A DNA stretch of 64,000 nt from Candidatus Latescibacterota bacterium. GTDB taxonomy: Bacteria > Latescibacterota > UBA2968. Under the pieces are notes generated by a model. It saw only the letters and a program-made list of their open reading frames with translations. It made no database searches and was not told where the DNA came from. The translations under genes and the position numbers were made by a program. Below are positions 1 through 64,000 of this stretch, piece by piece. The stretch's first letter is position 1, and each line of letters begins with the position of its first letter. The stretch is taken from contig OZ242320.1 in the NCBI GenBank assembly GCA_965208125.1, forward strand, positions 3,328,001-3,392,000, in the 5' to 3' direction.

Positions 1-568
1 TCCGACTGTCCAGCACGAGGACGCTTCCCGCTGGACCCGTTGCATTCATCTCGGTTGTATAAGGTTCGAGCGGATCCACATCTATATTTCCGGTTGGATT
101 ATTCGACCATCGGTGGCTGCCCGGCACAATCAATGTGCCGCCATTCTCATGGGTAAAAGGAGATAACATCCACAGGGTTGTGATATGCATTACCGCATCT
201 GGATAAGGTGCAAGCACATGTGAGGCGTTGATCTGATTAAACGGCCAGTCTGCATGCCATCTGCCCCGTGGATTGCCCCGGCGGTTGATGGTCGCTGAGA
301 CATAAGACACTTTGACAAAGGAGCCAAAGAGTGCTTCGAGGATAGCCATCAGCCTTGCGTCTGCGAGATAGGGCGCAAGGGACTGGTCATAGCGTATAAA
401 TCCCGGCACGTGTCCGATGCCTTGTTCTGCGGCCTTCGCTCTGCCGTGTATCCCGGTCGAATGCAACACGTGATCGCGTATTGCATCTACCTCATTTTTT
501 GGGATTACGCCTTCTATTACGGTCCAGCCATCTCTGCGGATTCGGTTTAGATCGGTATTTAAACTCAT
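1..568 (-). CDS. Phytanoyl-CoA dioxygenase (PhyH) family Fe(II)/2OG dioxygenase; 3' end runs off window
   Basis: Manual translation from ATG at 568: MSLNTDLNRIRRDGWTVIEGVIP...WHADWP...LWMLSPFTHENGGTLIVPGSH. Shows the HxD and ENG-T-xxPGSH motifs of PhyH. Confidence 0.85.
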   Translation of the reverse strand, partial: MSLNTDLNRIRRDGWTVIEGVIPKNEVDAIRDHVLHSTGIHGRAKAAEQGIGHVPGFIRYDQSLAPYLADARLMAILEALFGSFVKVSYVSATINRRGNPRGRWHADWPFNQINASHVLAPYPDAVMHITTLWMLSPFTHENGGTLIVPGSHRWSNNPTGNIDVDPLEPYTTEMNATGPAGSVLVLDSR

Positions 569-583
569 AGTGCATCCATTTGG

Positions 584-1675
584 TTATATGTCAAATATGA
601 TGACCTGCCGGGCGACGTCGCCTGCGATCAGAGCCTTGAAGGCATCGTCAATATCATCTAAGGATATATTGTGTGAAATCATTTCGTCGATCTTGAGATT
701 GCCCATGAGATACATATCCACATATCGAGGCATATCTACGCGAAAGCGATTGGATCCCATGCTCGATCCCTGAATTTTGCGCTCGCGCAAAAAGTTGTGC
801 CCTGTAAGCTCAATTTTAACGCCCTGGGGAATCATGCCAATAATTGTGGCGGTGCCGCCTTCTTCGAGCATGTAAAAACACTGTTCCGCAGTCTGTTTCA
901 ATCCCACGGCTTCAAAAGAGTAGGCCACGCCTTTTCCACCGGTCAGGTCCATTATTTGCTCAACGGGGTCGCCGTCGTTGGCATTGACCAGGTCTGTCGC
1001 GCCCAATTCTCGGGCCAGTTGCAGTTTGGAAGAGACGGTATCTACTGCAATAATACGCCCTGCGCCACCTATTCGCGCACCCTGTACAGCACTCAGGCCA
1101 ATACCACCACATCCGACAACGGCTACTGTGCTGCCAGGCTCTACTTTGGAGGTGTTGAGCGCGGCACCAACGCCGGTTGTTACACCACATCCGATCAGGG
1201 CTGCTTTGTCCAGTGGCATGTCTTCGCGCACTTTGCATACTGCATTTTCGTGTACCAGCAACTGTTCTGCATAAGAGGCGAGGTTTGCAAATTGGAAGAA
1301 CGCTTGACCATCCTGAGACAGGCGCGGTTTATCTGTCTCTTTGCGCTGTGTCGATTCTCTATCTTCACATAAATTTGGACGCCCGGTGGTGCAGTAGCGA
1401 CAATGTCCGCAAAAGACCGATAGACAGGTGATTACGTGGTCGCCGGGTTTTACATAGGTCACGTCTGGCCCGACTGCCTCTACAATGCCCGCTGATTCGT
1501 GGCCGAGCACGGCAGGTAGCTCGCAGGTATAAAGTCCTTGCTGATAATGAACATCGCTGTGACAGACTCCCGCGGCGGCGGTGCGAATCAAGACCTCGCG
1601 CCCGATTGGGTCGGCAATTTCGACGTCTTCTACACTTATTGGTTGATGTGCTTCGCGCAAAACAGCGGCTTTCAT
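584..1675 (-). CDS. Zn-dependent alcohol dehydrogenase (class III-like MDR)
   Basis: GVCHSD, GHESAG, structural Zn CGHCRYC..C, Rossmann GCGGIG; GGAGG RBS. Confidence 0.92.
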   Translation of the reverse strand: MKAAVLREAHQPISVEDVEIADPIGREVLIRTAAAGVCHSDVHYQQGLYTCELPAVLGHESAGIVEAVGPDVTYVKPGDHVITCLSVFCGHCRYCTTGRPNLCEDRESTQRKETDKPRLSQDGQAFFQFANLASYAEQLLVHENAVCKVREDMPLDKAALIGCGVTTGVGAALNTSKVEPGSTVAVVGCGGIGLSAVQGARIGGAGRIIAVDTVSSKLQLARELGATDLVNANDGDPVEQIMDLTGGKGVAYSFEAVGLKQTAEQCFYMLEEGGTATIIGMIPQGVKIELTGHNFLRERKIQGSSMGSNRFRVDMPRYVDMYLMGNLKIDEMISHNISLDDIDDAFKALIAGDVARQVIIFDI

Positions 1676-1692
1676 GGTGGACCTCCTGTTGT

Positions 1693-3213
1693 TTATTGAC
1701 CTTCTTCTTCCCAGCGGCGAATCACGATTTTGGGATCGAAATAGGTGTTGTTCGGATAGAAATCGGGCAGCGATGTGCGATTCCCCTGTTTCGCACCTTC
1801 CAGATGCAATAGTGCGAGTGGTAGCGCGGTATCGATATTCGATTCGCCTTCCCGACTGTCTGAGACAATCAGGTCATTCACCTGGTATTGCCGCAGCAAT
1901 CGCTCTCCAAGAGAGGTGGCGGACTGCAATAGCACATTATCGCCTGTTGCCGAGTGGAGTTCTAATAAACCGAATAATGCACAGGCGTCGTTTTGTCCTT
2001 TGTTTACCCACGCTTCATCACTTGCAGGCGAACTGCCAGATCCAAAATCCACAGGCGCGTTTAAGTCGCCCCATCCCATCCCCTGGGCTGTGGAAAAAGC
2101 CATTTCTCGAAAACGCACAATACCGGTCAGATGGTATGCCCGCGCGTAAGATAAGAACATCAGTCCATTTGCAGGGACTTTTCTCAGCTTTGTGGGCGGA
2201 CAATAGCCGATTCCTTCATTGCTATTTTCTGGATAGAGGCGGGTGCCGTCATTGATTGCGGGATAAAAGCTGTGGTCATCGATATTATAACAGTGGGTTG
2301 CCAGGGCTTCTAAATCCGCGGTTACCACATCGAGAAATGCTTTGCCTTTTTCACTGCCCAAAGTCTCTGCGGCATTGAGAAAGGTGACGGCGGCTCGTCC
2401 GTATCGAGTTTGAATTACGCCATTGGTGATAACTGTTACTTCGTTGACATCTGTCCGTTCGCTAAATGGTGGTTTGAACGACTCTCTCACCCGACAGGGG
2501 TCGCGGTGATTAAACTGATATCCCGCCAATCCCGCCTCGGGATGCCGAATTTGATCGTATCGGGAAAGTAGATGGTTTGCCCATTTCAAAGGCGTTTTAT
2601 CACCCGAAAGTGCGTGTAACATTGCCCCGCTCAGGATTAAATCGCTTCCCGTGTTGATAAAGGAGAGCGCAGTATTTTCCACAATTGGCAGTGGACCTCC
2701 TTCAAATTCTGCATCCCACTTTTCACGCCACGCTTCGTAAATTCCATGTCGATTAAAGAGCAAGGTGGGCCAATCCCAGATATGCGCGTGCCAGACCGCT
2801 TTGATAAAGCGGCGCATGCATTCGGGATGAACTTTATAGAGGTACGCATAATGCGGATAGACGCACTTCATTTCGTGATTGCCCAGTACTGGTGCGTCCG
2901 TTAAGAGATCGTAGCTTGTATGGCCGCCCCAGTAGAACAGGTCGGATTCTATATCGTGAATTTTATCCAGCGCACAGCCAATCCATTCATCTGCCCGTTT
3001 GTGGTATTTGTCGTTCCCTGTGAGTGTTCCCAATGCATCCAGAACCCGCAAGAAGTTCTGCTGACACGCGAGGTTGGAAAGCATATTTCCTTCCCAAATC
3101 AGCGGCTGCGAGGTCGATAGGTCGAGGCCGTCTGCCAGCATTGTACCGTTTTTGTGTGTACAACGCGCAAATACCTCCTGTACGTGTTTATCTACCACAT
3201 CGATAAATCCCAT
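1693..3213 (-). CDS. Pectate lyase family 2 (PelW-like) alpha/alpha-barrel protein, no signal peptide
   Basis: SNLACQQNFLRVL, FYWGGH, HEMKCVYPHY, FNRHG and FINTGSDLI resemble PL2 signatures. Confidence 0.65.
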   Translation of the reverse strand: MGFIDVVDKHVQEVFARCTHKNGTMLADGLDLSTSQPLIWEGNMLSNLACQQNFLRVLDALGTLTGNDKYHKRADEWIGCALDKIHDIESDLFYWGGHTSYDLLTDAPVLGNHEMKCVYPHYAYLYKVHPECMRRFIKAVWHAHIWDWPTLLFNRHGIYEAWREKWDAEFEGGPLPIVENTALSFINTGSDLILSGAMLHALSGDKTPLKWANHLLSRYDQIRHPEAGLAGYQFNHRDPCRVRESFKPPFSERTDVNEVTVITNGVIQTRYGRAAVTFLNAAETLGSEKGKAFLDVVTADLEALATHCYNIDDHSFYPAINDGTRLYPENSNEGIGYCPPTKLRKVPANGLMFLSYARAYHLTGIVRFREMAFSTAQGMGWGDLNAPVDFGSGSSPASDEAWVNKGQNDACALFGLLELHSATGDNVLLQSATSLGERLLRQYQVNDLIVSDSREGESNIDTALPLALLHLEGAKQGNRTSLPDFYPNNTYFDPKIVIRRWEEEGQ

Positions 3214-3369
3214 GATTGCCCTCCTTGTCTTGAGCCAAACAATTATAGCTCCAATAGACGAAATATCAAAGTGCTCTCACATCCGCTCAACAATCGACTT
3301 GACATTGTTTGCGACTGCAAGCATAAATACATCTCACCTCTTATTTACCAACTACTTTGGAGGAATCAC

Positions 3370-4320
3370 ATGTTAAAAGCCGGATTTATCGGAGCTGGGA
3401 ATCGCAGTCAGGGCGCACATTATCCAAATGTCCACCGTCTGGAACAGGATGTCGAGATGTGCGCGGTTTGCGAACTCGATGAAGAACGTCTGGATCAGGT
3501 TGCAAAAAAATACGAGTTTCCGCAAGTATATACAGATCACAAAAAGATGCTCGACGAAGCCGATCTCGATATCATTTATTGCGTTATGAATGAAAAATGG
3601 ATTTTGCAGACGGCTATTGATTGTATGAATGCGGGCAAACACATTTTTATTGAGAAGCCACCTGGCGCCAATCTCGAAGAAACCGAGCAATTGCTCGAGG
3701 CGGCGGTGTCCAATAATGTGTTCGCCTCGGTCGGGTTTCAGCGGCGCTATACAGCGGTTACGCGCGAGGCTATGCGTCTCGTGGCAGAAAAGGGTCCCGT
3801 TTCATCCATTGTAACGACATTTAACAAACAGATGCTCGGTGGCGATGGCAAAGAATTTACTTCTACTCTGTGGAATGATGTCTGCCATATTGTCGATCTC
3901 ACGCGCTATATGGCCGGGAGTGAACCCGTGAAAGTGACGGCCTATCAGGACAAGTTTGGCGGGGAGAGCTATAATAATTATACGGCTCTTATACGTTTTG
4001 AGAATAACGCGGTCGGTACCATTCATGGCAATCGCGCTTCTGGTGGGCGCGTGTTGCGTTCTGAACTGCACGGTGTGGGTATTGGGTGTTATATGAAGAT
4101 TCCCCAGGAGATCGAGATTCACGAAGACAATCAGGTGCGTACCCTGGGGGGATGGGAAGTTGATGGCGTTGAAGAGGATGATGTCGCCAGTTACGAGGGT
4201 GTTTTGACGATGCACCAGCATTTTGTCGATTGTATCAATAAAAACGAGGTGCCTCACAACGACCTGCGAGATGTTATCCACTCCATCCGCCTGGTGGATC
4301 AACTCGAAGCTAAGGAGTAA
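3370..4320 (+). CDS. Gfo/Idh/MocA oxidoreductase
   Basis: GFIGAG, HIFIEKPP, GFQRRY, CHIVD; start at ATG 3370 after GGAGG. Confidence 0.9.
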   Translation: MLKAGFIGAGNRSQGAHYPNVHRLEQDVEMCAVCELDEERLDQVAKKYEFPQVYTDHKKMLDEADLDIIYCVMNEKWILQTAIDCMNAGKHIFIEKPPGANLEETEQLLEAAVSNNVFASVGFQRRYTAVTREAMRLVAEKGPVSSIVTTFNKQMLGGDGKEFTSTLWNDVCHIVDLTRYMAGSEPVKVTAYQDKFGGESYNNYTALIRFENNAVGTIHGNRASGGRVLRSELHGVGIGCYMKIPQEIEIHEDNQVRTLGGWEVDGVEEDDVASYEGVLTMHQHFVDCINKNEVPHNDLRDVIHSIRLVDQLEAKE

Positions 4321-5303
4321 ATGTGCTCGGGTGAGCCAACCAGTTCGCCCGCAGCCTCTAATACTTCGATTCCAGCATCTTTTTTGTACGCATTTTCGCT
4401 GATGTATCGCCGCCAGGTTTTTGCACCCGGCACGCCGGCAAATAGCCCTATGAGATGTCGCGCAATATGGTGCAATCGCGTACCGCGTTCGAGTTGCTCG
4501 GAGACATAGGGTAAATATGCGTGCAGAATTTCATGCCGAGAAGGTATTGGGCGAGTCTCACCGAAAAATCGATGGTCGGCATCGGATAGAAAATAGGGGT
4601 TTGAATAGGCTTCCCGTCCGACCATCACGCCATCGACACGCGCCAGATGCGCGGCGGCTTCGTCGAGCGATGTAATCCCCCCGTTGATTATGACATCCAG
4701 ATCTGGAAAATCGCGTTTGATGCGATAGACTATGTCGTAAGATAATGGCGGAATTTCTCTGTTTTCTTTGGGACTCAGACCCTGAAGCCATGCTTTGCGC
4801 GCGTGAAATGCAAAGATACGGCATCCCGATTCGGCAACGGTCTGGACAAAATGGACCAGTTCTTCGTAAGAATCGCGATTGTCAACGCCAATTCGCGTTT
4901 TCACGGTTACGGAAATATTCACCGCGTCGCGCATTGCGCCTAAACAATCGCGTACCCGTTCGGGTTCTTTCATCAAGTACGCGCCAAAAAGCCCCGATTG
5001 TACGCGATCGCTCGGGCATCCCACATTCAGATTAATCTCATCATATCCCCAATCTTCTCCCACTTTGGCGCACAGTGCGAGGTCGGCGGGGTCGCTTCCA
5101 CCCAATTGCAGTGCTATGGGATGTTCAATCGGATTAAATCCCAATAAACGCGTGCGGTCGCCGTGTATGATTGCGCCGGTGGCAACCATTTCGGTGTATA
5201 GCAAAACCCGTTTGGTGATCAGGCGCAAAAAATACCGCTCGTGCCGGTCTGTACAATCCATCATGGGGGCGATTGAAAATCGCCTGCTCTGTCCAATAGC
5301 CAT
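4299..5303 (-). CDS. dusA: tRNA dihydrouridine(20/20a) synthase DusA
   Basis: FSIAPMMD, LYTEMV, ALQLGGS, NLNVGCPSDRVQ, HARKAWLQGLSPKENREIPPL. Confidence 0.93.
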   Translation of the reverse strand: MAIGQSRRFSIAPMMDCTDRHERYFLRLITKRVLLYTEMVATGAIIHGDRTRLLGFNPIEHPIALQLGGSDPADLALCAKVGEDWGYDEINLNVGCPSDRVQSGLFGAYLMKEPERVRDCLGAMRDAVNISVTVKTRIGVDNRDSYEELVHFVQTVAESGCRIFAFHARKAWLQGLSPKENREIPPLSYDIVYRIKRDFPDLDVIINGGITSLDEAAAHLARVDGVMVGREAYSNPYFLSDADHRFFGETRPIPSRHEILHAYLPYVSEQLERGTRLHHIARHLIGLFAGVPGAKTWRRYISENAYKKDAGIEVLEAAGELVGSPEHIYSLASS

Positions 5304-5313
5304 ATAAAAACTC

Positions 5314-5355
5314 AAAAAAAAACGAGTCGATCACATAGGGCAACCGACTCGTTTT
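5314..5355 (-). terminator. Intrinsic terminator downstream of the hydroxypyruvate reductase gene
   Basis: Inverted repeat AAAACGAGTCG...CGACTCGTTTT followed by a U9 tract on the minus strand. Confidence 0.7.
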
Positions 5356-5374
5356 GGATTAACACCAGTGTTTG

Positions 5375-6520
5375 TCATGCATAATCGGGAAGCCCGACTT
5401 CACTTGCATTGACAATACTGGGGGCTGCCTGTGGGGGATTGTCGCCGAGGAAGGGCAACACACCGTCCGGATCTTGCCACGCACCATATCCATTCAGAAC
5501 ACCAGCCACATTCGAGGCCGCCAGAGTGGCCATTCCCGAGCGGGTCCATATTGTCGCCGATGCAATATGCGGTACAATGACCACATTGGGCAACTCTTTA
5601 AGCCCGGGTTTCATCAGGGGTTCGTCTTCAAATACATCGAGGCCGACTTTGAAATCGGGATGGGTTTGGCAGTGTGCGACCAGTGCGACTTCGTCGATGA
5701 CGGGACCGCGGCTGGCGTTGATGAGTATCGCATTGTCCTTCATCAGTGCAAGACGCTCGGTGTTCATCAGGTGGAAGGTGGTGTCATCCAATAGCGGATG
5801 TAAGCTCACCACATCGGCAACTCTCAACACGTCTTCGACCGAGTCCAAACGCTGGCAGGTTATGGGTTCATCGCCCTGAGCTTTTAAGAACTCGCCATAA
5901 GCCGCGATATAATTTTCCATATATTCATTGGGATACGGGTCAAAATAAACCACGTTCATCTTGAACCCTTCGGACATCATTTTGGCATACGCACAGCCGA
6001 TGCGACCAGCGCCGATTACGCCAACTGTTTTCCCGGTCATCAATTCGCCCAGATAAAGCGTGGGCAACCAGCCGTGATATTTTTCGGCGCGCATAAAAGC
6101 ATCGGCTTCGATTACCCGACGCGCTGCTGAAAAGGTGAGGGAGACGGCCATTTCCGCGGTGGTCTCGGTCAATACACCCGGCGTATTGCCCACCGGTATG
6201 CCGTATTTTGTCGCTACGCCAACATCTACATTATTGTATCCCACGGCATAGTTGGAATACGCTTTGCCTCCCGCATTCTTGAGGGCGGTGAACAGTTCTT
6301 CGCCCCACTTTTCCGTCAACTGTCCGATTACGCCATCGCATTGATCGCCGATTTTGTCTCTGATTTCTTCGACACTTAAAATTTCCGTCGATGTGCCAAT
6401 CTCCACGCGGCAATCAGCCGCCGTGAGTATCTCAAGCCAGCGGTCGCCGGGCAATTCTTTGGTTACGACTACGCGCTTGCTGCCCGATTCGTTGTGTGTT
6501 CTCCAGTCATTGGTGCTCAA
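5375..6520 (-). CDS. Hydroxypyruvate reductase / D-glycerate dehydrogenase (plant HPR1-like)
   Basis: AVGYNNVD, NTPGVLTETTAE, GAGRIG, INASRGPVIDE, GLDVFEDEP, PHIAS; TTG start after GGAGG. Confidence 0.88.
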   Translation of the reverse strand: MSTNDWRTHNESGSKRVVVTKELPGDRWLEILTAADCRVEIGTSTEILSVEEIRDKIGDQCDGVIGQLTEKWGEELFTALKNAGGKAYSNYAVGYNNVDVGVATKYGIPVGNTPGVLTETTAEMAVSLTFSAARRVIEADAFMRAEKYHGWLPTLYLGELMTGKTVGVIGAGRIGCAYAKMMSEGFKMNVVYFDPYPNEYMENYIAAYGEFLKAQGDEPITCQRLDSVEDVLRVADVVSLHPLLDDTTFHLMNTERLALMKDNAILINASRGPVIDEVALVAHCQTHPDFKVGLDVFEDEPLMKPGLKELPNVVIVPHIASATIWTRSGMATLAASNVAGVLNGYGAWQDPDGVLPFLGDNPPQAAPSIVNASEVGLPDYA

Positions 6521-6570
6521 AATACATCCTCCTTGAATTATGCGTTTTATTCAGAAAATTGCGAATGTGA

Positions 6571-6599
6571 AATATAATCAACCAAGGCGTTTGGTTCAA
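6571..6599 (-). promoter_or_regulatory. Sigma70-type promoter of the HPR gene
   Basis: TTGAAC-17 bp-TATATT on the minus strand. Confidence 0.5.
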
Positions 6600-6630
6600 G
6601 AAAATCTCGTTTTGTGGAGTGGCAGATAGT

Positions 6631-9600
6631 CTAAGCGTTTTCGACTACAGGCTCGATGTCGAGAACCTCGCGGTCGAGTTTGGGGGGTGTTCCTTTGCCA
6701 TTGAGCCAGTAGTCAGCCATTTTTCTGGCAGCGGCCATCTTGGGCCAGATTACTTCGCGGTAGCCCCGCACGTCGTCGGGGAGGCGTAGCGCTTTCACAT
6801 AAGTATCGTATCGCTCGGCACTGTGAAAATCAAAAGCATCTACCAGATCGATATACCAGTCTCGATAGTTTTTTTCTTCGCGGTGCCAGGCCGGAAGTCT
6901 GCGTAAAAAGCGCGCGCGCTTCATGAGATTGAGCATCCAGTCGCGGGTTTGAATATCGAATCTGATGTCCAGTCCCAGGACGGTGAAATGCGGGCGGGTT
7001 AAATGCCTGTAAGAAATCCGGTCGCCGCGATCTGGATCGACATCGTAACGCGCGCGATCGCGGCGATACTTTTCCTCGCTTGTCAATAGATGGGCCACAT
7101 AGATTTCATCTTTATAAGCCATCACGCGGGCGAGAAAGCGCACTACGGTATCGGTTGCGCGATACTGATGTTGGGCATTGTCGCGGTCGTAAATCCTTTT
7201 TACGCGGACGATATAGGACTGCGCGTATTCGACGCCGTCCCATTGGATGAGGTCGTAAACGCCGAGGGCAAATTGCAATTTTGTCGCGTCAGAAAGAGAC
7301 CAGTCGGCGACTGTCTCTGAGAGGGTGCGATAGGTTTCGGTCAATTTTTCGCCCCGCGTTTTTGCCAAAATTTTCGCTTTATCGTCGATGAGATCTCTGT
7401 ATGTGGTTACGAGTTTGGGTTTGAAAAATGCATCGGGATCCAGAGCGGCTTTGCGCCCCATCTCAAATGCTTTGAGATTGGCTTCGAGTTCATTCGATTT
7501 GATATTTTGCTTCATCGCCCAGCGGATATTTTCCAGCGTGAGGGGCAGTGCCCCCCGTTGAAATGCCGCGCCCAGCAAGATGCTGTTGGCATAGATTTTA
7601 TTGCCCAGATATCGTTCGGAGATTTCGCCGAGGTCCATCCCAAAATACGTGTCGGGATTGGTATAACGCCGCAACATATCCTCCAGATGATCTGTATCAA
7701 AATCGTCTCGTCCAATCATCGACAAAATAGTTTCGCGTTTGCCGGTTTCTACGACAGCTGTGGTGCGCTGAGGGCTGCCTACGCGACCGGTTCCATTCGG
7801 ATCTAATCCGCGTACGGCCTCCAGAATGTCCAATCCCAATAGCAAGTCTGCATGTCCATAGGGCGTCAATTGCGAAATCACCCGCTCGTCTTTGGTAAAA
7901 CTGACGTGCGAATACACGCCGCCATTGCGGATAGCCAGTCCCTTTTTGTTGGTAAATCGAACGGTATATCCCTGTTTCGCGCCTGCAACGGCGATAATCG
8001 CAGAGATGGTATTGATGCCCATGCCGCCTACGCCAGCCACATACGCGTACCACGCCGTATCAAAGTCGCGGCATTCGGGTTCGGGAATATTCGATAGATC
8101 AATCGACTCGGTTTGTACTTCGGGCGCGCGCGATCGATGAATTGTCAGGCTTTCAAAAGAGGGACACGTTTTATCGCCATTGGCAACTTCGACTTTTGTA
8201 CACGCGCCATCTGCAACGCACAAAGACAGATCGGTCGCGACTTTTGGACCGTGAAGCGATTCTTCTACGGTCAAGCCGCTACATCCGGTTGCCTGCGTGC
8301 ATTCCAGGCAATATTCACAGACTTCTGGCGTGATGTTGATGTGGGTTTCTTCCGACAGAAATCCCTTTTCCCGAACGGTCTGAATCTGCTCTGCGCGCAC
8401 GCGACGGTGATATGTTATGCCGCACTCTTTGTCGGCAATGACAATTTTGACGCCGTCTTTTAGAAGTGCTTGTTCCAGGACATCGCGATATGCCTCCCGG
8501 TTTGCCGGGTTCATGCGGGCGACCATCACCGGGCCGTTTGTACCGCCCCCCAAACCGCGCACGACCTGTTCAATATCCTGGGCAAAGGTCGAGCGTCCCA
8601 TCAGGTCGATATCTACCCCTGGCGTGGGCTGATGCCCCGTCATTGCCGTGGTTTTATTGTCTAAAATGACATAGGTAATATCTTGCCCGTGTTTAATCGA
8701 ATCGGAAATCGCCGCCATTCCACTATGAAAAAATGTCGAATCGCCCATGAATACGAGTTGTTTGTTGTCGATAAAAGGATCGATACCCGCACCCGTGCCA
8801 CCACCGAGTCCCATTCCCGACAAATTGTGCATCAGCCGGTTAAATGGCTCGTATTTCAGCAGGGAATAACATCCGATATCCCCGTGAAAAATCAGATCCA
8901 TCGGATCTGTGCTGTGCTTGCGCTGCATGTAATCGCCATCTTGAAAATCGTCGATCATCTTGTCCAGCACGCTGGCTGAATCTCGGTGCGGGCAGCCCGG
9001 GCAGAACGAGGGTGTGCGAACCGATGCGCTCAGGTCATAAGTTTCTGTTTGTGCCATCAGGGCTACAACGGTGTCAATGCGCCTGGCATCTACAGGTACT
9101 GTGGGGTCGTCGAGCGATTTTAACATTGGGGCCAGCACATTGAGTGTGATGCTCGGGTTCAGGCCACAACTGTCGGGAAAACCGCGTCCATGAGGAAAGC
9201 GTTTGCCCCATATCCGGAACGCATTTGTTTTGCCGGCTTGATACAGGTTTTGCAAGGCAGTGGCAATTTGTTCTTCCAGAAAACCGCGTTTTTCTTCCAC
9301 CACGTAAATTTCATCGACCATATTTGTAAATTCGCGCAAAATCTCCGAATCAATTGGATAGGTAATCCCGTATTTCAAAATGGGAATGCTGCCCCCCAAC
9401 CCAACCATATTGAGCGCGTGTTCCAAATAACAATAGGCCAAACTGCTGGTGACAAAGCCGATCCGCTTTTTGCCAGAGTCTGGCCGATATAAAATTCGAT
9501 TCAGCCCGTATTCTTTTGCAAGGGTGAGCAGCTTGGGAAAACGCTGCTCGAGGACCTCCTGTTCTTTTATTACAGTATGTGGTGGAATAATCACCCGATC

Positions 9601-10236
9601 ATCTGGAGAAATCGTCTGTGGATCCAGGCGGATGGGGTGGTTAAATGTTTTTTCGGGAAACTGGTTTGCGTGTACCTCAACAGTACCCCCGCCATCTGCC
9701 TGATTGGATGTCACGAGGTAGGCGATATAAAGCCGGGTTTTTTCGGACAACTCAAAGGCTACTTTGATCCAGTCTTTCATTTCCTGAAAGGTGCTGGGTT
9801 CGAATATGGGCATGTACAAATGTTTGGCGATAAAACGAGAATCCGCGGGCACTTGTGTACCTTCAGACCACGTATCATCGCCAAATACAGCAACCGCAGC
9901 AGCACCCTCACCTGTTCCGGCCATATTGCCCAGTGCCAGCGCGTCTGAAGCGACATGCGCGCCCACGCTTTTCATCACTGCGATGGCGCGAATGGATTCC
10001 ATCTGTGCTCCATTGAGACGCGCAGCCCCCAGGGCCTCGTTGTTGGCAATTTGCACCATCACGCCTTTTTCCACCAACAACTCGCGGATGCGCTCTGCAG
10101 CATCAAATACTTCTGCCACGGGTGAGCCGGGATATCCCGTCATCAATCCCATGCCGCCTTCGAGGCTACCCTTGACAATCAATTCATTGCCCGTAAAAAT
10201 GCCGGGCCCTTTTTCAAGTGTAAATCGAGGATCCAT
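6631..10236 (-). CDS. Fused indolepyruvate:ferredoxin oxidoreductase (alpha+beta, single chain)
   Basis: GYPGSP, RTPSFCPGCPH, GDIGC, TPP motif GDSTFFHSG..N..TAMTGHQP, ferredoxin CEYCLEC, GVGGMG, MAYKDEIYVA. Confidence 0.88.
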   Translation of the reverse strand: MDPRFTLEKGPGIFTGNELIVKGSLEGGMGLMTGYPGSPVAEVFDAAERIRELLVEKGVMVQIANNEALGAARLNGAQMESIRAIAVMKSVGAHVASDALALGNMAGTGEGAAAVAVFGDDTWSEGTQVPADSRFIAKHLYMPIFEPSTFQEMKDWIKVAFELSEKTRLYIAYLVTSNQADGGGTVEVHANQFPEKTFNHPIRLDPQTISPDDRVIIPPHTVIKEQEVLEQRFPKLLTLAKEYGLNRILYRPDSGKKRIGFVTSSLAYCYLEHALNMVGLGGSIPILKYGITYPIDSEILREFTNMVDEIYVVEEKRGFLEEQIATALQNLYQAGKTNAFRIWGKRFPHGRGFPDSCGLNPSITLNVLAPMLKSLDDPTVPVDARRIDTVVALMAQTETYDLSASVRTPSFCPGCPHRDSASVLDKMIDDFQDGDYMQRKHSTDPMDLIFHGDIGCYSLLKYEPFNRLMHNLSGMGLGGGTGAGIDPFIDNKQLVFMGDSTFFHSGMAAISDSIKHGQDITYVILDNKTTAMTGHQPTPGVDIDLMGRSTFAQDIEQVVRGLGGGTNGPVMVARMNPANREAYRDVLEQALLKDGVKIVIADKECGITYHRRVRAEQIQTVREKGFLSEETHINITPEVCEYCLECTQATGCSGLTVEESLHGPKVATDLSLCVADGACTKVEVANGDKTCPSFESLTIHRSRAPEVQTESIDLSNIPEPECRDFDTAWYAYVAGVGGMGINTISAIIAVAGAKQGYTVRFTNKKGLAIRNGGVYSHVSFTKDERVISQLTPYGHADLLLGLDILEAVRGLDPNGTGRVGSPQRTTAVVETGKRETILSMIGRDDFDTDHLEDMLRRYTNPDTYFGMDLGEISERYLGNKIYANSILLGAAFQRGALPLTLENIRWAMKQNIKSNELEANLKAFEMGRKAALDPDAFFKPKLVTTYRDLIDDKAKILAKTRGEKLTETYRTLSETVADWSLSDATKLQFALGVYDLIQWDGVEYAQSYIVRVKRIYDRDNAQHQYRATDTVVRFLARVMAYKDEIYVAHLLTSEEKYRRDRARYDVDPDRGDRISYRHLTRPHFTVLGLDIRFDIQTRDWMLNLMKRARFLRRLPAWHREEKNYRDWYIDLVDAFDFHSAERYDTYVKALRLPDDVRGYREVIWPKMAAARKMADYWLNGKGTPPKLDREVLDIEPVVENA

Positions 10237-10245
10237 CAATATCCT

Positions 10246-11622
10246 TTAAAATGCTGTGTTTCGCCATTCGGGATTGTAGATTTCGCCCGACATGGTCGAA
10301 TGTACCAATTCGTAAACGCCGGTTCCGCGGCGATCAAAAAATTCAAAAATATACCGTCCCGACTTTTCGTAAATCCAGGTGTCTATGGCTTTTCCCATAG
10401 CTACCGATGTGGTATAGTCGCGCTCGTTGGGCGGCCCGTATTTGATATAAACGCGTCCTTGATCCGTATCCGATCCCCGCTTGCCCGGCTGCGATGTGAA
10501 CGTATCATCGGAGTATTTCATGCGACTCAGATGGTCTTGAAGCCGTTCATTTAAGGGCGTGCCCGGAGTTGGATCCAATTTTTTCCAAAATGCGTGGAGA
10601 AATTTCATTTTCGACGCCTGTGTTGGCAAAGATTTGTAAAGATTGATATCTTTTTCAGACGCAATGTGATGAATGGTTTGAAAATATCGCAATTGCTCCT
10701 GTTGCGCTTCTGTCAATTGTGGATTTTCATTTTCATCTGAAAGGAGGAAGACTTTGCGTTTGTGCCGCACATGTTCGCGCGTGCCGCGGTCAAATAACTC
10801 GACTTGCAAATCGTACGCGCCGCCAGATAGTCCCTCTGTTTCCAGGATTTCTGTTTTTACCACGCTTTCCCCGGGCTTGAGCAATCGCTTTGCCGGATAC
10901 GATTTGACAATGACATCGGCGGTGTCGAGCAAGCTATATCCTAAAACAAATGAATCATTGGGATTGTCGGACATGACCTTGAAGTTGTAAACCTCAAAGT
11001 AGATCTGAATTGGCTTACCTGTGCGGAAGAACCGCGTTGTATTGGGCACGACGTGCCATCCATTTTTGACAAAGCGCCCGACAGCTTCGGCTTTTTTTAA
11101 TTCCGAAGCGAATACCACATCGCTTACGACCAGCGCAGTGCCTTCAAAATGGCGCACGCGCATATTCCCTTCACAGGTGCCTGAAATATCTCCGTAAATA
11201 TCTTCGGCTGTCAGCGTCATTTTGTAGGGACCCGGTGCAATATCAACGGCGATGATATCGCGCACCAGTGCGCCATTTTGTTTTAATTCTCGGATATTTG
11301 CCACCGAAACATTTCGCGTCCACAACTCTTGTACTGTGGGATTTCCCGCAGAATCTTGAAGAGAAAGCTCAAAGTCAATTTGGGATACGTATTTGCCGCC
11401 TTCGGGTACAAACTGCAATTGTCGCGCATCTATTAATGTATAGACTTCCAGGCGCGTGAGGTTTTGAGGTCCCCGAAATGCAGCAGTTTCGGCAAAAACG
11501 CGCAACTCGCCCTTTGAGCGCAAAGGCATATCTCGATATATTGGCGCATCTTCTTGCCCGTATGCCGTTGCCCCGCAAAAACAGGTGGCAACCAGTACAA
11601 CATACCATTTTATGGAACGCAT
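10246..11622 (-). CDS. GWxTD domain secreted protein
   Basis: Signal peptide; C-terminal FWKKLDPTPGT..NE...GSDTDQGRVYIKYGPP (variant GWxTD motif). Confidence 0.8.
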   Translation of the reverse strand: MRSIKWYVVLVATCFCGATAYGQEDAPIYRDMPLRSKGELRVFAETAAFRGPQNLTRLEVYTLIDARQLQFVPEGGKYVSQIDFELSLQDSAGNPTVQELWTRNVSVANIRELKQNGALVRDIIAVDIAPGPYKMTLTAEDIYGDISGTCEGNMRVRHFEGTALVVSDVVFASELKKAEAVGRFVKNGWHVVPNTTRFFRTGKPIQIYFEVYNFKVMSDNPNDSFVLGYSLLDTADVIVKSYPAKRLLKPGESVVKTEILETEGLSGGAYDLQVELFDRGTREHVRHKRKVFLLSDENENPQLTEAQQEQLRYFQTIHHIASEKDINLYKSLPTQASKMKFLHAFWKKLDPTPGTPLNERLQDHLSRMKYSDDTFTSQPGKRGSDTDQGRVYIKYGPPNERDYTTSVAMGKAIDTWIYEKSGRYIFEFFDRRGTGVYELVHSTMSGEIYNPEWRNTAF

Positions 11623-11707
11623 GACGATCCTCCAGGTGTATATATAACAATTCCCCGGCTGGAATTTAAGACAGTATAAAGAGTTGAAAGAATGGAATCA
11701 AGAGTTA

Positions 11708-12592
11708 TCAAGTCACTTGATCGGCGGCATGGTAGGAACTGCGCACCAGTGGGCCGGATTCGACATGTCGAAAGCCCAGTGTGAGCGCGAATTGTTTGAG
11801 ATCCAAAAAATCATCGGGATGATAAAAGCGCGCCACAGGGACGTGTTGGGCAGACGGTTGCAGATATTGGCCTATCGTGAGAATATCTGTTTTGCAATCT
11901 GCGATATCTCGTATCGTCTGGCGCACCTCGACTATGGTTTCGCCCGCGCCGACCATAATACCCGACTTTGTGGGCATACCGCGCCCCATCGCTTTGGCCC
12001 GTTTCAAAAGTGTTAGCGACCTGTCGTATTTTGCCTGGGGACGCATGGTTTTATACAGGCGGGGTACGGTTTCGACATTGTGGTTCAAGATATCGGGTGC
12101 TGCTTCTATGACCACGCGCAATGCCTGCCAATTGCCCTGAAAATCCGGGATCAAGACTTCGACCTTTGTGTGTCTGCACAACCGCCGGATCGCATATATG
12201 GTTTCGGCAAAAATGTGCGCTCCCCCGTCCGGGAGTTCATCGCGATTTACCGATGTGACCACTGCATGACGCAATCCCATAGTCTGCACGGCTTTGGCGA
12301 CCCGTTCGGGCTCTTCGGTATCAAGGCCCTCTGGATGACCGGTTTTTACCGCGCAAAATCCACAACTCCGCGTACACACATCTCCCAAAATCATAAATGT
12401 CGCCGTGCCCGAGTTCCAGCATTCGCCGATATTGGGACAGCGCGCACTTTCGCAGACTGTATGGAGATTTAACCCGCGCATTAAGTTTTTCAATGCGCGG
12501 TATCCCTCACTGCCTGGGGCTGGTACGCGAAACCATTCGGGCAGTCGCCTTCGGCGCACAGGAGGTGCTGCAATGTCCATCAGACCATTCAT
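11708..12592 (-). CDS. lipA: Lipoyl synthase
   Basis: VCESARCPNIGECW, CTRSCGFC, GQYLQPS, RSSYHA. Confidence 0.97.
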   Translation of the reverse strand: MNGLMDIAAPPVRRRRLPEWFRVPAPGSEGYRALKNLMRGLNLHTVCESARCPNIGECWNSGTATFMILGDVCTRSCGFCAVKTGHPEGLDTEEPERVAKAVQTMGLRHAVVTSVNRDELPDGGAHIFAETIYAIRRLCRHTKVEVLIPDFQGNWQALRVVIEAAPDILNHNVETVPRLYKTMRPQAKYDRSLTLLKRAKAMGRGMPTKSGIMVGAGETIVEVRQTIRDIADCKTDILTIGQYLQPSAQHVPVARFYHPDDFLDLKQFALTLGFRHVESGPLVRSSYHAADQVT

Positions 12593-13962
12593 TGCACCCT
12601 CCGCCCGGTCAGTGTGCGCAAGGTCGTTTGGGTAATTTCGACATTGGTTAGCGCGTTGTCTGCAACGCCCTCTCGAGGAAATACGACCGTCTTGAAGCCA
12701 TCGGATTTTCCCACGGCCAAACCCTCACCTTTGCGGGCATCTCCCTGTACCAAAACCTCAAGGGTGCGACCGATATAAGTCGCATTGATTTCTTCAGAAA
12801 TGCGATTTTGTTGTGAAATAATGGTTTCGAGCCTTTGCACCTTTTCCTCTTCTGATACCGTATCGGGCATCTCGCGGAAGGCGACCGTGCCTTTTCGCGC
12901 GGAATACTTAAACATAAATGCGGAATCATAACGCACCTGCGCCATTAATGCCAGCGTAGCCTCAAAGTCGGTTTGTGTTTCGCCGGAAAAGCCAGCGATG
13001 ATATCTGTACTCAAACACAGATCTGGCATTGCGTTGCGCAAATCATTGACCAGGGCGAGATATTCTTCGATTGTATAGCTGCGTTTCATCGCTTCCAGAA
13101 CGCGGTTTGACCCGGACTGCACGGGCAAATGAATAAAGCGACAAATTTTCTTTTCACGCGCCATCGTTTCAATGAATTTTTCAGAGAAATCACTCGGATG
13201 AGGCGAGGTAAAGCGAATGCGGTCAATGCCGTCTATGCGCGCAATCATCGAGAGTAAATCGGCAAAATCGCAGGTGTCATCACGATAAGAATTGACGGTT
13301 TGGCCCAATAAGGTGACTTCTCGAAAACCCGCATCGGCAGCGGCATGAGCTTGTCTGACAATTTCGCGTGCCGGTACACTGCGCTCTCTGCCGCGCACGT
13401 AGGGCACGATGCAGAATGTGCAAAACTTATCGCATCCGCGCATAATGGTGATCCAGGCATTGCTGCCCTCTTCGCGCAAGGGGTTGATGTCCATATAATA
13501 TTCGCCGCGATCCAAACGCACATCCAGAGCTGAATCGCCACGCGCTTCGGCAATGAGTTCGGGTAGGCGCCGATACGAATCTGGCCCCACGACGAGATCG
13601 ACATAGGGCGCGTCGTTCATCAGGGATTCTGAAACGTGTTTGGCCATGCATCCCGATACCCCCATAATCAGGTCTGGACGCCGATACTTCAGCCTGCGCA
13701 ATTGTCCCAATCTGCCCCTTATTCGCTCTTCGGCGTGTTCGCGTATCGCGCAGGTATTCAGCACAATGACATCGGCATCTTCTGGGCGACGGGCAGAGAT
13801 ATAACCCGATTGCTTTAAAATGCCCATCATCAGTTCTGTATCCGATACATTCATCTGGCAACCGTATGTCTCGATAAAAACCTTTTGCCCAGACATGGGC
13901 GCGACAGGTATATCGGTTTGTACGGCGCGACCGTCTAATTCAATATCGAGCAATGCGCTCAC
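12589..13962 (-). CDS. miaB: tRNA-i6A37 methylthiotransferase MiaB
   Basis: TYGCQMN, NTCAIRE, RGCDKFCTFCIVP, RFTSPHP, TRAM tail; GTG start at 13962 with AAGGA RBS, overlapping the queG stop. Confidence 0.95.
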   Translation of the reverse strand: MSALLDIELDGRAVQTDIPVAPMSGQKVFIETYGCQMNVSDTELMMGILKQSGYISARRPEDADVIVLNTCAIREHAEERIRGRLGQLRRLKYRRPDLIMGVSGCMAKHVSESLMNDAPYVDLVVGPDSYRRLPELIAEARGDSALDVRLDRGEYYMDINPLREEGSNAWITIMRGCDKFCTFCIVPYVRGRERSVPAREIVRQAHAAADAGFREVTLLGQTVNSYRDDTCDFADLLSMIARIDGIDRIRFTSPHPSDFSEKFIETMAREKKICRFIHLPVQSGSNRVLEAMKRSYTIEEYLALVNDLRNAMPDLCLSTDIIAGFSGETQTDFEATLALMAQVRYDSAFMFKYSARKGTVAFREMPDTVSEEEKVQRLETIISQQNRISEEINATYIGRTLEVLVQGDARKGEGLAVGKSDGFKTVVFPREGVADNALTNVEITQTTLRTLTGRRVQ

Positions 13963-15086
13963 GTTCGTTTCCTTTTTATTTTTTTTCTTGCCAAACGCAT
14001 CTCTTTGATTACTTCTGCATCGCGTTCGCACATCAGTGCTTTGTCGAGTGCCCGTCTCGCCCGCCCGCCTCCAATTTTGCCCAGTGCCCAGGCTGCGTGT
14101 TGTCGTACGAGCGGCTCGTCATCTTTCAGGGCATCTGTTAGGGTGGGAACTTCAGATTTGCCTCCCACATTGCCCAATGCCACGGCAACATTGCGCAGTA
14201 ATCCACGCCGTTTGGCGCGTTTTATCGGACTGTTTTTGAATCGCTTTGAAAAAGTCTCTTGATCCATGTGCAGCAAGTCGGTCAGCGCGGGTGCATTCAA
14301 ACCCTCGCGTGCCTGAAAAGCATTTTCAGAAGTCGGCTTTGCGTGTTTGCGATTCCATGGGCATACTTCCTGACAGATATCACATCCGAAGACCCAGTTG
14401 CCCATATCCGATCTCAAATCCCGCGGAATAGCGCCTTTCAATTCAATAGTCAAGTAGGAAATACACCGCCGCGAATCCACAACATAAGGTTCTGGAATGG
14501 CATCTGTTGGACACGCATCCAGGCACTGCGTACAGGTGCCGCAGTGATCGGGTTGTGGACGATCGATTTCGAGATCGAGATTCAGAATAATCTCACCTAA
14601 AAAAAACCAGGATCCGCGGCTTTTGTCAATTAAGCAGGTGTGTTTTCCAAACCAGCCCAGCCCGGCTCGGGCGGCGAAATCGCGCTCCAGAACAGGCCCG
14701 GTATCGACATAGACCCGCCCTTCCGCTGAGGGTTCTATTTTTTGGATTTCGGCCAGTAATTCAAATAAGCGGTCTTTCATGACGGTGTGATAATCATCGC
14801 CACGGGCATAGCGCGCAATCTGCCCCTCAGGTGCATCACTGTTGTCAGGCCCATCGGAATGGGGCTGATAATTGAGCCCCACGCACAGTACTGATTTTGC
14901 GTCTGGAAGGATTTGGCGAATATCTGACCGCCGATCCAGATTGCGTGCCAAATACTCCATTTCGCCTGCGTAGCCCATCCCCAACCACTTTTGATAAAAC
15001 GCCCAGTGTTGCGGGGGATCTGCCGATGCAATCCCCACGGGATTAAATCCCAAACGCCGTGCCGCGTCCTTAATCCGATGGGTCAT
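13959..15086 (-). CDS. queG: Epoxyqueuosine reductase QueG with C-terminal HEAT repeats
   Basis: ARYARGDDYH, DTGPVLER, CGTCTQCLDACPT, FGCDICQEVCPWN. Confidence 0.95.
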   Translation of the reverse strand: MTHRIKDAARRLGFNPVGIASADPPQHWAFYQKWLGMGYAGEMEYLARNLDRRSDIRQILPDAKSVLCVGLNYQPHSDGPDNSDAPEGQIARYARGDDYHTVMKDRLFELLAEIQKIEPSAEGRVYVDTGPVLERDFAARAGLGWFGKHTCLIDKSRGSWFFLGEIILNLDLEIDRPQPDHCGTCTQCLDACPTDAIPEPYVVDSRRCISYLTIELKGAIPRDLRSDMGNWVFGCDICQEVCPWNRKHAKPTSENAFQAREGLNAPALTDLLHMDQETFSKRFKNSPIKRAKRRGLLRNVAVALGNVGGKSEVPTLTDALKDDEPLVRQHAAWALGKIGGGRARRALDKALMCERDAEVIKEMRLARKKIKRKRT

Positions 15087-15140
15087 GCAGGTACTCCAAA
15101 AATAGAGGGCAGGACACAACAATGCCCTGCCCCGTGATTC

Positions 15141-15515
15141 TCAGGTCTGACGAGCCAGTTTGTCAAGTGCATTGTGAACTGCATCTACTGCCAGATCAGC
15201 GGCGTGTTTTCGCGTCGGGGGCAAGCCGTCAAGTGCAGTCTCGATATCGGCACGAGCGATTTTGCAAGCTTGATGGGGCGTTTTGCCAATCACCCATTCC
15301 GTGAGCACAGATCCCGAAGCAATGGTTGCAGCACATCCCTGCGCACGGAAAAGAGCGCGGTCAATAATGCCGTCTTTGATGGCGAGATGCAGGGATAGGG
15401 TCGTACCCGAAGCTGGATTTTCTGCAAATCCAATTGCATCGGGGGTGTCCAATGCGCCAACATTTTTGGGATGTTCAAAGTGATCCCGTAAAATCGTGGA
15501 ATAACCGTCAGACAT
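15141..15515 (-). CDS. IscU/NifU_N-like Fe-S scaffold (degenerate ligands)
   Basis: YS..LRDHFEHPKNVG, NPASG, GCAATIASGS, LPPTRKHAA; start taken at ATG 15515. Confidence 0.8.
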   Translation of the reverse strand: MSDGYSTILRDHFEHPKNVGALDTPDAIGFAENPASGTTLSLHLAIKDGIIDRALFRAQGCAATIASGSVLTEWVIGKTPHQACKIARADIETALDGLPPTRKHAADLAVDAVHNALDKLARQT

Positions 15516-15519
15516 GGGA

Positions 15520-17208
15520 TTACGCGCTGGCCCGTGAAGAAGTTCCCGAGCGGTAATTGCTATTGCGCCCGCGCCGGCCGTAGCGTCGGCTTCGACTGCG
15601 CGGGATGCGTTTGCCAGACCGGCCAGCCCAATTTGTGGCAATTATTTGTCTAATTACTGTGATCTGAACCTCGCCCGGATAGGTCATTTCCTCGCGAATG
15701 CGCTCGGCAATTGCAAAGGACAGATCTTTGGCCTGTTCGTCGTTTACGTGCCCGGCATTGACCAGCACGCGCACTTCGCGTCCAGCATTGATGGCATAAG
15801 CATCGCGCACACCATCGAAGGATTGCGCCATTTCCTCTAAATCGCGCACCCGTTTGATATACCCTTCGGCATCGTCGCGCCGAGCACCGGGCCGCGATGA
15901 AGAAATCGCATCGGCTGCTTTGACCAAAAACGAAAGCGGGGTGGAAGCCTCTGCCTCGCCATGGTGATAAAAAATGCCGTTGATAACCTCCGGGCCCTCG
16001 CCGTATTTGCCAGCCAGATGCGCACCAATATCGGTGTGTTTTCCTTCGAGTTCCTGGTCCACGGCTTTGCCGATATCGTGCAATAGTCCACATCGCCGCG
16101 CGAGTTTTTCATCCATGCCTAATTCTGCTGCCATTGCACCGGCTAAAAAAGCCACTTCTTTAGAATGCCCCAAAACGCTTTGCCCATAACTCGTGCGATA
16201 CTTGAGCTTCCCGACCAGTTTGACCAGTTCTGGATGCAATGATTCAATACTCAATTCGCGCACTGCCTGACGGCCTTCTTCGGCAATAAGTGAGTAGATC
16301 TTTTTTTCGCAGTTGGCAACAACCGCTTCAACGCGGCTTGGATTGATGCGGCCGTCGCGCACCAATTGCTCCATAGACAGGCGCGCCACATCGCGCTTGA
16401 CCGGATCAAAGCTGGATAAGACAACCGCCTCGGGCGTATCGTTTACAATGACTTTCACACCCGTGGCGGCTTCAAAAGCAATGATATTGCGCCCCTCTTT
16501 GCCGACAATCCGCCCCTTGATATGATCATCGGGCAATGTGACAACCGATATGGATGACTGAACGGTTTGATCGGTGGAACAGCGTTCTATTACCTGCGCC
16601 AGAATTTTCTTGGCCTCACGGTGGGCTCGTTCCCTGGCGTGATCGATAATTTCTCGGCCGATATTTGCTGCTGTCTGCCGCAGTGAATTTCGGATGTTTT
16701 CGAGCAGCATCTCGCGGGCGCGGTCGGCATTCATGCCCGAAATACGCTCCAATTGCGCCCGTTGCTGATCGAGAATATCGGTCAATTCCAGTTCTCGTTT
16801 CTCCAAACGGACGGCTTTTTGATTCCCTTCTTGTTCCCGTCGTGTTAAGGTCTTTTCGCGCTGGCTTGTAACTTCGGCTTGTTTTGCGAGGCGCGTCTCT
16901 TGTTCGTGCAATTCGTCTTTTCGGCGATCTAAGGTACGCTGTTTTTGATCAAAAGACTTTTCAATTTCGGCCTTCTCTTCATACCAGCTATTTTTAATTT
17001 CTAAAAAAGCAGCCTTGCGATCCCGGTCTTCGTTTTTCGCGAGTTTGATTGCGCGTTTCTCTGCCTGTTGCTCAATATCTCGCATTTTTCGATCTCTAAT
17101 GCGGGTGCCAACAAACCACCCGATTCCAAACGTAATAAGGGCAATGGCAACTGCCAGATAGATGATAATGTTCGTTGCCATTGAAGCTCCCTGAAATAGC
17201 ATGTCCAT
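15520..17208 (-). CDS. rny: Ribonuclease Y
   Basis: N-terminal TM plus coiled coil, KH KGRIVGKEGRNI, YRTSYGQ, HD LLHDIGKA, ADAISSSRPGAR. Confidence 0.96.
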   Translation of the reverse strand: MDMLFQGASMATNIIIYLAVAIALITFGIGWFVGTRIRDRKMRDIEQQAEKRAIKLAKNEDRDRKAAFLEIKNSWYEEKAEIEKSFDQKQRTLDRRKDELHEQETRLAKQAEVTSQREKTLTRREQEGNQKAVRLEKRELELTDILDQQRAQLERISGMNADRAREMLLENIRNSLRQTAANIGREIIDHARERAHREAKKILAQVIERCSTDQTVQSSISVVTLPDDHIKGRIVGKEGRNIIAFEAATGVKVIVNDTPEAVVLSSFDPVKRDVARLSMEQLVRDGRINPSRVEAVVANCEKKIYSLIAEEGRQAVRELSIESLHPELVKLVGKLKYRTSYGQSVLGHSKEVAFLAGAMAAELGMDEKLARRCGLLHDIGKAVDQELEGKHTDIGAHLAGKYGEGPEVINGIFYHHGEAEASTPLSFLVKAADAISSSRPGARRDDAEGYIKRVRDLEEMAQSFDGVRDAYAINAGREVRVLVNAGHVNDEQAKDLSFAIAERIREEMTYPGEVQITVIRQIIATNWAGRSGKRIPRSRSRRYGRRGRNSNYRSGTSSRASA

Positions 17209-17427
17209 TGGAGCCTCCTGTCAAGATTCAAATCCGGTTTTATATCCATAACGCAGGTGCGTTTGAAGATGTTTCCAAAAAGCTTCTGCACAAACTGCGC
17301 CGATGCGTTATACGCATCGCAAATAAGAAAAAGTATGTAAAAAATAGACGTCATGCGTTTTTGTTCCTCAGAAGCTGCTTAAAGCGATAGAGGGGTTATG
17401 TAGTGACCCAAATATTTTAAAGGACCC

Positions 17428-17461
17428 AAAAGGGAGGAATCGCGAGACGACCCCTCCCTTC
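17428..17461 (-). terminator. Intrinsic terminator after iscA
   Basis: AAGGGAGG...CCTCCCTT stem followed by TTTT on the minus strand. Confidence 0.65.
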
Positions 17462-17490
17462 TGCACATTGGCATTTCTGCAAAACGATGT

Positions 17491-17817
17491 TCAAACGCTG
17501 AACGATTCCCCACATCCACACTGATTTGTGGCATTGGGATTGTTAAATCGAAATCCCGTTCCCATCAGACCATCGTCGTAATCCAGTTCAGTACCTGTCA
17601 AAAAGAGCGCGCTTTTCATATCGACAAAAACCCGAACGCCATAGGCTTCAATCACGCTGTCATCTGTGCGGGCTGTCTCGTCGAAATCGAGCTGATATTG
17701 AAGGCCGGAACATCCGCCGCCGATTACTTTCAAGCGCAAACCATGATCTTCGGGACGTCCGTCTCGGTCCAGGAGTTCTTTTATTTTGCCCGCTGCTGTT
17801 TCTGTGACGCGAACCAT
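17491..17817 (-). CDS. iscA: A-type Fe-S carrier (IscA/HesB/ErpA)
   Basis: GGGCSGLQY and CGCGESF. Confidence 0.92.
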   Translation of the reverse strand: MVRVTETAAGKIKELLDRDGRPEDHGLRLKVIGGGCSGLQYQLDFDETARTDDSVIEAYGVRVFVDMKSALFLTGTELDYDDGLMGTGFRFNNPNATNQCGCGESFSV

Positions 17818-17827
17818 AATGCCTCCA

Positions 17828-18307
17828 TTAACTCAACGCTTGCAGACACGCTTTGATCGCATCAAAATCGGGCAGTTCGGTTGGATCGTCGGACACAGAA
17901 GCAAAGCGTACCACACCGCTTTTATCTACTACAAAAGCCGAACGTTTTGCCACGCCCTTAAATCCAATCAAATCCTCGAATTGCGATCCATAAGCCGCGC
18001 TGACTTCTTTGTTGAAATCGCTGAGCAAGGGGACGGTAATATCGTTTTCCTTTGCCCATGCTTCCTGAGCAAAGGGACTATCTACACTGATGCCCAAGAC
18101 CTGTGCATCGAGTGCGTCGTAATCGGCCAAACCACCACTGACCGAGCACATTTCGTCGGTACAAACGCCGGTATAAGCCAGTGGGAAAAATAAAATCACG
18201 ACGTTTTTTTCGTCTCTGTAATCGCTCAGAGAAATATCGTTCATATCGTCACCAGCTTTTGATTTCAGCGTAAAATCTGGTGCATGGTCACCTACAGTAA
18301 TACCCAT
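17828..18307 (-). CDS. Peroxiredoxin (AhpC/TSA family)
   Basis: FFPLAYTGVC peroxidatic motif, GISVDS, LLSDF, RSAFVVD. Confidence 0.9.
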   Translation of the reverse strand: MGITVGDHAPDFTLKSKAGDDMNDISLSDYRDEKNVVILFFPLAYTGVCTDEMCSVSGGLADYDALDAQVLGISVDSPFAQEAWAKENDITVPLLSDFNKEVSAAYGSQFEDLIGFKGVAKRSAFVVDKSGVVRFASVSDDPTELPDFDAIKACLQALS

Positions 18308-18329
18308 TTCTCATATCCTTTGGAAAGAC

Positions 18330-18938
18330 TTATAGCGCAGCTTCGTAACGGCGATTGACTTCGTCCCAGTTAATTGTGTTGGTCCAGGCTTCAATATAAT
18401 CGGGACGCAAATTCTGATACTTGAGATAATAAGCGTGCTCCCACACATCGAGGCCGAGAATGGGCGTTCCGTCACCTGTCATGATCGGATTATCTTGATT
18501 GGCAGTGCTCAAAATATCGAGTTTGCCGTCTTTGACCACAAGCCAGGCCCACCCACTTCCAAAGCGCGTTGTTGCAGCGGTGACAAATGCTTCTTTCGCA
18601 GCTCCCATGCTGCCAAAATCGGCGACAATGGCATCGGCAACTGCACCTCCTGGTTCTCCGCCATCGGAGCTCATAATCGTCCAGAACAAACTGTGGTTGG
18701 CATGGCCTCCGCCATTGTTTTGAACAGCCGTGCGGATATCGTCTGGTACGCTGTCCAGATTGGTGATCAAACTTTCGATAGACTGATTTGCCAGGTCATC
18801 ATGCCCCTCAAGTGCGGCATTGAGATTGGTCACATAGGCATTGTGGTGTTTGGAATGATGAATTTCCATCGTCCGCGCGTCAATATGTGGCTCGAGTGCA
18901 TCATAAGCATAGGGCAAGTCGGGCAATTGATATGCCAT
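18330..18938 (-). CDS. sodA: Superoxide dismutase (Mn-type signature)
   Basis: [34 protein letters not shown]. Confidence 0.95.
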
Positions 18939-19009
18939 TTTGGAACTCCTTGTTTAGAGATGAGTACTTTAGAAATGAATTGCGATACCATTATCGAGTT
19001 TGAAATCAA

Positions 19010-19038
19010 AATATAATGAACTACCATAGAGGCGTCAA
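19010..19038 (-). promoter_or_regulatory. Sigma70-type promoter of sod-prx-iscA
   Basis: TTGACG-17 bp-TATATT on the minus strand. Confidence 0.6.
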
Positions 19039-19107
19039 GTCCTTATACAAGTCGTTTATTTTATATAACATAAATACTTACAACAACTTGATATATATCT
19101 GGAAAAA

Positions 19108-19962
19108 TCATTTGATGTGAACCAGTGCGTTGTCTATCAGACGTGCATTGCCAAACCGCACAGCCACGGCCAGTAAGATGGAGTCTTTTAGCTCGGCAAC
19201 GGGTGTGAGGTTTTTTGCATCGACGACTTCGATATAGTCGATTTCTGCACAGCGCTGAGGTTCAATGACATCGCGCATGGCTTCAATGACCCTTTGGGTA
19301 CGCCTTTCGCCCTGACCGATCATTTTTTGTCCCACCATCAATGCGCGGTAAAGCGCGGGAGCTTCGCGCCGTTCTTCAGCACTTAAATAAGCATTTCTCG
19401 AACTCATCGCCAATCCGTCCGCTTCGCGCACTGTGGGGGCCATCTGTATCTCCACATCCAGGTTGAGATCGCGCACCAGGCGTTGAATGACTATTGTTTG
19501 TTGCGCGTCTTTTTGTCCAAAGACAGCTACATGGGGTTTTACCGCTGCAAATAGTTTGGTGACGATTGTTGTCACACCTTCAAAATGCCCCGGACGACTT
19601 GCGCCACACAGCCTTTCGGTCAGCTTTGCCACGCGCACCGATGTTGCAAAATCTCCGGGATATATTTCTTTTTTATCGGGCAAATACGCGAGATGTACGC
19701 CGTGTTGGTCGAGCAATTTCAGGTCCCGATCGAGATTTCTTGGATAGGCTGCGAGATCTTCGGTGGGACCAAATTGCAGCGGGTTGACAAAAATGCTTAC
19801 CACAATCCGGTCTGCTACTTTTAATGCCTGGCGTACGAGACTGAGATGTCCTTCGTGCAGATATCCCATTGTGGGTACAAGCCCGATGCGCAGGCCTGCC
19901 TGTCGGATACGATCTGCTGCGCAGTGCATCTCGCGGACGGTTTTTATAATTTTTACGGCCAT
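19108..19962 (-). CDS. panC: Pantoate-beta-alanine ligase
   Basis: VPTMGYLHEGH, SIFVNPLQF, RPGHFEGV, FGQKD, LAMSSRN, RLIDN. Confidence 0.97.
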   Translation of the reverse strand: MAVKIIKTVREMHCAADRIRQAGLRIGLVPTMGYLHEGHLSLVRQALKVADRIVVSIFVNPLQFGPTEDLAAYPRNLDRDLKLLDQHGVHLAYLPDKKEIYPGDFATSVRVAKLTERLCGASRPGHFEGVTTIVTKLFAAVKPHVAVFGQKDAQQTIVIQRLVRDLNLDVEIQMAPTVREADGLAMSSRNAYLSAEERREAPALYRALMVGQKMIGQGERRTQRVIEAMRDVIEPQRCAEIDYIEVVDAKNLTPVAELKDSILLAVAVRFGNARLIDNALVHIK

Positions 19963-20795
19963 TATCTGTCTATCCGCGCTCTAAATCGGCGCAGTTCCGC
20001 GCTCGTTATTTTAAAACGGTGTTTGTCTTCTGGAAATCGACGCGACTTGATATCTGCGACATAGTCTGCAAATGCCTGATGCATCTCCCTTTTGAGATCG
20101 GTGTATGTTTTGACAAACCGATAATGGCTTTTGTAAACGCCCAGCATATCGTGTGCAACCAGCACTTGTCCATCGCATACACGCCCGGCACCAATTCCAA
20201 TGGTTGGCATGGACACTCGTTTGGTCACGACTTCGGCGACGCGCTCGGGCACGCATTCTAAAACTACGGCCAGCGCGCCAGCAGACGCCAATGCATCGGC
20301 ATCGTACAGGACATCGAGTGCTTCTTCGGCGCGATCGCCAAACACGGGACGCTTACCCGTGCGCGTTTGGGGCGTATAGCCCACATGCCCGACCACGGGA
20401 ATGCCCTCGGCGACGAGCGCCTCGACCTGGGGCGTTATATTGCGCCCTCCCTCGAGTTTAACCACTTCTGTACCGGCAGAAACCAATTGCCGCGCATTTT
20501 CTATTGCTTGCTCTGGTGTTTCGTAAGATCGATAGGGCAAATCTGCCATCAATAGAGCACTCACTACTCCGCGCCGCACCGCGCGCGTGTGGTGAAGCAT
20601 ATCATCCATTGTCACCTGCTGTGGGTTTTTATACCCCAACACATTGACGCCAACCGAGTCTCCTACGAAGATGACATCGACACCCGCAGCATCCTGAAAA
20701 ACAGCCGTGGGATGATCGTAACAGGTCAACATCGCAATGGTTTCGCCTCGTTGTTTCATCAGCGCGAGGGTTTCTGGTTTTACCCGCGATCCCAT
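19962..20795 (-). CDS. panB: 3-methyl-2-oxobutanoate hydroxymethyltransferase
   Basis: VGDS, VKLEGG, GHVGYTPQ, IGIGAG..CDGQVLV. Confidence 0.95.
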   Translation of the reverse strand: MGSRVKPETLALMKQRGETIAMLTCYDHPTAVFQDAAGVDVIFVGDSVGVNVLGYKNPQQVTMDDMLHHTRAVRRGVVSALLMADLPYRSYETPEQAIENARQLVSAGTEVVKLEGGRNITPQVEALVAEGIPVVGHVGYTPQTRTGKRPVFGDRAEEALDVLYDADALASAGALAVVLECVPERVAEVVTKRVSMPTIGIGAGRVCDGQVLVAHDMLGVYKSHYRFVKTYTDLKREMHQAFADYVADIKSRRFPEDKHRFKITSAELRRFRARIDR

Positions 20796-20798
20796 AAG

Positions 20799-21452
20799 TC
20801 AGGTCCGCCTCGTCTTGCCAGCTTCCAGGTGTGCTGGTCGATAATAACGGGTTCCAGACGGAGGCGATTTAATTTGTGCCAGTAAATCTTCCAGGTGTTC
20901 TGGGCGGTTTTCAAAATCGACCTCCGATACATTGACTGCGAGTAGCGGTGCTATCGAATAATGAAAGAAAAACTGGTTATACGCTTCTAATAACTTGGAG
21001 ACGTAGTCTTTTGTTATCTCTCTTTCATATCCGCGTTCATGGAGTCTTATGCCCCGCATTAGATGATTGACTGTGGTTTGTAAATAAATCACCAGATCTG
21101 GACGGGGAAGTTTTTCGCTCAATGTTTCGGACAGTCGCTCATAGAGGGCAAATTCCGTATCATTGAGTGTCACGTTGGCGTAGATGCGATCTTTTTGAAA
21201 AATAAAATTGCTGATCACAGCTTCTTCAAACAAATCCATCTGGTGTAGTTCTTGTTGCTGTCGATAGCGGCTTAGCATAAAAAAGACCTGAGTTTGAAAG
21301 CCATATTGGTCAGGAGCCTCGTAGAACAAAGGCAAAAAGGGATTTTCTTCGGGTTCTTCAAGCATCAGGCGGGCATTTAGACGACGCCCCAGCAGACGGG
21401 CCAATCGCCTTTTCCCCACACCTGTTACTCCTTCAATAGCTATATATTGCAA
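20799..21452 (-). CDS. Deoxynucleoside kinase family protein
   Basis: IAIEGVTGVGK, ENPFLPLFY, PDLVIYL; typical folK-dNK-panB context. Confidence 0.85.
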   Translation of the reverse strand: MQYIAIEGVTGVGKRRLARLLGRRLNARLMLEEPEENPFLPLFYEAPDQYGFQTQVFFMLSRYRQQQELHQMDLFEEAVISNFIFQKDRIYANVTLNDTEFALYERLSETLSEKLPRPDLVIYLQTTVNHLMRGIRLHERGYEREITKDYVSKLLEAYNQFFFHYSIAPLLAVNVSEVDFENRPEHLEDLLAQIKSPPSGTRYYRPAHLEAGKTRRT

Positions 21453-21469
21453 TGCTAAATCCCCTGGTC

Positions 21470-21973
21470 TTATTTTTTCATGATCAAATTGAGACCTTCA
21501 ATTTTTCGCACGGGCAAATCCATGCCCAGGGAATCGGTCAAAAATTGAATTGATTGATCTAAAACGGGATGTTTGAGATCGGGTTTGAGATCGCAAAGCG
21601 GTATCAGGACGAATGCGCGCTCGTGCAGGTGTGGGTGTGGCACCTGTAAGCCCGGCTGATTGATGACGGTTTCGCCGTAAAATAAAATATCGAGGTCCAG
21701 GGTGCGCGGTCCCCACCGCGTCTGACGCACGCGACCAAATTCGCGCTCAATTGCCAGTAGGCAATTCAATAAACTTCGCGCAGAGAGACTGGTATGGACT
21801 TGCAGAACTGCGTTGAGAAAATACGGCTGGTCGATCACTCCGATCGGGGCGGTCTCATAGACCGCAGAGGCAGCGACAACGGCGATTTCGGGTTTTGCAT
21901 CCAGAATACCCGTCGCGTCCTGGAGCGTTTTTTCCCGATTTCCCAAATTCGCACCAATGCCAATGTAGGTCAC
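21470..21973 (-). CDS. folK: HPPK
   Basis: YIGIGANLG, YETAP, WGPRTLDLDIL, PHP..HERAFVL. Confidence 0.96.
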   Translation of the reverse strand: MTYIGIGANLGNREKTLQDATGILDAKPEIAVVAASAVYETAPIGVIDQPYFLNAVLQVHTSLSARSLLNCLLAIEREFGRVRQTRWGPRTLDLDILFYGETVINQPGLQVPHPHLHERAFVLIPLCDLKPDLKHPVLDQSIQFLTDSLGMDLPVRKIEGLNLIMKK

Positions 21974-22329
21974 GTTTCGCGCCTCACTTCAACTTCAACG
22001 CCATCGAAATTGACGGGGACCGGTGGATTGGGTTTTCGCACTCGCACGAGGAGTTTTGTCAATCCCAATTCTGACTGCAAAACATCAGCGATGCGGTCTG
22101 CCAGGGCTTCTACGAGGCCAAATCGCTCGCCTGTCACCACTTGCTCTACTACTTGACAGACGCGCGGATAATCTACGACCTGAGGCGTATTGTTGTGTGC
22201 AACCCCCCTGAAATCGCCATAGATTTCTACGTCAACTTCAAATTTTTGACCGAGTTTGGCCTCTTCTTCAAACAGGCCATGGTAGCCGTAAAAAGCCATA
22301 TTTTTTATTCTCAGTACGTCTTTTGCCAT
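21970..22329 (-). CDS. folB: Dihydroneopterin aldolase
   Basis: FYGYHG..EE..LGQKF, DY, LVEALA, RKP; start at ATG 22329. Confidence 0.93.
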   Translation of the reverse strand: MAKDVLRIKNMAFYGYHGLFEEEAKLGQKFEVDVEIYGDFRGVAHNNTPQVVDYPRVCQVVEQVVTGERFGLVEALADRIADVLQSELGLTKLLVRVRKPNPPVPVNFDGVEVEVRRET

Positions 22330-22355
22330 GGTGCTAATATTTACAATTCCATTTG

Positions 22356-23345
22356 TTAAGTCAAGGAGTTTGCTGTAAATGGTAAGGGGACCACTTCGGC
22401 CTCTGATCCGTCGTCCAGAATTACGCGTTGTCCTGCCTCGTGATAGCCCCGGCGGATGATGGCAAGGGCGATCACGCGATTGAAGTGGAGCGATTTCACG
22501 CATGTGGTTACCCGTCCGACGATTTTATCGTTGACTGTAATATTGCCACAAACAGGCGTATTGCCGCTCAATGATAAGCCCGTTAGATAGCGGCGGGGAC
22601 GTCCTCGAAAGTGCATTTTGGCGATTACTTCTTGCCCAATGTAGCATCCCTTGTCAAAATCGACTGCGCGATTCAATCCAGCTTCGAGGGGGACGACTGA
22701 CTCTTCGATCTCGGCGCCATAACGGGGAATACCGGCTTCAACCCGCAATATTTCTTCCACTTGCGATCCGATTGGCGTTCCTCCCGCTGTAACGAGTGCC
22801 CGCCGCAATGACTCGGCCTGGTCTTGAGCAATGCGGAGATCACAACCCGATTCGCCCGTGTATGACCGCGCCGTGATCCAAATAGGGGTGTCGTCAAATT
22901 CGCGTATAATCGTATGATGCTCGGGGAGGTCAACAGGTACGCGCCCGACAACCCGGCCGATCAACTCATAGGCCGCGGGACCCTGTACCCCAAAAATGGC
23001 CCAGGCGTCGGATTCGTCCGATAGTGCGACATCATCGGCGATCAGATAGCGGTCCAAAGTTTCAATTAACTTTGTCGCAAGTCCCGGTTCTGTTTCCATA
23101 TAGATACAATCTTGTAAGCGGTGGACCCAAATATCTAATAGCGTTTGTCCCCGCGCCGATGTGACTGCGGCATAATTGCCTTCATTTTCGGCGAGGGATT
23201 CAACGGTATTGGTCACCATGCCGTGCAAAAACCTCAGACAATCCGCGCCTTCTGCAAGCACTTTGCCCCGCTTACTGCGGTTGAATATCCCCGCGTTTTC
23301 TCGAACGGCGCAGTACTGTGTTTCCATATCTCGATGTGATGACAT
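22356..23345 (-). CDS. ygfZ: YgfZ/GcvT-like folate-binding protein
   Basis: KGCYIGQE signature, RVEAGIP, FLHGMVTN. Confidence 0.85.
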   Translation of the reverse strand: MSSHRDMETQYCAVRENAGIFNRSKRGKVLAEGADCLRFLHGMVTNTVESLAENEGNYAAVTSARGQTLLDIWVHRLQDCIYMETEPGLATKLIETLDRYLIADDVALSDESDAWAIFGVQGPAAYELIGRVVGRVPVDLPEHHTIIREFDDTPIWITARSYTGESGCDLRIAQDQAESLRRALVTAGGTPIGSQVEEILRVEAGIPRYGAEIEESVVPLEAGLNRAVDFDKGCYIGQEVIAKMHFRGRPRRYLTGLSLSGNTPVCGNITVNDKIVGRVTTCVKSLHFNRVIALAIIRRGYHEAGQRVILDDGSEAEVVPLPFTANSLT

Positions 23346-23445
23346 ATACTCTATCCTCCTATTGCCTAATTGGGGTAATATCTATATACTTTGAAAATGC
23401 CGTTTTTGTCAAAGGGTTCTCATTCTTATCATAAAGGAGATTCAG

Positions 23446-24414
23446 GTGAAGGCCATTCGCATATCGCAATACGGTGGTACAGAAGTTTTGAGTTTTGAGG
23501 ATGTTGACGTAGCAGATCCGGGCGAAGGACAAGTGCGGATTACCATAGATGCCGCGGGTGTGAACTTTATCGATACTTATCATCGCACAGGTCTCTATCC
23601 TCTGGATTTGCCGTTGACGCTGGGTCTGGAAGGCGCTGGCATCGTGAACGCGGTGGGCGCAGGGGTTTCGGATTTGACTGAGGGCGACCGCGTGGCATGG
23701 AAGAGTGTGGAGGGTTCTTATGCCGAGCAAGTTGTCGCAGACGAAGCCGAGGTGGTCAAAATTCCCTCAGATGTCGCCACCAAAACCGCAGCCGCAGTGA
23801 TGTTGCAAGGGCTGACCGCGCATTATCTGGTCAATAGTACCTATCCGGTTCGAGAAGGCGACACCTGCCTCATCCACGCAGCCGCAGGAGGCGTTGGTCT
23901 TTTGCTCGTACAGATGGCAAAAATGCGCGGGGCGCGGGTTATTGGCACGACATCTACCAGAGAAAAAGCGACTCTGGCACGGGGGGCAGGTGCCGATGAT
24001 ATTGTTCTTTATACCGAACGGGATTTTGAGACCGAAGTTTTGAATCTCACAGATGGTCAGGGCGTTGAAGTTGTTTACGATTCCGTTGCCAAAGCCACCT
24101 GGGAGAAGAGCATAAATTGTCTCAAACCGCGCGGTTATATGGTCTTTTTTGGCAATGCCAGCGGACCGGTTCCGCCAATTGATCCTCTGCTTCTGTCGCA
24201 AAGAGGGTCTATTTATCTCACGCGCCCGACTCTCAATAGCTACACGCAGACCCGCGAAGAATATCTCCAGCGCACCCGCGAGGTTATGGGCTGGATTCAA
24301 GACGGCGAACTGGATGTGCGTATTGGCGAAGAGCATTCTCTTGAAAATACGGCTGAAGCACATAACCGCCTCGAAGGTCGGCAGACTACGGGGAAAGTGC
24401 TGTTGATTCCGTAG
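23446..24414 (+). CDS. qor: NADPH:quinone oxidoreductase
   Basis: GVNFID, LQGLTAHYL, HAAAGGVG, FGNASG, GKVLL. Confidence 0.92.
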   Translation: MKAIRISQYGGTEVLSFEDVDVADPGEGQVRITIDAAGVNFIDTYHRTGLYPLDLPLTLGLEGAGIVNAVGAGVSDLTEGDRVAWKSVEGSYAEQVVADEAEVVKIPSDVATKTAAAVMLQGLTAHYLVNSTYPVREGDTCLIHAAAGGVGLLLVQMAKMRGARVIGTTSTREKATLARGAGADDIVLYTERDFETEVLNLTDGQGVEVVYDSVAKATWEKSINCLKPRGYMVFFGNASGPVPPIDPLLLSQRGSIYLTRPTLNSYTQTREEYLQRTREVMGWIQDGELDVRIGEEHSLENTAEAHNRLEGRQTTGKVLLIP

Positions 24415-24418
24415 TCGC

Positions 24419-24901
24419 ATGCGTATCGAGAACCACACCACGTTGATATTGCTCGTGAAGGACGATCCCATAACCCATGTTTTGCTCGGTTATAAAAAAC
24501 GCGGGTTTGGCGCAGGGAAATACACGGGTATTGGCGGAAAAATCGAGCCAGGCGAAACGGTGCGTGCAGCCGCTGTGCGCGAAATGCGTGAAGAAACAGG
24601 CGTTGTGATGTCGCCTCAGGACCTTGTGGATGCCGGGCATTTGACGTTTTATTTTCCCGCCCGTCCCAAATGGAGCCTCACGACCCGCATTTTTATTGGG
24701 CGCAGGTGGAAAGGTGAGCCAACGGAAACAGGGGAAATACGCCCTGTGTGGTTTGAAATTGATCACCTGCCCTTTGATACCATGTGGGATGATGCCACCT
24801 ACTGGTATCCATATGTGTTGGAGAATAAGTGCGTCAGGGCGACATTTACATTTTCCACTGACTGCAAAACCGTAGCGACCAGCCAGATTGAGATATGGTA
24901 G
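24419..24901 (+). CDS. NUDIX 8-oxo-dGTPase (MTH1-like)
   Basis: LLGYKKRGFGAG, Nudix box GGKIEPGET...REMREETG, MWDD..YW. Confidence 0.85.
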   Translation: MRIENHTTLILLVKDDPITHVLLGYKKRGFGAGKYTGIGGKIEPGETVRAAAVREMREETGVVMSPQDLVDAGHLTFYFPARPKWSLTTRIFIGRRWKGEPTETGEIRPVWFEIDHLPFDTMWDDATYWYPYVLENKCVRATFTFSTDCKTVATSQIEIW

Positions 24902-25027
24902 CTGGAATCGTTTTCAGTTGCCAAGACGTGCTGTGTGTTTTTTTCTTGACTCTTGTGGTAAAATCACTATATATCAGAACGTTTAATAAACAAAACTTAA
25001 TAACCCCTTTATTTTTTCTTTAATGAG

Positions 25028-25888
25028 GTGATTGCTTTGCCTATATTAGCCAAAGGTGTCTCCAAAGATGCACTGCATCACTACCTCGAAGATGTAGCTT
25101 CGTCTCAACCTCTGTCTTCCGCAGAGGAAGTTGAACTCGCTGTTCGCATTCGCAAGGGCGATCAGAAAGCGCGGGCAAAACTCATTGAAGCCAATCTGCG
25201 CTTTGTGATTACTGTGGCCTACGAATATCAAAATCAGGGTGTGCCACTCGTGGATCTCATCAGCGCGGGAAACGTCGGTTTGATCACAGCGGCAGAGCGT
25301 TTTGACGAGACGAGAGGGTTTAAGTTTATCTCTTATGCTGTTTGGTGGATTCGCCAATCTATTTTACAAACACTGGCGGAACACGCTCGGGTCGTGCGTC
25401 TTCCACTCAATCGCGTGGAATTGCTCAGACGTATATCTCGCTGTAAAAACAACCAGAAGCAAGAGCCTTCGACGCGCACTGCCGAAGAAGAAATTGCCGA
25501 AGAATTGGATATTCCGGTGGAGCAGGTTACGGATATTCTCACGAGTGGGCAGCGCACCTTGTCTCTCGATACGTCTCTTGGCGATGGGGAAAATAGCCTT
25601 CTCGAAATGATGCCCGATAACTCTCAAGAGTCGCCGGATGCAATGACGCTGCGAAATACCCTGAAAGATGAAATCTCAAGCGCTTTGAGCACCCTTGATG
25701 AACGCGAGCAAAAAGTTATCCGACTCTATTTTGGATTGGGCGGCGGCACAGAGATGACGCTTGAAGAAATTGGCAAGCAATTTCGCCTGACGCGCGAACG
25801 AATTCGGCAAATTAAAGAAAAAGCACTTCGAAAATTGCGCCATCCCACGCGCGGGCGAAAGCTGATGCCCTATGCGGAAGATGCGTGA
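25028..25888 (+). CDS. Sigma-70 family RpoD/SigA-like factor lacking region 1.1
   Basis: ANLRFV, DLISAGNVGL, GFKFISYAVWWIRQ, TLEEIG...TRERIRQI. Confidence 0.93.
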   Translation: MIALPILAKGVSKDALHHYLEDVASSQPLSSAEEVELAVRIRKGDQKARAKLIEANLRFVITVAYEYQNQGVPLVDLISAGNVGLITAAERFDETRGFKFISYAVWWIRQSILQTLAEHARVVRLPLNRVELLRRISRCKNNQKQEPSTRTAEEEIAEELDIPVEQVTDILTSGQRTLSLDTSLGDGENSLLEMMPDNSQESPDAMTLRNTLKDEISSALSTLDEREQKVIRLYFGLGGGTEMTLEEIGKQFRLTRERIRQIKEKALRKLRHPTRGRKLMPYAEDA

Positions 25889-25897
25889 ACCGAAACG

Positions 25898-27250
25898 CTA
25901 ATCTCTCAATTTTTCCACGCATTCTCGAAACCGCTCACCGCGCTCTTCATAATTGCGAAACTGGTCGTAACTCGCCGATGCTGGCGATAGCAATACCACA
26001 TCGCCAGCATCGGCGAGGCTTGTCGCGCAACCCATCGCTTCTTCCAAATTTTCTACGCGGTGAATATTGGTTTTCCCTTTTGCTGTTGCCGCAATTGCTT
26101 CCCCGGTTTTGCCCATCACAATCAGATGTGCGACCTTTTCCGCTATCGCCACCCCCAAATTTTCAAATGCAATGCCCTTATCGTAGCCGCCAGCGATCAG
26201 TACGATTGGCCTGTCAAATGCCATGAGCGCTGTCCGCGTGCGGTCGGGGCTCGTGGCTATTGAGTCGTTCACATAGAGAACGCCGTTCACTTCTGCTACC
26301 TGCTCCAATCTGTGCGGTACTCCCTGAAATGTCTGCAATACTTCGGCGATATTTTCTTCAGATACGCCGCTTATGACCGCTGCACCCGTGGCTGCCAGCG
26401 CGTTGGCGAGGTTGTGCCGACCGCGCAAAGATAGGGTATCTACAGAACAGACGGTTCGCGCTTCGCCTCCGATTGCGTGTTGAATTTTTCCCTCTCGGAC
26501 AAATACATCCCCTTCGCCTTCAACGGCAAATACCACCCGCTGCCCTGCGCCCGTCCAACGAGACACTTCGACATCTTCTCCGTTGACAATTGTCCAATCG
26601 CCTTTTGTCTGGTGCCTGACGATTTGTTGCTTGGCTTGTCGATACGCTTGTAGAGATCCGTGAATGTCGATGTGATTTGGCGCAAAATTGGTTATAACAG
26701 CGATGTGGGGACTCCACGGCAAATCGCCCAATCGGTCGAGTTGAAAGCTCGATAGTTCCAGTACGACGGGTACATCGGCGTGTAGCAGGTCCAATTCATC
26801 CAGCAGGGATCCTCCGATATTGCCGCCGATTTGCGTGCGTTTGTCTTTTTGCTTGAGCATTTCTCCTATGAGCGCAGTTGTCGTGGTTTTGCCACTGCTG
26901 CCCGTTATGCCGATTGTGGGCGCGGGACAGCGTGCGGCAAATAGGCAGATTTCCGATGTAATGGGTACGCCCGCAGATTCTGCGATTTTCAAGTATCGCG
27001 ATGACCGGGGTACCGCGGGGTTGGCGACAATTAAATCTGCGTTCCGAAAATCTGTTTCTTCGTGCCGACCCAGCTTAAAGGCGATGGGTAATCCATTCAG
27101 GGCACTTATCGAAGTGCGCAGGTCTTTTTCAGGGCGCAAGTCCGTCACTGTCACCACGGCGCCTTTGCGTACCAGAAAACGCACCGCTCCCACGCCTCCG
27201 CCAAATAATCCCAATCCCATTACTGTGACGCGCTGGCCTTTTAAGTTCAC
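25898..27250 (-). CDS. murD: UDP-MurNAc-L-Ala:D-Glu ligase
   Basis: GITGSSGKTTT, LELSSFQL, HRLE, NDSIAT, LLSPASASYDQF; GTG start at 27250 after GGAG. Confidence 0.93.
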   Translation of the reverse strand: MNLKGQRVTVMGLGLFGGGVGAVRFLVRKGAVVTVTDLRPEKDLRTSISALNGLPIAFKLGRHEETDFRNADLIVANPAVPRSSRYLKIAESAGVPITSEICLFAARCPAPTIGITGSSGKTTTTALIGEMLKQKDKRTQIGGNIGGSLLDELDLLHADVPVVLELSSFQLDRLGDLPWSPHIAVITNFAPNHIDIHGSLQAYRQAKQQIVRHQTKGDWTIVNGEDVEVSRWTGAGQRVVFAVEGEGDVFVREGKIQHAIGGEARTVCSVDTLSLRGRHNLANALAATGAAVISGVSEENIAEVLQTFQGVPHRLEQVAEVNGVLYVNDSIATSPDRTRTALMAFDRPIVLIAGGYDKGIAFENLGVAIAEKVAHLIVMGKTGEAIAATAKGKTNIHRVENLEEAMGCATSLADAGDVVLLSPASASYDQFRNYEERGERFRECVEKLRD

Positions 27251-27265
27251 GGGTAATCTCCAGTT

Positions 27266-27302
27266 GTCGATAGGTGCGGGTTTCAAACCCGCACCTATCG
27301 AC
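27266..27302. repeat. Perfect palindrome (REP-like) between moxR and murD
   Basis: GTCGATAGGTGCGGGTTT-C-AAACCCGCACCTATCGAC, 18 bp arms. Confidence 0.85.
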
Positions 27303-28288
27303 TATTCTTTTAACAATTGATCGATGAGATCGACCGGGGTGATGCCTTCTGCTTCGGCGTTGAAATTTGTGACGAGGCGATGGCGCAAGACGGGTTTGGC
27401 GACAAAAGATACGTCGTCGATAGAGGGTGCATAGCGTCCACTGAGTACGGCGCGCGCTTTGGCGCCCAGGATGAGGCATTGAGAGGCGCGCGGACCGGCG
27501 CCCCATCTGAGCATGTTGGCGATGGATGTGTCTGCGTTCTGAGGGCGGGTTTTGCGGACGAGATCTACCGCGTGATCTACGATGTGATCGGCTACTGGAA
27601 CTTTGCGGATGAGTTGCTGGAGGTTGCGAATTTGTTCGGCGTTGATTACGGGCTGCACGTCGTGGGTTTGGGCACCTGTGGTGGCTTTGACAATGGCGCG
27701 TTCTTCTTCCTGGGTGGGATAATCGATCCACAGGTTAAATATGAAGCGGTCGAGTTGGGCTTCGGGCAGGGGATAAGTGCCTTCCTGTTCGATGGGATTT
27801 TGGGTGGCTAAGACAAAGAATGGTTCTTCGAGGCGGAAGGTTCCTCCCCCGGCGGTGACTTCGTGTTCTTGCATGGCCTGTAATAAGGCGGCCTGAGTTT
27901 TGGGCGGGGTGCGGTTGATTTCATCGGCAAGGATGATGTTGGCAAATAAGGGACCTTTGACAAAGCGGAATGCTTTGTGTCCGGTGGTCTGGTCTTCTTC
28001 GAGGAGTTCTGTGCCCGTGATGTCTGAAGGCATGAGGTCGGGGGTAAATTGGATGCGGCTGAAAGACAGGTCGAGGGCGCGTGCGAGGGTGCTGATGAGG
28101 AGCGTTTTGGCCAGGCCGGGCACGCCGACGAGCAAACAATGGCCTCCGCAGAGGAGGGCGATGAGTAGCTGATCGACGATTTCTCGCTGGCCAATAATGA
28201 CTTTGCCAATTTCGGCGACGATCTGGTCATACGCGGTTTTTAATTGTTCAACGGCCTGGAGGTCTTCATGAGGTGATGCTTCGGGCAT
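27302..28288 (-). CDS. MoxR family AAA+ ATPase
   Basis: GVPGLAKT, RIQFTPDLMPSDITG, LADEINRTPPKTQAALL, ATQNPIEQEGTYPLPEAQLDRF. Confidence 0.95.
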   Translation of the reverse strand: MPEASPHEDLQAVEQLKTAYDQIVAEIGKVIIGQREIVDQLLIALLCGGHCLLVGVPGLAKTLLISTLARALDLSFSRIQFTPDLMPSDITGTELLEEDQTTGHKAFRFVKGPLFANIILADEINRTPPKTQAALLQAMQEHEVTAGGGTFRLEEPFFVLATQNPIEQEGTYPLPEAQLDRFIFNLWIDYPTQEEERAIVKATTGAQTHDVQPVINAEQIRNLQQLIRKVPVADHIVDHAVDLVRKTRPQNADTSIANMLRWGAGPRASQCLILGAKARAVLSGRYAPSIDDVSFVAKPVLRHRLVTNFNAEAEGITPVDLIDQLLKE

Positions 28289-28300
28289 GTTGTTCCTTTC

Positions 28301-29620
28301 TTATGTTTTGCGTTTTTCCTTTTTTGCCGCTGGGAAGAGAATATTGTTGAGTATGAGGCGATAGCCCGGCGAATTTTTGTGTAGTGCGAGTTGCGTGGGC
28401 GGGTCGTTGACAAAGTGCTGATAGTCTTCCGGGTCGTGTCCCGCATAAAATGTGAATGTGCCTTTGCCGATGTTGCCGTGGATGTATTTGACGTGGTCTG
28501 TGCCGGGTATGTCGCCCATGATGGTGACGGATTTTTTGATGCGACTTTTGCGAAAGGCCGTGGTTTGGCCCAAAAAGCCGGGGACGATGGGCGTGTGGTT
28601 TTGCGTGAGCATGGTGGGTACGGGATCGTATTTTGCCGAGAATTCAAATAGTGAAAAGGCATCGATATCGGCATTTTTTATCTGGCTTATTTCAATGGGC
28701 GACAGGTCGATGTCGGCGTGTTCGTATTCGAGGGGGTCCATAACGAGGTTGAAGTTTTCAAAGGCTACTGTACGCGAAAAGTCGAGTTTTTGACGCGCCT
28801 GTAGATCTGCAGGGTCGCCGTCGTAAACGCTATCGACGATGTCGATTCCGCGTGCGGCGAGGGCAATGTCAAAGGTGTCGGTGGCCGAGCACATGGCAAA
28901 GAGAAAGCCGCCCTGTGCGACGTAGTTGTAAATGGCCTGTGCAACCGCGCCTTTGAGGTGGGAGACTTTGGCAAAGCCCAATTTGCCAGCGAGGGCTTTG
29001 AATCCGGCCTGTTGTTGCCGGTACCAGAGGGTGTGGCCGTGGCTGCGATAAAATTTGCCGTACTGTCCCGTGAAGTCTTCGTGGTGCAGGTGCAGCCAGT
29101 CGAAGTTTTCGAGTTTGCCCATGAGAACTTCCTCGTCCCACAAGGTGGTGTAGGGAATTTCCGCATACGTGAGAGCCAGTGTGACGGCGTCGTCCCAGGG
29201 CTGTTTGTTCGGGGGGGTATAGACCGCGATGCGAGGTGCTTTTTCAAGGCGCATGCGGTTCATGTTGCCGGATTCAATATCGGCGTAGATGCGCGTGGCT
29301 TGCGCAGCTGAGATGGCCTGGAATGAGACGGCGCGTATTCGGGCTTCGCGCGCGATGGTTTCGTGGTTGTCGATGAGGAAGGAGCCGCCGCGGTAGTTGA
29401 GCAACCACTCGACGGGATGGCCCTGTTGCAATGCCCAATACGCAATGCCGTAGGCTTTGAGATGATCTGTTTGCGATACGTCCATGCGGATGAGTATTTT
29501 GCCGACGTTCGCGCTTCCGCCACCAATCGCCGCTGTGCAGGGAGATGATGTTGTTAGAATAAAAAGCAAGGTGAGAAGAGTGAAGTATGTGTGTCTTGCA
29601 TTTTGCCGTTTTAATGTCAT
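28301..29620 (-). CDS. Conserved secreted protein of FCB bacteria (often labelled asparagine synthetase B)
   Basis: Signal peptide; HLKAYG, WLLNYRGGSF, PWDDAVTLALTYAEIPY, WLHLHHEDFTGQYGKF, FAMCSATD, GHDPEDY. Confidence 0.65.
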   Translation of the reverse strand: MTLKRQNARHTYFTLLTLLFILTTSSPCTAAIGGGSANVGKILIRMDVSQTDHLKAYGIAYWALQQGHPVEWLLNYRGGSFLIDNHETIAREARIRAVSFQAISAAQATRIYADIESGNMNRMRLEKAPRIAVYTPPNKQPWDDAVTLALTYAEIPYTTLWDEEVLMGKLENFDWLHLHHEDFTGQYGKFYRSHGHTLWYRQQQAGFKALAGKLGFAKVSHLKGAVAQAIYNYVAQGGFLFAMCSATDTFDIALAARGIDIVDSVYDGDPADLQARQKLDFSRTVAFENFNLVMDPLEYEHADIDLSPIEISQIKNADIDAFSLFEFSAKYDPVPTMLTQNHTPIVPGFLGQTTAFRKSRIKKSVTIMGDIPGTDHVKYIHGNIGKGTFTFYAGHDPEDYQHFVNDPPTQLALHKNSPGYRLILNNILFPAAKKEKRKT

Positions 29621-31536
29621 CCCGCTTCCTTTGTTTTTTCGAGGGTTTTGATTTTTTGTCGGAGGTTTCGCAGTCGCTCGCGGGCTATGTCGGCTTCAAG
29701 GCTTGTGGGATAGTTGACGAGCAGGGTTTCATAGATTTTTTGCGCGTCGTAATATTGTCCGAGATATTTGTCGTAGATCGCGCCCTGTGCGATATATGCG
29801 GCGGGGGAAAGTGGGCTTTCGGGTTGCGTGGCGATGAGTTTGCGATAGGTCTGAAGGGCTTGTGGATAGCGTTTCTGGTCGGCGTAGATTTTTGCCTGAT
29901 GGTCGAGCAAGCGATCCGCGAGAAAGGATTGCGGATGGGCGTGGTGAAGGGTTTCAAAAGCGTGTAATGCCCCGTTCTGGTCTTTTTGGCGCAGTTTGAG
30001 GCAGGCACTGGCATACGCGCTGAGCAGGGTTGCGTCTGCGCGCTGGCCTTCTTGTAATAGCGCGGATAGGGCGATGGCGTCGTTGATGATGTCGCGGTTG
30101 ACATCTGTTTTGAGCACGATGTCGAGCAGGGTTTGTGCCTGGTCGATCTGGCCCGATAGAAAATGCAATTCGGCGAGGCGAAAGCGGGCTTCGGTTGCTT
30201 CGGGAGCGGTCGCTCTTTCGGAGATGATCTGGTGGTAGATGAGCCGCGTCTTATCTATGCTGTTCGCCTGTAGATGGCCTTCGGCGAGTGCAAATAGTGC
30301 CTTGTATCGCCAGGTGCTGCGCCGATGGGTCTGGATCAGGTTTTGAAATGCTTGTTGGGCACCTGCGGCGTCATTGTGGTGGTCGCGCAAGATGATGCCT
30401 ACGAGAAAGCGGGCTTCGTCGGTCTCTGCGCGATTGGGGTGATGGGCGATGAGGTCACTGTAGTGGTTTTGTGCCTCGGCGGGGCGATTTGCAAGCTGAT
30501 ATGCTTTGCCCAGGCCCAATAGCGCGCGCGCGCGATGGTCGGGATGGTCTGCGCGGTCGCGTATCGCCTGATAAGCGGCAATGGAGGTTGCGGGATTGTC
30601 ATTGTCGAGGGCATAGCGCGCAATGCGGAAGAGATAATTCCAGTTATTTTTTGTCAGCGCGTTGGGCGAGAGCAAAAGGTCGAGTGTTTGAGCGACAAAT
30701 CCAGCGGGCAGGGCGTATTCGATGAGCAGGCTGAGATGGGTTTGATCACTGGGCGATGAGAGCAGGTCAAAGATCTCGGCGTGCTGGTCGCCGTTTTGGG
30801 CAAAATCGCGCAGGCGTGCTTCAACGTGCGCGCGATATTGCGGGTTTTGCTGAACCCAGATCAGATATTCGCGCACAGCATCGGGATAATGGGCGCGGCG
30901 TTCGGCGACTTCGGCGAGTTCGCGGGCAAAAAGCGTTGTTTTTTTGAGTGTGGCTCTCGCACGGCGGTAGGTCTGTTCGGCGCGTTTGTCGAGGTTGCGT
31001 TTGCGATAGCGACCGGCAATGATGGCAAAGGGGTATGTGGTGGTCGCCTTCTGGAGCAGGGGTTCCCAAAATGCGGCTGCGGAATCTATTTGGCCCAGTT
31101 CAAAGAGGGCGATGCCCAGGCGAAGGCGCGCGTTATTATCATTTGGAACAGACGATAGGCGTTGGCGCAACAGCACGACGACTTCGTCATGCCTGCCCGC
31201 CCGCGAGAGTGCGGATTCGAGGCGCATGAGAAGGTCGGCGCGATGGGGATGCTGGATGTAAAGACCGCGGTAGATGTGAATCGCGCTTGTGAAGTTCTTT
31301 TTAGCCTCAAGGGCTATTGCGCGCTGGAGCGCGGCGTTTATTTGCTCGGTAGATGCAGTGGCAATCCCCGCTAATAAGAGGAGGATGGCAAATAGACGAA
31401 TAGACGAATAGACGAATAGACGAGTCGGTGAATCGGCGAATCGGCGAATCGGCGAGTAGATGAATCGACGCAATGGTGTACAACTGTGTTTATCTGTGTT
31501 CATCTGTGGTTGCATTTGTCTTTTTAGCATCTTCAA
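29617..31536 (-). CDS. Tetratricopeptide repeat protein (start uncertain; repeat insertion at N-terminus)
   Basis: Repeated helical A..Y..LI..HP units; hydrophobic signal-like stretch LFAILLLLAGIATA. Confidence 0.8.
   Translation of the reverse strand: MKMLKRQMQPQMNTDKHSCTPLRRFIYSPIRRFADSPTRLFVYSSIRLFAILLLLAGIATASTEQINAALQRAIALEAKKNFTSAIHIYRGLYIQHPHRADLLMRLESALSRAGRHDEVVVLLRQRLSSVPNDNNARLRLGIALFELGQIDSAAAFWEPLLQKATTTYPFAIIAGRYRKRNLDKRAEQTYRRARATLKKTTLFARELAEVAERRAHYPDAVREYLIWVQQNPQYRAHVEARLRDFAQNGDQHAEIFDLLSSPSDQTHLSLLIEYALPAGFVAQTLDLLLSPNALTKNNWNYLFRIARYALDNDNPATSIAAYQAIRDRADHPDHRARALLGLGKAYQLANRPAEAQNHYSDLIAHHPNRAETDEARFLVGIILRDHHNDAAGAQQAFQNLIQTHRRSTWRYKALFALAEGHLQANSIDKTRLIYHQIISERATAPEATEARFRLAELHFLSGQIDQAQTLLDIVLKTDVNRDIINDAIALSALLQEGQRADATLLSAYASACLKLRQKDQNGALHAFETLHHAHPQSFLADRLLDHQAKIYADQKRYPQALQTYRKLIATQPESPLSPAAYIAQGAIYDKYLGQYYDAQKIYETLLVNYPTSLEADIARERLRNLRQKIKTLEKTKEAG
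31387..31511. repeat. Tandem degenerate 8-mers (11 units) plus 10-mers
   Basis: GACGAATA x3, GGCGAATC x2 and variants at 31387-31474; CTGTGTTTAT/CTGTGTTCAT/CTGTGGTT at 31484-31511. Confidence 0.85.
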
Positions 31537-34500
31537 TCAAGTTTTCAAAATACCGCCGGATAAGAGCCTGGTATTCGGATGAATATCCTTCTTTGAGGGC
31601 GTCGCGCATCAGATGGCGCAGTGGATTGTCGGCTTCTCCCAAATCTGAGGGGAGCGATCCCGGTCCGCGATAGGTCAGATTTATGCCCGTGCGCGCCTGT
31701 CGCTTTTTGCTCTTTCCGCGCGATCTCATGGCCTGTTGGGCATCGAGCAGACGGGAGAGGATTTGTCGCTGTCGCATGAGGGTTTGGGGGGCGACCCGGC
31801 GTTGGAGAAGTTCACGTGCAGTTTCACGCATGTCGCTGGCAATTTTGCCCAGATCGCCGAGCATTTCGCGCTGTTGCCGCGCCAATTCGCCGCGCAGGGC
31901 ATTGAGCGCGTCCCGGATGGCGCGCTGTTGGGCCGCGAGTTTTTGCCACGAGGGTTGGCCGCCTTGCTGCCCAAATAGATTTTCGGTTTGGGCGTTGAGT
32001 TCTCCCTGTTGCTGTGCGAGTTGGGCCATTTTTGCCATCATTTCTTCAAAACCCGTGCCCGATTCTGACGACGCGAGTTGTCCCAGTGCTTGTTGTACCA
32101 TCATGGCTGTGCGGTTGATTTCTCCCATGGCTTCGCGGGCGAGTTGAGCCGCCTGATTGGCATTGCCCGCATTGAGTTGTTCGGCAGCGCCTTCCATTTT
32201 GTTCAGGGCCTGACCCAGGGATGCCTGTGCGCGGGGGGGCATGAAGAAGGTTTTTTGCGAGGCGTCCATCAGGCGTTGTGCCATGCGCGATGCCCCGGTT
32301 ATCGCACGCGCCTGGTCCAGCGCGAGGGGAGCGGCGTCATCGCGGCTTCCCGCCTCATTGGCGCGCTGTGCCGTGCGTTCCTGCGCCTGGGATAAGGTGA
32401 GGAGATCGTGCAATACGCGGTTGAGTTCTCTGGCGATTTCTTCTTTTTGAAGCTGGATAAATTGCTGTCGGGTGTGTGCGAGGTTCTGGCTCAGGTCTTG
32501 CAAGTCCCGGGCGAGAGAATCGCTGCCTGAGCGCGCACTTTGTCGTTGTCCTTGTGCGAGGTCCTGGCGCACTTGATCCATGCGGGGGGTGAGTTGTTTA
32601 TTTTTTATTGCATTGGCGATTTGGTCGAGTTCGCCATCGGTGGGGCTGTCCATTTTTTCCGATGCCTGTTGCAGTTCTGTGTGCAATTGTTCGGTGTCTC
32701 GGGCGATTCGCGTCTGGCGACGGATGAGGTCTTCGGCGGGTTCGCGTTCGATATTTTGCGTGATCTGATCCTGAGCATGGGCGAGTTCTTCGAGTTTTTG
32801 GTTGAGCGCGTCGAGGGTTTGTTGTTGTTGAACGCGCCGCAAAAGGGCGAGGGTGCGGTCGATGCTTTCTCGGAATTTTTCGCGCTCCATCTGAAATTCT
32901 TCAAGGGCTTCGCGCACCCTGTTTGCATCGGCACTTTTGATGGCTTCGTCCAGTTTTTTCATGACGTCTTCGAGTTCTGGCGTGCGGATTTGTGAGAGCA
33001 ATGTTTGTAGTTCTTCGAGTTTTTGCAGGGTATCGTCTTCGAGTAATCCGCTTTCTTGCAGGCGGTCGAGGGCGCGTTCGAGTTGTTCGGCTGTGGACTC
33101 AATTTGTTCGGCGAGTTGTTCTTGCGTTTGGCGCGCTTTTTCGAGTTCGCGTTTTTCCTGCCAGTCGAGTTTGTCTTTGGAGAGCATATCGCGGGCGAGT
33201 TCTTTGAGGCGCGCGTCGAGTTCGCGCCCGCGTTGTTGCACGGTTTCGATCTCGTCGATGCCCTCACGCTGTATTTTATCTACTTCCCGATGAATTTCAA
33301 ACAGGCTGGGCATGCGAATTGTAAAGGTAGCTGTTTCACCATAAGAGGGCCTGGGGTTGTTGTCATAAGCGCGGATTCTGTAGGTGATTTGATCGCCCGG
33401 TAGCAAGTCGAGGTTGGACAGGTCCCAGTGATAGGATGTTTCGAGTTCTCGCCCGGATGTTGTGACAATTGGAAGGATGTGGTCTGTGTCGTCGTCTTTC
33501 TGGTATCTGAGTTGTAGGTGCGATATGCCGTAGTCGTCAAAGGCTTCGATAACGAGGGAGACGCGCATTGATTCTGTGAGATCAATGTCTTGTCCCGGTC
33601 GCAACAGGCGCACATCGGGTGGTTGATCGGGCAGCGCGACAATGCGATATGCCACGGGGTCTTTGTTGGCGATCATCTGGTGATCGCGCAAATGTACGCG
33701 ATAGCGTCCATCTTTTTTTATTGACAGAGTTGCCCGCGCAAGCGATGAAGATACTGTGGCGGATAATTCGGTTGCGTCGTCAAATACGAGCGAGGCCGAT
33801 TCGAGAGATTTGTTGGTTTCAATCGTCAATGAGACTTCTGTGCCGGTTGGTACAATTATGTCGCCGCCCTGTTGATCGATGCGGTCGGGCATGGCTGTGT
33901 GCGGCGGAAATCGGTCGCGATGCGAGATGCGCGTGACAATGGGACGCGGATGTACGGTTGTGGTGTAGGTGGGCGTTTGCGCGTCGTGGGCAGATAGGCG
34001 GTAATCAAAAGATCGCGTGACACTGGGAAAGTGGTGAGATGCGCCCGCTTGTTTGATAGGCAAGACAAAAGAGGCCCATGTTTGTACGTCTTTTTCGCGT
34101 ACATACAGGCGCGCAGTACGCGGAACAATGCCCGCAAATTGTGCGGTGAGTGTAAGAGGCTCCCCACCGACGATTTCGATATTGCCCGGTTTTAAAATTA
34201 TATACGTGTCCGGCGGGCGGGTGTATGGGGTTTGCGGGTTTGCAAGGCGTTGGGCAGCGTCGGATAAGGCCGTGGGCCATCCCGCGTGGAGTAATAGCGC
34301 GACGAGGGCGAGCACGACAACTGCCGTGGCAGCGCGAATGGGTGGCTTGCGATTGATGAGGGATTCATACGAAAGATGCTGTGTGGCGCGTTCTGCCTGG
34401 ATGATTGCGGCATCGACGAGTGCGGTGGCGTGTTCTTCGCGGTCTCTTTGTCGCCACAATTGGAGCGCGTTGATCAGGTGTTGCTGGAGGCCACCAAAGT

Positions 34501-34789
34501 GTTGTTCCACACGCAGTGCGATCTGGTCGAGGCTGGGAGGTTTGATAAATGGCAGGACGCAGAAGCGAGCGAGCAGGTATAAGAGGCACAGAGCGCACAA
34601 ACTCTCTAAGACAATTTTGAGAATCGGGCGCAGGTAGAATATCGATTCGAGGATGACGAGGGCGGTACCCGCGCTGAGGATAAATACCAGCGCGAGGCCC
34701 ACGCCTGTTAGTGCCCGATTTGCCGCGAGCAGTGTGCGCAGCCTTGTGAGGCGGTGGATGAGTTTTTGATGTGCGGAGTGCGAGGTCAT
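31490..34789 (-). CDS. DUF4175-like membrane-anchored long coiled-coil protein
   Basis: N-terminal TMs, DQPPDV, DDYGI, YRIRAYDN, Q/E/L-rich coiled coil, terminal EY..LIRRYFENL. Confidence 0.75.
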   Translation of the reverse strand: MTSHSAHQKLIHRLTRLRTLLAANRALTGVGLALVFILSAGTALVILESIFYLRPILKIVLESLCALCLLYLLARFCVLPFIKPPSLDQIALRVEQHFGGLQQHLINALQLWRQRDREEHATALVDAAIIQAERATQHLSYESLINRKPPIRAATAVVVLALVALLLHAGWPTALSDAAQRLANPQTPYTRPPDTYIILKPGNIEIVGGEPLTLTAQFAGIVPRTARLYVREKDVQTWASFVLPIKQAGASHHFPSVTRSFDYRLSAHDAQTPTYTTTVHPRPIVTRISHRDRFPPHTAMPDRIDQQGGDIIVPTGTEVSLTIETNKSLESASLVFDDATELSATVSSSLARATLSIKKDGRYRVHLRDHQMIANKDPVAYRIVALPDQPPDVRLLRPGQDIDLTESMRVSLVIEAFDDYGISHLQLRYQKDDDTDHILPIVTTSGRELETSYHWDLSNLDLLPGDQITYRIRAYDNNPRPSYGETATFTIRMPSLFEIHREVDKIQREGIDEIETVQQRGRELDARLKELARDMLSKDKLDWQEKRELEKARQTQEQLAEQIESTAEQLERALDRLQESGLLEDDTLQKLEELQTLLSQIRTPELEDVMKKLDEAIKSADANRVREALEEFQMEREKFRESIDRTLALLRRVQQQQTLDALNQKLEELAHAQDQITQNIEREPAEDLIRRQTRIARDTEQLHTELQQASEKMDSPTDGELDQIANAIKNKQLTPRMDQVRQDLAQGQRQSARSGSDSLARDLQDLSQNLAHTRQQFIQLQKEEIARELNRVLHDLLTLSQAQERTAQRANEAGSRDDAAPLALDQARAITGASRMAQRLMDASQKTFFMPPRAQASLGQALNKMEGAAEQLNAGNANQAAQLAREAMGEINRTAMMVQQALGQLASSESGTGFEEMMAKMAQLAQQQGELNAQTENLFGQQGGQPSWQKLAAQQRAIRDALNALRGELARQQREMLGDLGKIASDMRETARELLQRRVAPQTLMRQRQILSRLLDAQQAMRSRGKSKKRQARTGINLTYRGPGSLPSDLGEADNPLRHLMRDALKEGYSSEYQALIRRYFENLIEDAKKTNATTDEHR

Positions 34790-34801
34790 GGAAATCAGTG
34801 G

Positions 34802-35464
34802 TCAATGCGTCAGTGCCCAGACAATGACGTTGGTGCCCATTTTGAGGGCTTCTTGTCTTTTTGCGGGCGGGTCGTTGTGTACGTCGGGATCATCCCATCC
34901 ATCGGCGATGTCGCTGCTCGTGTTGTAAAAGACGATCAGGCGGTTTTCGTGAAATAGACCCAGAGCCTGAGGTGGGTCGCCGTCGTGTTCATGGATTTTT
35001 GGCAAGCCGTTTGGAAAGTGAAACGGCGTTTTGAAGAGGCCAAAAGACGGGGGCAATTGGACGAGTTTTTTGTCGGGGAATGCGCGTTTGAGTTCCCGGC
35101 GAAAGGATTCGTCCAGGCCGTAGTCGTCGTTGGCAAAGAGAAATCCGCCGCGTTCGAGATAGAGGCGCAAACGCCGCAGTTCTTCTTCGGAGAATCGGAT
35201 GTTGCCATGTCCGGTGAGAAATAGAACGGGATAGGCAAAGAGGTGTTCGTCAGTAAGCGCGACCTGGGCTTCTTGCTCGGCGGTGTGGATGGGCGTGTGT
35301 TGTCTGATAAATGCGAGCAGGTTGGGAATTTCTGTTGGGCCATTATACCAGTCACCGCCACCGTCGTATTTGAGACGCGCTATGGTGAATGCCGCGGGCG
35401 GGTCTTGCAATTGGGCCAGGCTGGGCGCAGAGATTATCAGGAGTAGAAGGATGAAATGGCGCAT
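34802..35464 (-). CDS. DUF4159 domain secreted protein
   Basis: ARLKYDGGGDWY, FLTGHG, GGFLFANDDYG, PKIHEHDG, DIADGW, MGTN. Confidence 0.85.
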   Translation of the reverse strand: MRHFILLLLIISAPSLAQLQDPPAAFTIARLKYDGGGDWYNGPTEIPNLLAFIRQHTPIHTAEQEAQVALTDEHLFAYPVLFLTGHGNIRFSEEELRRLRLYLERGGFLFANDDYGLDESFRRELKRAFPDKKLVQLPPSFGLFKTPFHFPNGLPKIHEHDGDPPQALGLFHENRLIVFYNTSSDIADGWDDPDVHNDPPAKRQEALKMGTNVIVWALTH

Positions 35465-35502
35465 GGTTTTTATGACGCGAAAAGGCGGCTTTCGGTTCCG
35501 TT

Positions 35503-35557
35503 GTAGGGGCGGTGCCTCCGTATAAAATCATTACGGAGCAGGCTCCTGTGCCCGCCC
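35503..35557. repeat. GTAG-type REP-like element with internal hairpin insert
   Basis: GTAGGGGCGGTGCC...GTGCCCGCCC, same family as 37086 and 41591. Confidence 0.7.
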
Positions 35558-35569
35558 ATCGGAGGTCTC

Positions 35570-35911
35570 TTATGTTTCACTTTTTACGTTGTCTATTTGC
35601 AATATGGAGGGCGCTGTGCCAAAGGTGTAAGAGCAGTCGAAGTCAACTTCTGATAAACACCGCGTGTCAATTGGAAATGCCGCGCATTGTTTGGGGCGGT
35701 TTTCGTAGATGCTACAGAGGGTTTCTCCGGTGTCATTTTTGATGAGAAACGGACATTTGAACAGGAGTTCACAGCAGTTGCCACACTGGTTGCATTCGCC
35801 CTGTCGGTTTTTTTCTTGTTGCGCGACATAGGCTTTGCGAAATCGCAGCAGCAAAAAGCGTCGCACTTTGCCGATGGCTTGTTCGCACATTTTGCCAAAG
35901 GTTCTGGGCAT
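35570..35911 (-). CDS. Cysteine-cluster (YkgJ/CxxCxxCC-like) small protein
   Basis: CNQCGNCC, CPFL, CSIYENRPKQCAAFP. Confidence 0.7.
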   Translation of the reverse strand: MPRTFGKMCEQAIGKVRRFLLLRFRKAYVAQQEKNRQGECNQCGNCCELLFKCPFLIKNDTGETLCSIYENRPKQCAAFPIDTRCLSEVDFDCSYTFGTAPSILQIDNVKSET

Positions 35912-35927
35912 GGGAAAGTCCCGTTTC

Positions 35928-37070
35928 TTATTTTATTTGTTCGATTTCACGCTCTGCAGCCTGTACGCTGCTTTTGGTGTCGTGAACGGCGATGGTGAGG
36001 TCGCAGTGCTGGGTTTCGCCGCCGTTGAGTGTGATGACGCGTCCGGCTTCGCGTTCAACGCTTTTGGCGTTGGGATAGTTGGTGGCGGGTTCGAGGCCTA
36101 CAACGTATCCATCTGGGGTTGCTGCGGTGTTTTTCCAGAGGGTAAAGTACGGCATTTGTTTGAGTGCGTAGTGGAGCGAAGACCCGAGGTTGCCTTCGGC
36201 GTTTTTGAGCAGGACAGATGTGTTACCTTCGCTGTTGCCGGCGAGTTTGTAAAAATAAACTTGTTCGATATAACCCGGGGTGGGGGCGAGGCATTTGTCG
36301 AAAGTGTCGATGCCTTCCTCTGCGCGTGGGTCGCGTGGAGAGACGGTTTTGTGCGGTGTTACGATGGACGCGCCTTCTTCGAGGAGAGGTGCGCCGTAGT
36401 TGCAGTGGTAGAGCAGTTCCATTTCAGCGGGTTTGTCGTTGAGGTTGGTGACTTGATCGGCTATGGTGAAGTTGTTGCTGCCGAGTTCGGTCGATATGGC
36501 TGTGGTGAGGCGCAGCGCAGGACCAAACATCATGGTTTCATCGACGATGCCCAATACGGTGATGCGATGGGGCGGTGTCAGTTCGATTTGCACTTCGACA
36601 TGGCGCGCGGGTATGTTGGCGATTTTGCCGTGCAGGGGGACAAAGACTTCGGCTTCGTTGCCGTTGTTGTCGATGACGATGTCTTTGCCGGGTGCGCCAT
36701 TGCTGTCGAGGCCACAGCGCACGATCCATTCGTTAAAGCCTTTGAGCCATCCCAGGCCACCCCGGTCGTTGAGTTCGACAAAGGCCGGGTTGACGAGGTC
36801 GCGCACGGGCGATTTCCAGCCCAGGGGTATGCCGCGATAAGTGCCTTTCCATATTCCCATGCCGCGCGTGGGGACGATGAATACAGAGAGTGCCCCGTTG
36901 TCGAGTTCAATGAGGTCAACCCCGTCTTGTGTGCCGCCTTTGAGAGCGGTTTTTTGCACGCGCCATGTGTGTTCTGTGCCAAGTGGTAGGGTGGATTCAT
37001 CAAGGGCCCACGATTCTGTCCAGAGTGCGCGTTCGACATCGGTGAGAACAAAGCGATAAGTGCCTTCCAT
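35928..37070 (-). CDS. Aldose 1-epimerase-like (DUF4432) protein
   Basis: PTRGMGI, LGWKSP, RCGL, LHGKIAN, LYHCNYG, GLEPAT; start at ATG 37070. Confidence 0.8.
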   Translation of the reverse strand: MEGTYRFVLTDVERALWTESWALDESTLPLGTEHTWRVQKTALKGGTQDGVDLIELDNGALSVFIVPTRGMGIWKGTYRGIPLGWKSPVRDLVNPAFVELNDRGGLGWLKGFNEWIVRCGLDSNGAPGKDIVIDNNGNEAEVFVPLHGKIANIPARHVEVQIELTPPHRITVLGIVDETMMFGPALRLTTAISTELGSNNFTIADQVTNLNDKPAEMELLYHCNYGAPLLEEGASIVTPHKTVSPRDPRAEEGIDTFDKCLAPTPGYIEQVYFYKLAGNSEGNTSVLLKNAEGNLGSSLHYALKQMPYFTLWKNTAATPDGYVVGLEPATNYPNAKSVEREAGRVITLNGGETQHCDLTIAVHDTKSSVQAAEREIEQIK

Positions 37071-37085
37071 GAGATTTCCTTCTGT

Positions 37086-37123
37086 GTAGGGGCGGTGCCC
37101 CCGTGCCCGCCCGTCGTAGGGGC
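37086..37123. repeat. GTAG-type REP-like element
   Basis: GTAGGGGCGGTGCCCCCGTGCCCGCCC identical to 41591-41617, followed by a partial second copy. Confidence 0.75.
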
Positions 37124-37288
37124 AGATGTCCTTTTTTGTTCGTCTGAATATACGGGAAAATGCGCGAGGTGAAAAGCGCAACGTATGGGCGACGCGGCCT
37201 GATGCTACCGGGTTGGTTGTCAAAATGGGTATAAGGTCTTAATTTTATATTGATTTTACGCAACTTCTACAGCATTGGCGATTGTAAA

Positions 37289-38671
37289 ATGAAAAAGCAA
37301 ACTTTCTTTTTTTGCGGTATTGGTGGCAGCGGCATGAGTGCTATTGCACAAGTGTTGCTGCATCAAGGCCATGCGGTGCGCGGGTCGGATCGCAGTTATG
37401 ACCGCGGGCAAAATGCGGATTTGTACGCGAGATTGCAGGCACTTGGGGTGGTGTTGTTTCCGCAAGATGGGTCGGGTGTGGATGCAGATGTGGATGTGCT
37501 GGTGGTGTCAAGTGCGGTCGAGCCGACGATTTTAGATGTACAGGCGGGGCTGGATCGCGGTATTGCTATTCGCAAGCGGGCTGAGGTGTTGGCGGACTTG
37601 TTTCATCGGGGGACGGGGATTGCCGTGGGGGGGACGAGTGGAAAGTCAACGGTGACGGGGATGATTGGGCATATTTTGAGCAGGACGGGACGAGAGCCTA
37701 CGGTGATCAATGGGGGGATGATGCGCGATGCGGTGCAGCCTCCGCGATTGGGCAATGCATTATGCGGCGATGCCGAGTTGGTGGTGATTGAGGCAGATGA
37801 GAGCGATGGTACGATTGCGCTGTACGAGCCGACGGTGTCGGTGTTGACGAATATTTCGCTGGATCACAAGCCGATGGCGGAGTTGGAGGCGCTTTTTGGG
37901 GCGTTTTGCGCGCGGGCAAGAGATGCGGTGGTGGTGAATCGTCTGTGCGAGCGGTCAATGGCTTTGACGCAGGGGGTAAAGCGGCGGGTGACTTTTGGGG
38001 TGGATTGCGAAGGGGCAGATGTGCAGGCTGCCGATGTCGAGTTGTTGCCCGATGGTGTGCGGTGTGTTGTCAATGGGTATTCTTGTGGGTTGCGCGTGCC
38101 TGGACGGCACAATGTTGCCAATGCGGTGGCGGCTATTGCCGCGTGTGGGGTGCTTGGGGTAAGCGCGAGAGATGGAGCAGAAGCATTGGGTGATTTTCGG
38201 GGGATTGGCAGGCGGTTGGAGGTGGTGGGTAAAGCACAGGGGGTGACAGTGATCGATGATTTTGCACATAATCCGGATAAAATTGCCGCGAGTTTGGCAA
38301 CGCTGAAGGCGCAGCCCGGGCGCGTGTTGTCGGTGTTTCAACCGCACGGTTTTGGGCCAACGCGGTTTTTAATGGATGGGCTGATTTCGGCATTTGTCAA
38401 TGGGATGGATGGGGATGATCTGGTGATTATGTTGGAGATTTTTTATGCGGGCGGGACAGCACAAAAGGATATTTCGTCGGGGGATTTGATCGCGCAGATT
38501 GCGCGTGCTGGGCGACGGGCTGAGTATATTGAAAGGCGCGAGGATATTATTGTGCGGTTGGCGGAGGAGGCGCGGGAGGGCGACCGGGTTGTGGTGATGG
38601 GCGCGCGGGATGATTCGCTGACGGTTTTTGCAAGAGATATATTATTACGGATTGAGAGCAGAGTGCGATGA
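37289..38671 (+). CDS. MurC/Mpl-like Mur ligase
   Basis: GIGGSGMS, GTSGKSTVT, EADESDG, DH, DDFAHNP, FQPHG. Confidence 0.85.
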   Translation: MKKQTFFFCGIGGSGMSAIAQVLLHQGHAVRGSDRSYDRGQNADLYARLQALGVVLFPQDGSGVDADVDVLVVSSAVEPTILDVQAGLDRGIAIRKRAEVLADLFHRGTGIAVGGTSGKSTVTGMIGHILSRTGREPTVINGGMMRDAVQPPRLGNALCGDAELVVIEADESDGTIALYEPTVSVLTNISLDHKPMAELEALFGAFCARARDAVVVNRLCERSMALTQGVKRRVTFGVDCEGADVQAADVELLPDGVRCVVNGYSCGLRVPGRHNVANAVAAIAACGVLGVSARDGAEALGDFRGIGRRLEVVGKAQGVTVIDDFAHNPDKIAASLATLKAQPGRVLSVFQPHGFGPTRFLMDGLISAFVNGMDGDDLVIMLEIFYAGGTAQKDISSGDLIAQIARAGRRAEYIERREDIIVRLAEEAREGDRVVVMGARDDSLTVFARDILLRIESRVR

Positions 38672-39558
38672 GTTTGCCTCCTGAATTGCAACCGGGCGAT
38701 ACGGTGGGGGTGATTGCGCCGTCCGGGTCTTTTGAGCGCGAGCGGTTGGCCCCCGGGCTGGCGTTTTTGCGCGCGAAGGGGTTTGATGTGCGCGAAGGGG
38801 CGTCGCTTTACGCTCAGGATCGGTATTTGGCGGGGGCAGATCGGGCGCGTGCGGATGATGTGAATGCGATGTTTGCCGATGGAGATGTGAAGGGTATTTT
38901 TGTTGCGCGCGGCGGGTATGGGGCAGCTCGCATTTTGGAGTTTTTGGATTGGGCGTCTATTGCCCAAAATCCAAAGGTGCTGGTGGGGCTGAGCGATACG
39001 ACGGCGTTGCAGTTGGCGATTTTTGCGCGAACGGGATTGGTGACGTTTTCCGGGTTTTTGCTGTGTTCGGATGCGACGGCAGAAGGCGTTGATCAGGAGA
39101 CGGAGCAGGCATTGTGGACGGCTGTGTGTTCGCATCGGTTTGAGGGCGTTGGTTTAACGCCTCTGCGCGGCGGCGAGGTGAATGGTCCACTCATTGGGGG
39201 GTGTTTGTCGCTGGTGGCGTCGCTGGTGGGTACACAGTTTTTGCCAGTACTGGACGGTGCTGTGCTGGTGCTGGAGGATGTGAATGAGCCGCCGTATCGC
39301 GTGGATCGGATGCTGAATCAGTTGGCGATGGCCGGGGTGTTTGATCGCGTCGCAGGTGTGGTGTTTGGCGAGTTTGTGGATTGCGAACCCGAGCGTGAGA
39401 CAGAAGGCCGTATTGAAGATGTGATCGATGATTTTGTTGCGCGGGTATCCTGTCCGGTTTTTTGTGGTTTGCCTTATGGACACGGCAAAGCGCGGCGGGT
39501 GCTACCTATTGGTCTGGGCGTCAGGATTGCACGGGATGTGTTGGAATTTGATCTATGA
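38668..39558 (+). CDS. ldcA: LD-carboxypeptidase (S66)
   Basis: RGGYG, GLSDTT (Ser), LEDVNE (Glu), GH (His). Confidence 0.9.
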   Translation: MSLPPELQPGDTVGVIAPSGSFERERLAPGLAFLRAKGFDVREGASLYAQDRYLAGADRARADDVNAMFADGDVKGIFVARGGYGAARILEFLDWASIAQNPKVLVGLSDTTALQLAIFARTGLVTFSGFLLCSDATAEGVDQETEQALWTAVCSHRFEGVGLTPLRGGEVNGPLIGGCLSLVASLVGTQFLPVLDGAVLVLEDVNEPPYRVDRMLNQLAMAGVFDRVAGVVFGEFVDCEPERETEGRIEDVIDDFVARVSCPVFCGLPYGHGKARRVLPIGLGVRIARDVLEFDL

Positions 39559-40355
39559 AAAAAATACCCCTGATATTGATCATTGCCTTGACGATGTCGT
39601 GCGCGGTGATAAATAAGCTAAATTTGTTGACGCCCGAGCAAGAGGTGGAGCTTGGCAGGCAAGCCTCGCGAGAGGTGGAGCGGTCCGTGCGATTGTACAG
39701 GGATCCGCTGGTGCGCGCTTATATAGATAGTCTGGGTCAGGCTCTGGTGCGGGTGTCGGCACGGTCGCAGTTTCGATATTATTTTAAGGTGGTCGATGCA
39801 CCCGAGGTGAATGCATTTGCTCTGCCAGGGGGATTTATATATGTGAATCTCGGGTTGATTAAAGTAGCTGAGACCGAGTCGGAATTGGCCGGGGTGATCG
39901 GGCATGAGATAGGGCATGTGGAGATGCATCACGGGGCTAAGAAAATTTCACAGCAGTATGGTGTTGCCGTGCTGGTCGATGTCATAGCCGGGGGCGGAGA
40001 TCCATCGCTGAGGCGAAAAATTATCGCCCAATTGGTGGGATTGGGCGGGGGATTGGGCGTGCTGAAATACGGGCGGGAAGCAGAGCGCGAATCCGATAAG
40101 TTCGCGGTACATTGCATGGTAAATGCGGGTGTTGATCCCGAGGGCATAGCGCGTTTTTTTGAGACGCTGTTGAAGTTGCACAAACGCGCACCCAAAGGGG
40201 TTGAGGTGTGGTTTGCAACGCATCCACCAACGCAGTCGCGCATCGATTTTGTGCGATCTGAAATTGCCAAACTTCCGAATACTTCGGAACTGAAAAAGAC
40301 ATCTGTGCGGTTCAAACAAATTCGCGCCCGCGTCGGCGGAGGTAAAGGCCGTTAG
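39555..40355 (+). CDS. M48 zinc metallopeptidase lipoprotein
   Basis: Lipobox-like TMSC, NAFALPGG, HEIGH, E..SD, THP. Confidence 0.9.
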   Translation: MKKIPLILIIALTMSCAVINKLNLLTPEQEVELGRQASREVERSVRLYRDPLVRAYIDSLGQALVRVSARSQFRYYFKVVDAPEVNAFALPGGFIYVNLGLIKVAETESELAGVIGHEIGHVEMHHGAKKISQQYGVAVLVDVIAGGGDPSLRRKIIAQLVGLGGGLGVLKYGREAERESDKFAVHCMVNAGVDPEGIARFFETLLKLHKRAPKGVEVWFATHPPTQSRIDFVRSEIAKLPNTSELKKTSVRFKQIRARVGGGKGR

Positions 40356-40369
40356 TAGCCTTTGCGAAA

Positions 40370-40404
40370 TTCACACTTCCTACTTCACACTTCCTACTTC
40401 CTAT
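40370..40404. repeat. Heptamer tandem repeat
   Basis: TTCACAC TTCCTAC TTCACAC TTCCTAC TTCCTAT. Confidence 0.8.
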
Positions 40405-41413
40405 GGTTCGTTTTCTCAAATGGTTTTTCCCGATTAGCACGGCGATTCTGATTGTTTTAGTCGCCAGTGCATACTGGTATGTGACGCCGCAACGATTAAA
40501 GGCGATTGTGCAGCCGCGTTTGTCCTCGGCTTTGGGCAGAGAGGTGATGTTTGATCATATAGATTGGGGGCTGTCTGATGGTGTGGTGTTTTCGGGTTTA
40601 AGAGTGGAAGGTCGGACTGGCGTCGGTCCCTTTTTAGTCGCGGAGCAGGCTCAGGTGTATATGTCTCGATGGAAGTTGTTGTCGGTTTTGGGCGCATTGG
40701 TGCTGGAAGGTGAGATGCCTGGGATGGGTGAGCAGAGCGATGCCGAAGGTGCGCCAATTCTATCCATAGATCGCATCCGGTTTCAGGATGGTACGTTGCG
40801 GGTGAGACGCATTGCGATTGTTTTTGATTATTTGGAGACGACTTTACTTGCCGAGAATGGGCGTGTAAATCTGGAGGCAATTCAGGGGCAGGTGTACGAG
40901 GGGACGCTTGAGGGGTCTCTGGCGTGGGATAATGGTGTGTGGGATGGGGCTGTGTCGCTTGCGAATGCCCAGGCAGAACAGGTGGCGCGTTCGATTGGCT
41001 GGGCTATTCCGCTTTACGGTGTGGTTGATATAACGGCTCAGGTTTCGGGTGCAAATGTGCGTGGCACCGCGAGTATGGACGAGGGGCGCATTGTGAAGTG
41101 GGATTTTTTGCAGCGGTTGTTGCACCCGATGGCACAATGGGGTTTGATAAATGCCGATGAGGTCCCGCTCAAAGATGTGAAGGTGATTTTTCAGGTGCAG
41201 GGCGATGAGGTGATTCTCGATGGGACACAGTTCACTGCTTCAGATATAGCTTGTGTATTAAATGGTAAGAGTGCTCAGGATCAGTTGGATTATGTGCTGG
41301 ATGTGGAAATGCCCATTCAATTCGCCGGGTTTCGCCTGGGCAGAGCCATTCCCATACGAGTAAAAATTACCGGTGCGGCAAACGCACCAGAAGTGACGGT
41401 GGAGATAAAATAG
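40403..41413 (+). CDS. AsmA-like protein
   Basis: N-terminal TM, LSSALGREV, beta-rich body, terminal IPIRVKITG...PEV. Confidence 0.65.
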   Translation: MVRFLKWFFPISTAILIVLVASAYWYVTPQRLKAIVQPRLSSALGREVMFDHIDWGLSDGVVFSGLRVEGRTGVGPFLVAEQAQVYMSRWKLLSVLGALVLEGEMPGMGEQSDAEGAPILSIDRIRFQDGTLRVRRIAIVFDYLETTLLAENGRVNLEAIQGQVYEGTLEGSLAWDNGVWDGAVSLANAQAEQVARSIGWAIPLYGVVDITAQVSGANVRGTASMDEGRIVKWDFLQRLLHPMAQWGLINADEVPLKDVKVIFQVQGDEVILDGTQFTASDIACVLNGKSAQDQLDYVLDVEMPIQFAGFRLGRAIPIRVKITGAANAPEVTVEIK

Positions 41414-41420
41414 ATTTTTT

Positions 41421-41534
41421 TTAAAGAGCCAGCACGATGACGATGACTATACCGAGCACGATCAATCCGCCAAAAAATACGATGCAGAAACCCCTGACAA
41501 ACCCGCCTACAAAACCATTGTTATTGTCGCTCAT
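41421..41534 (-). CDS. 37-aa single-pass membrane protein (not in ORF track)
   Basis: MSDNNNGFVGGFVRGFCIVFFGGLIVLGIVIVIVLAL; purine-rich GGAAGGA upstream. Confidence 0.5.
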   Translation of the reverse strand: MSDNNNGFVGGFVRGFCIVFFGGLIVLGIVIVIVLAL

Positions 41535-41585
41535 GTTTTATTCATTTCCTTCCATATCGCCGCGAACAAAACCCTGCGGGATATA

Positions 41586-42020
41586 TCATCGTAGGGGCGG
41601 TGCCCCCGTGCCCGCCCGCTTTCCCATGTCGCAGTGAACAAAGCCCTGAGAGACACTGGCCTTCAGCAGAACGGCTGGTAGCCGTTTCAGTTTTTCATTT
41701 CTCGGATCAACCTCGAATCCACCGGATTCCAAAGCGGTAACGCCGAGCAATGGTTCCGCTCCTTCTTCTCCGTACACAATGGTCCCACCGACGATTTCTC
41801 CCTCAAACTCAATCTCGGCGATGGTTATATCCATGGCCACAGGATTCCCGTCTGCAAGCACATAATCGCGACTACCCCTCGGTTCAAGTCCAATCTCTTC
41901 AAGGCGCACCCTCGGCACGAGCGAGTCGAATGCGCCAGTATCGACTAAAAATTTGCCGGTCCAGCTGCGTTGTCGATCCGCGGGATTGCGGATCGTTACG
42001 TCAACATAAGTCGCCCCCAT
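41586..42020 (-). CDS. Clan AA retropepsin-like aspartic protease
   Basis: LVDTGA, LADG, LLGVTALE; ATG at 42020 after AGGAG. C-terminus runs into a REP copy. Confidence 0.85.
   Translation of the reverse strand: MGATYVDVTIRNPADRQRSWTGKFLVDTGAFDSLVPRVRLEEIGLEPRGSRDYVLADGNPVAMDITIAEIEFEGEIVGGTIVYGEEGAEPLLGVTALESGGFEVDPRNEKLKRLPAVLLKASVSQGFVHCDMGKRAGTGAPPLR
41591..41617. repeat. GTAG-type REP-like element
   Basis: GTAGGGGCGGTGCCCCCGTGCCCGCCC. Confidence 0.75.
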
Positions 42021-42148
42021 GGCGATTCTCCTATTTGAAGATATAGGACAAAATTGAGTCTGTATAGGACCACCGAGCAGAATAAGAATATGGGAAAACG
42101 GACCGCAATGCAAGGTTCGATTCTTGTTCTGGCGGAATATCCTTATGA

Positions 42149-45100
42149 GTTTCAATCCGCTCCCTGTAGCGAGGTGCAGGGAGATAGACTTGTCCGCATA
42201 GTACTCGAGCAAGTCTTTCATGTTTCAATCCACTCCCCCAACTAGAGTTAGGGAGGATTGCGATTACAGAGCCTATCTCACAGATAACTATGAAGTTTCA
42301 ATCCGCTCCCGCACCGGAGTACAGAGAGATTCGCGTTCCTTGGTATTCTTAATCTCATTATTCTGGATGTTTCAATCCGCTTCCTGCACCGAAGTACAGA
42401 GAGATACTACGATCCCCTCCCTGAGTGGGCTGGATGGTGCAGTTTCAATCCGCTCCCTACACCAGAGTACAGGGAGATCTTATACAGCGCATCCTTTATG
42501 AGCCAGTGCTTGTAGTTTCAATCCGCTTCCCCAACTGGAGTTAGGGAAGATTTTGGAGATGCCAACACTGCCGGACAATTCGACGTGTTTCAATCCGCTC
42601 CCTGCACCGAAGTACAGGGAGACCCTGCGGCTGGTCGTGAACCCAGACAATATTGTCATGTTTCAATCCGCTTCCCGCACCGAAGTATAGAGAGATTTTA
42701 CGCCCGAACCGCGCTCGTTTTGTTGCTCTTCGTTTCAATCCGCTCCCTGCACCAGAGTACAGGGAGATATGGGGTTATATCCATAACGAAAGAAAAATTC
42801 ATTGTTTCAATCCGCTCCCTACACCGAAGTATAGGGAGATGTTTGCCCGATATTTGGGACAAAATATCTGTGTAGTTTCAATCCGCTCCCTACACCGAAG
42901 TATAGGGAGATCCATGATCTTGTCCTGGTCACGTTTTGGGAAATGGGTTTCAATCCGCTCCCTACACCGAAGTATAGGGAGATCACCACACCACCAGCGT
43001 CCATGCGCGTGATTGAAGGTTTCAATCCGCTCCCTACACCGAAGTATAGGGAGATAACTCAGAATATCCCCGGCGTTCCAGGTGCTGATGTTTCAATCCG
43101 CTCCCTACACCGAAGTATAGGGAGATCGGTGAGTATTGGGCTGGACGGAGAAGATGAGGACAGTTTCAATCCGCTCCCTACACCGAAGTATAGGGAGATG
43201 AAGTCACAACCGGTTGGTCAGTTGATTTTGTAAATGTTTCAATCCGCTCCCTACACCGAAGTATAGGGAGATACTGCCTGTTGCGAGCACATTGGTCCAT
43301 CCACTCCAGTTTCAATCCGCTCCCTACACCGAAGTATAGGGAGATAGGGTAAATTTTGTCATGGGGTTTCCTTTACTGGTGTTTCAATCCGCTCCCTACA
43401 CCGAAGTATAGGGAGATTGTCTGTTTGGTGGTCGCTCATCGGGCAAGACGTGGTTTCAATCCGCTCCCTACACCGAAGTATAGGGAGATTCCCCGCCCGC
43501 CTTTGTGTATGCTGGCGCGTAAACGTTTCAATCCGCTCCCTACACCGAAGTATAGGGAGATCCACATGCGGTGCCCTATTCCCGACACGGATATAGGTTT
43601 CAATCCGCTCCCTACACCGAAGTATAGGGAGATTAGTTTGCCATGATTGTGAGACAAAAGGGTGTGCAGAATGTTTCAATCCGCTCCCTACACCGAAGTA
43701 TAGGGAGATCGAGGCGAAGCGCGGCATTAAGGTGCTTCGTGATGAGGTTTCAATCCGCTCCCTACACCGAAGTATAGGGAGATCCGGCCATTCTCGGTCA
43801 GGTAATGGTTCATTCTTTGTTTCAATCCGCTCCCTACACCGAAGTATAGGGAGATAAATGGAATTACCGAAATCTAATCGTCGCTATGTATGTTTCAATC
43901 CGCTCCCTACACCGAAGTATAGGGAGATTGTGAGTAGGCATGTTTTGAAACCGCTGGAAGTGGGTTTCAATCCGCTCCCTACACCGAAGTATAGGGAGAT
44001 CTTACCGGGGCGGTCAGTGATGATGTGGTCACATTGTTTCAATCCGCTCCCTACACCGAAGTATAGGGAGATATGGACTCCATCGCGTATTTCAACTTTG
44101 TGTGGCGTTTCAATCCGCTCCCTACACCGAAGTATAGGGAGATTTCACAGATATAGAGTGTGGAAACATTATTAACACGTTTCAATCCGCTCCCTACACC
44201 GAAGTATAGGGAGATAGATTTCATTAGAATACCTTTTGGAATAAGTGTAGTTTCAATCCGCTCCCTACACCGAAGTATAGGGAGATTTTCATATTCCTTC
44301 ACTAGACCGCTCTGCAGAGGCCCTGGTTTCAATCCGCTCCCTACACCGAAGTATAGGGAGATATTCCGTGGTTCGGAGAGGATGCTTGGGAATGGGCGAG
44401 TTTCAATCCGCTCCCTACACCGAAGTATAGGGAGATGTGTTAAATACTTGGGTATATAGTCTGTCAACCGACGTTTCAATCCGCTCCCTACACCGAAGTA
44501 TAGGGAGATGGTAAACCATAATAGCCTTCCATGCCCGGAATTGCAGTTTCAATCCGCTCCCTACACCGAAGTATAGGGAGATCCCGTCCATCTTGTCCAA
44601 ATCTGCTTACAATTCGCGTTTCAATCCGCTCCCTACACCGAAGTATAGGGAGATACAAAACACTAAAACAAAAAATCTTCAGTGCGGCAGAGTTTCAATC
44701 CGCTCCCTACACCGAAGTATAGGGAGATCGTTGGATACTGGGAAGAGAACAATAATTGACAGGTTTCAATCCGCTCCCTACACCGAAGTATAGGGAGATT
44801 CCATTTAGGGATCTTTCTTCAGGTGAAGAATAAATGTTTCAATCCGCTCCCTACACCGAAGTATAGGGAGATAGATAATCCCAGAACAATCAGAGAACGA
44901 CTATCCCTGTTTCAATCCGCTCCCTACACCGAAGTATAGGGAGATGATCGTGTTTTTGAAGTATAAACAAACTGAATGAACGTTTCAATCCGCTCCCTAC
45001 ACCGAAGTATAGGGAGATCATCGTCCAAACTGTAGTGGCTGTGATTATGCAGGCTGTTTCAATCCGCTCCCTACACCGAAGTATAGGGAGATTCGCGTTC

Positions 45101-45822
45101 AGCGAAGCCAATAAACCACATGTAATGGAGTTTCAATCCGCTCCCTACACCGAAGTATAGGGAGATAAATATGATGTTTAAATCGCCAGCCGCGTCACAA
45201 AGTTTCAATCCGCTCCCTACACCGAAGTATAGGGAGATCATCGATGGATATGAGGATCACCAGAAAATAATGAAGTTTCAATCCGCTCCCTACACCGAAG
45301 TATAGGGAGATTGGGACCTGGGGTATAACCCGGCGGGACTGAAAGAGTTTCAATCCGCTCCCTACACCGAAGTATAGGGAGATTCAAGGAACAGGGGTTC
45401 TTGTCGAATGAATCAAAATGTTTCAATCCGCTCCCTACACCGAAGTATAGGGAGATGTCGCATAATCTGCAAGCCCAGCATCGACATGTGCGGTTTCAAT
45501 CCGCTCCCTACACCGAAGTATAGGGAGATTTTTCATCTGCGCTTGATATGTCGAAAACAGAGACCGGTTTCAATCCGCTCCCTACACCGAAGTATAGGGA
45601 GATATCATATCAATGTTCAAACGGGGAAAATCTATTACCAGTTTCAATCCGCTCCCTACACCGAAGTATAGGGAGATAAATAACAAGCATCTGAACCTTG
45701 AATCGCCAAAAGGTTTCAATCCGCTCCCTACACCGAAGTATAGGGAGATGCCTCATTCATTGTCAGACGTTTCATCTCGCAATATGTTTCAATCCGCTCC
45801 CTACACCGAAGTATAGGGAGAT
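42149..45822 (-). CRISPR. CRISPR array: 51 repeats (37 bp), 50 spacers (~34-39 bp)
   Basis: Repeat on minus strand ATCTCCCTATACTTCGGTGTAGGGAGCGGATTGAAAC. 42 identical copies at 42804-45822 and 9 variant trailer copies at 42149-42768; leader lies on the cas2 side. Confidence 0.99.
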
Positions 45823-46002
45823 ACTGGTTGTTGTAACCAGCGTAATACCAAAAGGTTATACAAGTGGATGCGCGAATCTCCTTTCTTACACATCCTTCGA
45901 TTAAAGTGAGAGCAACAAACTTGCTGTAAATAGTTGTTAGTCATAGGTTTGTAAATTGCGCGAAAGTAGGGGCAAAACGCCGTCACTTTACTTTCGCGCC
46001 AG
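45823..46002 (-). promoter_or_regulatory. CRISPR leader
   Basis: Non-coding 180 bp between cas2 and the first identical repeat; IHF-like site and TGCGCGAA direct repeats. Confidence 0.8.
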
Positions 46003-46290
46003 TTAAAAAATCAGTGGTTCGTTTAAGTCCACGGGTTCTTTAAGCCCGTGATGCTCTATCTTGTTTTTGGCGTCTTCGTCCAGGTGATAGATCCTGAGAG
46101 AATCTTGCTTGGGATCTATTTCTTCCAGCAGACGGGTCTTGAGTTCCGCCCATTCTGTTTTTCCCACCTGACATTCAAAAAGCGATTTTTGAGCACGGAC
46201 ACCATAATCCTTACAGGCTCTCGCCACTCGCCGCAGCCGCCTTTGTCCTGCTCGGTCAGTTGTGGAAACATCATAAGCAATCAGTTTCAA
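46003..46290 (-). CDS. cas2: Cas2 (I-C type)
   Basis: IAYDVST..AGQRRLRRVARAC..YG.RAQKSLFEC, DSLRIY. Confidence 0.95.
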   Translation of the reverse strand: MKLIAYDVSTTDRAGQRRLRRVARACKDYGVRAQKSLFECQVGKTEWAELKTRLLEEIDPKQDSLRIYHLDEDAKNKIEHHGLKEPVDLNEPLIF

Positions 46291-46326
46291 TTTTTTCTCC
46301 TTACCGAAACAAGTGGCGATACTGCG

Positions 46327-47412
46327 TTATTTTATGATAAATGGAATATAGTCGGGAATATCGCCGCGGAGTTTTCGGGCCAATAATTTAGCTTGAATGC
46401 TGAACACTTGCCCTATGCGGATATTCTGCTTGAACAAAGGGTGCTTTACTTCTGTTTGCTTGCGCCGTTGCCAGGCCTGAATAACCTCTCTTCTACCATG
46501 ATCGGTAAACTCTACGGCACCGCCCTCTCGTTCGCGGAAGTGCTTAGGCTCGATTTGGCGGCGGTTGATCAGAGTCAGTGCCAGCCGCTCTGCCAAACAG
46601 GGACGAAATTCTTCCATCAGATCCAGGGCACAAGCCGGCCTTCCCGCGCGTGTTGCATGAAGCCAGCCGACATAAGGATCTAACCCGGCGGTTGTCAATG
46701 CGGCCAGGCAATCGTGACGAACCAGGGCATATATAAAGGAAAGCAAGCAGTTTACCCGATCTCGGGGCGGTCGCCGTGTGCGGTTTACAAATTTGAAGTT
46801 TTCTCGTTGCTGTTTGAGCATGTATTGGAATACCGAAAAATAGATTTTTGCTCCCAGACCTTCCAATCCTCTGATAGGATCAAGTGTCTCCCGAAGTCCG
46901 CAATCTGGATCAACGGACGAAGCGTCTTCCGGCTCAGCCTCAAGTGCAACTGAAAGTTGGCGGATCAATCGGGCGAGTTCATCAGCCGCTCCCGCCAATT
47001 TCGCTCGGTCCGAATCTATATCGGCTTCCCGAGCAGATCGCAAGAGGTTGGAACGCGAGTTCTGTAATTTCCCGGCGACAAATTGCCGAGCCAGACGAGC
47101 CGCGTCTTCTGGGCTGTCCGCTGCTGCGTACTGAGCACGACGCAGCAAGTAGCGGGTATCTCCGCTTCCTATGACTTGTGCCAGCAGGTAGCCATTTTCT
47201 GTATGATAATGTACGGCCACTTGATGCGCCCAGCACAAAGCCATAGCTGGCGGCGTAACCACGACCTGCCCGAAAGCGCAAATACTTTCCAGATGGTGAA
47301 TCGGAACGGTCAGACGGGTTTGCTTTTCGATCTCAATCCGAAGCGTTAAGTGGTCTCTGAGCACTACGGTTTTTGGTGTCGTCAGATAAAGTGTATTTTG
47401 AATGATAGCCAT
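46327..47412 (-). CDS. cas1: Cas1 (I-C type)
   Basis: NTLYLTT, VPIHHLE, RGLEG, RRPPRDRVNCLLSF.Y, GLDPYVGWLH, LDLMEEFR. Confidence 0.97.
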   Translation of the reverse strand: MAIIQNTLYLTTPKTVVLRDHLTLRIEIEKQTRLTVPIHHLESICAFGQVVVTPPAMALCWAHQVAVHYHTENGYLLAQVIGSGDTRYLLRRAQYAAADSPEDAARLARQFVAGKLQNSRSNLLRSAREADIDSDRAKLAGAADELARLIRQLSVALEAEPEDASSVDPDCGLRETLDPIRGLEGLGAKIYFSVFQYMLKQQRENFKFVNRTRRPPRDRVNCLLSFIYALVRHDCLAALTTAGLDPYVGWLHATRAGRPACALDLMEEFRPCLAERLALTLINRRQIEPKHFREREGGAVEFTDHGRREVIQAWQRRKQTEVKHPLFKQNIRIGQVFSIQAKLLARKLRGDIPDYIPFIIK

Positions 47413-47420
47413 ACGTGGTT

Positions 47421-48059
47421 TTAATCCCCTCCCGATGAATCGGCAGTATCAAAAACTTGCCGATAGGCACGCGCCAGCGTGGGAGGAACGCTGGTGATCT
47501 CGGGAAGACAATAATCAAAAAGCGAACACTCAGAACACTGGGGCTTATGGATGGCATTTGGGACGACTTCCTTTTCAATGAGCCGATGCATGGCTTCAAT
47601 GGCCTGTTCGGTAAAATGGCGCAATTTCTCTGTGAACACTATCTTTCGGCGGCGTTTGCTCCTGGCGTGAAAGATGGCACCCTGAGAAATATCCAACCCG
47701 AACATTTCTTCGAGGCACAGAGCCTGCGCGCAAAGCTGGGCGTCGTCATTGTCGAATTTGCGCCGTCTGCCTTTTTTGAACTCGACAGGAACCAACGAAC
47801 CATCGGAATGACGTTCAACAATGTCGCATCTGCCGCTGAGACTGAGCCGATCAGACCAGATGGGCAAAGCACGCAGCAAGGTGACGCCTCTGATGTTTTC
47901 ATAACCCGAAACATCGGCCTGTTCGTGAACACTACCGCCGATCACGGTGTGCTCGTTGGTCCCTCGCCACCCCTCAATCGCCTTCAATGCCGCCCGACGT
48001 TGACAATAGAGGTAGTCGTTGAGGAGTGAGAGGGGAATGGGATCGTGGAGATTTATCAT
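47421..48059 (-). CDS. cas4: Cas4
   Basis: YCQRR, G.CDIVE, PVEFKKG, QLCAQALCLEEM, CSECSLFDYC. Confidence 0.96.
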   Translation of the reverse strand: MINLHDPIPLSLLNDYLYCQRRAALKAIEGWRGTNEHTVIGGSVHEQADVSGYENIRGVTLLRALPIWSDRLSLSGRCDIVERHSDGSLVPVEFKKGRRRKFDNDDAQLCAQALCLEEMFGLDISQGAIFHARSKRRRKIVFTEKLRHFTEQAIEAMHRLIEKEVVPNAIHKPQCSECSLFDYCLPEITSVPPTLARAYRQVFDTADSSGGD

Positions 48060-48133
48060 ATTGACACTTCACTATTCCTAAACGCATTGAGTTCCACAAC
48101 ATCCTTTATTATTTTATTCAGGTTAGTATTAAT

Positions 48134-50371
48134 TCATAACATGTACCCGTCTGCGCCACCATCAACGAGCGGGAGCACACCCGCCATGAATCCTAAAAAG
48201 GGATCGTAATCAAGTTCCCATGAGAATAGTCCAGGCAGGCGGTCGAACTCGCGCAGTGCCCATTCTGTGGCGCGTGATCCATATATCTGTACGCTTCCAT
48301 TTTGAAGATCTTGAGTCAGAACATGTTGGTCGTATTCAATTTTTTCTTTTATGGACTCATCAACTACGGCTGTCAATGTTGGTGAATCTATGACTCGAAA
48401 TAGTTCGGCAACCTTTGGAAAGTTCAGAGCATCCTCGGCTTTTAGCAACTCATCCTTTTGCAGCCGTGATCGACGAATCTCACGTCGTAGTGCCTCGGTA
48501 CAGGCACTCACTCCAACTTGCCTTTCATTGAACAACTCTCCCAATACTGCGGATGAATATTCAAATGTCGGATGGGGTCGGAGCCACGAGTCATGGGCCA
48601 ACTGAATGTCCCAAACATCGGCAGACTCATATTCCCTTCCACGGTTTACTCGACCAGCGATTTGCAAGAGACTATTCAAGCAAGCACGCTCGCGGATGCC
48701 CGTCCGAAATGAAAAATCAACTCCAGCTTCAACACAGGAAGTCGCTACGAGTGTCCAATCTCGATCATCATCGTTCGATAACCGATCAATAACTCGATTC
48801 AGAGTAATCGCGCGGTCAGTTGGTATGAGTGCCGTTGAGAGATGTTCTACTTGAGGGTGATTCGATTGCCAGTTGTTTTGATGCTTCCAGTTAGCAAGAT
48901 GTCTTGCGATAACGGCAGCCGATTGCACAGTGTTCACAATGAGCAGACGTGGACCTGGCAGTTGAAGTAACCACGGCTTTAGTGTTTTCAAACTCATGGG
49001 TTCAGGATGAGATTGATAGGTGACACGCGTCGCCTCGCGATCCAGACTTTCATCTCGCACGCGCATATCTACCAGATCAGGCACAGTCGGGAGGGGATCA
49101 ACAAACTCAGGCAATTCCCAGAAGCGGCTCAATGAACCTGACCCAACAACGAAGTAACAGCCCCAGTCGGTTTTCAAGTCCTGTAACCACTTCCATGTGA
49201 TCGGCCACAAATGCGCTGGCAGCGCGGCGTGGGCCTCGTCGACAAAGATCGCAGAGCCAGCGACTTGATGGAGTTTTCGCAATGCTCCAGTTCGACAGGC
49301 GGCAAGAGTTTCAAAAAACTGAACGGCGGTTGTCACAACGATGGGAGTGTTCCATAGATAGGTCAGATGTCGAGTCGCAAGACTGTTGAATTCCGCACGG
49401 TGATGGTGGGCTGCGACAACACGTTCGGGATTCTCATCTGCTCTGACGAGTGATTCTCGATACACCCGGACTGACTGGTCAATGATATTTGTATATGGCA
49501 GGACTATAAAAATCCGACGTAGTTTTTGTGTAGCCGCTACATTCAGTAGATGTGCCATGATTGCCGTTGTCTTTCCAGAACCAACTGGTGAATCGCAGGC
49601 CACCAATGATTCACTAAATGGATCTGCATTGCGGCAAGCGCGATAAACATCCTGTCTCAGTTGCGTGCGTTCGTCTTCTTTGTTCTCAGATAATCCAGCG
49701 ACGTATTGATCCAGAAGCTCGAGCCGTATAGCTGGCTCAAGTTTCGGACTCGTAACAGAAAAAGCTTGTCCATAATTCCGCGCTGTATCAAAATGATCGG
49801 CATCAACAAGACAGGACAACGCCAAACGGAGCAATACAGATAGATCGCTTTGGCGTTGCTTATTTAAGTCTATTGATTGCCTTGTGCTTGCGAATACCGA
49901 TTGGTGCATACGCAAGTATTCGTCTAACTGTTTGTCAGTGTGATCTTTTGTCGTTCGTCCAGATTCGTCCCGCTCTAAATCGCGAAATGGTCGCCCAGCT
50001 TCTCGTGTACTATGTTCGGTGATATCCGGTAGTCCACGGTGGTGTGAGAAGATGAGAATGGCCGCCAACTGTGCGGCCATTTGCGGCGGATCTTTCAGTA
50101 AATTAGCCACTCCCGCATCAACGTGATTCACTGGCAGACGACCACTGCCACCTACTGAAAGAACCGCTTGGTTCTCAGGATCAAGTTTGCCGAGATCGTG
50201 AAATTCGGCTGCCAAATCAACAGCTAACTTGAATAATTGACCATCAGTAGCGGTAGCAGTCAGTTCATTAGCATGTCGGACTGCCAACTTAATAACGTTC
50301 TCCAGATGTTCGGAATACGGTTGAGCTGGAATCTCGTTCTCTGGCTGCGGACTATGTGCGAGCAACATCAC
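48134..50371 (-). CDS. cas3: Cas3 HD nuclease-helicase
   Basis: HL, HDLGK, HH, LVDADH; SPVGSGKT, DEAH, NTV, EAGVD, QIAGRVNR. Confidence 0.95.
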   Translation of the reverse strand: MMLLAHSPQPENEIPAQPYSEHLENVIKLAVRHANELTATATDGQLFKLAVDLAAEFHDLGKLDPENQAVLSVGGSGRLPVNHVDAGVANLLKDPPQMAAQLAAILIFSHHRGLPDITEHSTREAGRPFRDLERDESGRTTKDHTDKQLDEYLRMHQSVFASTRQSIDLNKQRQSDLSVLLRLALSCLVDADHFDTARNYGQAFSVTSPKLEPAIRLELLDQYVAGLSENKEDERTQLRQDVYRACRNADPFSESLVACDSPVGSGKTTAIMAHLLNVAATQKLRRIFIVLPYTNIIDQSVRVYRESLVRADENPERVVAAHHHRAEFNSLATRHLTYLWNTPIVVTTAVQFFETLAACRTGALRKLHQVAGSAIFVDEAHAALPAHLWPITWKWLQDLKTDWGCYFVVGSGSLSRFWELPEFVDPLPTVPDLVDMRVRDESLDREATRVTYQSHPEPMSLKTLKPWLLQLPGPRLLIVNTVQSAAVIARHLANWKHQNNWQSNHPQVEHLSTALIPTDRAITLNRVIDRLSNDDDRDWTLVATSCVEAGVDFSFRTGIRERACLNSLLQIAGRVNRGREYESADVWDIQLAHDSWLRPHPTFEYSSAVLGELFNERQVGVSACTEALRREIRRSRLQKDELLKAEDALNFPKVAELFRVIDSPTLTAVVDESIKEKIEYDQHVLTQDLQNGSVQIYGSRATEWALREFDRLPGLFSWELDYDPFLGFMAGVLPLVDGGADGYML

Positions 50372-51225
50372 TCCTCCATCAAATCCCGAATTTTTGCGAC
50401 ACGAGCGGCTAATTCACCAGGCAACTCTGTGGGCACAATGTAATCAGCCCAAGCATTCGAAGGTGAGTCGGAATTGCCATTCTTCTTTGGCGTCAATGCT
50501 TCTATAATCGCGAAATCGGAGCAGGATCCCAGCACTGATTTGTGTTCAACTACCCAGGCGTGACGTAGATCGACAAGCGGTCGGGCATGAGACCGAGTAT
50601 GTGCGTAGGCGTGAGGGATGACTTTGAACAACAAGTCAATATCTTGCTGTGTGCAACCCGATTTGTGGGCCACGGATGGGTTAATAAAAAACGGCATGCA
50701 ATAGACACCATGTGGTACAAAGCGATATCCCATCGGTGCCATGCCACGGTCTTTACCTTCTTGCACTCCAGCTTTATTTGTATTAGTATGGCGACTGATT
50801 TCGATAGGGGCTACGCTTAGTCCAAGACCGAATTGAGCCACACCTGTCTTGATCGTGTCAGCGGATCCTTCTTCCAAGAAAGTGTTCCCGAACACGCGGC
50901 CATCCCAATATTTGGCTTGAAATGATCCGTTTTTCAATTCACCTTCAATCGTCTTGCGAACCCGCCCACGCGACTCAAGGATCGCAAATTGTTCATCATT
51001 CAGGTTCATTTCCTTCTTCATAACTTGCCAAACAGTCCCATCCTTTGATTCGATCAAATCACGCACTTTGCGTTTGAATGAAACAGGAGAAATTTCTCCT
51101 CGACCATCAGGGCGTTGCCGAGGATCGCTCTCACGGTCTGGATCGCCGTTGGGATTGGAATTGACGACTTCTATGACCAGAAGTCCCGTAAATCGTTTTA
51201 CGTCATTGGCGTTAGTATCTGTCAT
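50368..51225 (-). CDS. cas7: Cas7 (Csd2/Csh2 group)
   Basis: NSNPNGDPD...PR, VSFKRKVRD, DGRVFG, G..QF. Confidence 0.92.
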   Translation of the reverse strand: MTDTNANDVKRFTGLLVIEVVNSNPNGDPDRESDPRQRPDGRGEISPVSFKRKVRDLIESKDGTVWQVMKKEMNLNDEQFAILESRGRVRKTIEGELKNGSFQAKYWDGRVFGNTFLEEGSADTIKTGVAQFGLGLSVAPIEISRHTNTNKAGVQEGKDRGMAPMGYRFVPHGVYCMPFFINPSVAHKSGCTQQDIDLLFKVIPHAYAHTRSHARPLVDLRHAWVVEHKSVLGSCSDFAIIEALTPKKNGNSDSPSNAWADYIVPTELPGELAARVAKIRDLMEE

Positions 51226-51226
51226 T

Positions 51227-51631
51227 CTACTCTCCTTCAGTTAAGGCATTAGACGAATCGTCGTTAGATTTTTCCTTTTCAGAACGGGCGAGGTACCCAA
51301 GCAGCATGGCGACCTTGTCGGTATCTGAACACCGACTCGGCACATCCGTGTCGGAAAGTGACGCGCATACGCGCCCCATCTCACTGAGGAAATACTTGGC
51401 GAGACGCACTTCATCACCGCCTTGGACTGTTTGTGCCCAAGCGTGATAGGGCTTGATGCGCTGCCACAACAAGGCGAGAGCCTTTTCGGGTGTTTCCATC
51501 GCACTTGTCATGAGGGCGTTGCCCACCAGTTGAGGTGGTATTTGGTCCTTGCGTACTTCACGACAATACTGAACATGTAATTGATCGGCTAAACTCAGTA
51601 GGCGACCAATCAGATAAGGTGGGCTCTTCAT
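51227..51631 (-). CDS. cas11: Internally translated Cas11 (134 aa)
   Basis: In-frame ATG at 51631 preceded by AAAGGAATTTAT; product MKSPPYLIGRLL... Confidence 0.7.
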   Translation of the reverse strand: MKSPPYLIGRLLSLADQLHVQYCREVRKDQIPPQLVGNALMTSAMETPEKALALLWQRIKPYHAWAQTVQGGDEVRLAKYFLSEMGRVCASLSDTDVPSRCSDTDKVAMLLGYLARSEKEKSNDDSSNALTEGE

Positions 51632-53356
51632 ATAAATTCCTTTCTTGTAGTCGAGTTTTCCAAGTAGTAATCCGAGAATCTGGGGAAGCAACAGTGCTTG
51701 CTTACCGTAAATCTTTCCTATAGGGTGAACCTTTCCTTGGTGGGCAGCTTGTCCGAGCGTAAGTAGAAGTGATAACGAATTACTGGTGATCGCCCGAACT
51801 GCCCTCATAGTGACCGCTTGCAGGATTGGCCCCTCTTCTAAGAGTAACGCTAGGCCATCCGAAATCTGGAAGTCAAAAGCAATTTCCGCATGTGTGCCCA
51901 TTCGCTTCCAGATCGTGTTTAGACACCAAACCACTTCAGATGGATAGGGTATTAGTGGACGCTTCCAGACGGATTTCTCACCTTTCTGAGAACCGAATTG
52001 ACGAATCATTACTGGCGGCGAATCGCGACATAGTGCTTGCCATTCGTCAGCACTGTTGAGCAGATGTTGAACGGTATAGCGACTGCTGTGTAGCACCTTG
52101 GTCCGAAAGCCATCAGGCTTAGTTAGGACAAAAATGCGCAGTTCAGCATTTCGTGACGATGCAGATTGTCCCTTGAGAGTCTCGGTAACACGACGTGCAC
52201 ATGCCTCAAAACGTAAACCATCGGGATCGGATTGTTCTCTTTTATCGCCGAATAACCCCGCGAGCTCAGGTGTTTCTGTAGGCAGTTCGGAGGGATAGAC
52301 GATCAACATTGCCGACGCATCACCACCGAGCGAGGAAACGTCACACCATGTTTTGCCACGTCGTTCATCTCTTGTGATCCATTCCAGAGCGTTTTTCAGG
52401 TTTTGACGTACTGGCTGCGAGACTTGGAAAGATTTGGCTTCAGCCAGACCATACCGCCGCTGACACGGCGATTCGCCAGACATTGCATGGAGTTTTACAT
52501 TACCCATTACCGACATCTTAACTTCGGGAAACTTGTCATTCATTCCACCGCCTTCCATCGCAAAGGCATCTGTCGCACCTTCGTATCTCTCTTTTTCTAA
52601 GGTTTCCATAGCTAGCAGGCGGTCACTTACCCAAGTTTGAACTTCTGGATGGTTGGCTGGATACGCAAATTGTGATTGATCAACGAGTTCCAGGGTGATC
52701 GCTATATTCTTTGGTGTCTTCCCGGAATGGAAGAACAAAACATCCATCCATTCAGCAGCTTCTGATTGGTCGGACTTTATCCTCTGGATCGCGATTTCTT
52801 TCAATTGTTCATGCAGTGCAGCCCCATTCGTCTTCTTCGCGCGACGCAACAATTCTACAAATGATCGTGATTCAGGGGTACCTTCATCCAAAACTACTGT
52901 TAGATCTTGAGTGACTGAGGATAAACAATCATTCAATTTGTCCATTGCATCTTTGCTGCGTGCGCTTTTTTCGGGGCGAATCCAACCCGACGTACTAACC
53001 GACAGTAGGTGTACCAATTCCTCGTCACGCATCAAGGCATCCGGAGGCTTTTTCGATCCCAATAATTTTTTAAATTTAGCCGCACGTTCCTTTTTCTCAT
53101 CGTTTTCGAACTGTAGCAATGGCGGTACATTGAACGATGGAAACGAGTAACCAGCCGCTTTTTCGTATTTCCGCAATCCTGCACGAATTTGCGGATCGGT
53201 AATCGGCGAAACTTGGGCAACCTGTCCTTGAGTATCGAGTTCGACAAAGAATGCTTTTCCTCCTTGCGGGCATTCTTTGAAGTGCCGATGCCAAGACTGA
53301 AGTTTGACGCCGGTCCGTTCCAGACTCTTGTAAAGAAGAAAGAGTTCATTTATCAT
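51227..53356 (-). CDS. cas8: Divergent Cascade large subunit (Cas8c-like) with C-terminal Cas11 domain
   Basis: Position between cas5 and cas7; C-terminal PYLIGRLLSLAD...MLLGY resembles the Cas8c small-subunit domain. N-terminus not recognisably canonical. Confidence 0.75.
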   Translation of the reverse strand: MINELFLLYKSLERTGVKLQSWHRHFKECPQGGKAFFVELDTQGQVAQVSPITDPQIRAGLRKYEKAAGYSFPSFNVPPLLQFENDEKKERAAKFKKLLGSKKPPDALMRDEELVHLLSVSTSGWIRPEKSARSKDAMDKLNDCLSSVTQDLTVVLDEGTPESRSFVELLRRAKKTNGAALHEQLKEIAIQRIKSDQSEAAEWMDVLFFHSGKTPKNIAITLELVDQSQFAYPANHPEVQTWVSDRLLAMETLEKERYEGATDAFAMEGGGMNDKFPEVKMSVMGNVKLHAMSGESPCQRRYGLAEAKSFQVSQPVRQNLKNALEWITRDERRGKTWCDVSSLGGDASAMLIVYPSELPTETPELAGLFGDKREQSDPDGLRFEACARRVTETLKGQSASSRNAELRIFVLTKPDGFRTKVLHSSRYTVQHLLNSADEWQALCRDSPPVMIRQFGSQKGEKSVWKRPLIPYPSEVVWCLNTIWKRMGTHAEIAFDFQISDGLALLLEEGPILQAVTMRAVRAITSNSLSLLLTLGQAAHQGKVHPIGKIYGKQALLLPQILGLLLGKLDYKKGIYMKSPPYLIGRLLSLADQLHVQYCREVRKDQIPPQLVGNALMTSAMETPEKALALLWQRIKPYHAWAQTVQGGDEVRLAKYFLSEMGRVCASLSDTDVPSRCSDTDKVAMLLGYLARSEKEKSNDDSSNALTEGE

Positions 53357-53993
53357 AGAGTAGGACTCCATTTTCGATTACGACGTTTTGTCGAAATGTG
53401 GGCTGATAAGTACCAAATTTTGGTTCGGAGAAGACGGAGTGTAGCATGCTTGGAATGACGGTGTTGATTTTTTGACAGACCTTAGTCTCGTCACGAAATG
53501 GTCCTACATAACTTGGCGTAAACTCCTTCCATCCCAAGCAGGGAATAGAATGCCATTGACCACGCATCAATCGGCGTCCAAATATATCTCGATATGCGTG
53601 TGCCCCATTGCGAGAAAGAGTAGGCGATTGCTTCGCGCGTTCTGACAGTCTCCGCATGCCAGGATCCACGGTGACCACCTCAGCGTATAGCCGATAGTTG
53701 ACATTGATCAACACTGTCGCCAGTAGTTGGTAGCTACTTCCCTGCTGCATTATTCTGCTCTTACGCAGAGGCCCGCCATAGTTTGTCGAATATGTGTGGA
53801 ATACAAGAGGTGTGCAGATTTCAACCTTAATTGGCACGACGTGAGCAGACTTGAGCCAACAGATTGATTCAAACATGCCCTTTGCTGCTGAAAATGTTGG
53901 CACCGGATAGCTAACAGGAGCATCACCAGTATCAGGCCGAGTCCACATGGCCGTTGGTCCGGCGATTTCGAATTGCACTGTGTAGGATTTCAT
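53346..53993 (-). CDS. cas5: Cas5 (Cas5d-like)
   Basis: EIAGPTAMWTRP...VSYPVPTFSAAKGMFESI.W, PCLGWKEF; ATG at 53993 after GGAG. Confidence 0.9.
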   Translation of the reverse strand: MKSYTVQFEIAGPTAMWTRPDTGDAPVSYPVPTFSAAKGMFESICWLKSAHVVPIKVEICTPLVFHTYSTNYGGPLRKSRIMQQGSSYQLLATVLINVNYRLYAEVVTVDPGMRRLSERAKQSPTLSRNGAHAYRDIFGRRLMRGQWHSIPCLGWKEFTPSYVGPFRDETKVCQKINTVIPSMLHSVFSEPKFGTYQPTFRQNVVIENGVLLYDK

Positions 53994-54051
53994 TATATTC
54001 TCCAAATGTATTACCGAAATTTCGAGCTGGAAGGATTTGCAGAATTCACCA

Positions 54052-54080
54052 AATATAGTGCAAATATGTTCACTAAACAA
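54052..54080 (-). promoter_or_regulatory. Putative cas operon promoter
   Basis: TTGTTT-17 bp-TATATT on the minus strand, same -10 as the sod and HPR promoters. Confidence 0.45.
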
Positions 54081-54110
54081 GAAAATTTTGAACCTACGAT
54101 ATCCTCAAAA

Positions 54111-54171
54111 GAAATGGTAGAGGAAGGATGTGTATAGAATGGATTGGAGACTATGACGTTGTTCTGATTCC
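54111..54171. repeat. Direct repeat copy 1 (~60 bp)
   Basis: GAAATGGTAGAGGAAGGATGTGTATAGAATGGATTGGAGACTATGACGTTGTTCTGATTCC; similar to 54671-54731. Confidence 0.8.
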
Positions 54172-54227
54172 ATGATAATTCCGTGCAAAAAAGTTGCTTT
54201 TCGTTCCGAAGTTGGCTATATCTTATT

Positions 54228-54288
54228 CGGCGACCAGATGGGCCGGTGTCAACCGACCCAGGACAATGTCCCTGGCCGCTACTTTTTT
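54228..54288. ncRNA. Candidate small structured RNA (multi-stem)
   Basis: Nested stems 54230-37/54272-79 and 54240-47/54252-59; upstream TTGCTT-17-TATATC, downstream T6. Confidence 0.35.
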
Positions 54289-54345
54289 GATCTCCTGCTC
54301 ATATATTTTCCCTTTACCGCTTGCGTGAAAAAAGAGGAGTTATTC

Positions 54346-54546
54346 ATGCTCCGCACAGCTTTGGGCATTGTGAGAGACGGTAAAATCGAAATTTTAGAAC
54401 ACATTGCATTACCTGAAGGACAAAGGGTATTGGTCACCATGTTGCCCAACGATGATATTTTTTGGCGGGAAGCCAGCCAGGAAACCCTGAAACAGATTTG
54501 GAACAATAAAGAGGACGATGTGTATGCCCGATTACTTGATAAATGA
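54346..54546 (+). CDS. Small antitoxin-like protein (DUF104/AF2212-like), orphan
   Basis: GIVRDGKIE..E.IALPEGQRVLVT...WNNKEDDVY; GAGGAG RBS. Confidence 0.65.
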   Translation: MLRTALGIVRDGKIEILEHIALPEGQRVLVTMLPNDDIFWREASQETLKQIWNNKEDDVYARLLDK

Positions 54547-54547
54547 T

Positions 54548-54697
54548 ATTAAACCATTGTTGAAGCAGAATGGACAAACGACAGACGCCGATATTGCAAA
54601 ACAGCGGGAAACTGCTCGGCGTATGCGCGAAGCACGCGATAAAATGCCTCCACTTGATATGTCAATAAAAGAGATGGTGGAGGAAGGGCGTGTGTAA
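54548..54697 (+). pseudogene. C-terminal fragment of a second antitoxin
   Basis: Frame without a clear RBS or start: IKPLLKQ...ARRMREARDKMPPLDMSIKEMVEEGRV*. Confidence 0.4.
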
Positions 54698-54731
54698 TAA
54701 TGGATTGGAGACTATGACTTTGCTCTGATCC
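54671..54731. repeat. Direct repeat copy 2
   Basis: GAGATGGTGGAGGAAGGGCGTGTGTAATAATGGATTGGAGACTATGACTTTGCTCTGATCC. Confidence 0.8.
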
Positions 54732-55704
54732 TCTGATTACTTCCCTTCTCATACATCCTCCCCGCCGCGATCATATCCTTTGCGATGACCTGTCGCAATT
54801 CCTCTGGTTCTATCACCTCGCAATCTGCGCCCCAGCCCCTGATCCAGGGTTTCATTTCCAGCGTGTGACTCACGGTTAATGTCATGAGACAGCCGCCGTC
54901 TGGCAGGTCGTCAATGGTATCGACGCAGGGCCAGTCCGATTCCCGCACGCGGTAGGCCACATTGGGCGAGAATCGGAGTTTGACGACAATGCGTTCATCG
55001 CCACCCATGACGCCCCAGGCTTGCGTGAGATAATCGTAGGGGTCAAAATTGTCGCGAATCTCATAAGATGATTCGAGGATTTTGACCTGCTGCACGCGCT
55101 CGATTTTGAACTCTCGGATGTCGTGGCGCAGATGGTCATACCCGATTACATAACAGGCATATCCCACGGGCGAAGGTTCGATAAAATAAGGGTCAAAGAC
55201 GCGCCTGGTGGTTTCATCGGTGTATGGATTGTAATACGTCAAACGCACCTGTTTGCGTTCAGACCACGCGCTGGTGAATGTTTCCAAAATGCGGATGTAC
55301 TCGCGATGCGGTCTGCGCTTGTGCGTGGCTTCGGCGGTTCGGGTGATGTGTTGACCGATTGATTCGGGAAGCGCGCTGGCGAGTTTTTCAAGTGCCGAGA
55401 CGACATGGGGATTGTGTTTGTCGCTGTGCGCTGAGAGCAATCGGGCTGAGAGATACAGTGCGAGGGATTCGTGCAAGTTCACGCGCACAGATGTGATATA
55501 GCGATCTTTCACAACGCCAAAATGGTGGTCTTCTTCCCAAATCGGCACGCCAGATCGCTCAAGAGAACGCAAGTCGCGATAAGCAGTTGTGCGGTGATAC
55601 CCAAAGCGTTCAGCAATTTCACGAGCAGTTAGCCCTCGAGAAGATTGAAAAAGCAAGTTTTCCAGCATTTTGAGTCGTTCTGCGCGGGTTTCGTCGCGGT
55701 CCAT
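54712..55704 (-). CDS. HTH-WYL-WCX transcriptional regulator
   Basis: wHTH EIAERFG..RTTAYRDL; WYL R.FDPY...CYVIGYD..R..FKIERV; WCX PWIRGWGADCEVIEP; ATG at 55704 after GGAGG. Confidence 0.92.
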   Translation of the reverse strand: MDRDETRAERLKMLENLLFQSSRGLTAREIAERFGYHRTTAYRDLRSLERSGVPIWEEDHHFGVVKDRYITSVRVNLHESLALYLSARLLSAHSDKHNPHVVSALEKLASALPESIGQHITRTAEATHKRRPHREYIRILETFTSAWSERKQVRLTYYNPYTDETTRRVFDPYFIEPSPVGYACYVIGYDHLRHDIREFKIERVQQVKILESSYEIRDNFDPYDYLTQAWGVMGGDERIVVKLRFSPNVAYRVRESDWPCVDTIDDLPDGGCLMTLTVSHTLEMKPWIRGWGADCEVIEPEELRQVIAKDMIAAGRMYEKGSNQRIRAKS

Positions 55705-55833
55705 AAAACCTCCTGTGTGACAATATAAGACATGGGTGTTGCGACTTTCGCTACATATAATAAAAAAATCGTGGGATGGGATAAACGGAATCAAAATAGA
55801 GCGCGTTGAGGGTGGGGTTTTAGAGAGGGAAAG

Positions 55834-56319
55834 TTATGGCAGGATAGCGTATTGATCGACAAATTCAGCAGGAGACAAGATGGGAATATTTTGGTATGAA
55901 CCCAAATTCTTAAGATGACGGTCACCAGAGACAATGCACTCGGCTTGAGACTCAACCGCGGCGATGATGACAGTATCGTCTTCGGAGTCGGCTTCAATAG
56001 TTTTGATATCTAAAACGCCAGGGGTGACTCGTGCCTGTCGGCGTAAGGAGCGTAGAAAATCTTGAATTTGTTCGCCAACATCATCAGGGGAAAAGCGGGC
56101 CGAAAGAAACCGGAACAGTGCTGGGCGGTGCAAAACCTCATCTATTTTGTCTATCATAGACTCGGATAGTGCGATAACGAGTTCATCTCGCTTCCAGGCA
56201 GATAAAATACGAGCCGGGGGAGCGAAGTCCTCCCGCCGGCTAATAAGAGCAGAGATCAAAACATTAATATCAAGCACCACCACGGGGCGCGGGTTATCAG
56301 GTGGTTGGGTATTGGGCAT
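55834..56319 (-). CDS. PIN-domain toxin (VapC-like)
   Basis: VVLDINVLISAL, E, DSEDD, IVSGDRHL. Confidence 0.88.
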   Translation of the reverse strand: MPNTQPPDNPRPVVVLDINVLISALISRREDFAPPARILSAWKRDELVIALSESMIDKIDEVLHRPALFRFLSARFSPDDVGEQIQDFLRSLRRQARVTPGVLDIKTIEADSEDDTVIIAAVESQAECIVSGDRHLKNLGSYQNIPILSPAEFVDQYAILP

Positions 56320-56339
56320 TTACTCGCTTTGCATATGAG

Positions 56340-56612
56340 TTAGCGTTTCACTTCATCTACAGCCTGATCTATCCTGGCGGATAAGTCATCCACATCTTTG
56401 AAAGCTTCTGCTACGCGATCAAAAACGGCAAAATCTTCAGCTTTCTGACGCATATAAGTCCTGTAAGATGCGTAGCGTTCTGCTGGCAATAAAACAGCTA
56501 CTGTTTGGCCTCGGTCATTTTTGACTTCACAGGTTTCGTCAGTAGAACAAAGCGATTGAACAAGCTGACGAAATTTGCTATCACTGTCTTTGAGGTTTAA
56601 AACTTGAGACAT
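56340..56612 (-). CDS. Phd/YefM-like antitoxin
   Basis: Short ORF directly upstream of the PIN gene; RGQTVAVLLPAERY. Confidence 0.7.
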   Translation of the reverse strand: MSQVLNLKDSDSKFRQLVQSLCSTDETCEVKNDRGQTVAVLLPAERYASYRTYMRQKAEDFAVFDRVAEAFKDVDDLSARIDQAVDEVKR

Positions 56613-56755
56613 AACCAATCCCCCGAGGTTTCGGCCTATTCATCAAAGATTAAAGCACATATAATTGAGAATATACTACAATACACAGGTAGATGCAACG
56701 CACGTAATAAAGTAACCCATTTACGCTTGCCAAGCTGCCGAACCTGCGCGCGGTT

Positions 56756-58126
56756 TTAACTCGGCTGGAACCGAAACGCAAATAGATCCGCGTCCTTGAG
56801 GGTGAAGCGTAACCGCACTGGCTGACCTGCCAGCAGACGCATATCTCCCCTACTCTCCCAACGGACTGTACCGTCAATGGCATCGCCGAATATCTCAGGG
56901 CACTCGTCCAGTGAGAAGCCCGGCTGCGGATGCCCTTCCGTATCCTGGATCTCAACGCGCACAAGTCCCACCGCTGATGTCGAAAAGTTCAATCTCAGAC
57001 TGTCGCCTGTGAAAATGAACGGACGGGTGACGAACTCGCCGCCAGCGTAGCCTGCCCGGACCGACACGAACCCGTCGGTTCGGAGCGAGAATCGACGAAT
57101 ATGGACAGTTGGCAGGCGCCAATTTTCCATACCGTACAGCGAGAGTTCATCGGGTGAAGTTTGCAGAATGCCCCGCTCCATGTACATTCCGCGCTCATGC
57201 CAGTTGCCCTCATCGAGCCCGGGACGGACAAAAGCCTCCATAAAGCTGCGGTCAAAGTGGCGTCCATCGCGGCTGGACATAAACACGATGTCATTCACGC
57301 CTGAACCGTATTTCCAGCCCGGAATTGGCTCGCGTTCTGGCACGAAGCGTGACGGAAACATCAGATATATGCCCGGCGCCCGCTCATAAGGCACGCAGGC
57401 ATTGGTGTAGAGATGTTCATAGGGAATCTCGCCGGTGTCAATCAGTTCAAGCGGTGTCCAATGGCGAAAGTCTTTGGAGGTCGTGCGGCGAATCCAGCGC
57501 ACCCCGTTTATGAAGTTGCCCTTACCCGCCACGCCGCGCGTGTACGCGACATATTCCTCCCGTTCCGCGTCCCAAAAGGCGATATTGTGTGAATCAAAGG
57601 GTTGATCGGTCAGGATTGGTGCATCCTGCATCAGTCGCCAGCGGAGACCGTCAGGCGAGGCCAACGCGAGTACATCACTGGTACGCACAATGGCTTTGTA
57701 CCGTTCTTCGTCTAACGCGTTGGGATTGCCGTCGAGAAACGGCGACATGTTCTTACCCGGTCCCGCCCAGACGAGGTTATTCTCTTTCGAATCTTGAAAT
57801 TCAATCAGTCCGAGTCGTGGCTTCTCCCAATGAACGCCGTCGGTGCTTTCAGCATAGGCGATGAGCGGTTGACGCGTACCGCGAATCGGCATCTTCGGGT
57901 CGCAGCGATACCACGCGCGGAACCGGTCGCCTTCGCGGAACGTTACCATATAGGAAACACCGCCCAGTTCCCACGGATGCTCAGCGGAAATTACAACCTC
58001 GCGACGCACAGGTTCATGCAAGTGCTGCGTAACACCCTGCGCTTCAGCAATCCAGAAATTGTCCACGAATAGTTGGCGGTCTGTGCCGATGTGGATAGGT
58101 GAACTGTTGTTATCTTGTCGTTCCAT
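56756..58126 (-). CDS. Putative beta-propeller glycoside-hydrolase-like protein
   Basis: RQLFVD, Asp-box-like ESTDGVHW, SPDGLRW, SKDFRHW, SRDGRHF; LRTDGFVS. Confidence 0.6.
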   Translation of the reverse strand: MERQDNNSSPIHIGTDRQLFVDNFWIAEAQGVTQHLHEPVRREVVISAEHPWELGGVSYMVTFREGDRFRAWYRCDPKMPIRGTRQPLIAYAESTDGVHWEKPRLGLIEFQDSKENNLVWAGPGKNMSPFLDGNPNALDEERYKAIVRTSDVLALASPDGLRWRLMQDAPILTDQPFDSHNIAFWDAEREEYVAYTRGVAGKGNFINGVRWIRRTTSKDFRHWTPLELIDTGEIPYEHLYTNACVPYERAPGIYLMFPSRFVPEREPIPGWKYGSGVNDIVFMSSRDGRHFDRSFMEAFVRPGLDEGNWHERGMYMERGILQTSPDELSLYGMENWRLPTVHIRRFSLRTDGFVSVRAGYAGGEFVTRPFIFTGDSLRLNFSTSAVGLVRVEIQDTEGHPQPGFSLDECPEIFGDAIDGTVRWESRGDMRLLAGQPVRLRFTLKDADLFAFRFQPS

Positions 58127-58152
58127 TTTGGACTCTTTCGTTTATAAAAAAA

Positions 58153-59127
58153 TTAAAAAAGGGAGAGTTGAACGGGGTCTTGTTCTGTTGTGGGTTGTGG
58201 GGTGGGTTGTCTGGCGGGTCTGTCCTGAGGATAGCATACGGCTTTGAAGGGACAGGTGGTACACAGGTGGGTGTTTGTCGTCATTGGAAAGGTGTCTTGC
58301 GATGCGGTATTTTGCTCGGTATCGTTGAGGAGGGCGCGCATTTTCTGGACGCTTTCGGTGACGAATATACGGGTCTGGGCGAGGTCGTCAGGAGAGAGGT
58401 CCAGGGTGCGTTCGGCGCTGGTTTGCAGGTAGATGTCCTGGAGTTGCAGGTCGGATAATGCGACGTCCCACTGCGAGGTGGCGTACAGGGCGTACACAGC
58501 GAGTTGGTGGCGGTCGGCCTGGCGTTCGCGCCCGGTTTTCCAGTCGAAGATATAGACCGATGGATCGCGGCGAATTGCCACGTCGAGCACGACCCAGATT
58601 TTGGTACTGGCAAGGGTAAAATCTGTGAGGTCCTCAATGGTGAGATAGTCTTCGGGGCGGGCAGATTGCAGGGTGGTGTAGGCTTTGGAATCGAAAAAAG
58701 CATTGAGACTTGTCGAGATGTGATTGGCCGAATTGATCTGGTCGGTTTCTGTAAAGGGTTCGTTGTAATAGTGTTCAAACAAATTGGTGTATTGAGAGGC
58801 CGAATAGCGCCAGAGATGATCTTTGGATTCTTGCAGACGTTGGTGAAATAAATTTTGCGCGTAGGTCTCGACGGCAAAGGGGAGAATATCGCGTCCCAAT
58901 TTCAGTGCATTGAGTACGTTGCTGATGGCGTCGTGAACCACGGTACCGACAAGTTGCGGTACTGTGGTTATTTTTTTTAGGCGATAGAGCAATTGGGTCT
59001 GCGCGTCTGCGCCTTTGTCCCAGCCACCCCAGCTGCCGTAGTAGTTGAAGTAGTATTGTCGCTTGCACGATTCAAACATGCGATGGCGCGAAGGCGACCA
59101 GGAAAATTCGTTTTGGAAATTGGACAT
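58153..59127 (-). CDS. PD-(D/E)XK nuclease (Cas4/AddB-like, Fe-S cysteines)
   Basis: SPSR..F.SC.RQYY, GTVVH, LD..IFDWKTG, QLAVY, CTTCPFKAVC; ends QLSLF. Confidence 0.85.
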   Translation of the reverse strand: MSNFQNEFSWSPSRHRMFESCKRQYYFNYYGSWGGWDKGADAQTQLLYRLKKITTVPQLVGTVVHDAISNVLNALKLGRDILPFAVETYAQNLFHQRLQESKDHLWRYSASQYTNLFEHYYNEPFTETDQINSANHISTSLNAFFDSKAYTTLQSARPEDYLTIEDLTDFTLASTKIWVVLDVAIRRDPSVYIFDWKTGRERQADRHQLAVYALYATSQWDVALSDLQLQDIYLQTSAERTLDLSPDDLAQTRIFVTESVQKMRALLNDTEQNTASQDTFPMTTNTHLCTTCPFKAVCYPQDRPARQPTPQPTTEQDPVQLSLF

Positions 59128-59130
59128 GTT

Positions 59131-60405
59131 TCAATAAAGCGCGTTTAAGACATCGAAATACGTCGGAAATGTTTTGTTGACGCAGTCGGGGTCGTTTATG
59201 ACAATGCCGGGGATTTTTAGTCCGATCAGCGATAGGCTCATCGCCATGCGGTGATCGTCATACGTGTCCAGTGCCGAGGATTGGATGTGGTCTGCTGGAT
59301 AGACTGTGAGGCCATCGGCGCGGGTATCAACGCGCACGCCGAGTTTGTTCAGTTCGGTTTTGAGTGCGGCGATGCGGTCGGTTTCGTGGAGGCGGAGGAC
59401 GGCTACGTTGCGTACGCGGATTGGAGCAGACGCAAATGGAGCCATCGCGCACAGGGTTGGCACGATGTCGGGCGTGGCGTTCATGTCGATGTCGAGTCCC
59501 GACAGGCGGCCTGTTCCGCGCACTTCAATGCCTTCGGGGTCTTTGTTTACCTCACATCCCATTTTGGAGAGGATATCGACAAAGCCAATGTCGCCTTGAA
59601 TGGATTGCGCCGTTAAATTGGGTATGCGCACGCGACCACCTGTGAGTGCGGCTGCGGCAAAAAAGTAAGAGGCGTTGGACGCATCGGGTTCGATCTGGTA
59701 GGTGCGGGAATGATAGCGCTGGCCTGCGCGTGCTGTGAAAGAGCGGTAATTATTATTGGTGACTTCAATGCCAAAATCGCGCATGACGGCAATGGTGAGG
59801 TCGATATACGGTTTGGATACGAGGTCGCCTTTGACGTGGATTTCGACATCACTTTGGGCATAGGAAGCTACCTGAAGCAGAGCCGTGAAATACTGGCTGC
59901 TTTTGTTGCCGTTCATGGTGGTGCGGCCGCCCTTGAGGCCAGAGGCGACGATGAGCGCGGGGGGGCATAGCCCGTCTTTGCCTTCACAACGCGCGGTTAC
60001 GCCGAGGGGGGTGAGGCCGTCGAGGAGGTCCTGGATAGGGCGCTCGCGCATCCGTTCGACGCCGTCTATGGTATAGGTTCCAGTGCCGAGGCAGAGATAT
60101 GCCGCGAGAAAGCGCGCTGAGGTGCCCGAGTTGCCAATGTGGAGTTCTGCGCGGTCAGCGGGAATAAGCCCGCCTGTGCCATAGACGCTAAATGCGTTAT
60201 CTGATTCATCTACGCGAATGCCCAGATCGCGCAAGGCATTTGCCATATACCGCGTGTCATCGCTCATGAGTGCGTTGTTGAGGTGGCTGATACCATCTGC
60301 AAGGGCGGCAATTAGCAGAACGCGGTTGGTGATGCTTTTAGAACCCGGAATCGCGACATCTGCATCAACTGGGGCTTTCATGGATCGGATTTTAAGAGTT
60401 TTCAT
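59131..60405 (-). CDS. aroA: EPSP synthase
   Basis: PGSKSITNR, GNSGTSARF, SSQY, LRLHETDR, DDHRMAM, KTFP. Confidence 0.96.
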   Translation of the reverse strand: MKTLKIRSMKAPVDADVAIPGSKSITNRVLLIAALADGISHLNNALMSDDTRYMANALRDLGIRVDESDNAFSVYGTGGLIPADRAELHIGNSGTSARFLAAYLCLGTGTYTIDGVERMRERPIQDLLDGLTPLGVTARCEGKDGLCPPALIVASGLKGGRTTMNGNKSSQYFTALLQVASYAQSDVEIHVKGDLVSKPYIDLTIAVMRDFGIEVTNNNYRSFTARAGQRYHSRTYQIEPDASNASYFFAAAALTGGRVRIPNLTAQSIQGDIGFVDILSKMGCEVNKDPEGIEVRGTGRLSGLDIDMNATPDIVPTLCAMAPFASAPIRVRNVAVLRLHETDRIAALKTELNKLGVRVDTRADGLTVYPADHIQSSALDTYDDHRMAMSLSLIGLKIPGIVINDPDCVNKTFPTYFDVLNALY

Positions 60406-60658
60406 AAGTATGAAAATAAATTAAAAATCAAAAATGAACAAGGCACAATAGTTTCCCTGTCGGTGTTTTTTCGATGTCCTGTTTTAATGGCGCATACGCA
60501 CGTTCTCACCCTGCCATTCTGACGCTTGATTTTTCTAGATACTGGTTTTAGATTAAAGAGCAGATTGTGATATTCTCTCCTAATTCTTTTCCTCTCTCCA
60601 ATTTCTTTGTTTGTCCGAGATGCCTTCCCCCAACATCTCCATTTACGGGAGTGTGTTG

Positions 60659-63600
60659 ATGAAATCCTCTGACTTTGTCCATTTGCACAGCCACACCATG
60701 TATAGCTTGCTCGATGGTGCGTCGAGAATAGAAGATATTGCCCAAATAGCCGCCGAATGGGGCATGCCTGCGGTTGCAATGACCGATCACGGCAATCTTT
60801 TTGGTGCCATTGATTTTTATCGCGCGATGAAAGATGTGGGCGTCAATCCGATTATCGGGTGCGAAGTGTATTGCGCGCTCGGAAGTCGATTTGACAGAAA
60901 ATCTATGCCGGGTCTTCAGGGCAGTTCAAACCATCTGGTTTTGCTGGTCAAAAATTATACGGGATATAAAAATCTGATCAAGCTGGTGTCTTCGGGGTAT
61001 CTCGAGGGCTATTATTATAATCCGCGTATAGACAAAGACTTGCTGCGCCAGCATTCGGAAGGGCTGATTTGCCTGTCGGCATGCGTCGGAGGCGAGGTTC
61101 CCTATTTGATCGAACGCGAGGGATACAAGGCGGCGCAAAAGGCAGTGGAAACATATCTCGATATTTTCGGCGATGATTATTATCTGGAGATTCAGCGACA
61201 CGGCATTGACAAAGAAAAAAAGATCAATCCCGGATTGGTCAAGCTGCACGAGGAGATGGGCGTGCCTCTGGTGGCGACCAATGATTCGCATTTTACGCGC
61301 GCTGAAGACCACGAAGCGCATGCGGCTCTGGTCGCTATTCAGACGGGTAAGACATTGGACGATCCCAAGCGCATGTGTTATCCCGAAGGCGTGTATTTTA
61401 AGTCGGCAGAGGAGATGTACGAGCTGTTTCAGGATATGCCACACGTTCTGGAACCCACGCTTGAGATTGCCGAAAAATGCAATCTCGAGATTGCATTTGA
61501 GGAATCTCACGCGCCTGATTTCCCTTTGCCAGAGAGGTATGATTCGGCCAGCGATTATCTGGGCGATCTGGCGCGCGAGGGCATGGAAACGCGGTGCAAA
61601 CAGGTGACCTCTGAGCATGAGGAACGCTTGAAGTTTGAGTTGGGCGTGATCGATCAGACGGGATATCCGGGCTATTTTTTGATTTTGCACGATCTGGTGC
61701 AATTTTCCAATGCCTCTGGCATCCGCGCAGGCGCGCGTGGGTCTGCTGTGAGTAGTCTGGTGGCTTATGCACTGGGTATTACGGCTGTGGATCCCATCGA
61801 ATACGGGCTGGTGTTTGAGCGATTTTTGAATCCCGAGCGGATTTCGCCGCCCGATATTGATCTCGATATTGCCGACCGCGACCGCGAGCAGATCATCGAT
61901 TACGTGGTGGAAAAATACGGGCGTGACAATGTATGTCAGGTGATTACGTTTGGAACCATGGGGGCGAAGGGTGTGATTCGCGATGTGGGACGGGTGTTGG
62001 ACCGGCCATTTGCAGAAGTCGATGGAATTTCAAAACTGGTGCCCGCAGAGTTGAAGATGACACTCGATAAAGCACTCGATCAGGTGCCCGAGTTGCGTCA
62101 GATTGCGGAAGATGGGAGCACGGGGCAAAAGATGATCGGCATAGGAAAGCAACTCGAAGGTCTGGCGCGCCATGCGTCGATTCACGCGGCTGCTGTGGTG
62201 ATTACGCCCGAGCCTGTGACCGAGTTTATGCCCGTTTACAAAGCGCCCAAAGGCGGGGAGGTGATGACGCAGTACAATATGCACCACGTGGAAGACCTGG
62301 GCTTTTTGAAGATGGACTTTTTGGGGCTTCGCAATCTGACAGTGATTGACGATGCCGTGAAGATGGTGAAGGAAAATTACGGCGTGGATGTGGATGTGGA
62401 TAACTTGCCTCTGGACGATGAGGCGACCTATCGCCTGTTTGGCCGGGGCGATACGACCGGGGTGTTCCAGTTTGAAAGCGCAGGGATGAGGGGCTATTTG
62501 GAACAGTTGAAGCCGGATACGATTGGCGATATTATTGCGATGAACGCGCTTTATCGCCCGGGACCGATGAAATATATTCCCAATTACGTTGACCGCAAGC
62601 ACGGGCGGGAAGAAGTGACGTATGACGATGAGAAGATGTGCCCGGCTCTGGAGGAGACGTACGGCATTATTACTTACCAGGAACAGGTACAACGCCTGTG
62701 CCGCGATCTCGCCGGATTTACACTTGCCAAAGCCGATGGCATCCGCAAAGCCATGGGGAAGAAGTTGGCCGATGTGATGGAAAAGTATCGGCTCGAATTT
62801 TTAGATGGGGCCACGACCAATGGCGTTGAAAAAGCGGTTGCAGAACAGATATGGAGGGATATTGAGGTTTTCTCGGGTTATGGATTCAACAAGGCGCATA
62901 GTGCGGGCTATTCGATGGTAGCTTACCAGTGCGCGTATCTCAAGGCGCATTATCCGGCTGAATTTATGGCGGCGAACCTCAACAGTGAAATTGGCAATAT
63001 TGATCGTCTGGTCGTTTTGATTGAAGAATGCCGGCGAATGGGTCTGGATGTATTGCCCCCGGATGTGAATGAAGGGCAGGGCGATTTTGTGGCGGCCAAA
63101 AACGAGATTCGAATGGGTATGGCTGCCATTCGCAATGTGGGGCGCAGCGCGGTTCAAGCGATTGTTGCAGCGCGTGAAGCAGACGGCCCCTTTGAGTCGC
63201 TATTTGATTTTTGCGACCGCGTGGATTCTCAGGCTGTGAATAGGCGGTGTATCGAAAGTCTGATTAAAGCCGGTGCTTATGATTGCGTGCCCGGGCATCG
63301 CGCGCAGTTGCTCGAAGCCTTAGACCGCGCACTGGAGATGGCGCAATCTGTACAGATGGATCGCGCGCGCGGGCAAATTTCCATGTTTGAAATGGTCGAG
63401 ATGCAAACGCAGATGGTGAACGACCAATCGTTGCCCGAGGTTGAGGAATGGACTGAGCGCGAACACCTCGCTTTTGAAAAAGATATGCTGGGCTTTTATC
63501 TTTCGGGGCATCCGCTGGAACGCTACAGAACCGATTTGGCAGAAATGGGTATGAGATCGGTAAATGATCTGAAGGAATTGCCCGATGGTGCTGAGGTCCA

Positions 63601-64000
63601 GGTGGGAGGCGTGTTGGCCGAGGTAAAACCGCATACGACACGTGATGGCCGGCCCATGGCTTTTGGTACGCTGGAAGATTTGAGCGGCGCGGTTGATCTG
63701 GTGGTGTTTTCCGATACTTTTGAAAAATTGCGCGAGCAACTGCTGGTCGATGAAATGGTGGTTTTACAAGGTCGGTTTTCCGCACGCAATGGACGGTCTT
63801 CGGTGCAGGTTGAAAATGTGATGCCTATTGAGCAAGCGCGCGAGCAATTGGCCGATACCGTCAATGTGTTGTTGCCGGGTGATTTAATTCGGATGGAGCC
63901 ACTCAAATCGCTGCATACCCTGTGTCTGAAACATCCGGGCAACTGTCAGTTGCGGTTACATCTGAAATTAGAGCGCGACCATTCCACCATCGTCCTGTCC
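60659..64000 (+). CDS. dnaE: DNA polymerase III alpha subunit (partial, runs off window)
   Basis: Manual translation MKSSDFVHLHSHTMYSLLDG...AMTDHG, ATNDSH, FERFLNPER.SPPDIDLD, LKMDFLGL, GVFQFES, YGFNKAHS. Confidence 0.97.
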   Translation, partial: MKSSDFVHLHSHTMYSLLDGASRIEDIAQIAAEWGMPAVAMTDHGNLFGAIDFYRAMKDVGVNPIIGCEVYCALGSRFDRKSMPGLQGSSNHLVLLVKNYTGYKNLIKLVSSGYLEGYYYNPRIDKDLLRQHSEGLICLSACVGGEVPYLIEREGYKAAQKAVETYLDIFGDDYYLEIQRHGIDKEKKINPGLVKLHEEMGVPLVATNDSHFTRAEDHEAHAALVAIQTGKTLDDPKRMCYPEGVYFKSAEEMYELFQDMPHVLEPTLEIAEKCNLEIAFEESHAPDFPLPERYDSASDYLGDLAREGMETRCKQVTSEHEERLKFELGVIDQTGYPGYFLILHDLVQFSNASGIRAGARGSAVSSLVAYALGITAVDPIEYGLVFERFLNPERISPPDIDLDIADRDREQIIDYVVEKYGRDNVCQVITFGTMGAKGVIRDVGRVLDRPFAEVDGISKLVPAELKMTLDKALDQVPELRQIAEDGSTGQKMIGIGKQLEGLARHASIHAAAVVITPEPVTEFMPVYKAPKGGEVMTQYNMHHVEDLGFLKMDFLGLRNLTVIDDAVKMVKENYGVDVDVDNLPLDDEATYRLFGRGDTTGVFQFESAGMRGYLEQLKPDTIGDIIAMNALYRPGPMKYIPNYVDRKHGREEVTYDDEKMCPALEETYGIITYQEQVQRLCRDLAGFTLAKADGIRKAMGKKLADVMEKYRLEFLDGATTNGVEKAVAEQIWRDIEVFSGYGFNKAHSAGYSMVAYQCAYLKAHYPAEFMAANLNSEIGNIDRLVVLIEECRRMGLDVLPPDVNEGQGDFVAAKNEIRMGMAAIRNVGRSAVQAIVAAREADGPFESLFDFCDRVDSQAVNRRCIESLIKAGAYDCVPGHRAQLLEALDRALEMAQSVQMDRARGQISMFEMVEMQTQMVNDQSLPEVEEWTEREHLAFEKDMLGFYLSGHPLERYRTDLAEMGMRSVNDLKELPDGAEVQVGGVLAEVKPHTTRDGRPMAFGTLEDLSGAVDLVVFSDTFEKLREQLLVDEMVVLQGRFSARNGRSSVQVENVMPIEQAREQLADTVNVLLPGDLIRMEPLKSLHTLCLKHPGNCQLRLHLKLERDHSTIVLS

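Follow-up and report, generated by a model that had tools for sequence, protein, structure and literature searches.

The closest described counterparts of the locus analysed here are the type I-C Cascade-Cas3 systems of Desulfovibrio vulgaris (7KHA, 8DEJ, 8DEX) and Neisseria lactamica (8G9S-8G9U), which have a Cas5c-type Cas5, Cas8c, Cas7, a Cas11c domain whose start is internal, an HD-helicase Cas3 and Cas4-Cas1-Cas2, but no Cas6, and whose repeats carry overhangs of 2 nt on the 5' side and 11 nt on the 3' side. The locus found in the window (a stretch of 64,000 nucleotides from a Candidatus Latescibacterota genome that consists of a single contig of 5.75 Mb and is 96.4% complete) resembles them in all these respects, including a predicted Cas8c fold over the whole length of the large subunit. 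It is a complete CRISPR-Cas system of type I-C and not a new kind of system. Taken as a whole, the observations are best explained, with high probability, by membership of the effector genes (cas5, cas7, cas3 and cas8, the last with cas11c inside it) in a deep, widespread side lineage of I-C with the fixed order cas5-cas8-cas7-cas3.

A preliminary description of this DNA had taken the locus for a divergent I-C variant and had proposed profile scans of Cas8, Cas5 and Cas7, a structure prediction against the I-C Cascade and a Cas7 phylogeny. The locus indeed belongs to a divergent I-C lineage, with cas3 behind cas7 and with Cas5 as the sole candidate for repeat processing.

Gene content and order

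All genes lie on the minus strand, where the WYL regulator is followed by cas5, cas8, cas7, cas3, cas4, cas1, cas2, the leader and the array (Table 1), in agreement with the preliminary reading of the gene order. The ATG of cas3 overlaps the stop codon of cas7, whereas in D. vulgaris and N. lactamica cas3 is the first gene. The WYL gene probably starts at the ATG at 55704, which is preceded by GGAGG and coincides with the end of the region as first delimited, and cas8 at Met6 (53356), where its relatives begin, which yields the length of about 709 aa originally estimated. The reported absence of cas6 holds for the locus as well as for the whole single-contig genome (no matches to TIGR01877 and PF01881), across which Cas1 has a single match. 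A consensus promoter scan of the WYL-cas5 intergenic region gave no signal above shuffles. To our knowledge, this gene order is unlike that of every characterised I-C locus.

Table 1. Features of the I-C locus (window coordinates)
Feature	Position	Strand	Description and basis
WYL regulator	ORF 54712-55794; likely 54712..55704	-	HTH_11, WYL and WCX domains (Pfam WCX 70 bits, WYL 55 bits, HTH_11 34 bits)
WYL-cas5 intergenic region	53994..54711	-	presumed promoter and operator of the cas operon
cas5 (Cas5c/Cas5d type)	ORF 53346-54080; likely 53346..53993 (ATG 53993)	-	presumed pre-crRNA endonuclease
cas8 (divergent Cas8c large subunit)	ORF 51227-53371; 51227..53356 from Met6	-	709 aa
cas11c candidate, in frame inside cas8	51227..51631	-	Met581 to end, 134 aa, own Shine-Dalgarno sequence
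cas7	50368..51225	-	backbone subunit; Pfam Cas_Cas7 176 bits
cas3	ORF 48134-50371; 48134..50368	-	HD nuclease and helicase; PADLOC Cas3c 332 bits, full length
cas4	47421..48059	-	PADLOC Cas4c 216 bits
cas1, type I-C	46327..47412	-	TIGR03640 414 bits (cut-off 385)
cas2	46003..46290	-	PADLOC Cas2c 127 bits
Leader	45823..46002	-	cas2 to first repeat; identical repeats at leader end of array
CRISPR array	42149..45822	-	51 repeats of 37 nt, 50 unique spacers
Putative exchanged effector cassette	47790..54042	-	5' UTR, cas5, cas8/cas11c, cas7, cas3, 5' part of cas4

The effector proteins differ from those of D. vulgaris and N. lactamica in missing the curated NCBIfam cut-offs: Cas7 scores 125 bits with TIGR02589 (Csd2, cut-off 182.25), Cas5 42.8 bits with TIGR01876 (cut-off 85) and the Cas3 core 81.8 bits (cut-off 102.45), and Cas8 likewise falls short of its own (see below). 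The Cas3 HD domain (TIGR01596, 57.5 bits) and Cas1c exceed theirs. The PADLOC I-C profiles did match, those for Cas8c, Cas5c (78.5 bits), Cas7c, Cas3c, Cas4c and Cas2c giving the best or full-length matches. Furthermore, the closest solved relatives by sequence are all I-C chains: 7kha_B and 8g9s_B for Cas7 (E = 1e-23 to 1e-21), 3vzi, 8dex and 8g9t for Cas5, and 8g9u_P for Cas3 (E = 2e-34).

This lineage is large. The Cas8 family comprises 914 cluster representatives at E <= 1e-3 (437 at E <= 1e-30), and 58 related loci were found among 185,579 species genomes, in many bacterial phyla and in methanogens. Where the order could be tested, cas7 was followed by cas3 in 48 of 48 loci and cas5 stood ahead of cas8 in 47 of 47, cas4 lay no more than 3 kb behind cas3 in 34 of 41, and all seven genes occurred in order in 28 of the 58. 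The preliminary description had called cas3 'relocated'; it does follow cas7, but as the fixed order of a large family rather than as a local oddity. The effector genes are thus a widespread side branch of I-C, for which the portions of the literature searched offer no prior characterisation.

In type I-B loci, cas3 comes after the Cascade genes, directly before cas4-cas1-cas2. The same placement of cas3 here, the label of the top PADLOC Cas7 profile ('CAS-I-B,CAS-I-C', 176 bits) and the good scores of some Cas7b and Cas3b profiles (245 bits for Cas3b, against 332 for Cas3c) would fit a hybrid or a separate subtype between I-B and I-C. We consider this very improbable: I-B systems have Cas6 and Cas8b, whereas the window has no cas6, its Cas5 is of the Cas5c type, and its large subunit matches the fold of I-C Cas8c alone, the I-B Cas8 chains reaching Foldseek E-values of 0.03-0.4. 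Csd2 also outscores Csh2 on Cas7 (125 vs 53 bits, NCBIfam), and both Cas1 and the repeats are I-C in type.

Cas8 fold and the internal cas11c start

The Csd1 profile TIGR01863 matches only residues 582-695 of Cas8 (43 bits, cut-off 218.65) and Pfam Cas_Csd1 gives 21 bits (cut-off 27), so that the original impression of a protein with a Cas8c-like C-terminus alone stands for the canonical profile; it does not stand for the PADLOC Cas8c profile PDLC01562, which spans residues 6-708 with 488 bits, or for the fold. Compared by hhalign, canonical Cas8c from the same phylum gave no match (probability 0.6%), and judged by sequence the two have diverged past recognition. Cas8 is 10-13% identical to the D. 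vulgaris and N. lactamica proteins and about 100 aa longer.

The AlphaFold model (pLDDT 81) nevertheless aligns end to end, over residues 5-702, with solved I-C Cas8c (Foldseek E = 2e-10, VIA Z = 21). The best chains are 8dfs_I (Z 21.3, rmsd 9.6, 477 residues aligned), 8g9t_K (Z 21.2, rmsd 5.7, 504 aligned) and 8dex_I (Z 21.1, rmsd 4.0, 374 aligned), and the first unrelated chain follows at Z 6.2. The preliminary description had postulated a new N-terminus. When the N-terminal 435 residues alone were compared with 48,161 chains, only three reached Z >= 5, all of them I-C Cas8c (Z 11.4, 9.6 and 8.1; next 4.8), which contradicts that proposal; in the model, the N-terminus is not new, and the predicted I-C Cas8c fold extends along the whole length.

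Residues 577-699 match the solved Cas11c chain 9jhc_A (Z 13.2), and the internal ATG at Met581 is preceded by AAGAAAGGAATTTAT. Of 54 related loci, all 54 retain this start (ATG in 53, GTG in one), and upstream of it each has a stretch rich in purines that includes GG, in two different codon registers. An excerpt of PMC7684278 describes an internal ribosome-binding site in D. vulgaris cas8c. A conserved ATG with a Shine-Dalgarno sequence is what a hidden cas11c, expressed from within cas8, would be expected to show.

Repeats, Cas5 and crRNA processing

Among the repeats, 48 copies differ from the consensus by no more than 9 substitutions, 42 of these being identical, and three more diverged copies are found near 42222, 42295 and 42515. 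Spacers are mostly 34-39 nt long, with no near-duplicates among the 50. A protospacer search with these spacers found none, and the repeats at one end of the array are degenerate, as might be expected of a decaying, inactive remnant. Such a reading is extremely unlikely, given that all eight genes are uninterrupted, 42 repeats are identical and all 50 spacers unique, the degenerate repeats are confined to the leader-distal end far from cas2, as in working arrays, and the catalytic-type motifs and internal start are conserved. In one RNA library, only contigs of a relative 90-99% alike were matched, for which DNA carry-over is a possible source.

On the minus strand, the 37-nt repeat (CGGAUUGAAAC) consists of 2 nt followed by the 10-bp stem, UUCG loop and 11 nt originally described, and its fold has a minimum free energy of -15.9 kcal/mol (z = -3.87) that none of 200 shuffles equalled. 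Studied I-C repeats have the same overhangs but a 7-bp stem, according to an excerpt of PMC8524198. In 23 related loci, too, the repeat has 2 nt ahead of a stem-loop, and its 11-nt tail ends in GGATTGAAA(C/T). In a set of 12 different 37-nt repeats taken from related loci, pairing holds in 92.5% of cells, and compensatory changes occur at five of the ten pairs; the covariation score was reached by 0 of 500 shuffles and the count of compensatory pairs by 15 of 500.

Unlike its D. vulgaris and N. lactamica counterparts, Cas5 has the Tyr and His but not the Lys of the active site: none of the 22 aligned sequences has the catalytic Lys of the Lys-His pair, its position being taken by A, G, R or L, and an excerpt of PMC8524198 names this Lys as the only invariant residue of the triad. 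Such a Cas5 might not be the processing nuclease, in which case a host RNase or another protein would mature the crRNA. We regard this as improbable, since no sequence among the 22 departs from Tyr58 or His161 (numbering of the ORF from 54080), His161 overlies the catalytic His of chain 3vzi in the profile alignment, the genome contains no Cas6, and the hairpin and 11-nt tail are conserved and covary. Moreover, the working Cas5 of N. lactamica has K-F in place of K-H at the same position of the printed alignment, so the triad varies among the studied systems.

With Cas5 as the probable nuclease, the following course is suggested by homology to the systems solved for D. vulgaris and N. lactamica. 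The array would be transcribed from the leader adjoining cas2, and Cas5 would cleave every repeat where the 10-bp hairpin ends on its 3' side, so that the spacer that follows carries a 5' handle of 11 nt. Cas5, several Cas7, Cas8 and Cas11c, the latter made from the internal cas8 start, would assemble on the crRNA; Cas8 would read the PAM and recruit Cas3, which would degrade the target DNA. Cas4-Cas1-Cas2 would add spacers, and the WYL protein may regulate transcription of the cas operon.

Exchange of the effector cassette

In a second genome of the genus (G073), the corresponding chromosomal site carries a canonical I-C locus, L077, with the order cas3-cas5-cas8c-cas7 and a full-length Csd1 match of 332 bits. 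Its flanks are syntenic with those of the window (80-91% DNA identity), and the two loci have the leader in common, as well as 37-nt repeats with 4 differences between them. Protein identity is 69% for WYL, 72% for Cas4, 95% for Cas1 and 98% for Cas2, whereas it is 29% for Cas3, 27% for Cas5 and 30% for Cas7. No spacers are shared between the two arrays. In blastn, window positions 55197-54042, which take in the part of the WYL gene that encodes the C-terminus as well as the promoter region, are 88.8% identical to L077 7045-8192, upstream of L077 cas3; the segment 47790-54042 has no DNA match in L077, and the match resumes at 47790.

The breakpoints fall within genes. Residues 201-340 of the WYL protein are 95-100% identical to L077 and residues 21-100 only 25-38%, so that one breakpoint lies within the WYL gene; another lies near codon 80-90 of cas4, whose N-terminal windows are closest to variant loci (87-92% to L005, against 47-65% to L077) and whose C-terminal end is closest to L077 (97%). 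The trees disagree accordingly. The Cas1 tree places the window as the sister of L077 (support 99/94), whereas in the Cas7 phylogeny the longest branch parts the 51 variant rows from the 9 canonical ones.

The near-identity of Cas1, Cas2 and the repeat next to such divergent Cas3, Cas5 and Cas7 indicates that the effector cassette was exchanged in situ, in line with a trend that earlier work has described in CRISPR-Cas systems. On this sequence comparison, the cassette at about 47790-54042 appears either to have taken the place of a canonical cas3-cas5-cas8c-cas7 cassette at this chromosomal site or to have given way to one. Through the exchange the locus apparently retained its promoter region together with the C-terminal part of WYL, and likewise its leader, its repeat type and most of the adaptation module.

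The exchange bears on the earlier suggestion that the divergent N-terminal domain of Cas8 reads a PAM other than that of canonical I-C. This domain is far more diverged than the rest of the protein (11% identity, Z 11.4, rmsd 5.4 Angstrom), exceeds the matched portion of D. vulgaris Cas8c by about 60 residues in length, and is not linked to canonical Cas8c by sequence profiles. However, an adaptation module this similar serves a canonical effector in L077, and a swap would be viable only if the incoming effector accepted the PAM chosen by that module; in addition, one variant locus (L004) and one canonical locus (L062, genome G059) share an identical 37-nt repeat. A different PAM is therefore a possibility that we consider rather doubtful.

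The WYL regulator

The preliminary description had named a WYL regulator among the features of the atypical locus. It is not special to this variant, as shown by the copy that heads the canonical L077 locus and by at least 150 WYL-Cas3 fusions. The PADLOC profile PDLC01766 for such fusions is matched by the window WYL protein over positions 2-320 (302 bits) and by the window Cas3 over positions 327-970. At E <= 1e-10, WYL matches at least 150 proteins of 631-2000 aa, and among the 120 matches listed nearly all contain WYL, WCX and Cas3 domains, with 35-43% identity. In contrast to these fusions, which belong to I-C loci, the regulator is here a separate gene, with cas3 4 kb away behind cas7.

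Gene content and type assignment

The locus consists of eight genes, all uninterrupted and encoded on the minus strand, and of a CRISPR array that lies beyond them, behind a leader of 180 bp (table). Downstream of the gene for the WYL regulator, the order is cas5-cas8-cas7-cas3-cas4-cas1-cas2, which differs from the usual I-C arrangement cas3-cas5-cas8c-cas7-cas4-cas1-cas2; to our knowledge, the I-C subtype is not defined by its gene order. This order and the absence of cas6, both noted in the preliminary description, were confirmed by ORF listing, family scans and a whole-genome Cas6 search. The genome, a single contig of 5.75 Mb that is 96.4% complete, encodes one Cas1 and contains neither a Cas6 gene nor a further array with the repeat of this locus.

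Cas1 exceeds the threshold of the type I-C family TIGR03640 (414 bits, cut-off 385) and, together with Cas4 and Cas2, which match the PADLOC profiles Cas4c (216 bits) and Cas2c (127 bits), constitutes an I-C adaptation module. Cas3 is a single chain that combines the HD nuclease (TIGR01596, 57.5 bits, cut-off 43.45) with the helicase; it matches PADLOC Cas3c over residues 1-727 (332 bits) and the solved chain 8g9u_P (E = 2e-34). Cas7 scores 125 bits against the I-C Cas7 family Csd2 (TIGR02589), compared with a cut-off of 182.25, and 176 bits against Pfam Cas_Cas7 (cut-off 33.2), and among solved structures it is closest to I-C Cas7 chains (E = 6e-23). The locus is a real and complete type I-C system, and it probably works.

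Features of the locus and its surroundings, with comparison to the same-genus genome G073
Feature	Window position	Strand	Remarks	Protein identity to G073
DNA segment matched in G073	64000-58149		91%	
DNA segment with no match in G073	58149-55197			
456-aa ORF	56756-58126		no Pfam match	
92-aa ORF just upstream of PIN ORF	56340-56618		no Pfam match	
PIN-domain toxin-like ORF	55834-56319		PIN_3, 62 bits	
WYL regulator	55704	-	likely start, ATG (also the end coordinate in the preliminary description); HTH_11, WYL, WCX domains	69%
DNA segment matched in G073	55197-54042		89%	
~66-aa frame	54346-54546	+	within listed ORF 54172-54546	
DNA segment with no match in G073	54042-47790			
cas5	53993	-	likely start, ATG	27%
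cas8	53356	-	likely start, Met6; large subunit, 709-714 aa	
cas7		-		30%
cas3	50368	-	likely start, ATG, overlaps cas7 stop codon; HD-helicase	29%
DNA segment matched in G073	47790-42876		cas4 C-terminal part through array	
cas4		-		72%
cas1		-		95%
cas2		-		98%
CRISPR array	42149-45822			
Diverged repeat copies	42222, 42295, 42515		array trailer end	
Retropepsin-like aspartyl protease ORF	41586-42221	-	gag-asp_proteas, 28 bits	
DNA segment matched in G073	41569-41285		80%	
DUF4175 protein	31490-34789			
8-nt tandem repeat	31391-31470			
TPR protein	29617-31536			

The large subunit is a strongly diverged Cas8c

A strong, full-length match to the canonical Cas8c family Csd1 was not seen: TIGR01863 scores 43.2 bits (cut-off 218.65), confined to residues 582-695, in agreement with the preliminary description, according to which only the C-terminal domain looks Cas8c-like. 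PF09709 remains at 21.2 bits against 27, sequence searches retrieved no solved chain, and hhalign comparison of a 29-member family profile with 11 canonical Cas8c proteins of the same phylum yielded no match (probability 0.6%). PADLOC profile PDLC01562 (Cas8c, CAS-I-C), by contrast with the curated models, aligns residues 6-708 to its positions 1-654 of 658 with 488 bits. The AlphaFold model (pLDDT 81) has eight significant Foldseek matches, all of them I-C Cas8c chains, with E-values down to 2e-10. VIA-align superimposes the model on I-C Cas8c with Z-scores of 21.3, 21.2 and 21.1 (477, 504 and 374 aligned residues) from residues 4-702 of the model on 1-608 of the chain, and the first unrelated chain reaches Z 6.2. 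Profile and predicted fold together identify the protein as Cas8c across its whole length.

It had been proposed that the N-terminus of this protein is new. The PDLC01562 match and the predicted structure contradict this. When the N-terminal 435 residues were folded alone (pLDDT 85) and compared with 48,161 chains without Foldseek, only three I-C Cas8c chains were found at Z >= 5 (11.4, 9.6 and 8.1; next-best chain, 4.8), so that in the models this part is a strongly diverged and somewhat longer version of the Cas8c N-terminal domain. It includes a helical region of roughly 130 residues (about 84-217 in the model).

The C-terminal part appears to contain a hidden cas11c. The family keeps Met581 without exception, and its ATG (51631-51629) is preceded by AAGAAAGGAATTTAT. 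Among the 54 related loci in which the tblastn match covered this position, the internal start is kept in all (ATG in 53, GTG in one), and each has a GG-containing purine run 6-12 nt upstream, mostly AAAGGAG or AAGGAGG (AAAGGTG in L017, L021 and L022). This run occupies two codon registers, AAA-GGA-GAN and AAG-GAG-GAN, and the nucleotides are therefore conserved although the encoded residues differ. The domain from residue 577 superimposes on solved chains of Cas11c, the small subunit of the I-C Cascade, with Z 13.2-13.8. An internal ribosome-binding site in cas8c of D. vulgaris gives rise to the small subunit, as reported in PMC7684278, and the arrangement in the window lineage is the same. 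From these sequence features we infer that Cas11c would be translated from the internal cas8 start.

Repeats and crRNA processing

The array comprises 51 repeats of 37 nt, 42 of them identical, and 50 spacers. Degenerate repeats lie at the end distal to cas2, indicating transcription on the same strand as the cas genes. The repeat consists of 2 nt, a 10-bp stem closed by a UUCG loop and 11 nt on the 3' side (2 + 10 + 4 + 10 + 11 nt). Folding (-15.9 kcal/mol, z -3.87) and covariation uphold this structure, which had been proposed from the sequence: the helix is kept in 12 distinct 37-nt repeats of related loci, with 92.5% of cells paired and compensatory pairs at 5 of 10 positions, and none of 500 shuffles reached the covariation score. 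The repeats of 23 related loci have in common the 2-nt head and an 11-nt tail ending in GGATTGAAA(C/T); in distant members of the lineage, repeats measure 31-33 nt and stems 7-8 bp. The overhangs correspond to those of the studied I-C repeats, 2 nt on the 5' and 11 nt on the 3' side of the hairpin, as given in PMC8524198. The 3' tail would become an 11-nt 5' crRNA handle with the predicted sequence CGGAUUGAAAC.

The nearest solved proteins of Cas5 are I-C Cas5c/d nuclease chains (E = 7e-19 with a profile), and its TIGR01876 score is 42.8 bits (cut-off 85). Tyr58 and His161 (numbered from the ORF start at 54080) are invariant in all 22 family members, and in the profile alignment His161 corresponds to the His of the G-K-H motif in chain 3vzi. 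The residue before this His is A, G, R or L instead of Lys, contrary to the rule for I-C Cas5 in PMC8524198, where Tyr, Lys and His form the catalytic triad and Lys is its sole invariant member. Because the genome lacks Cas6 and the repeats combine a conserved hairpin with an 11-nt tail, Cas5 is nevertheless the likely crRNA-processing enzyme.

Some periods listed by TRF span several units and hinted at duplicated spacers; an all-against-all comparison found every spacer to be unique. Three repeat copies at the trailer end are strongly diverged, and two of them have in common an alternative stem sequence in which both arms are altered together; these copies may be remnants of an older repeat variant. 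The aspartyl protease ORF adjoins this end of the array and, as listed, overlaps the last degenerate repeat with its 5' end.

Distribution and gene order of the lineage

One database contains at least 202 close relatives of the Cas8 family, and of 1.84 billion representatives clustered at 50% identity, 914 match it at E <= 1e-3 and 437 do so at E <= 1e-30. When 185,579 species genomes were scanned, 58 loci emerged, which their record titles assign to Latescibacterota (75-79% identity), Planctomycetota, Nitrospirota, Chloroflexota, Bacillota, Synergistota, Spirochaetota and Thermodesulfobacteriota; methanogenic archaea also host the lineage, at about 28% identity. The cas3 gene, considered relocated in the preliminary description, is no local oddity, since cas3 follows cas7 in 48 of 48 testable loci. 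Likewise, cas5 precedes cas8 in 47 of 47, and cas4 begins less than 3 kb after cas3 in 34 of 41. The order of all seven genes is that of the window in 28 of the 58 loci, most of the others being broken by contig ends. One locus excluded from the testable set, L007 (10001-13710), is rearranged, with cas8 truncated after ~267 aa and followed by inverted cas3 and cas7. Given that related loci keep both the gene order and the I-C repeat layout, cas5-cas8-cas7-cas3 is the fixed architecture of an old lineage.

The window locus accordingly belongs to a divergent lineage already covered by existing profile sets and missed by the NCBI curated models; the three relatives for which a source name was displayed are all annotated as 'hypothetical protein' in NCBI or JGI. 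The literature searched contained no characterisation of the lineage and no work joining Latescibacter*, CRISPR and I-C; the variant may already be listed in the supplements of bioRxiv or classification papers. Where 'I-C variant' occurs in the literature examined, it denotes other things, namely I-U/I-G loci or Cas3 mutants.

The taxonomic labels of two related loci conflict: L004 is titled 'Gemmatimonadota bacterium', yet its spacers are those of L063 (genome G048), which is classed in the phylum of the window, and further close relatives are titled Latescibacterota.

Exchange of effectors at the same chromosomal site

Canonical Csd1 proteins scoring above the cut-off are present in 24 of 168 genomes of the window's phylum, and several of these loci adjoin arrays with the window-type repeat. 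In G073, of the same genus, the same chromosomal site carries WYL-cas3-cas5-cas8c-cas7-cas4-cas1-cas2 and an array (L077). Protein and DNA identities (table) and sliding identity place one breakpoint within cas4, near codon 80-90, and another within the WYL gene, near residue 200. A Cas1 tree of 36 rows joins the window and G073 as sisters (99/94 support) within a clade that mixes both effector types. The longest branch of a quick Cas7 tree of 60 rows parts nine canonical I-C proteins from 51 variant ones, and the window clusters there with variant loci of other genera. Both trees omit L059-L068, which are duplicate or array-only loci, and hits covering <85% of the query. In addition, the variant locus L004 and the canonical locus L062 (genome G059) have an identical 37-nt repeat. 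The comparison with G073 and this identity indicate that two effector lineages have been exchanged on a common chassis made up of the regulator C-terminus, promoter region, adaptation genes, leader and repeat. Such an in situ swap exemplifies a known trend and introduces no new principle.

These comparisons also bear on the suggestion that the Cas8 variant reads a PAM different from that of canonical I-C. The adaptation module is nearly the same as in the locus with canonical effectors, and the repeats can stand in for each other; newly acquired spacers would be useless if the effector required another PAM, and for this reason we regard a different PAM as rather unlikely. Protospacers were sought in several collections. 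The longest match of 47 window spacers in their own genome outside the array is 18 nt; the array has no match in 50,697 phage records (blastn, E <= 1), and in the 168 genomes of the phylum it matches only repeats or other arrays. A 26-nt piece of the leader-proximal spacer has no match in either viral or metagenome contigs, and ~1,070 spacers from all collected arrays, compared with the genome and with every locus, gave matches only between duplicate records of identical genomes. Spacer 45457-45492 was considered as possibly targeting cas3 of related loci and rejected, its ungapped full-length matches being only 22-23/36, the background level.

The WYL regulator

The regulator matches HTH_11 (34 bits), WYL (55 bits), WCX (70 bits) and PADLOC WYL (118 bits). 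Its domains and position beside the cas genes suggest a CRISPR-Cas-associated transcription regulator. A WYL gene lies upstream of the cas genes in the window, L001, L024, L027, L034, L077 and L079; by tblastn, the regulator precedes cas5 in only 4 of 58 loci. It is not specific to the variant: a copy heads the canonical locus of the same genus. The PADLOC Cas3c profile PDLC01766 represents a WYL-Cas3 fusion, to which both the WYL protein and Cas3 of the window match. The regulator also has matches among longer proteins, at least 150 of them at E <= 1e-10; of the 120 that were listed, nearly all fuse WYL, WCX and Cas3. Such a fusion was also considered for the gap between cas7 and cas3 in L025 and L028 and was rejected, since in the variant operon of L028 the gap holds a separate DUF3990 gene (2287-2817, 161 bits). 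A scan for sigma-70 promoters and terminators between the WYL gene and cas5 (53994-54711) yielded nothing above shuffles.

Related operon in a metatranscriptome

In one metatranscriptome run, 6% of the sampled words were present. Contigs from a library labelled sponge metagenome cover parts of 45925-55503, including parts of cas2, cas3, cas7, cas8, cas5 and the WYL gene, and one contig of 1,835 nt spans cas3, cas7 and the end of cas8. They are only 90-99% alike to the window, so their source is a relative rather than the window's organism, and a close relative with the same variant operon occurs in such samples. The contigs, which carry no strand or RNA-end information and could reflect DNA carry-over, hint weakly that this operon may be transcribed there.

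Implications

No Cascade-Cas3 system is more compact than type I-C, which serves as a tool for making large genome deletions. As far as we know, every I-C structure and assay comes from one branch. The second, very divergent branch is common (the 914 Cas8 representatives, from many phyla and methanogens) and retains the I-C blueprint, hidden cas11c included. The same-genus pair, with effectors from the two branches, allows crRNA compatibility, PAM compatibility and sensitivity to anti-CRISPRs to be compared. Three details make the locus interesting: the internal start for cas11c is conserved, the Cas5 active site lacks Lys, and the effectors were cleanly exchanged at the same site. None of them overturns existing knowledge.

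A stronger reading, which we judge improbable, is that the lineage forms a distinct, unnamed I-C variant, with a Tyr/His Cas5 site devoid of Lys and an expanded PAM-reading domain, yet interchangeable with canonical effectors while repeats, leader, adaptation module and regulator stay the same. If this were true, swapping the whole cassette would keep the spacer memory while escaping anti-CRISPRs against the old Cas8, Cas7 or Cas3, the two same-genus loci would be a natural test of effector interchangeability, and the lineage would be a source of I-C Cascade insensitive to known AcrIC proteins.

Neighbouring features

Between the WYL gene and cas5, opposite to the cas strand, lies a ~66-aa frame that has no Pfam, NCBIfam or PADLOC match and is found with 64-75% protein identity in L077, L079 and, behind the array, in L002. 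The ~3-kb segment missing from syntenic L077 includes the N-terminal part of the WYL gene and, with its PIN-domain ORF, looks like an inserted toxin-antitoxin-type module beside the CRISPR locus. Farther away, GC skew is strongly positive (0.18-0.36) across 12 kb (28000-40000) that contain the 8-nt tandem repeat and the TPR and DUF4175 genes, which fit an ordinary Bat-like operon.
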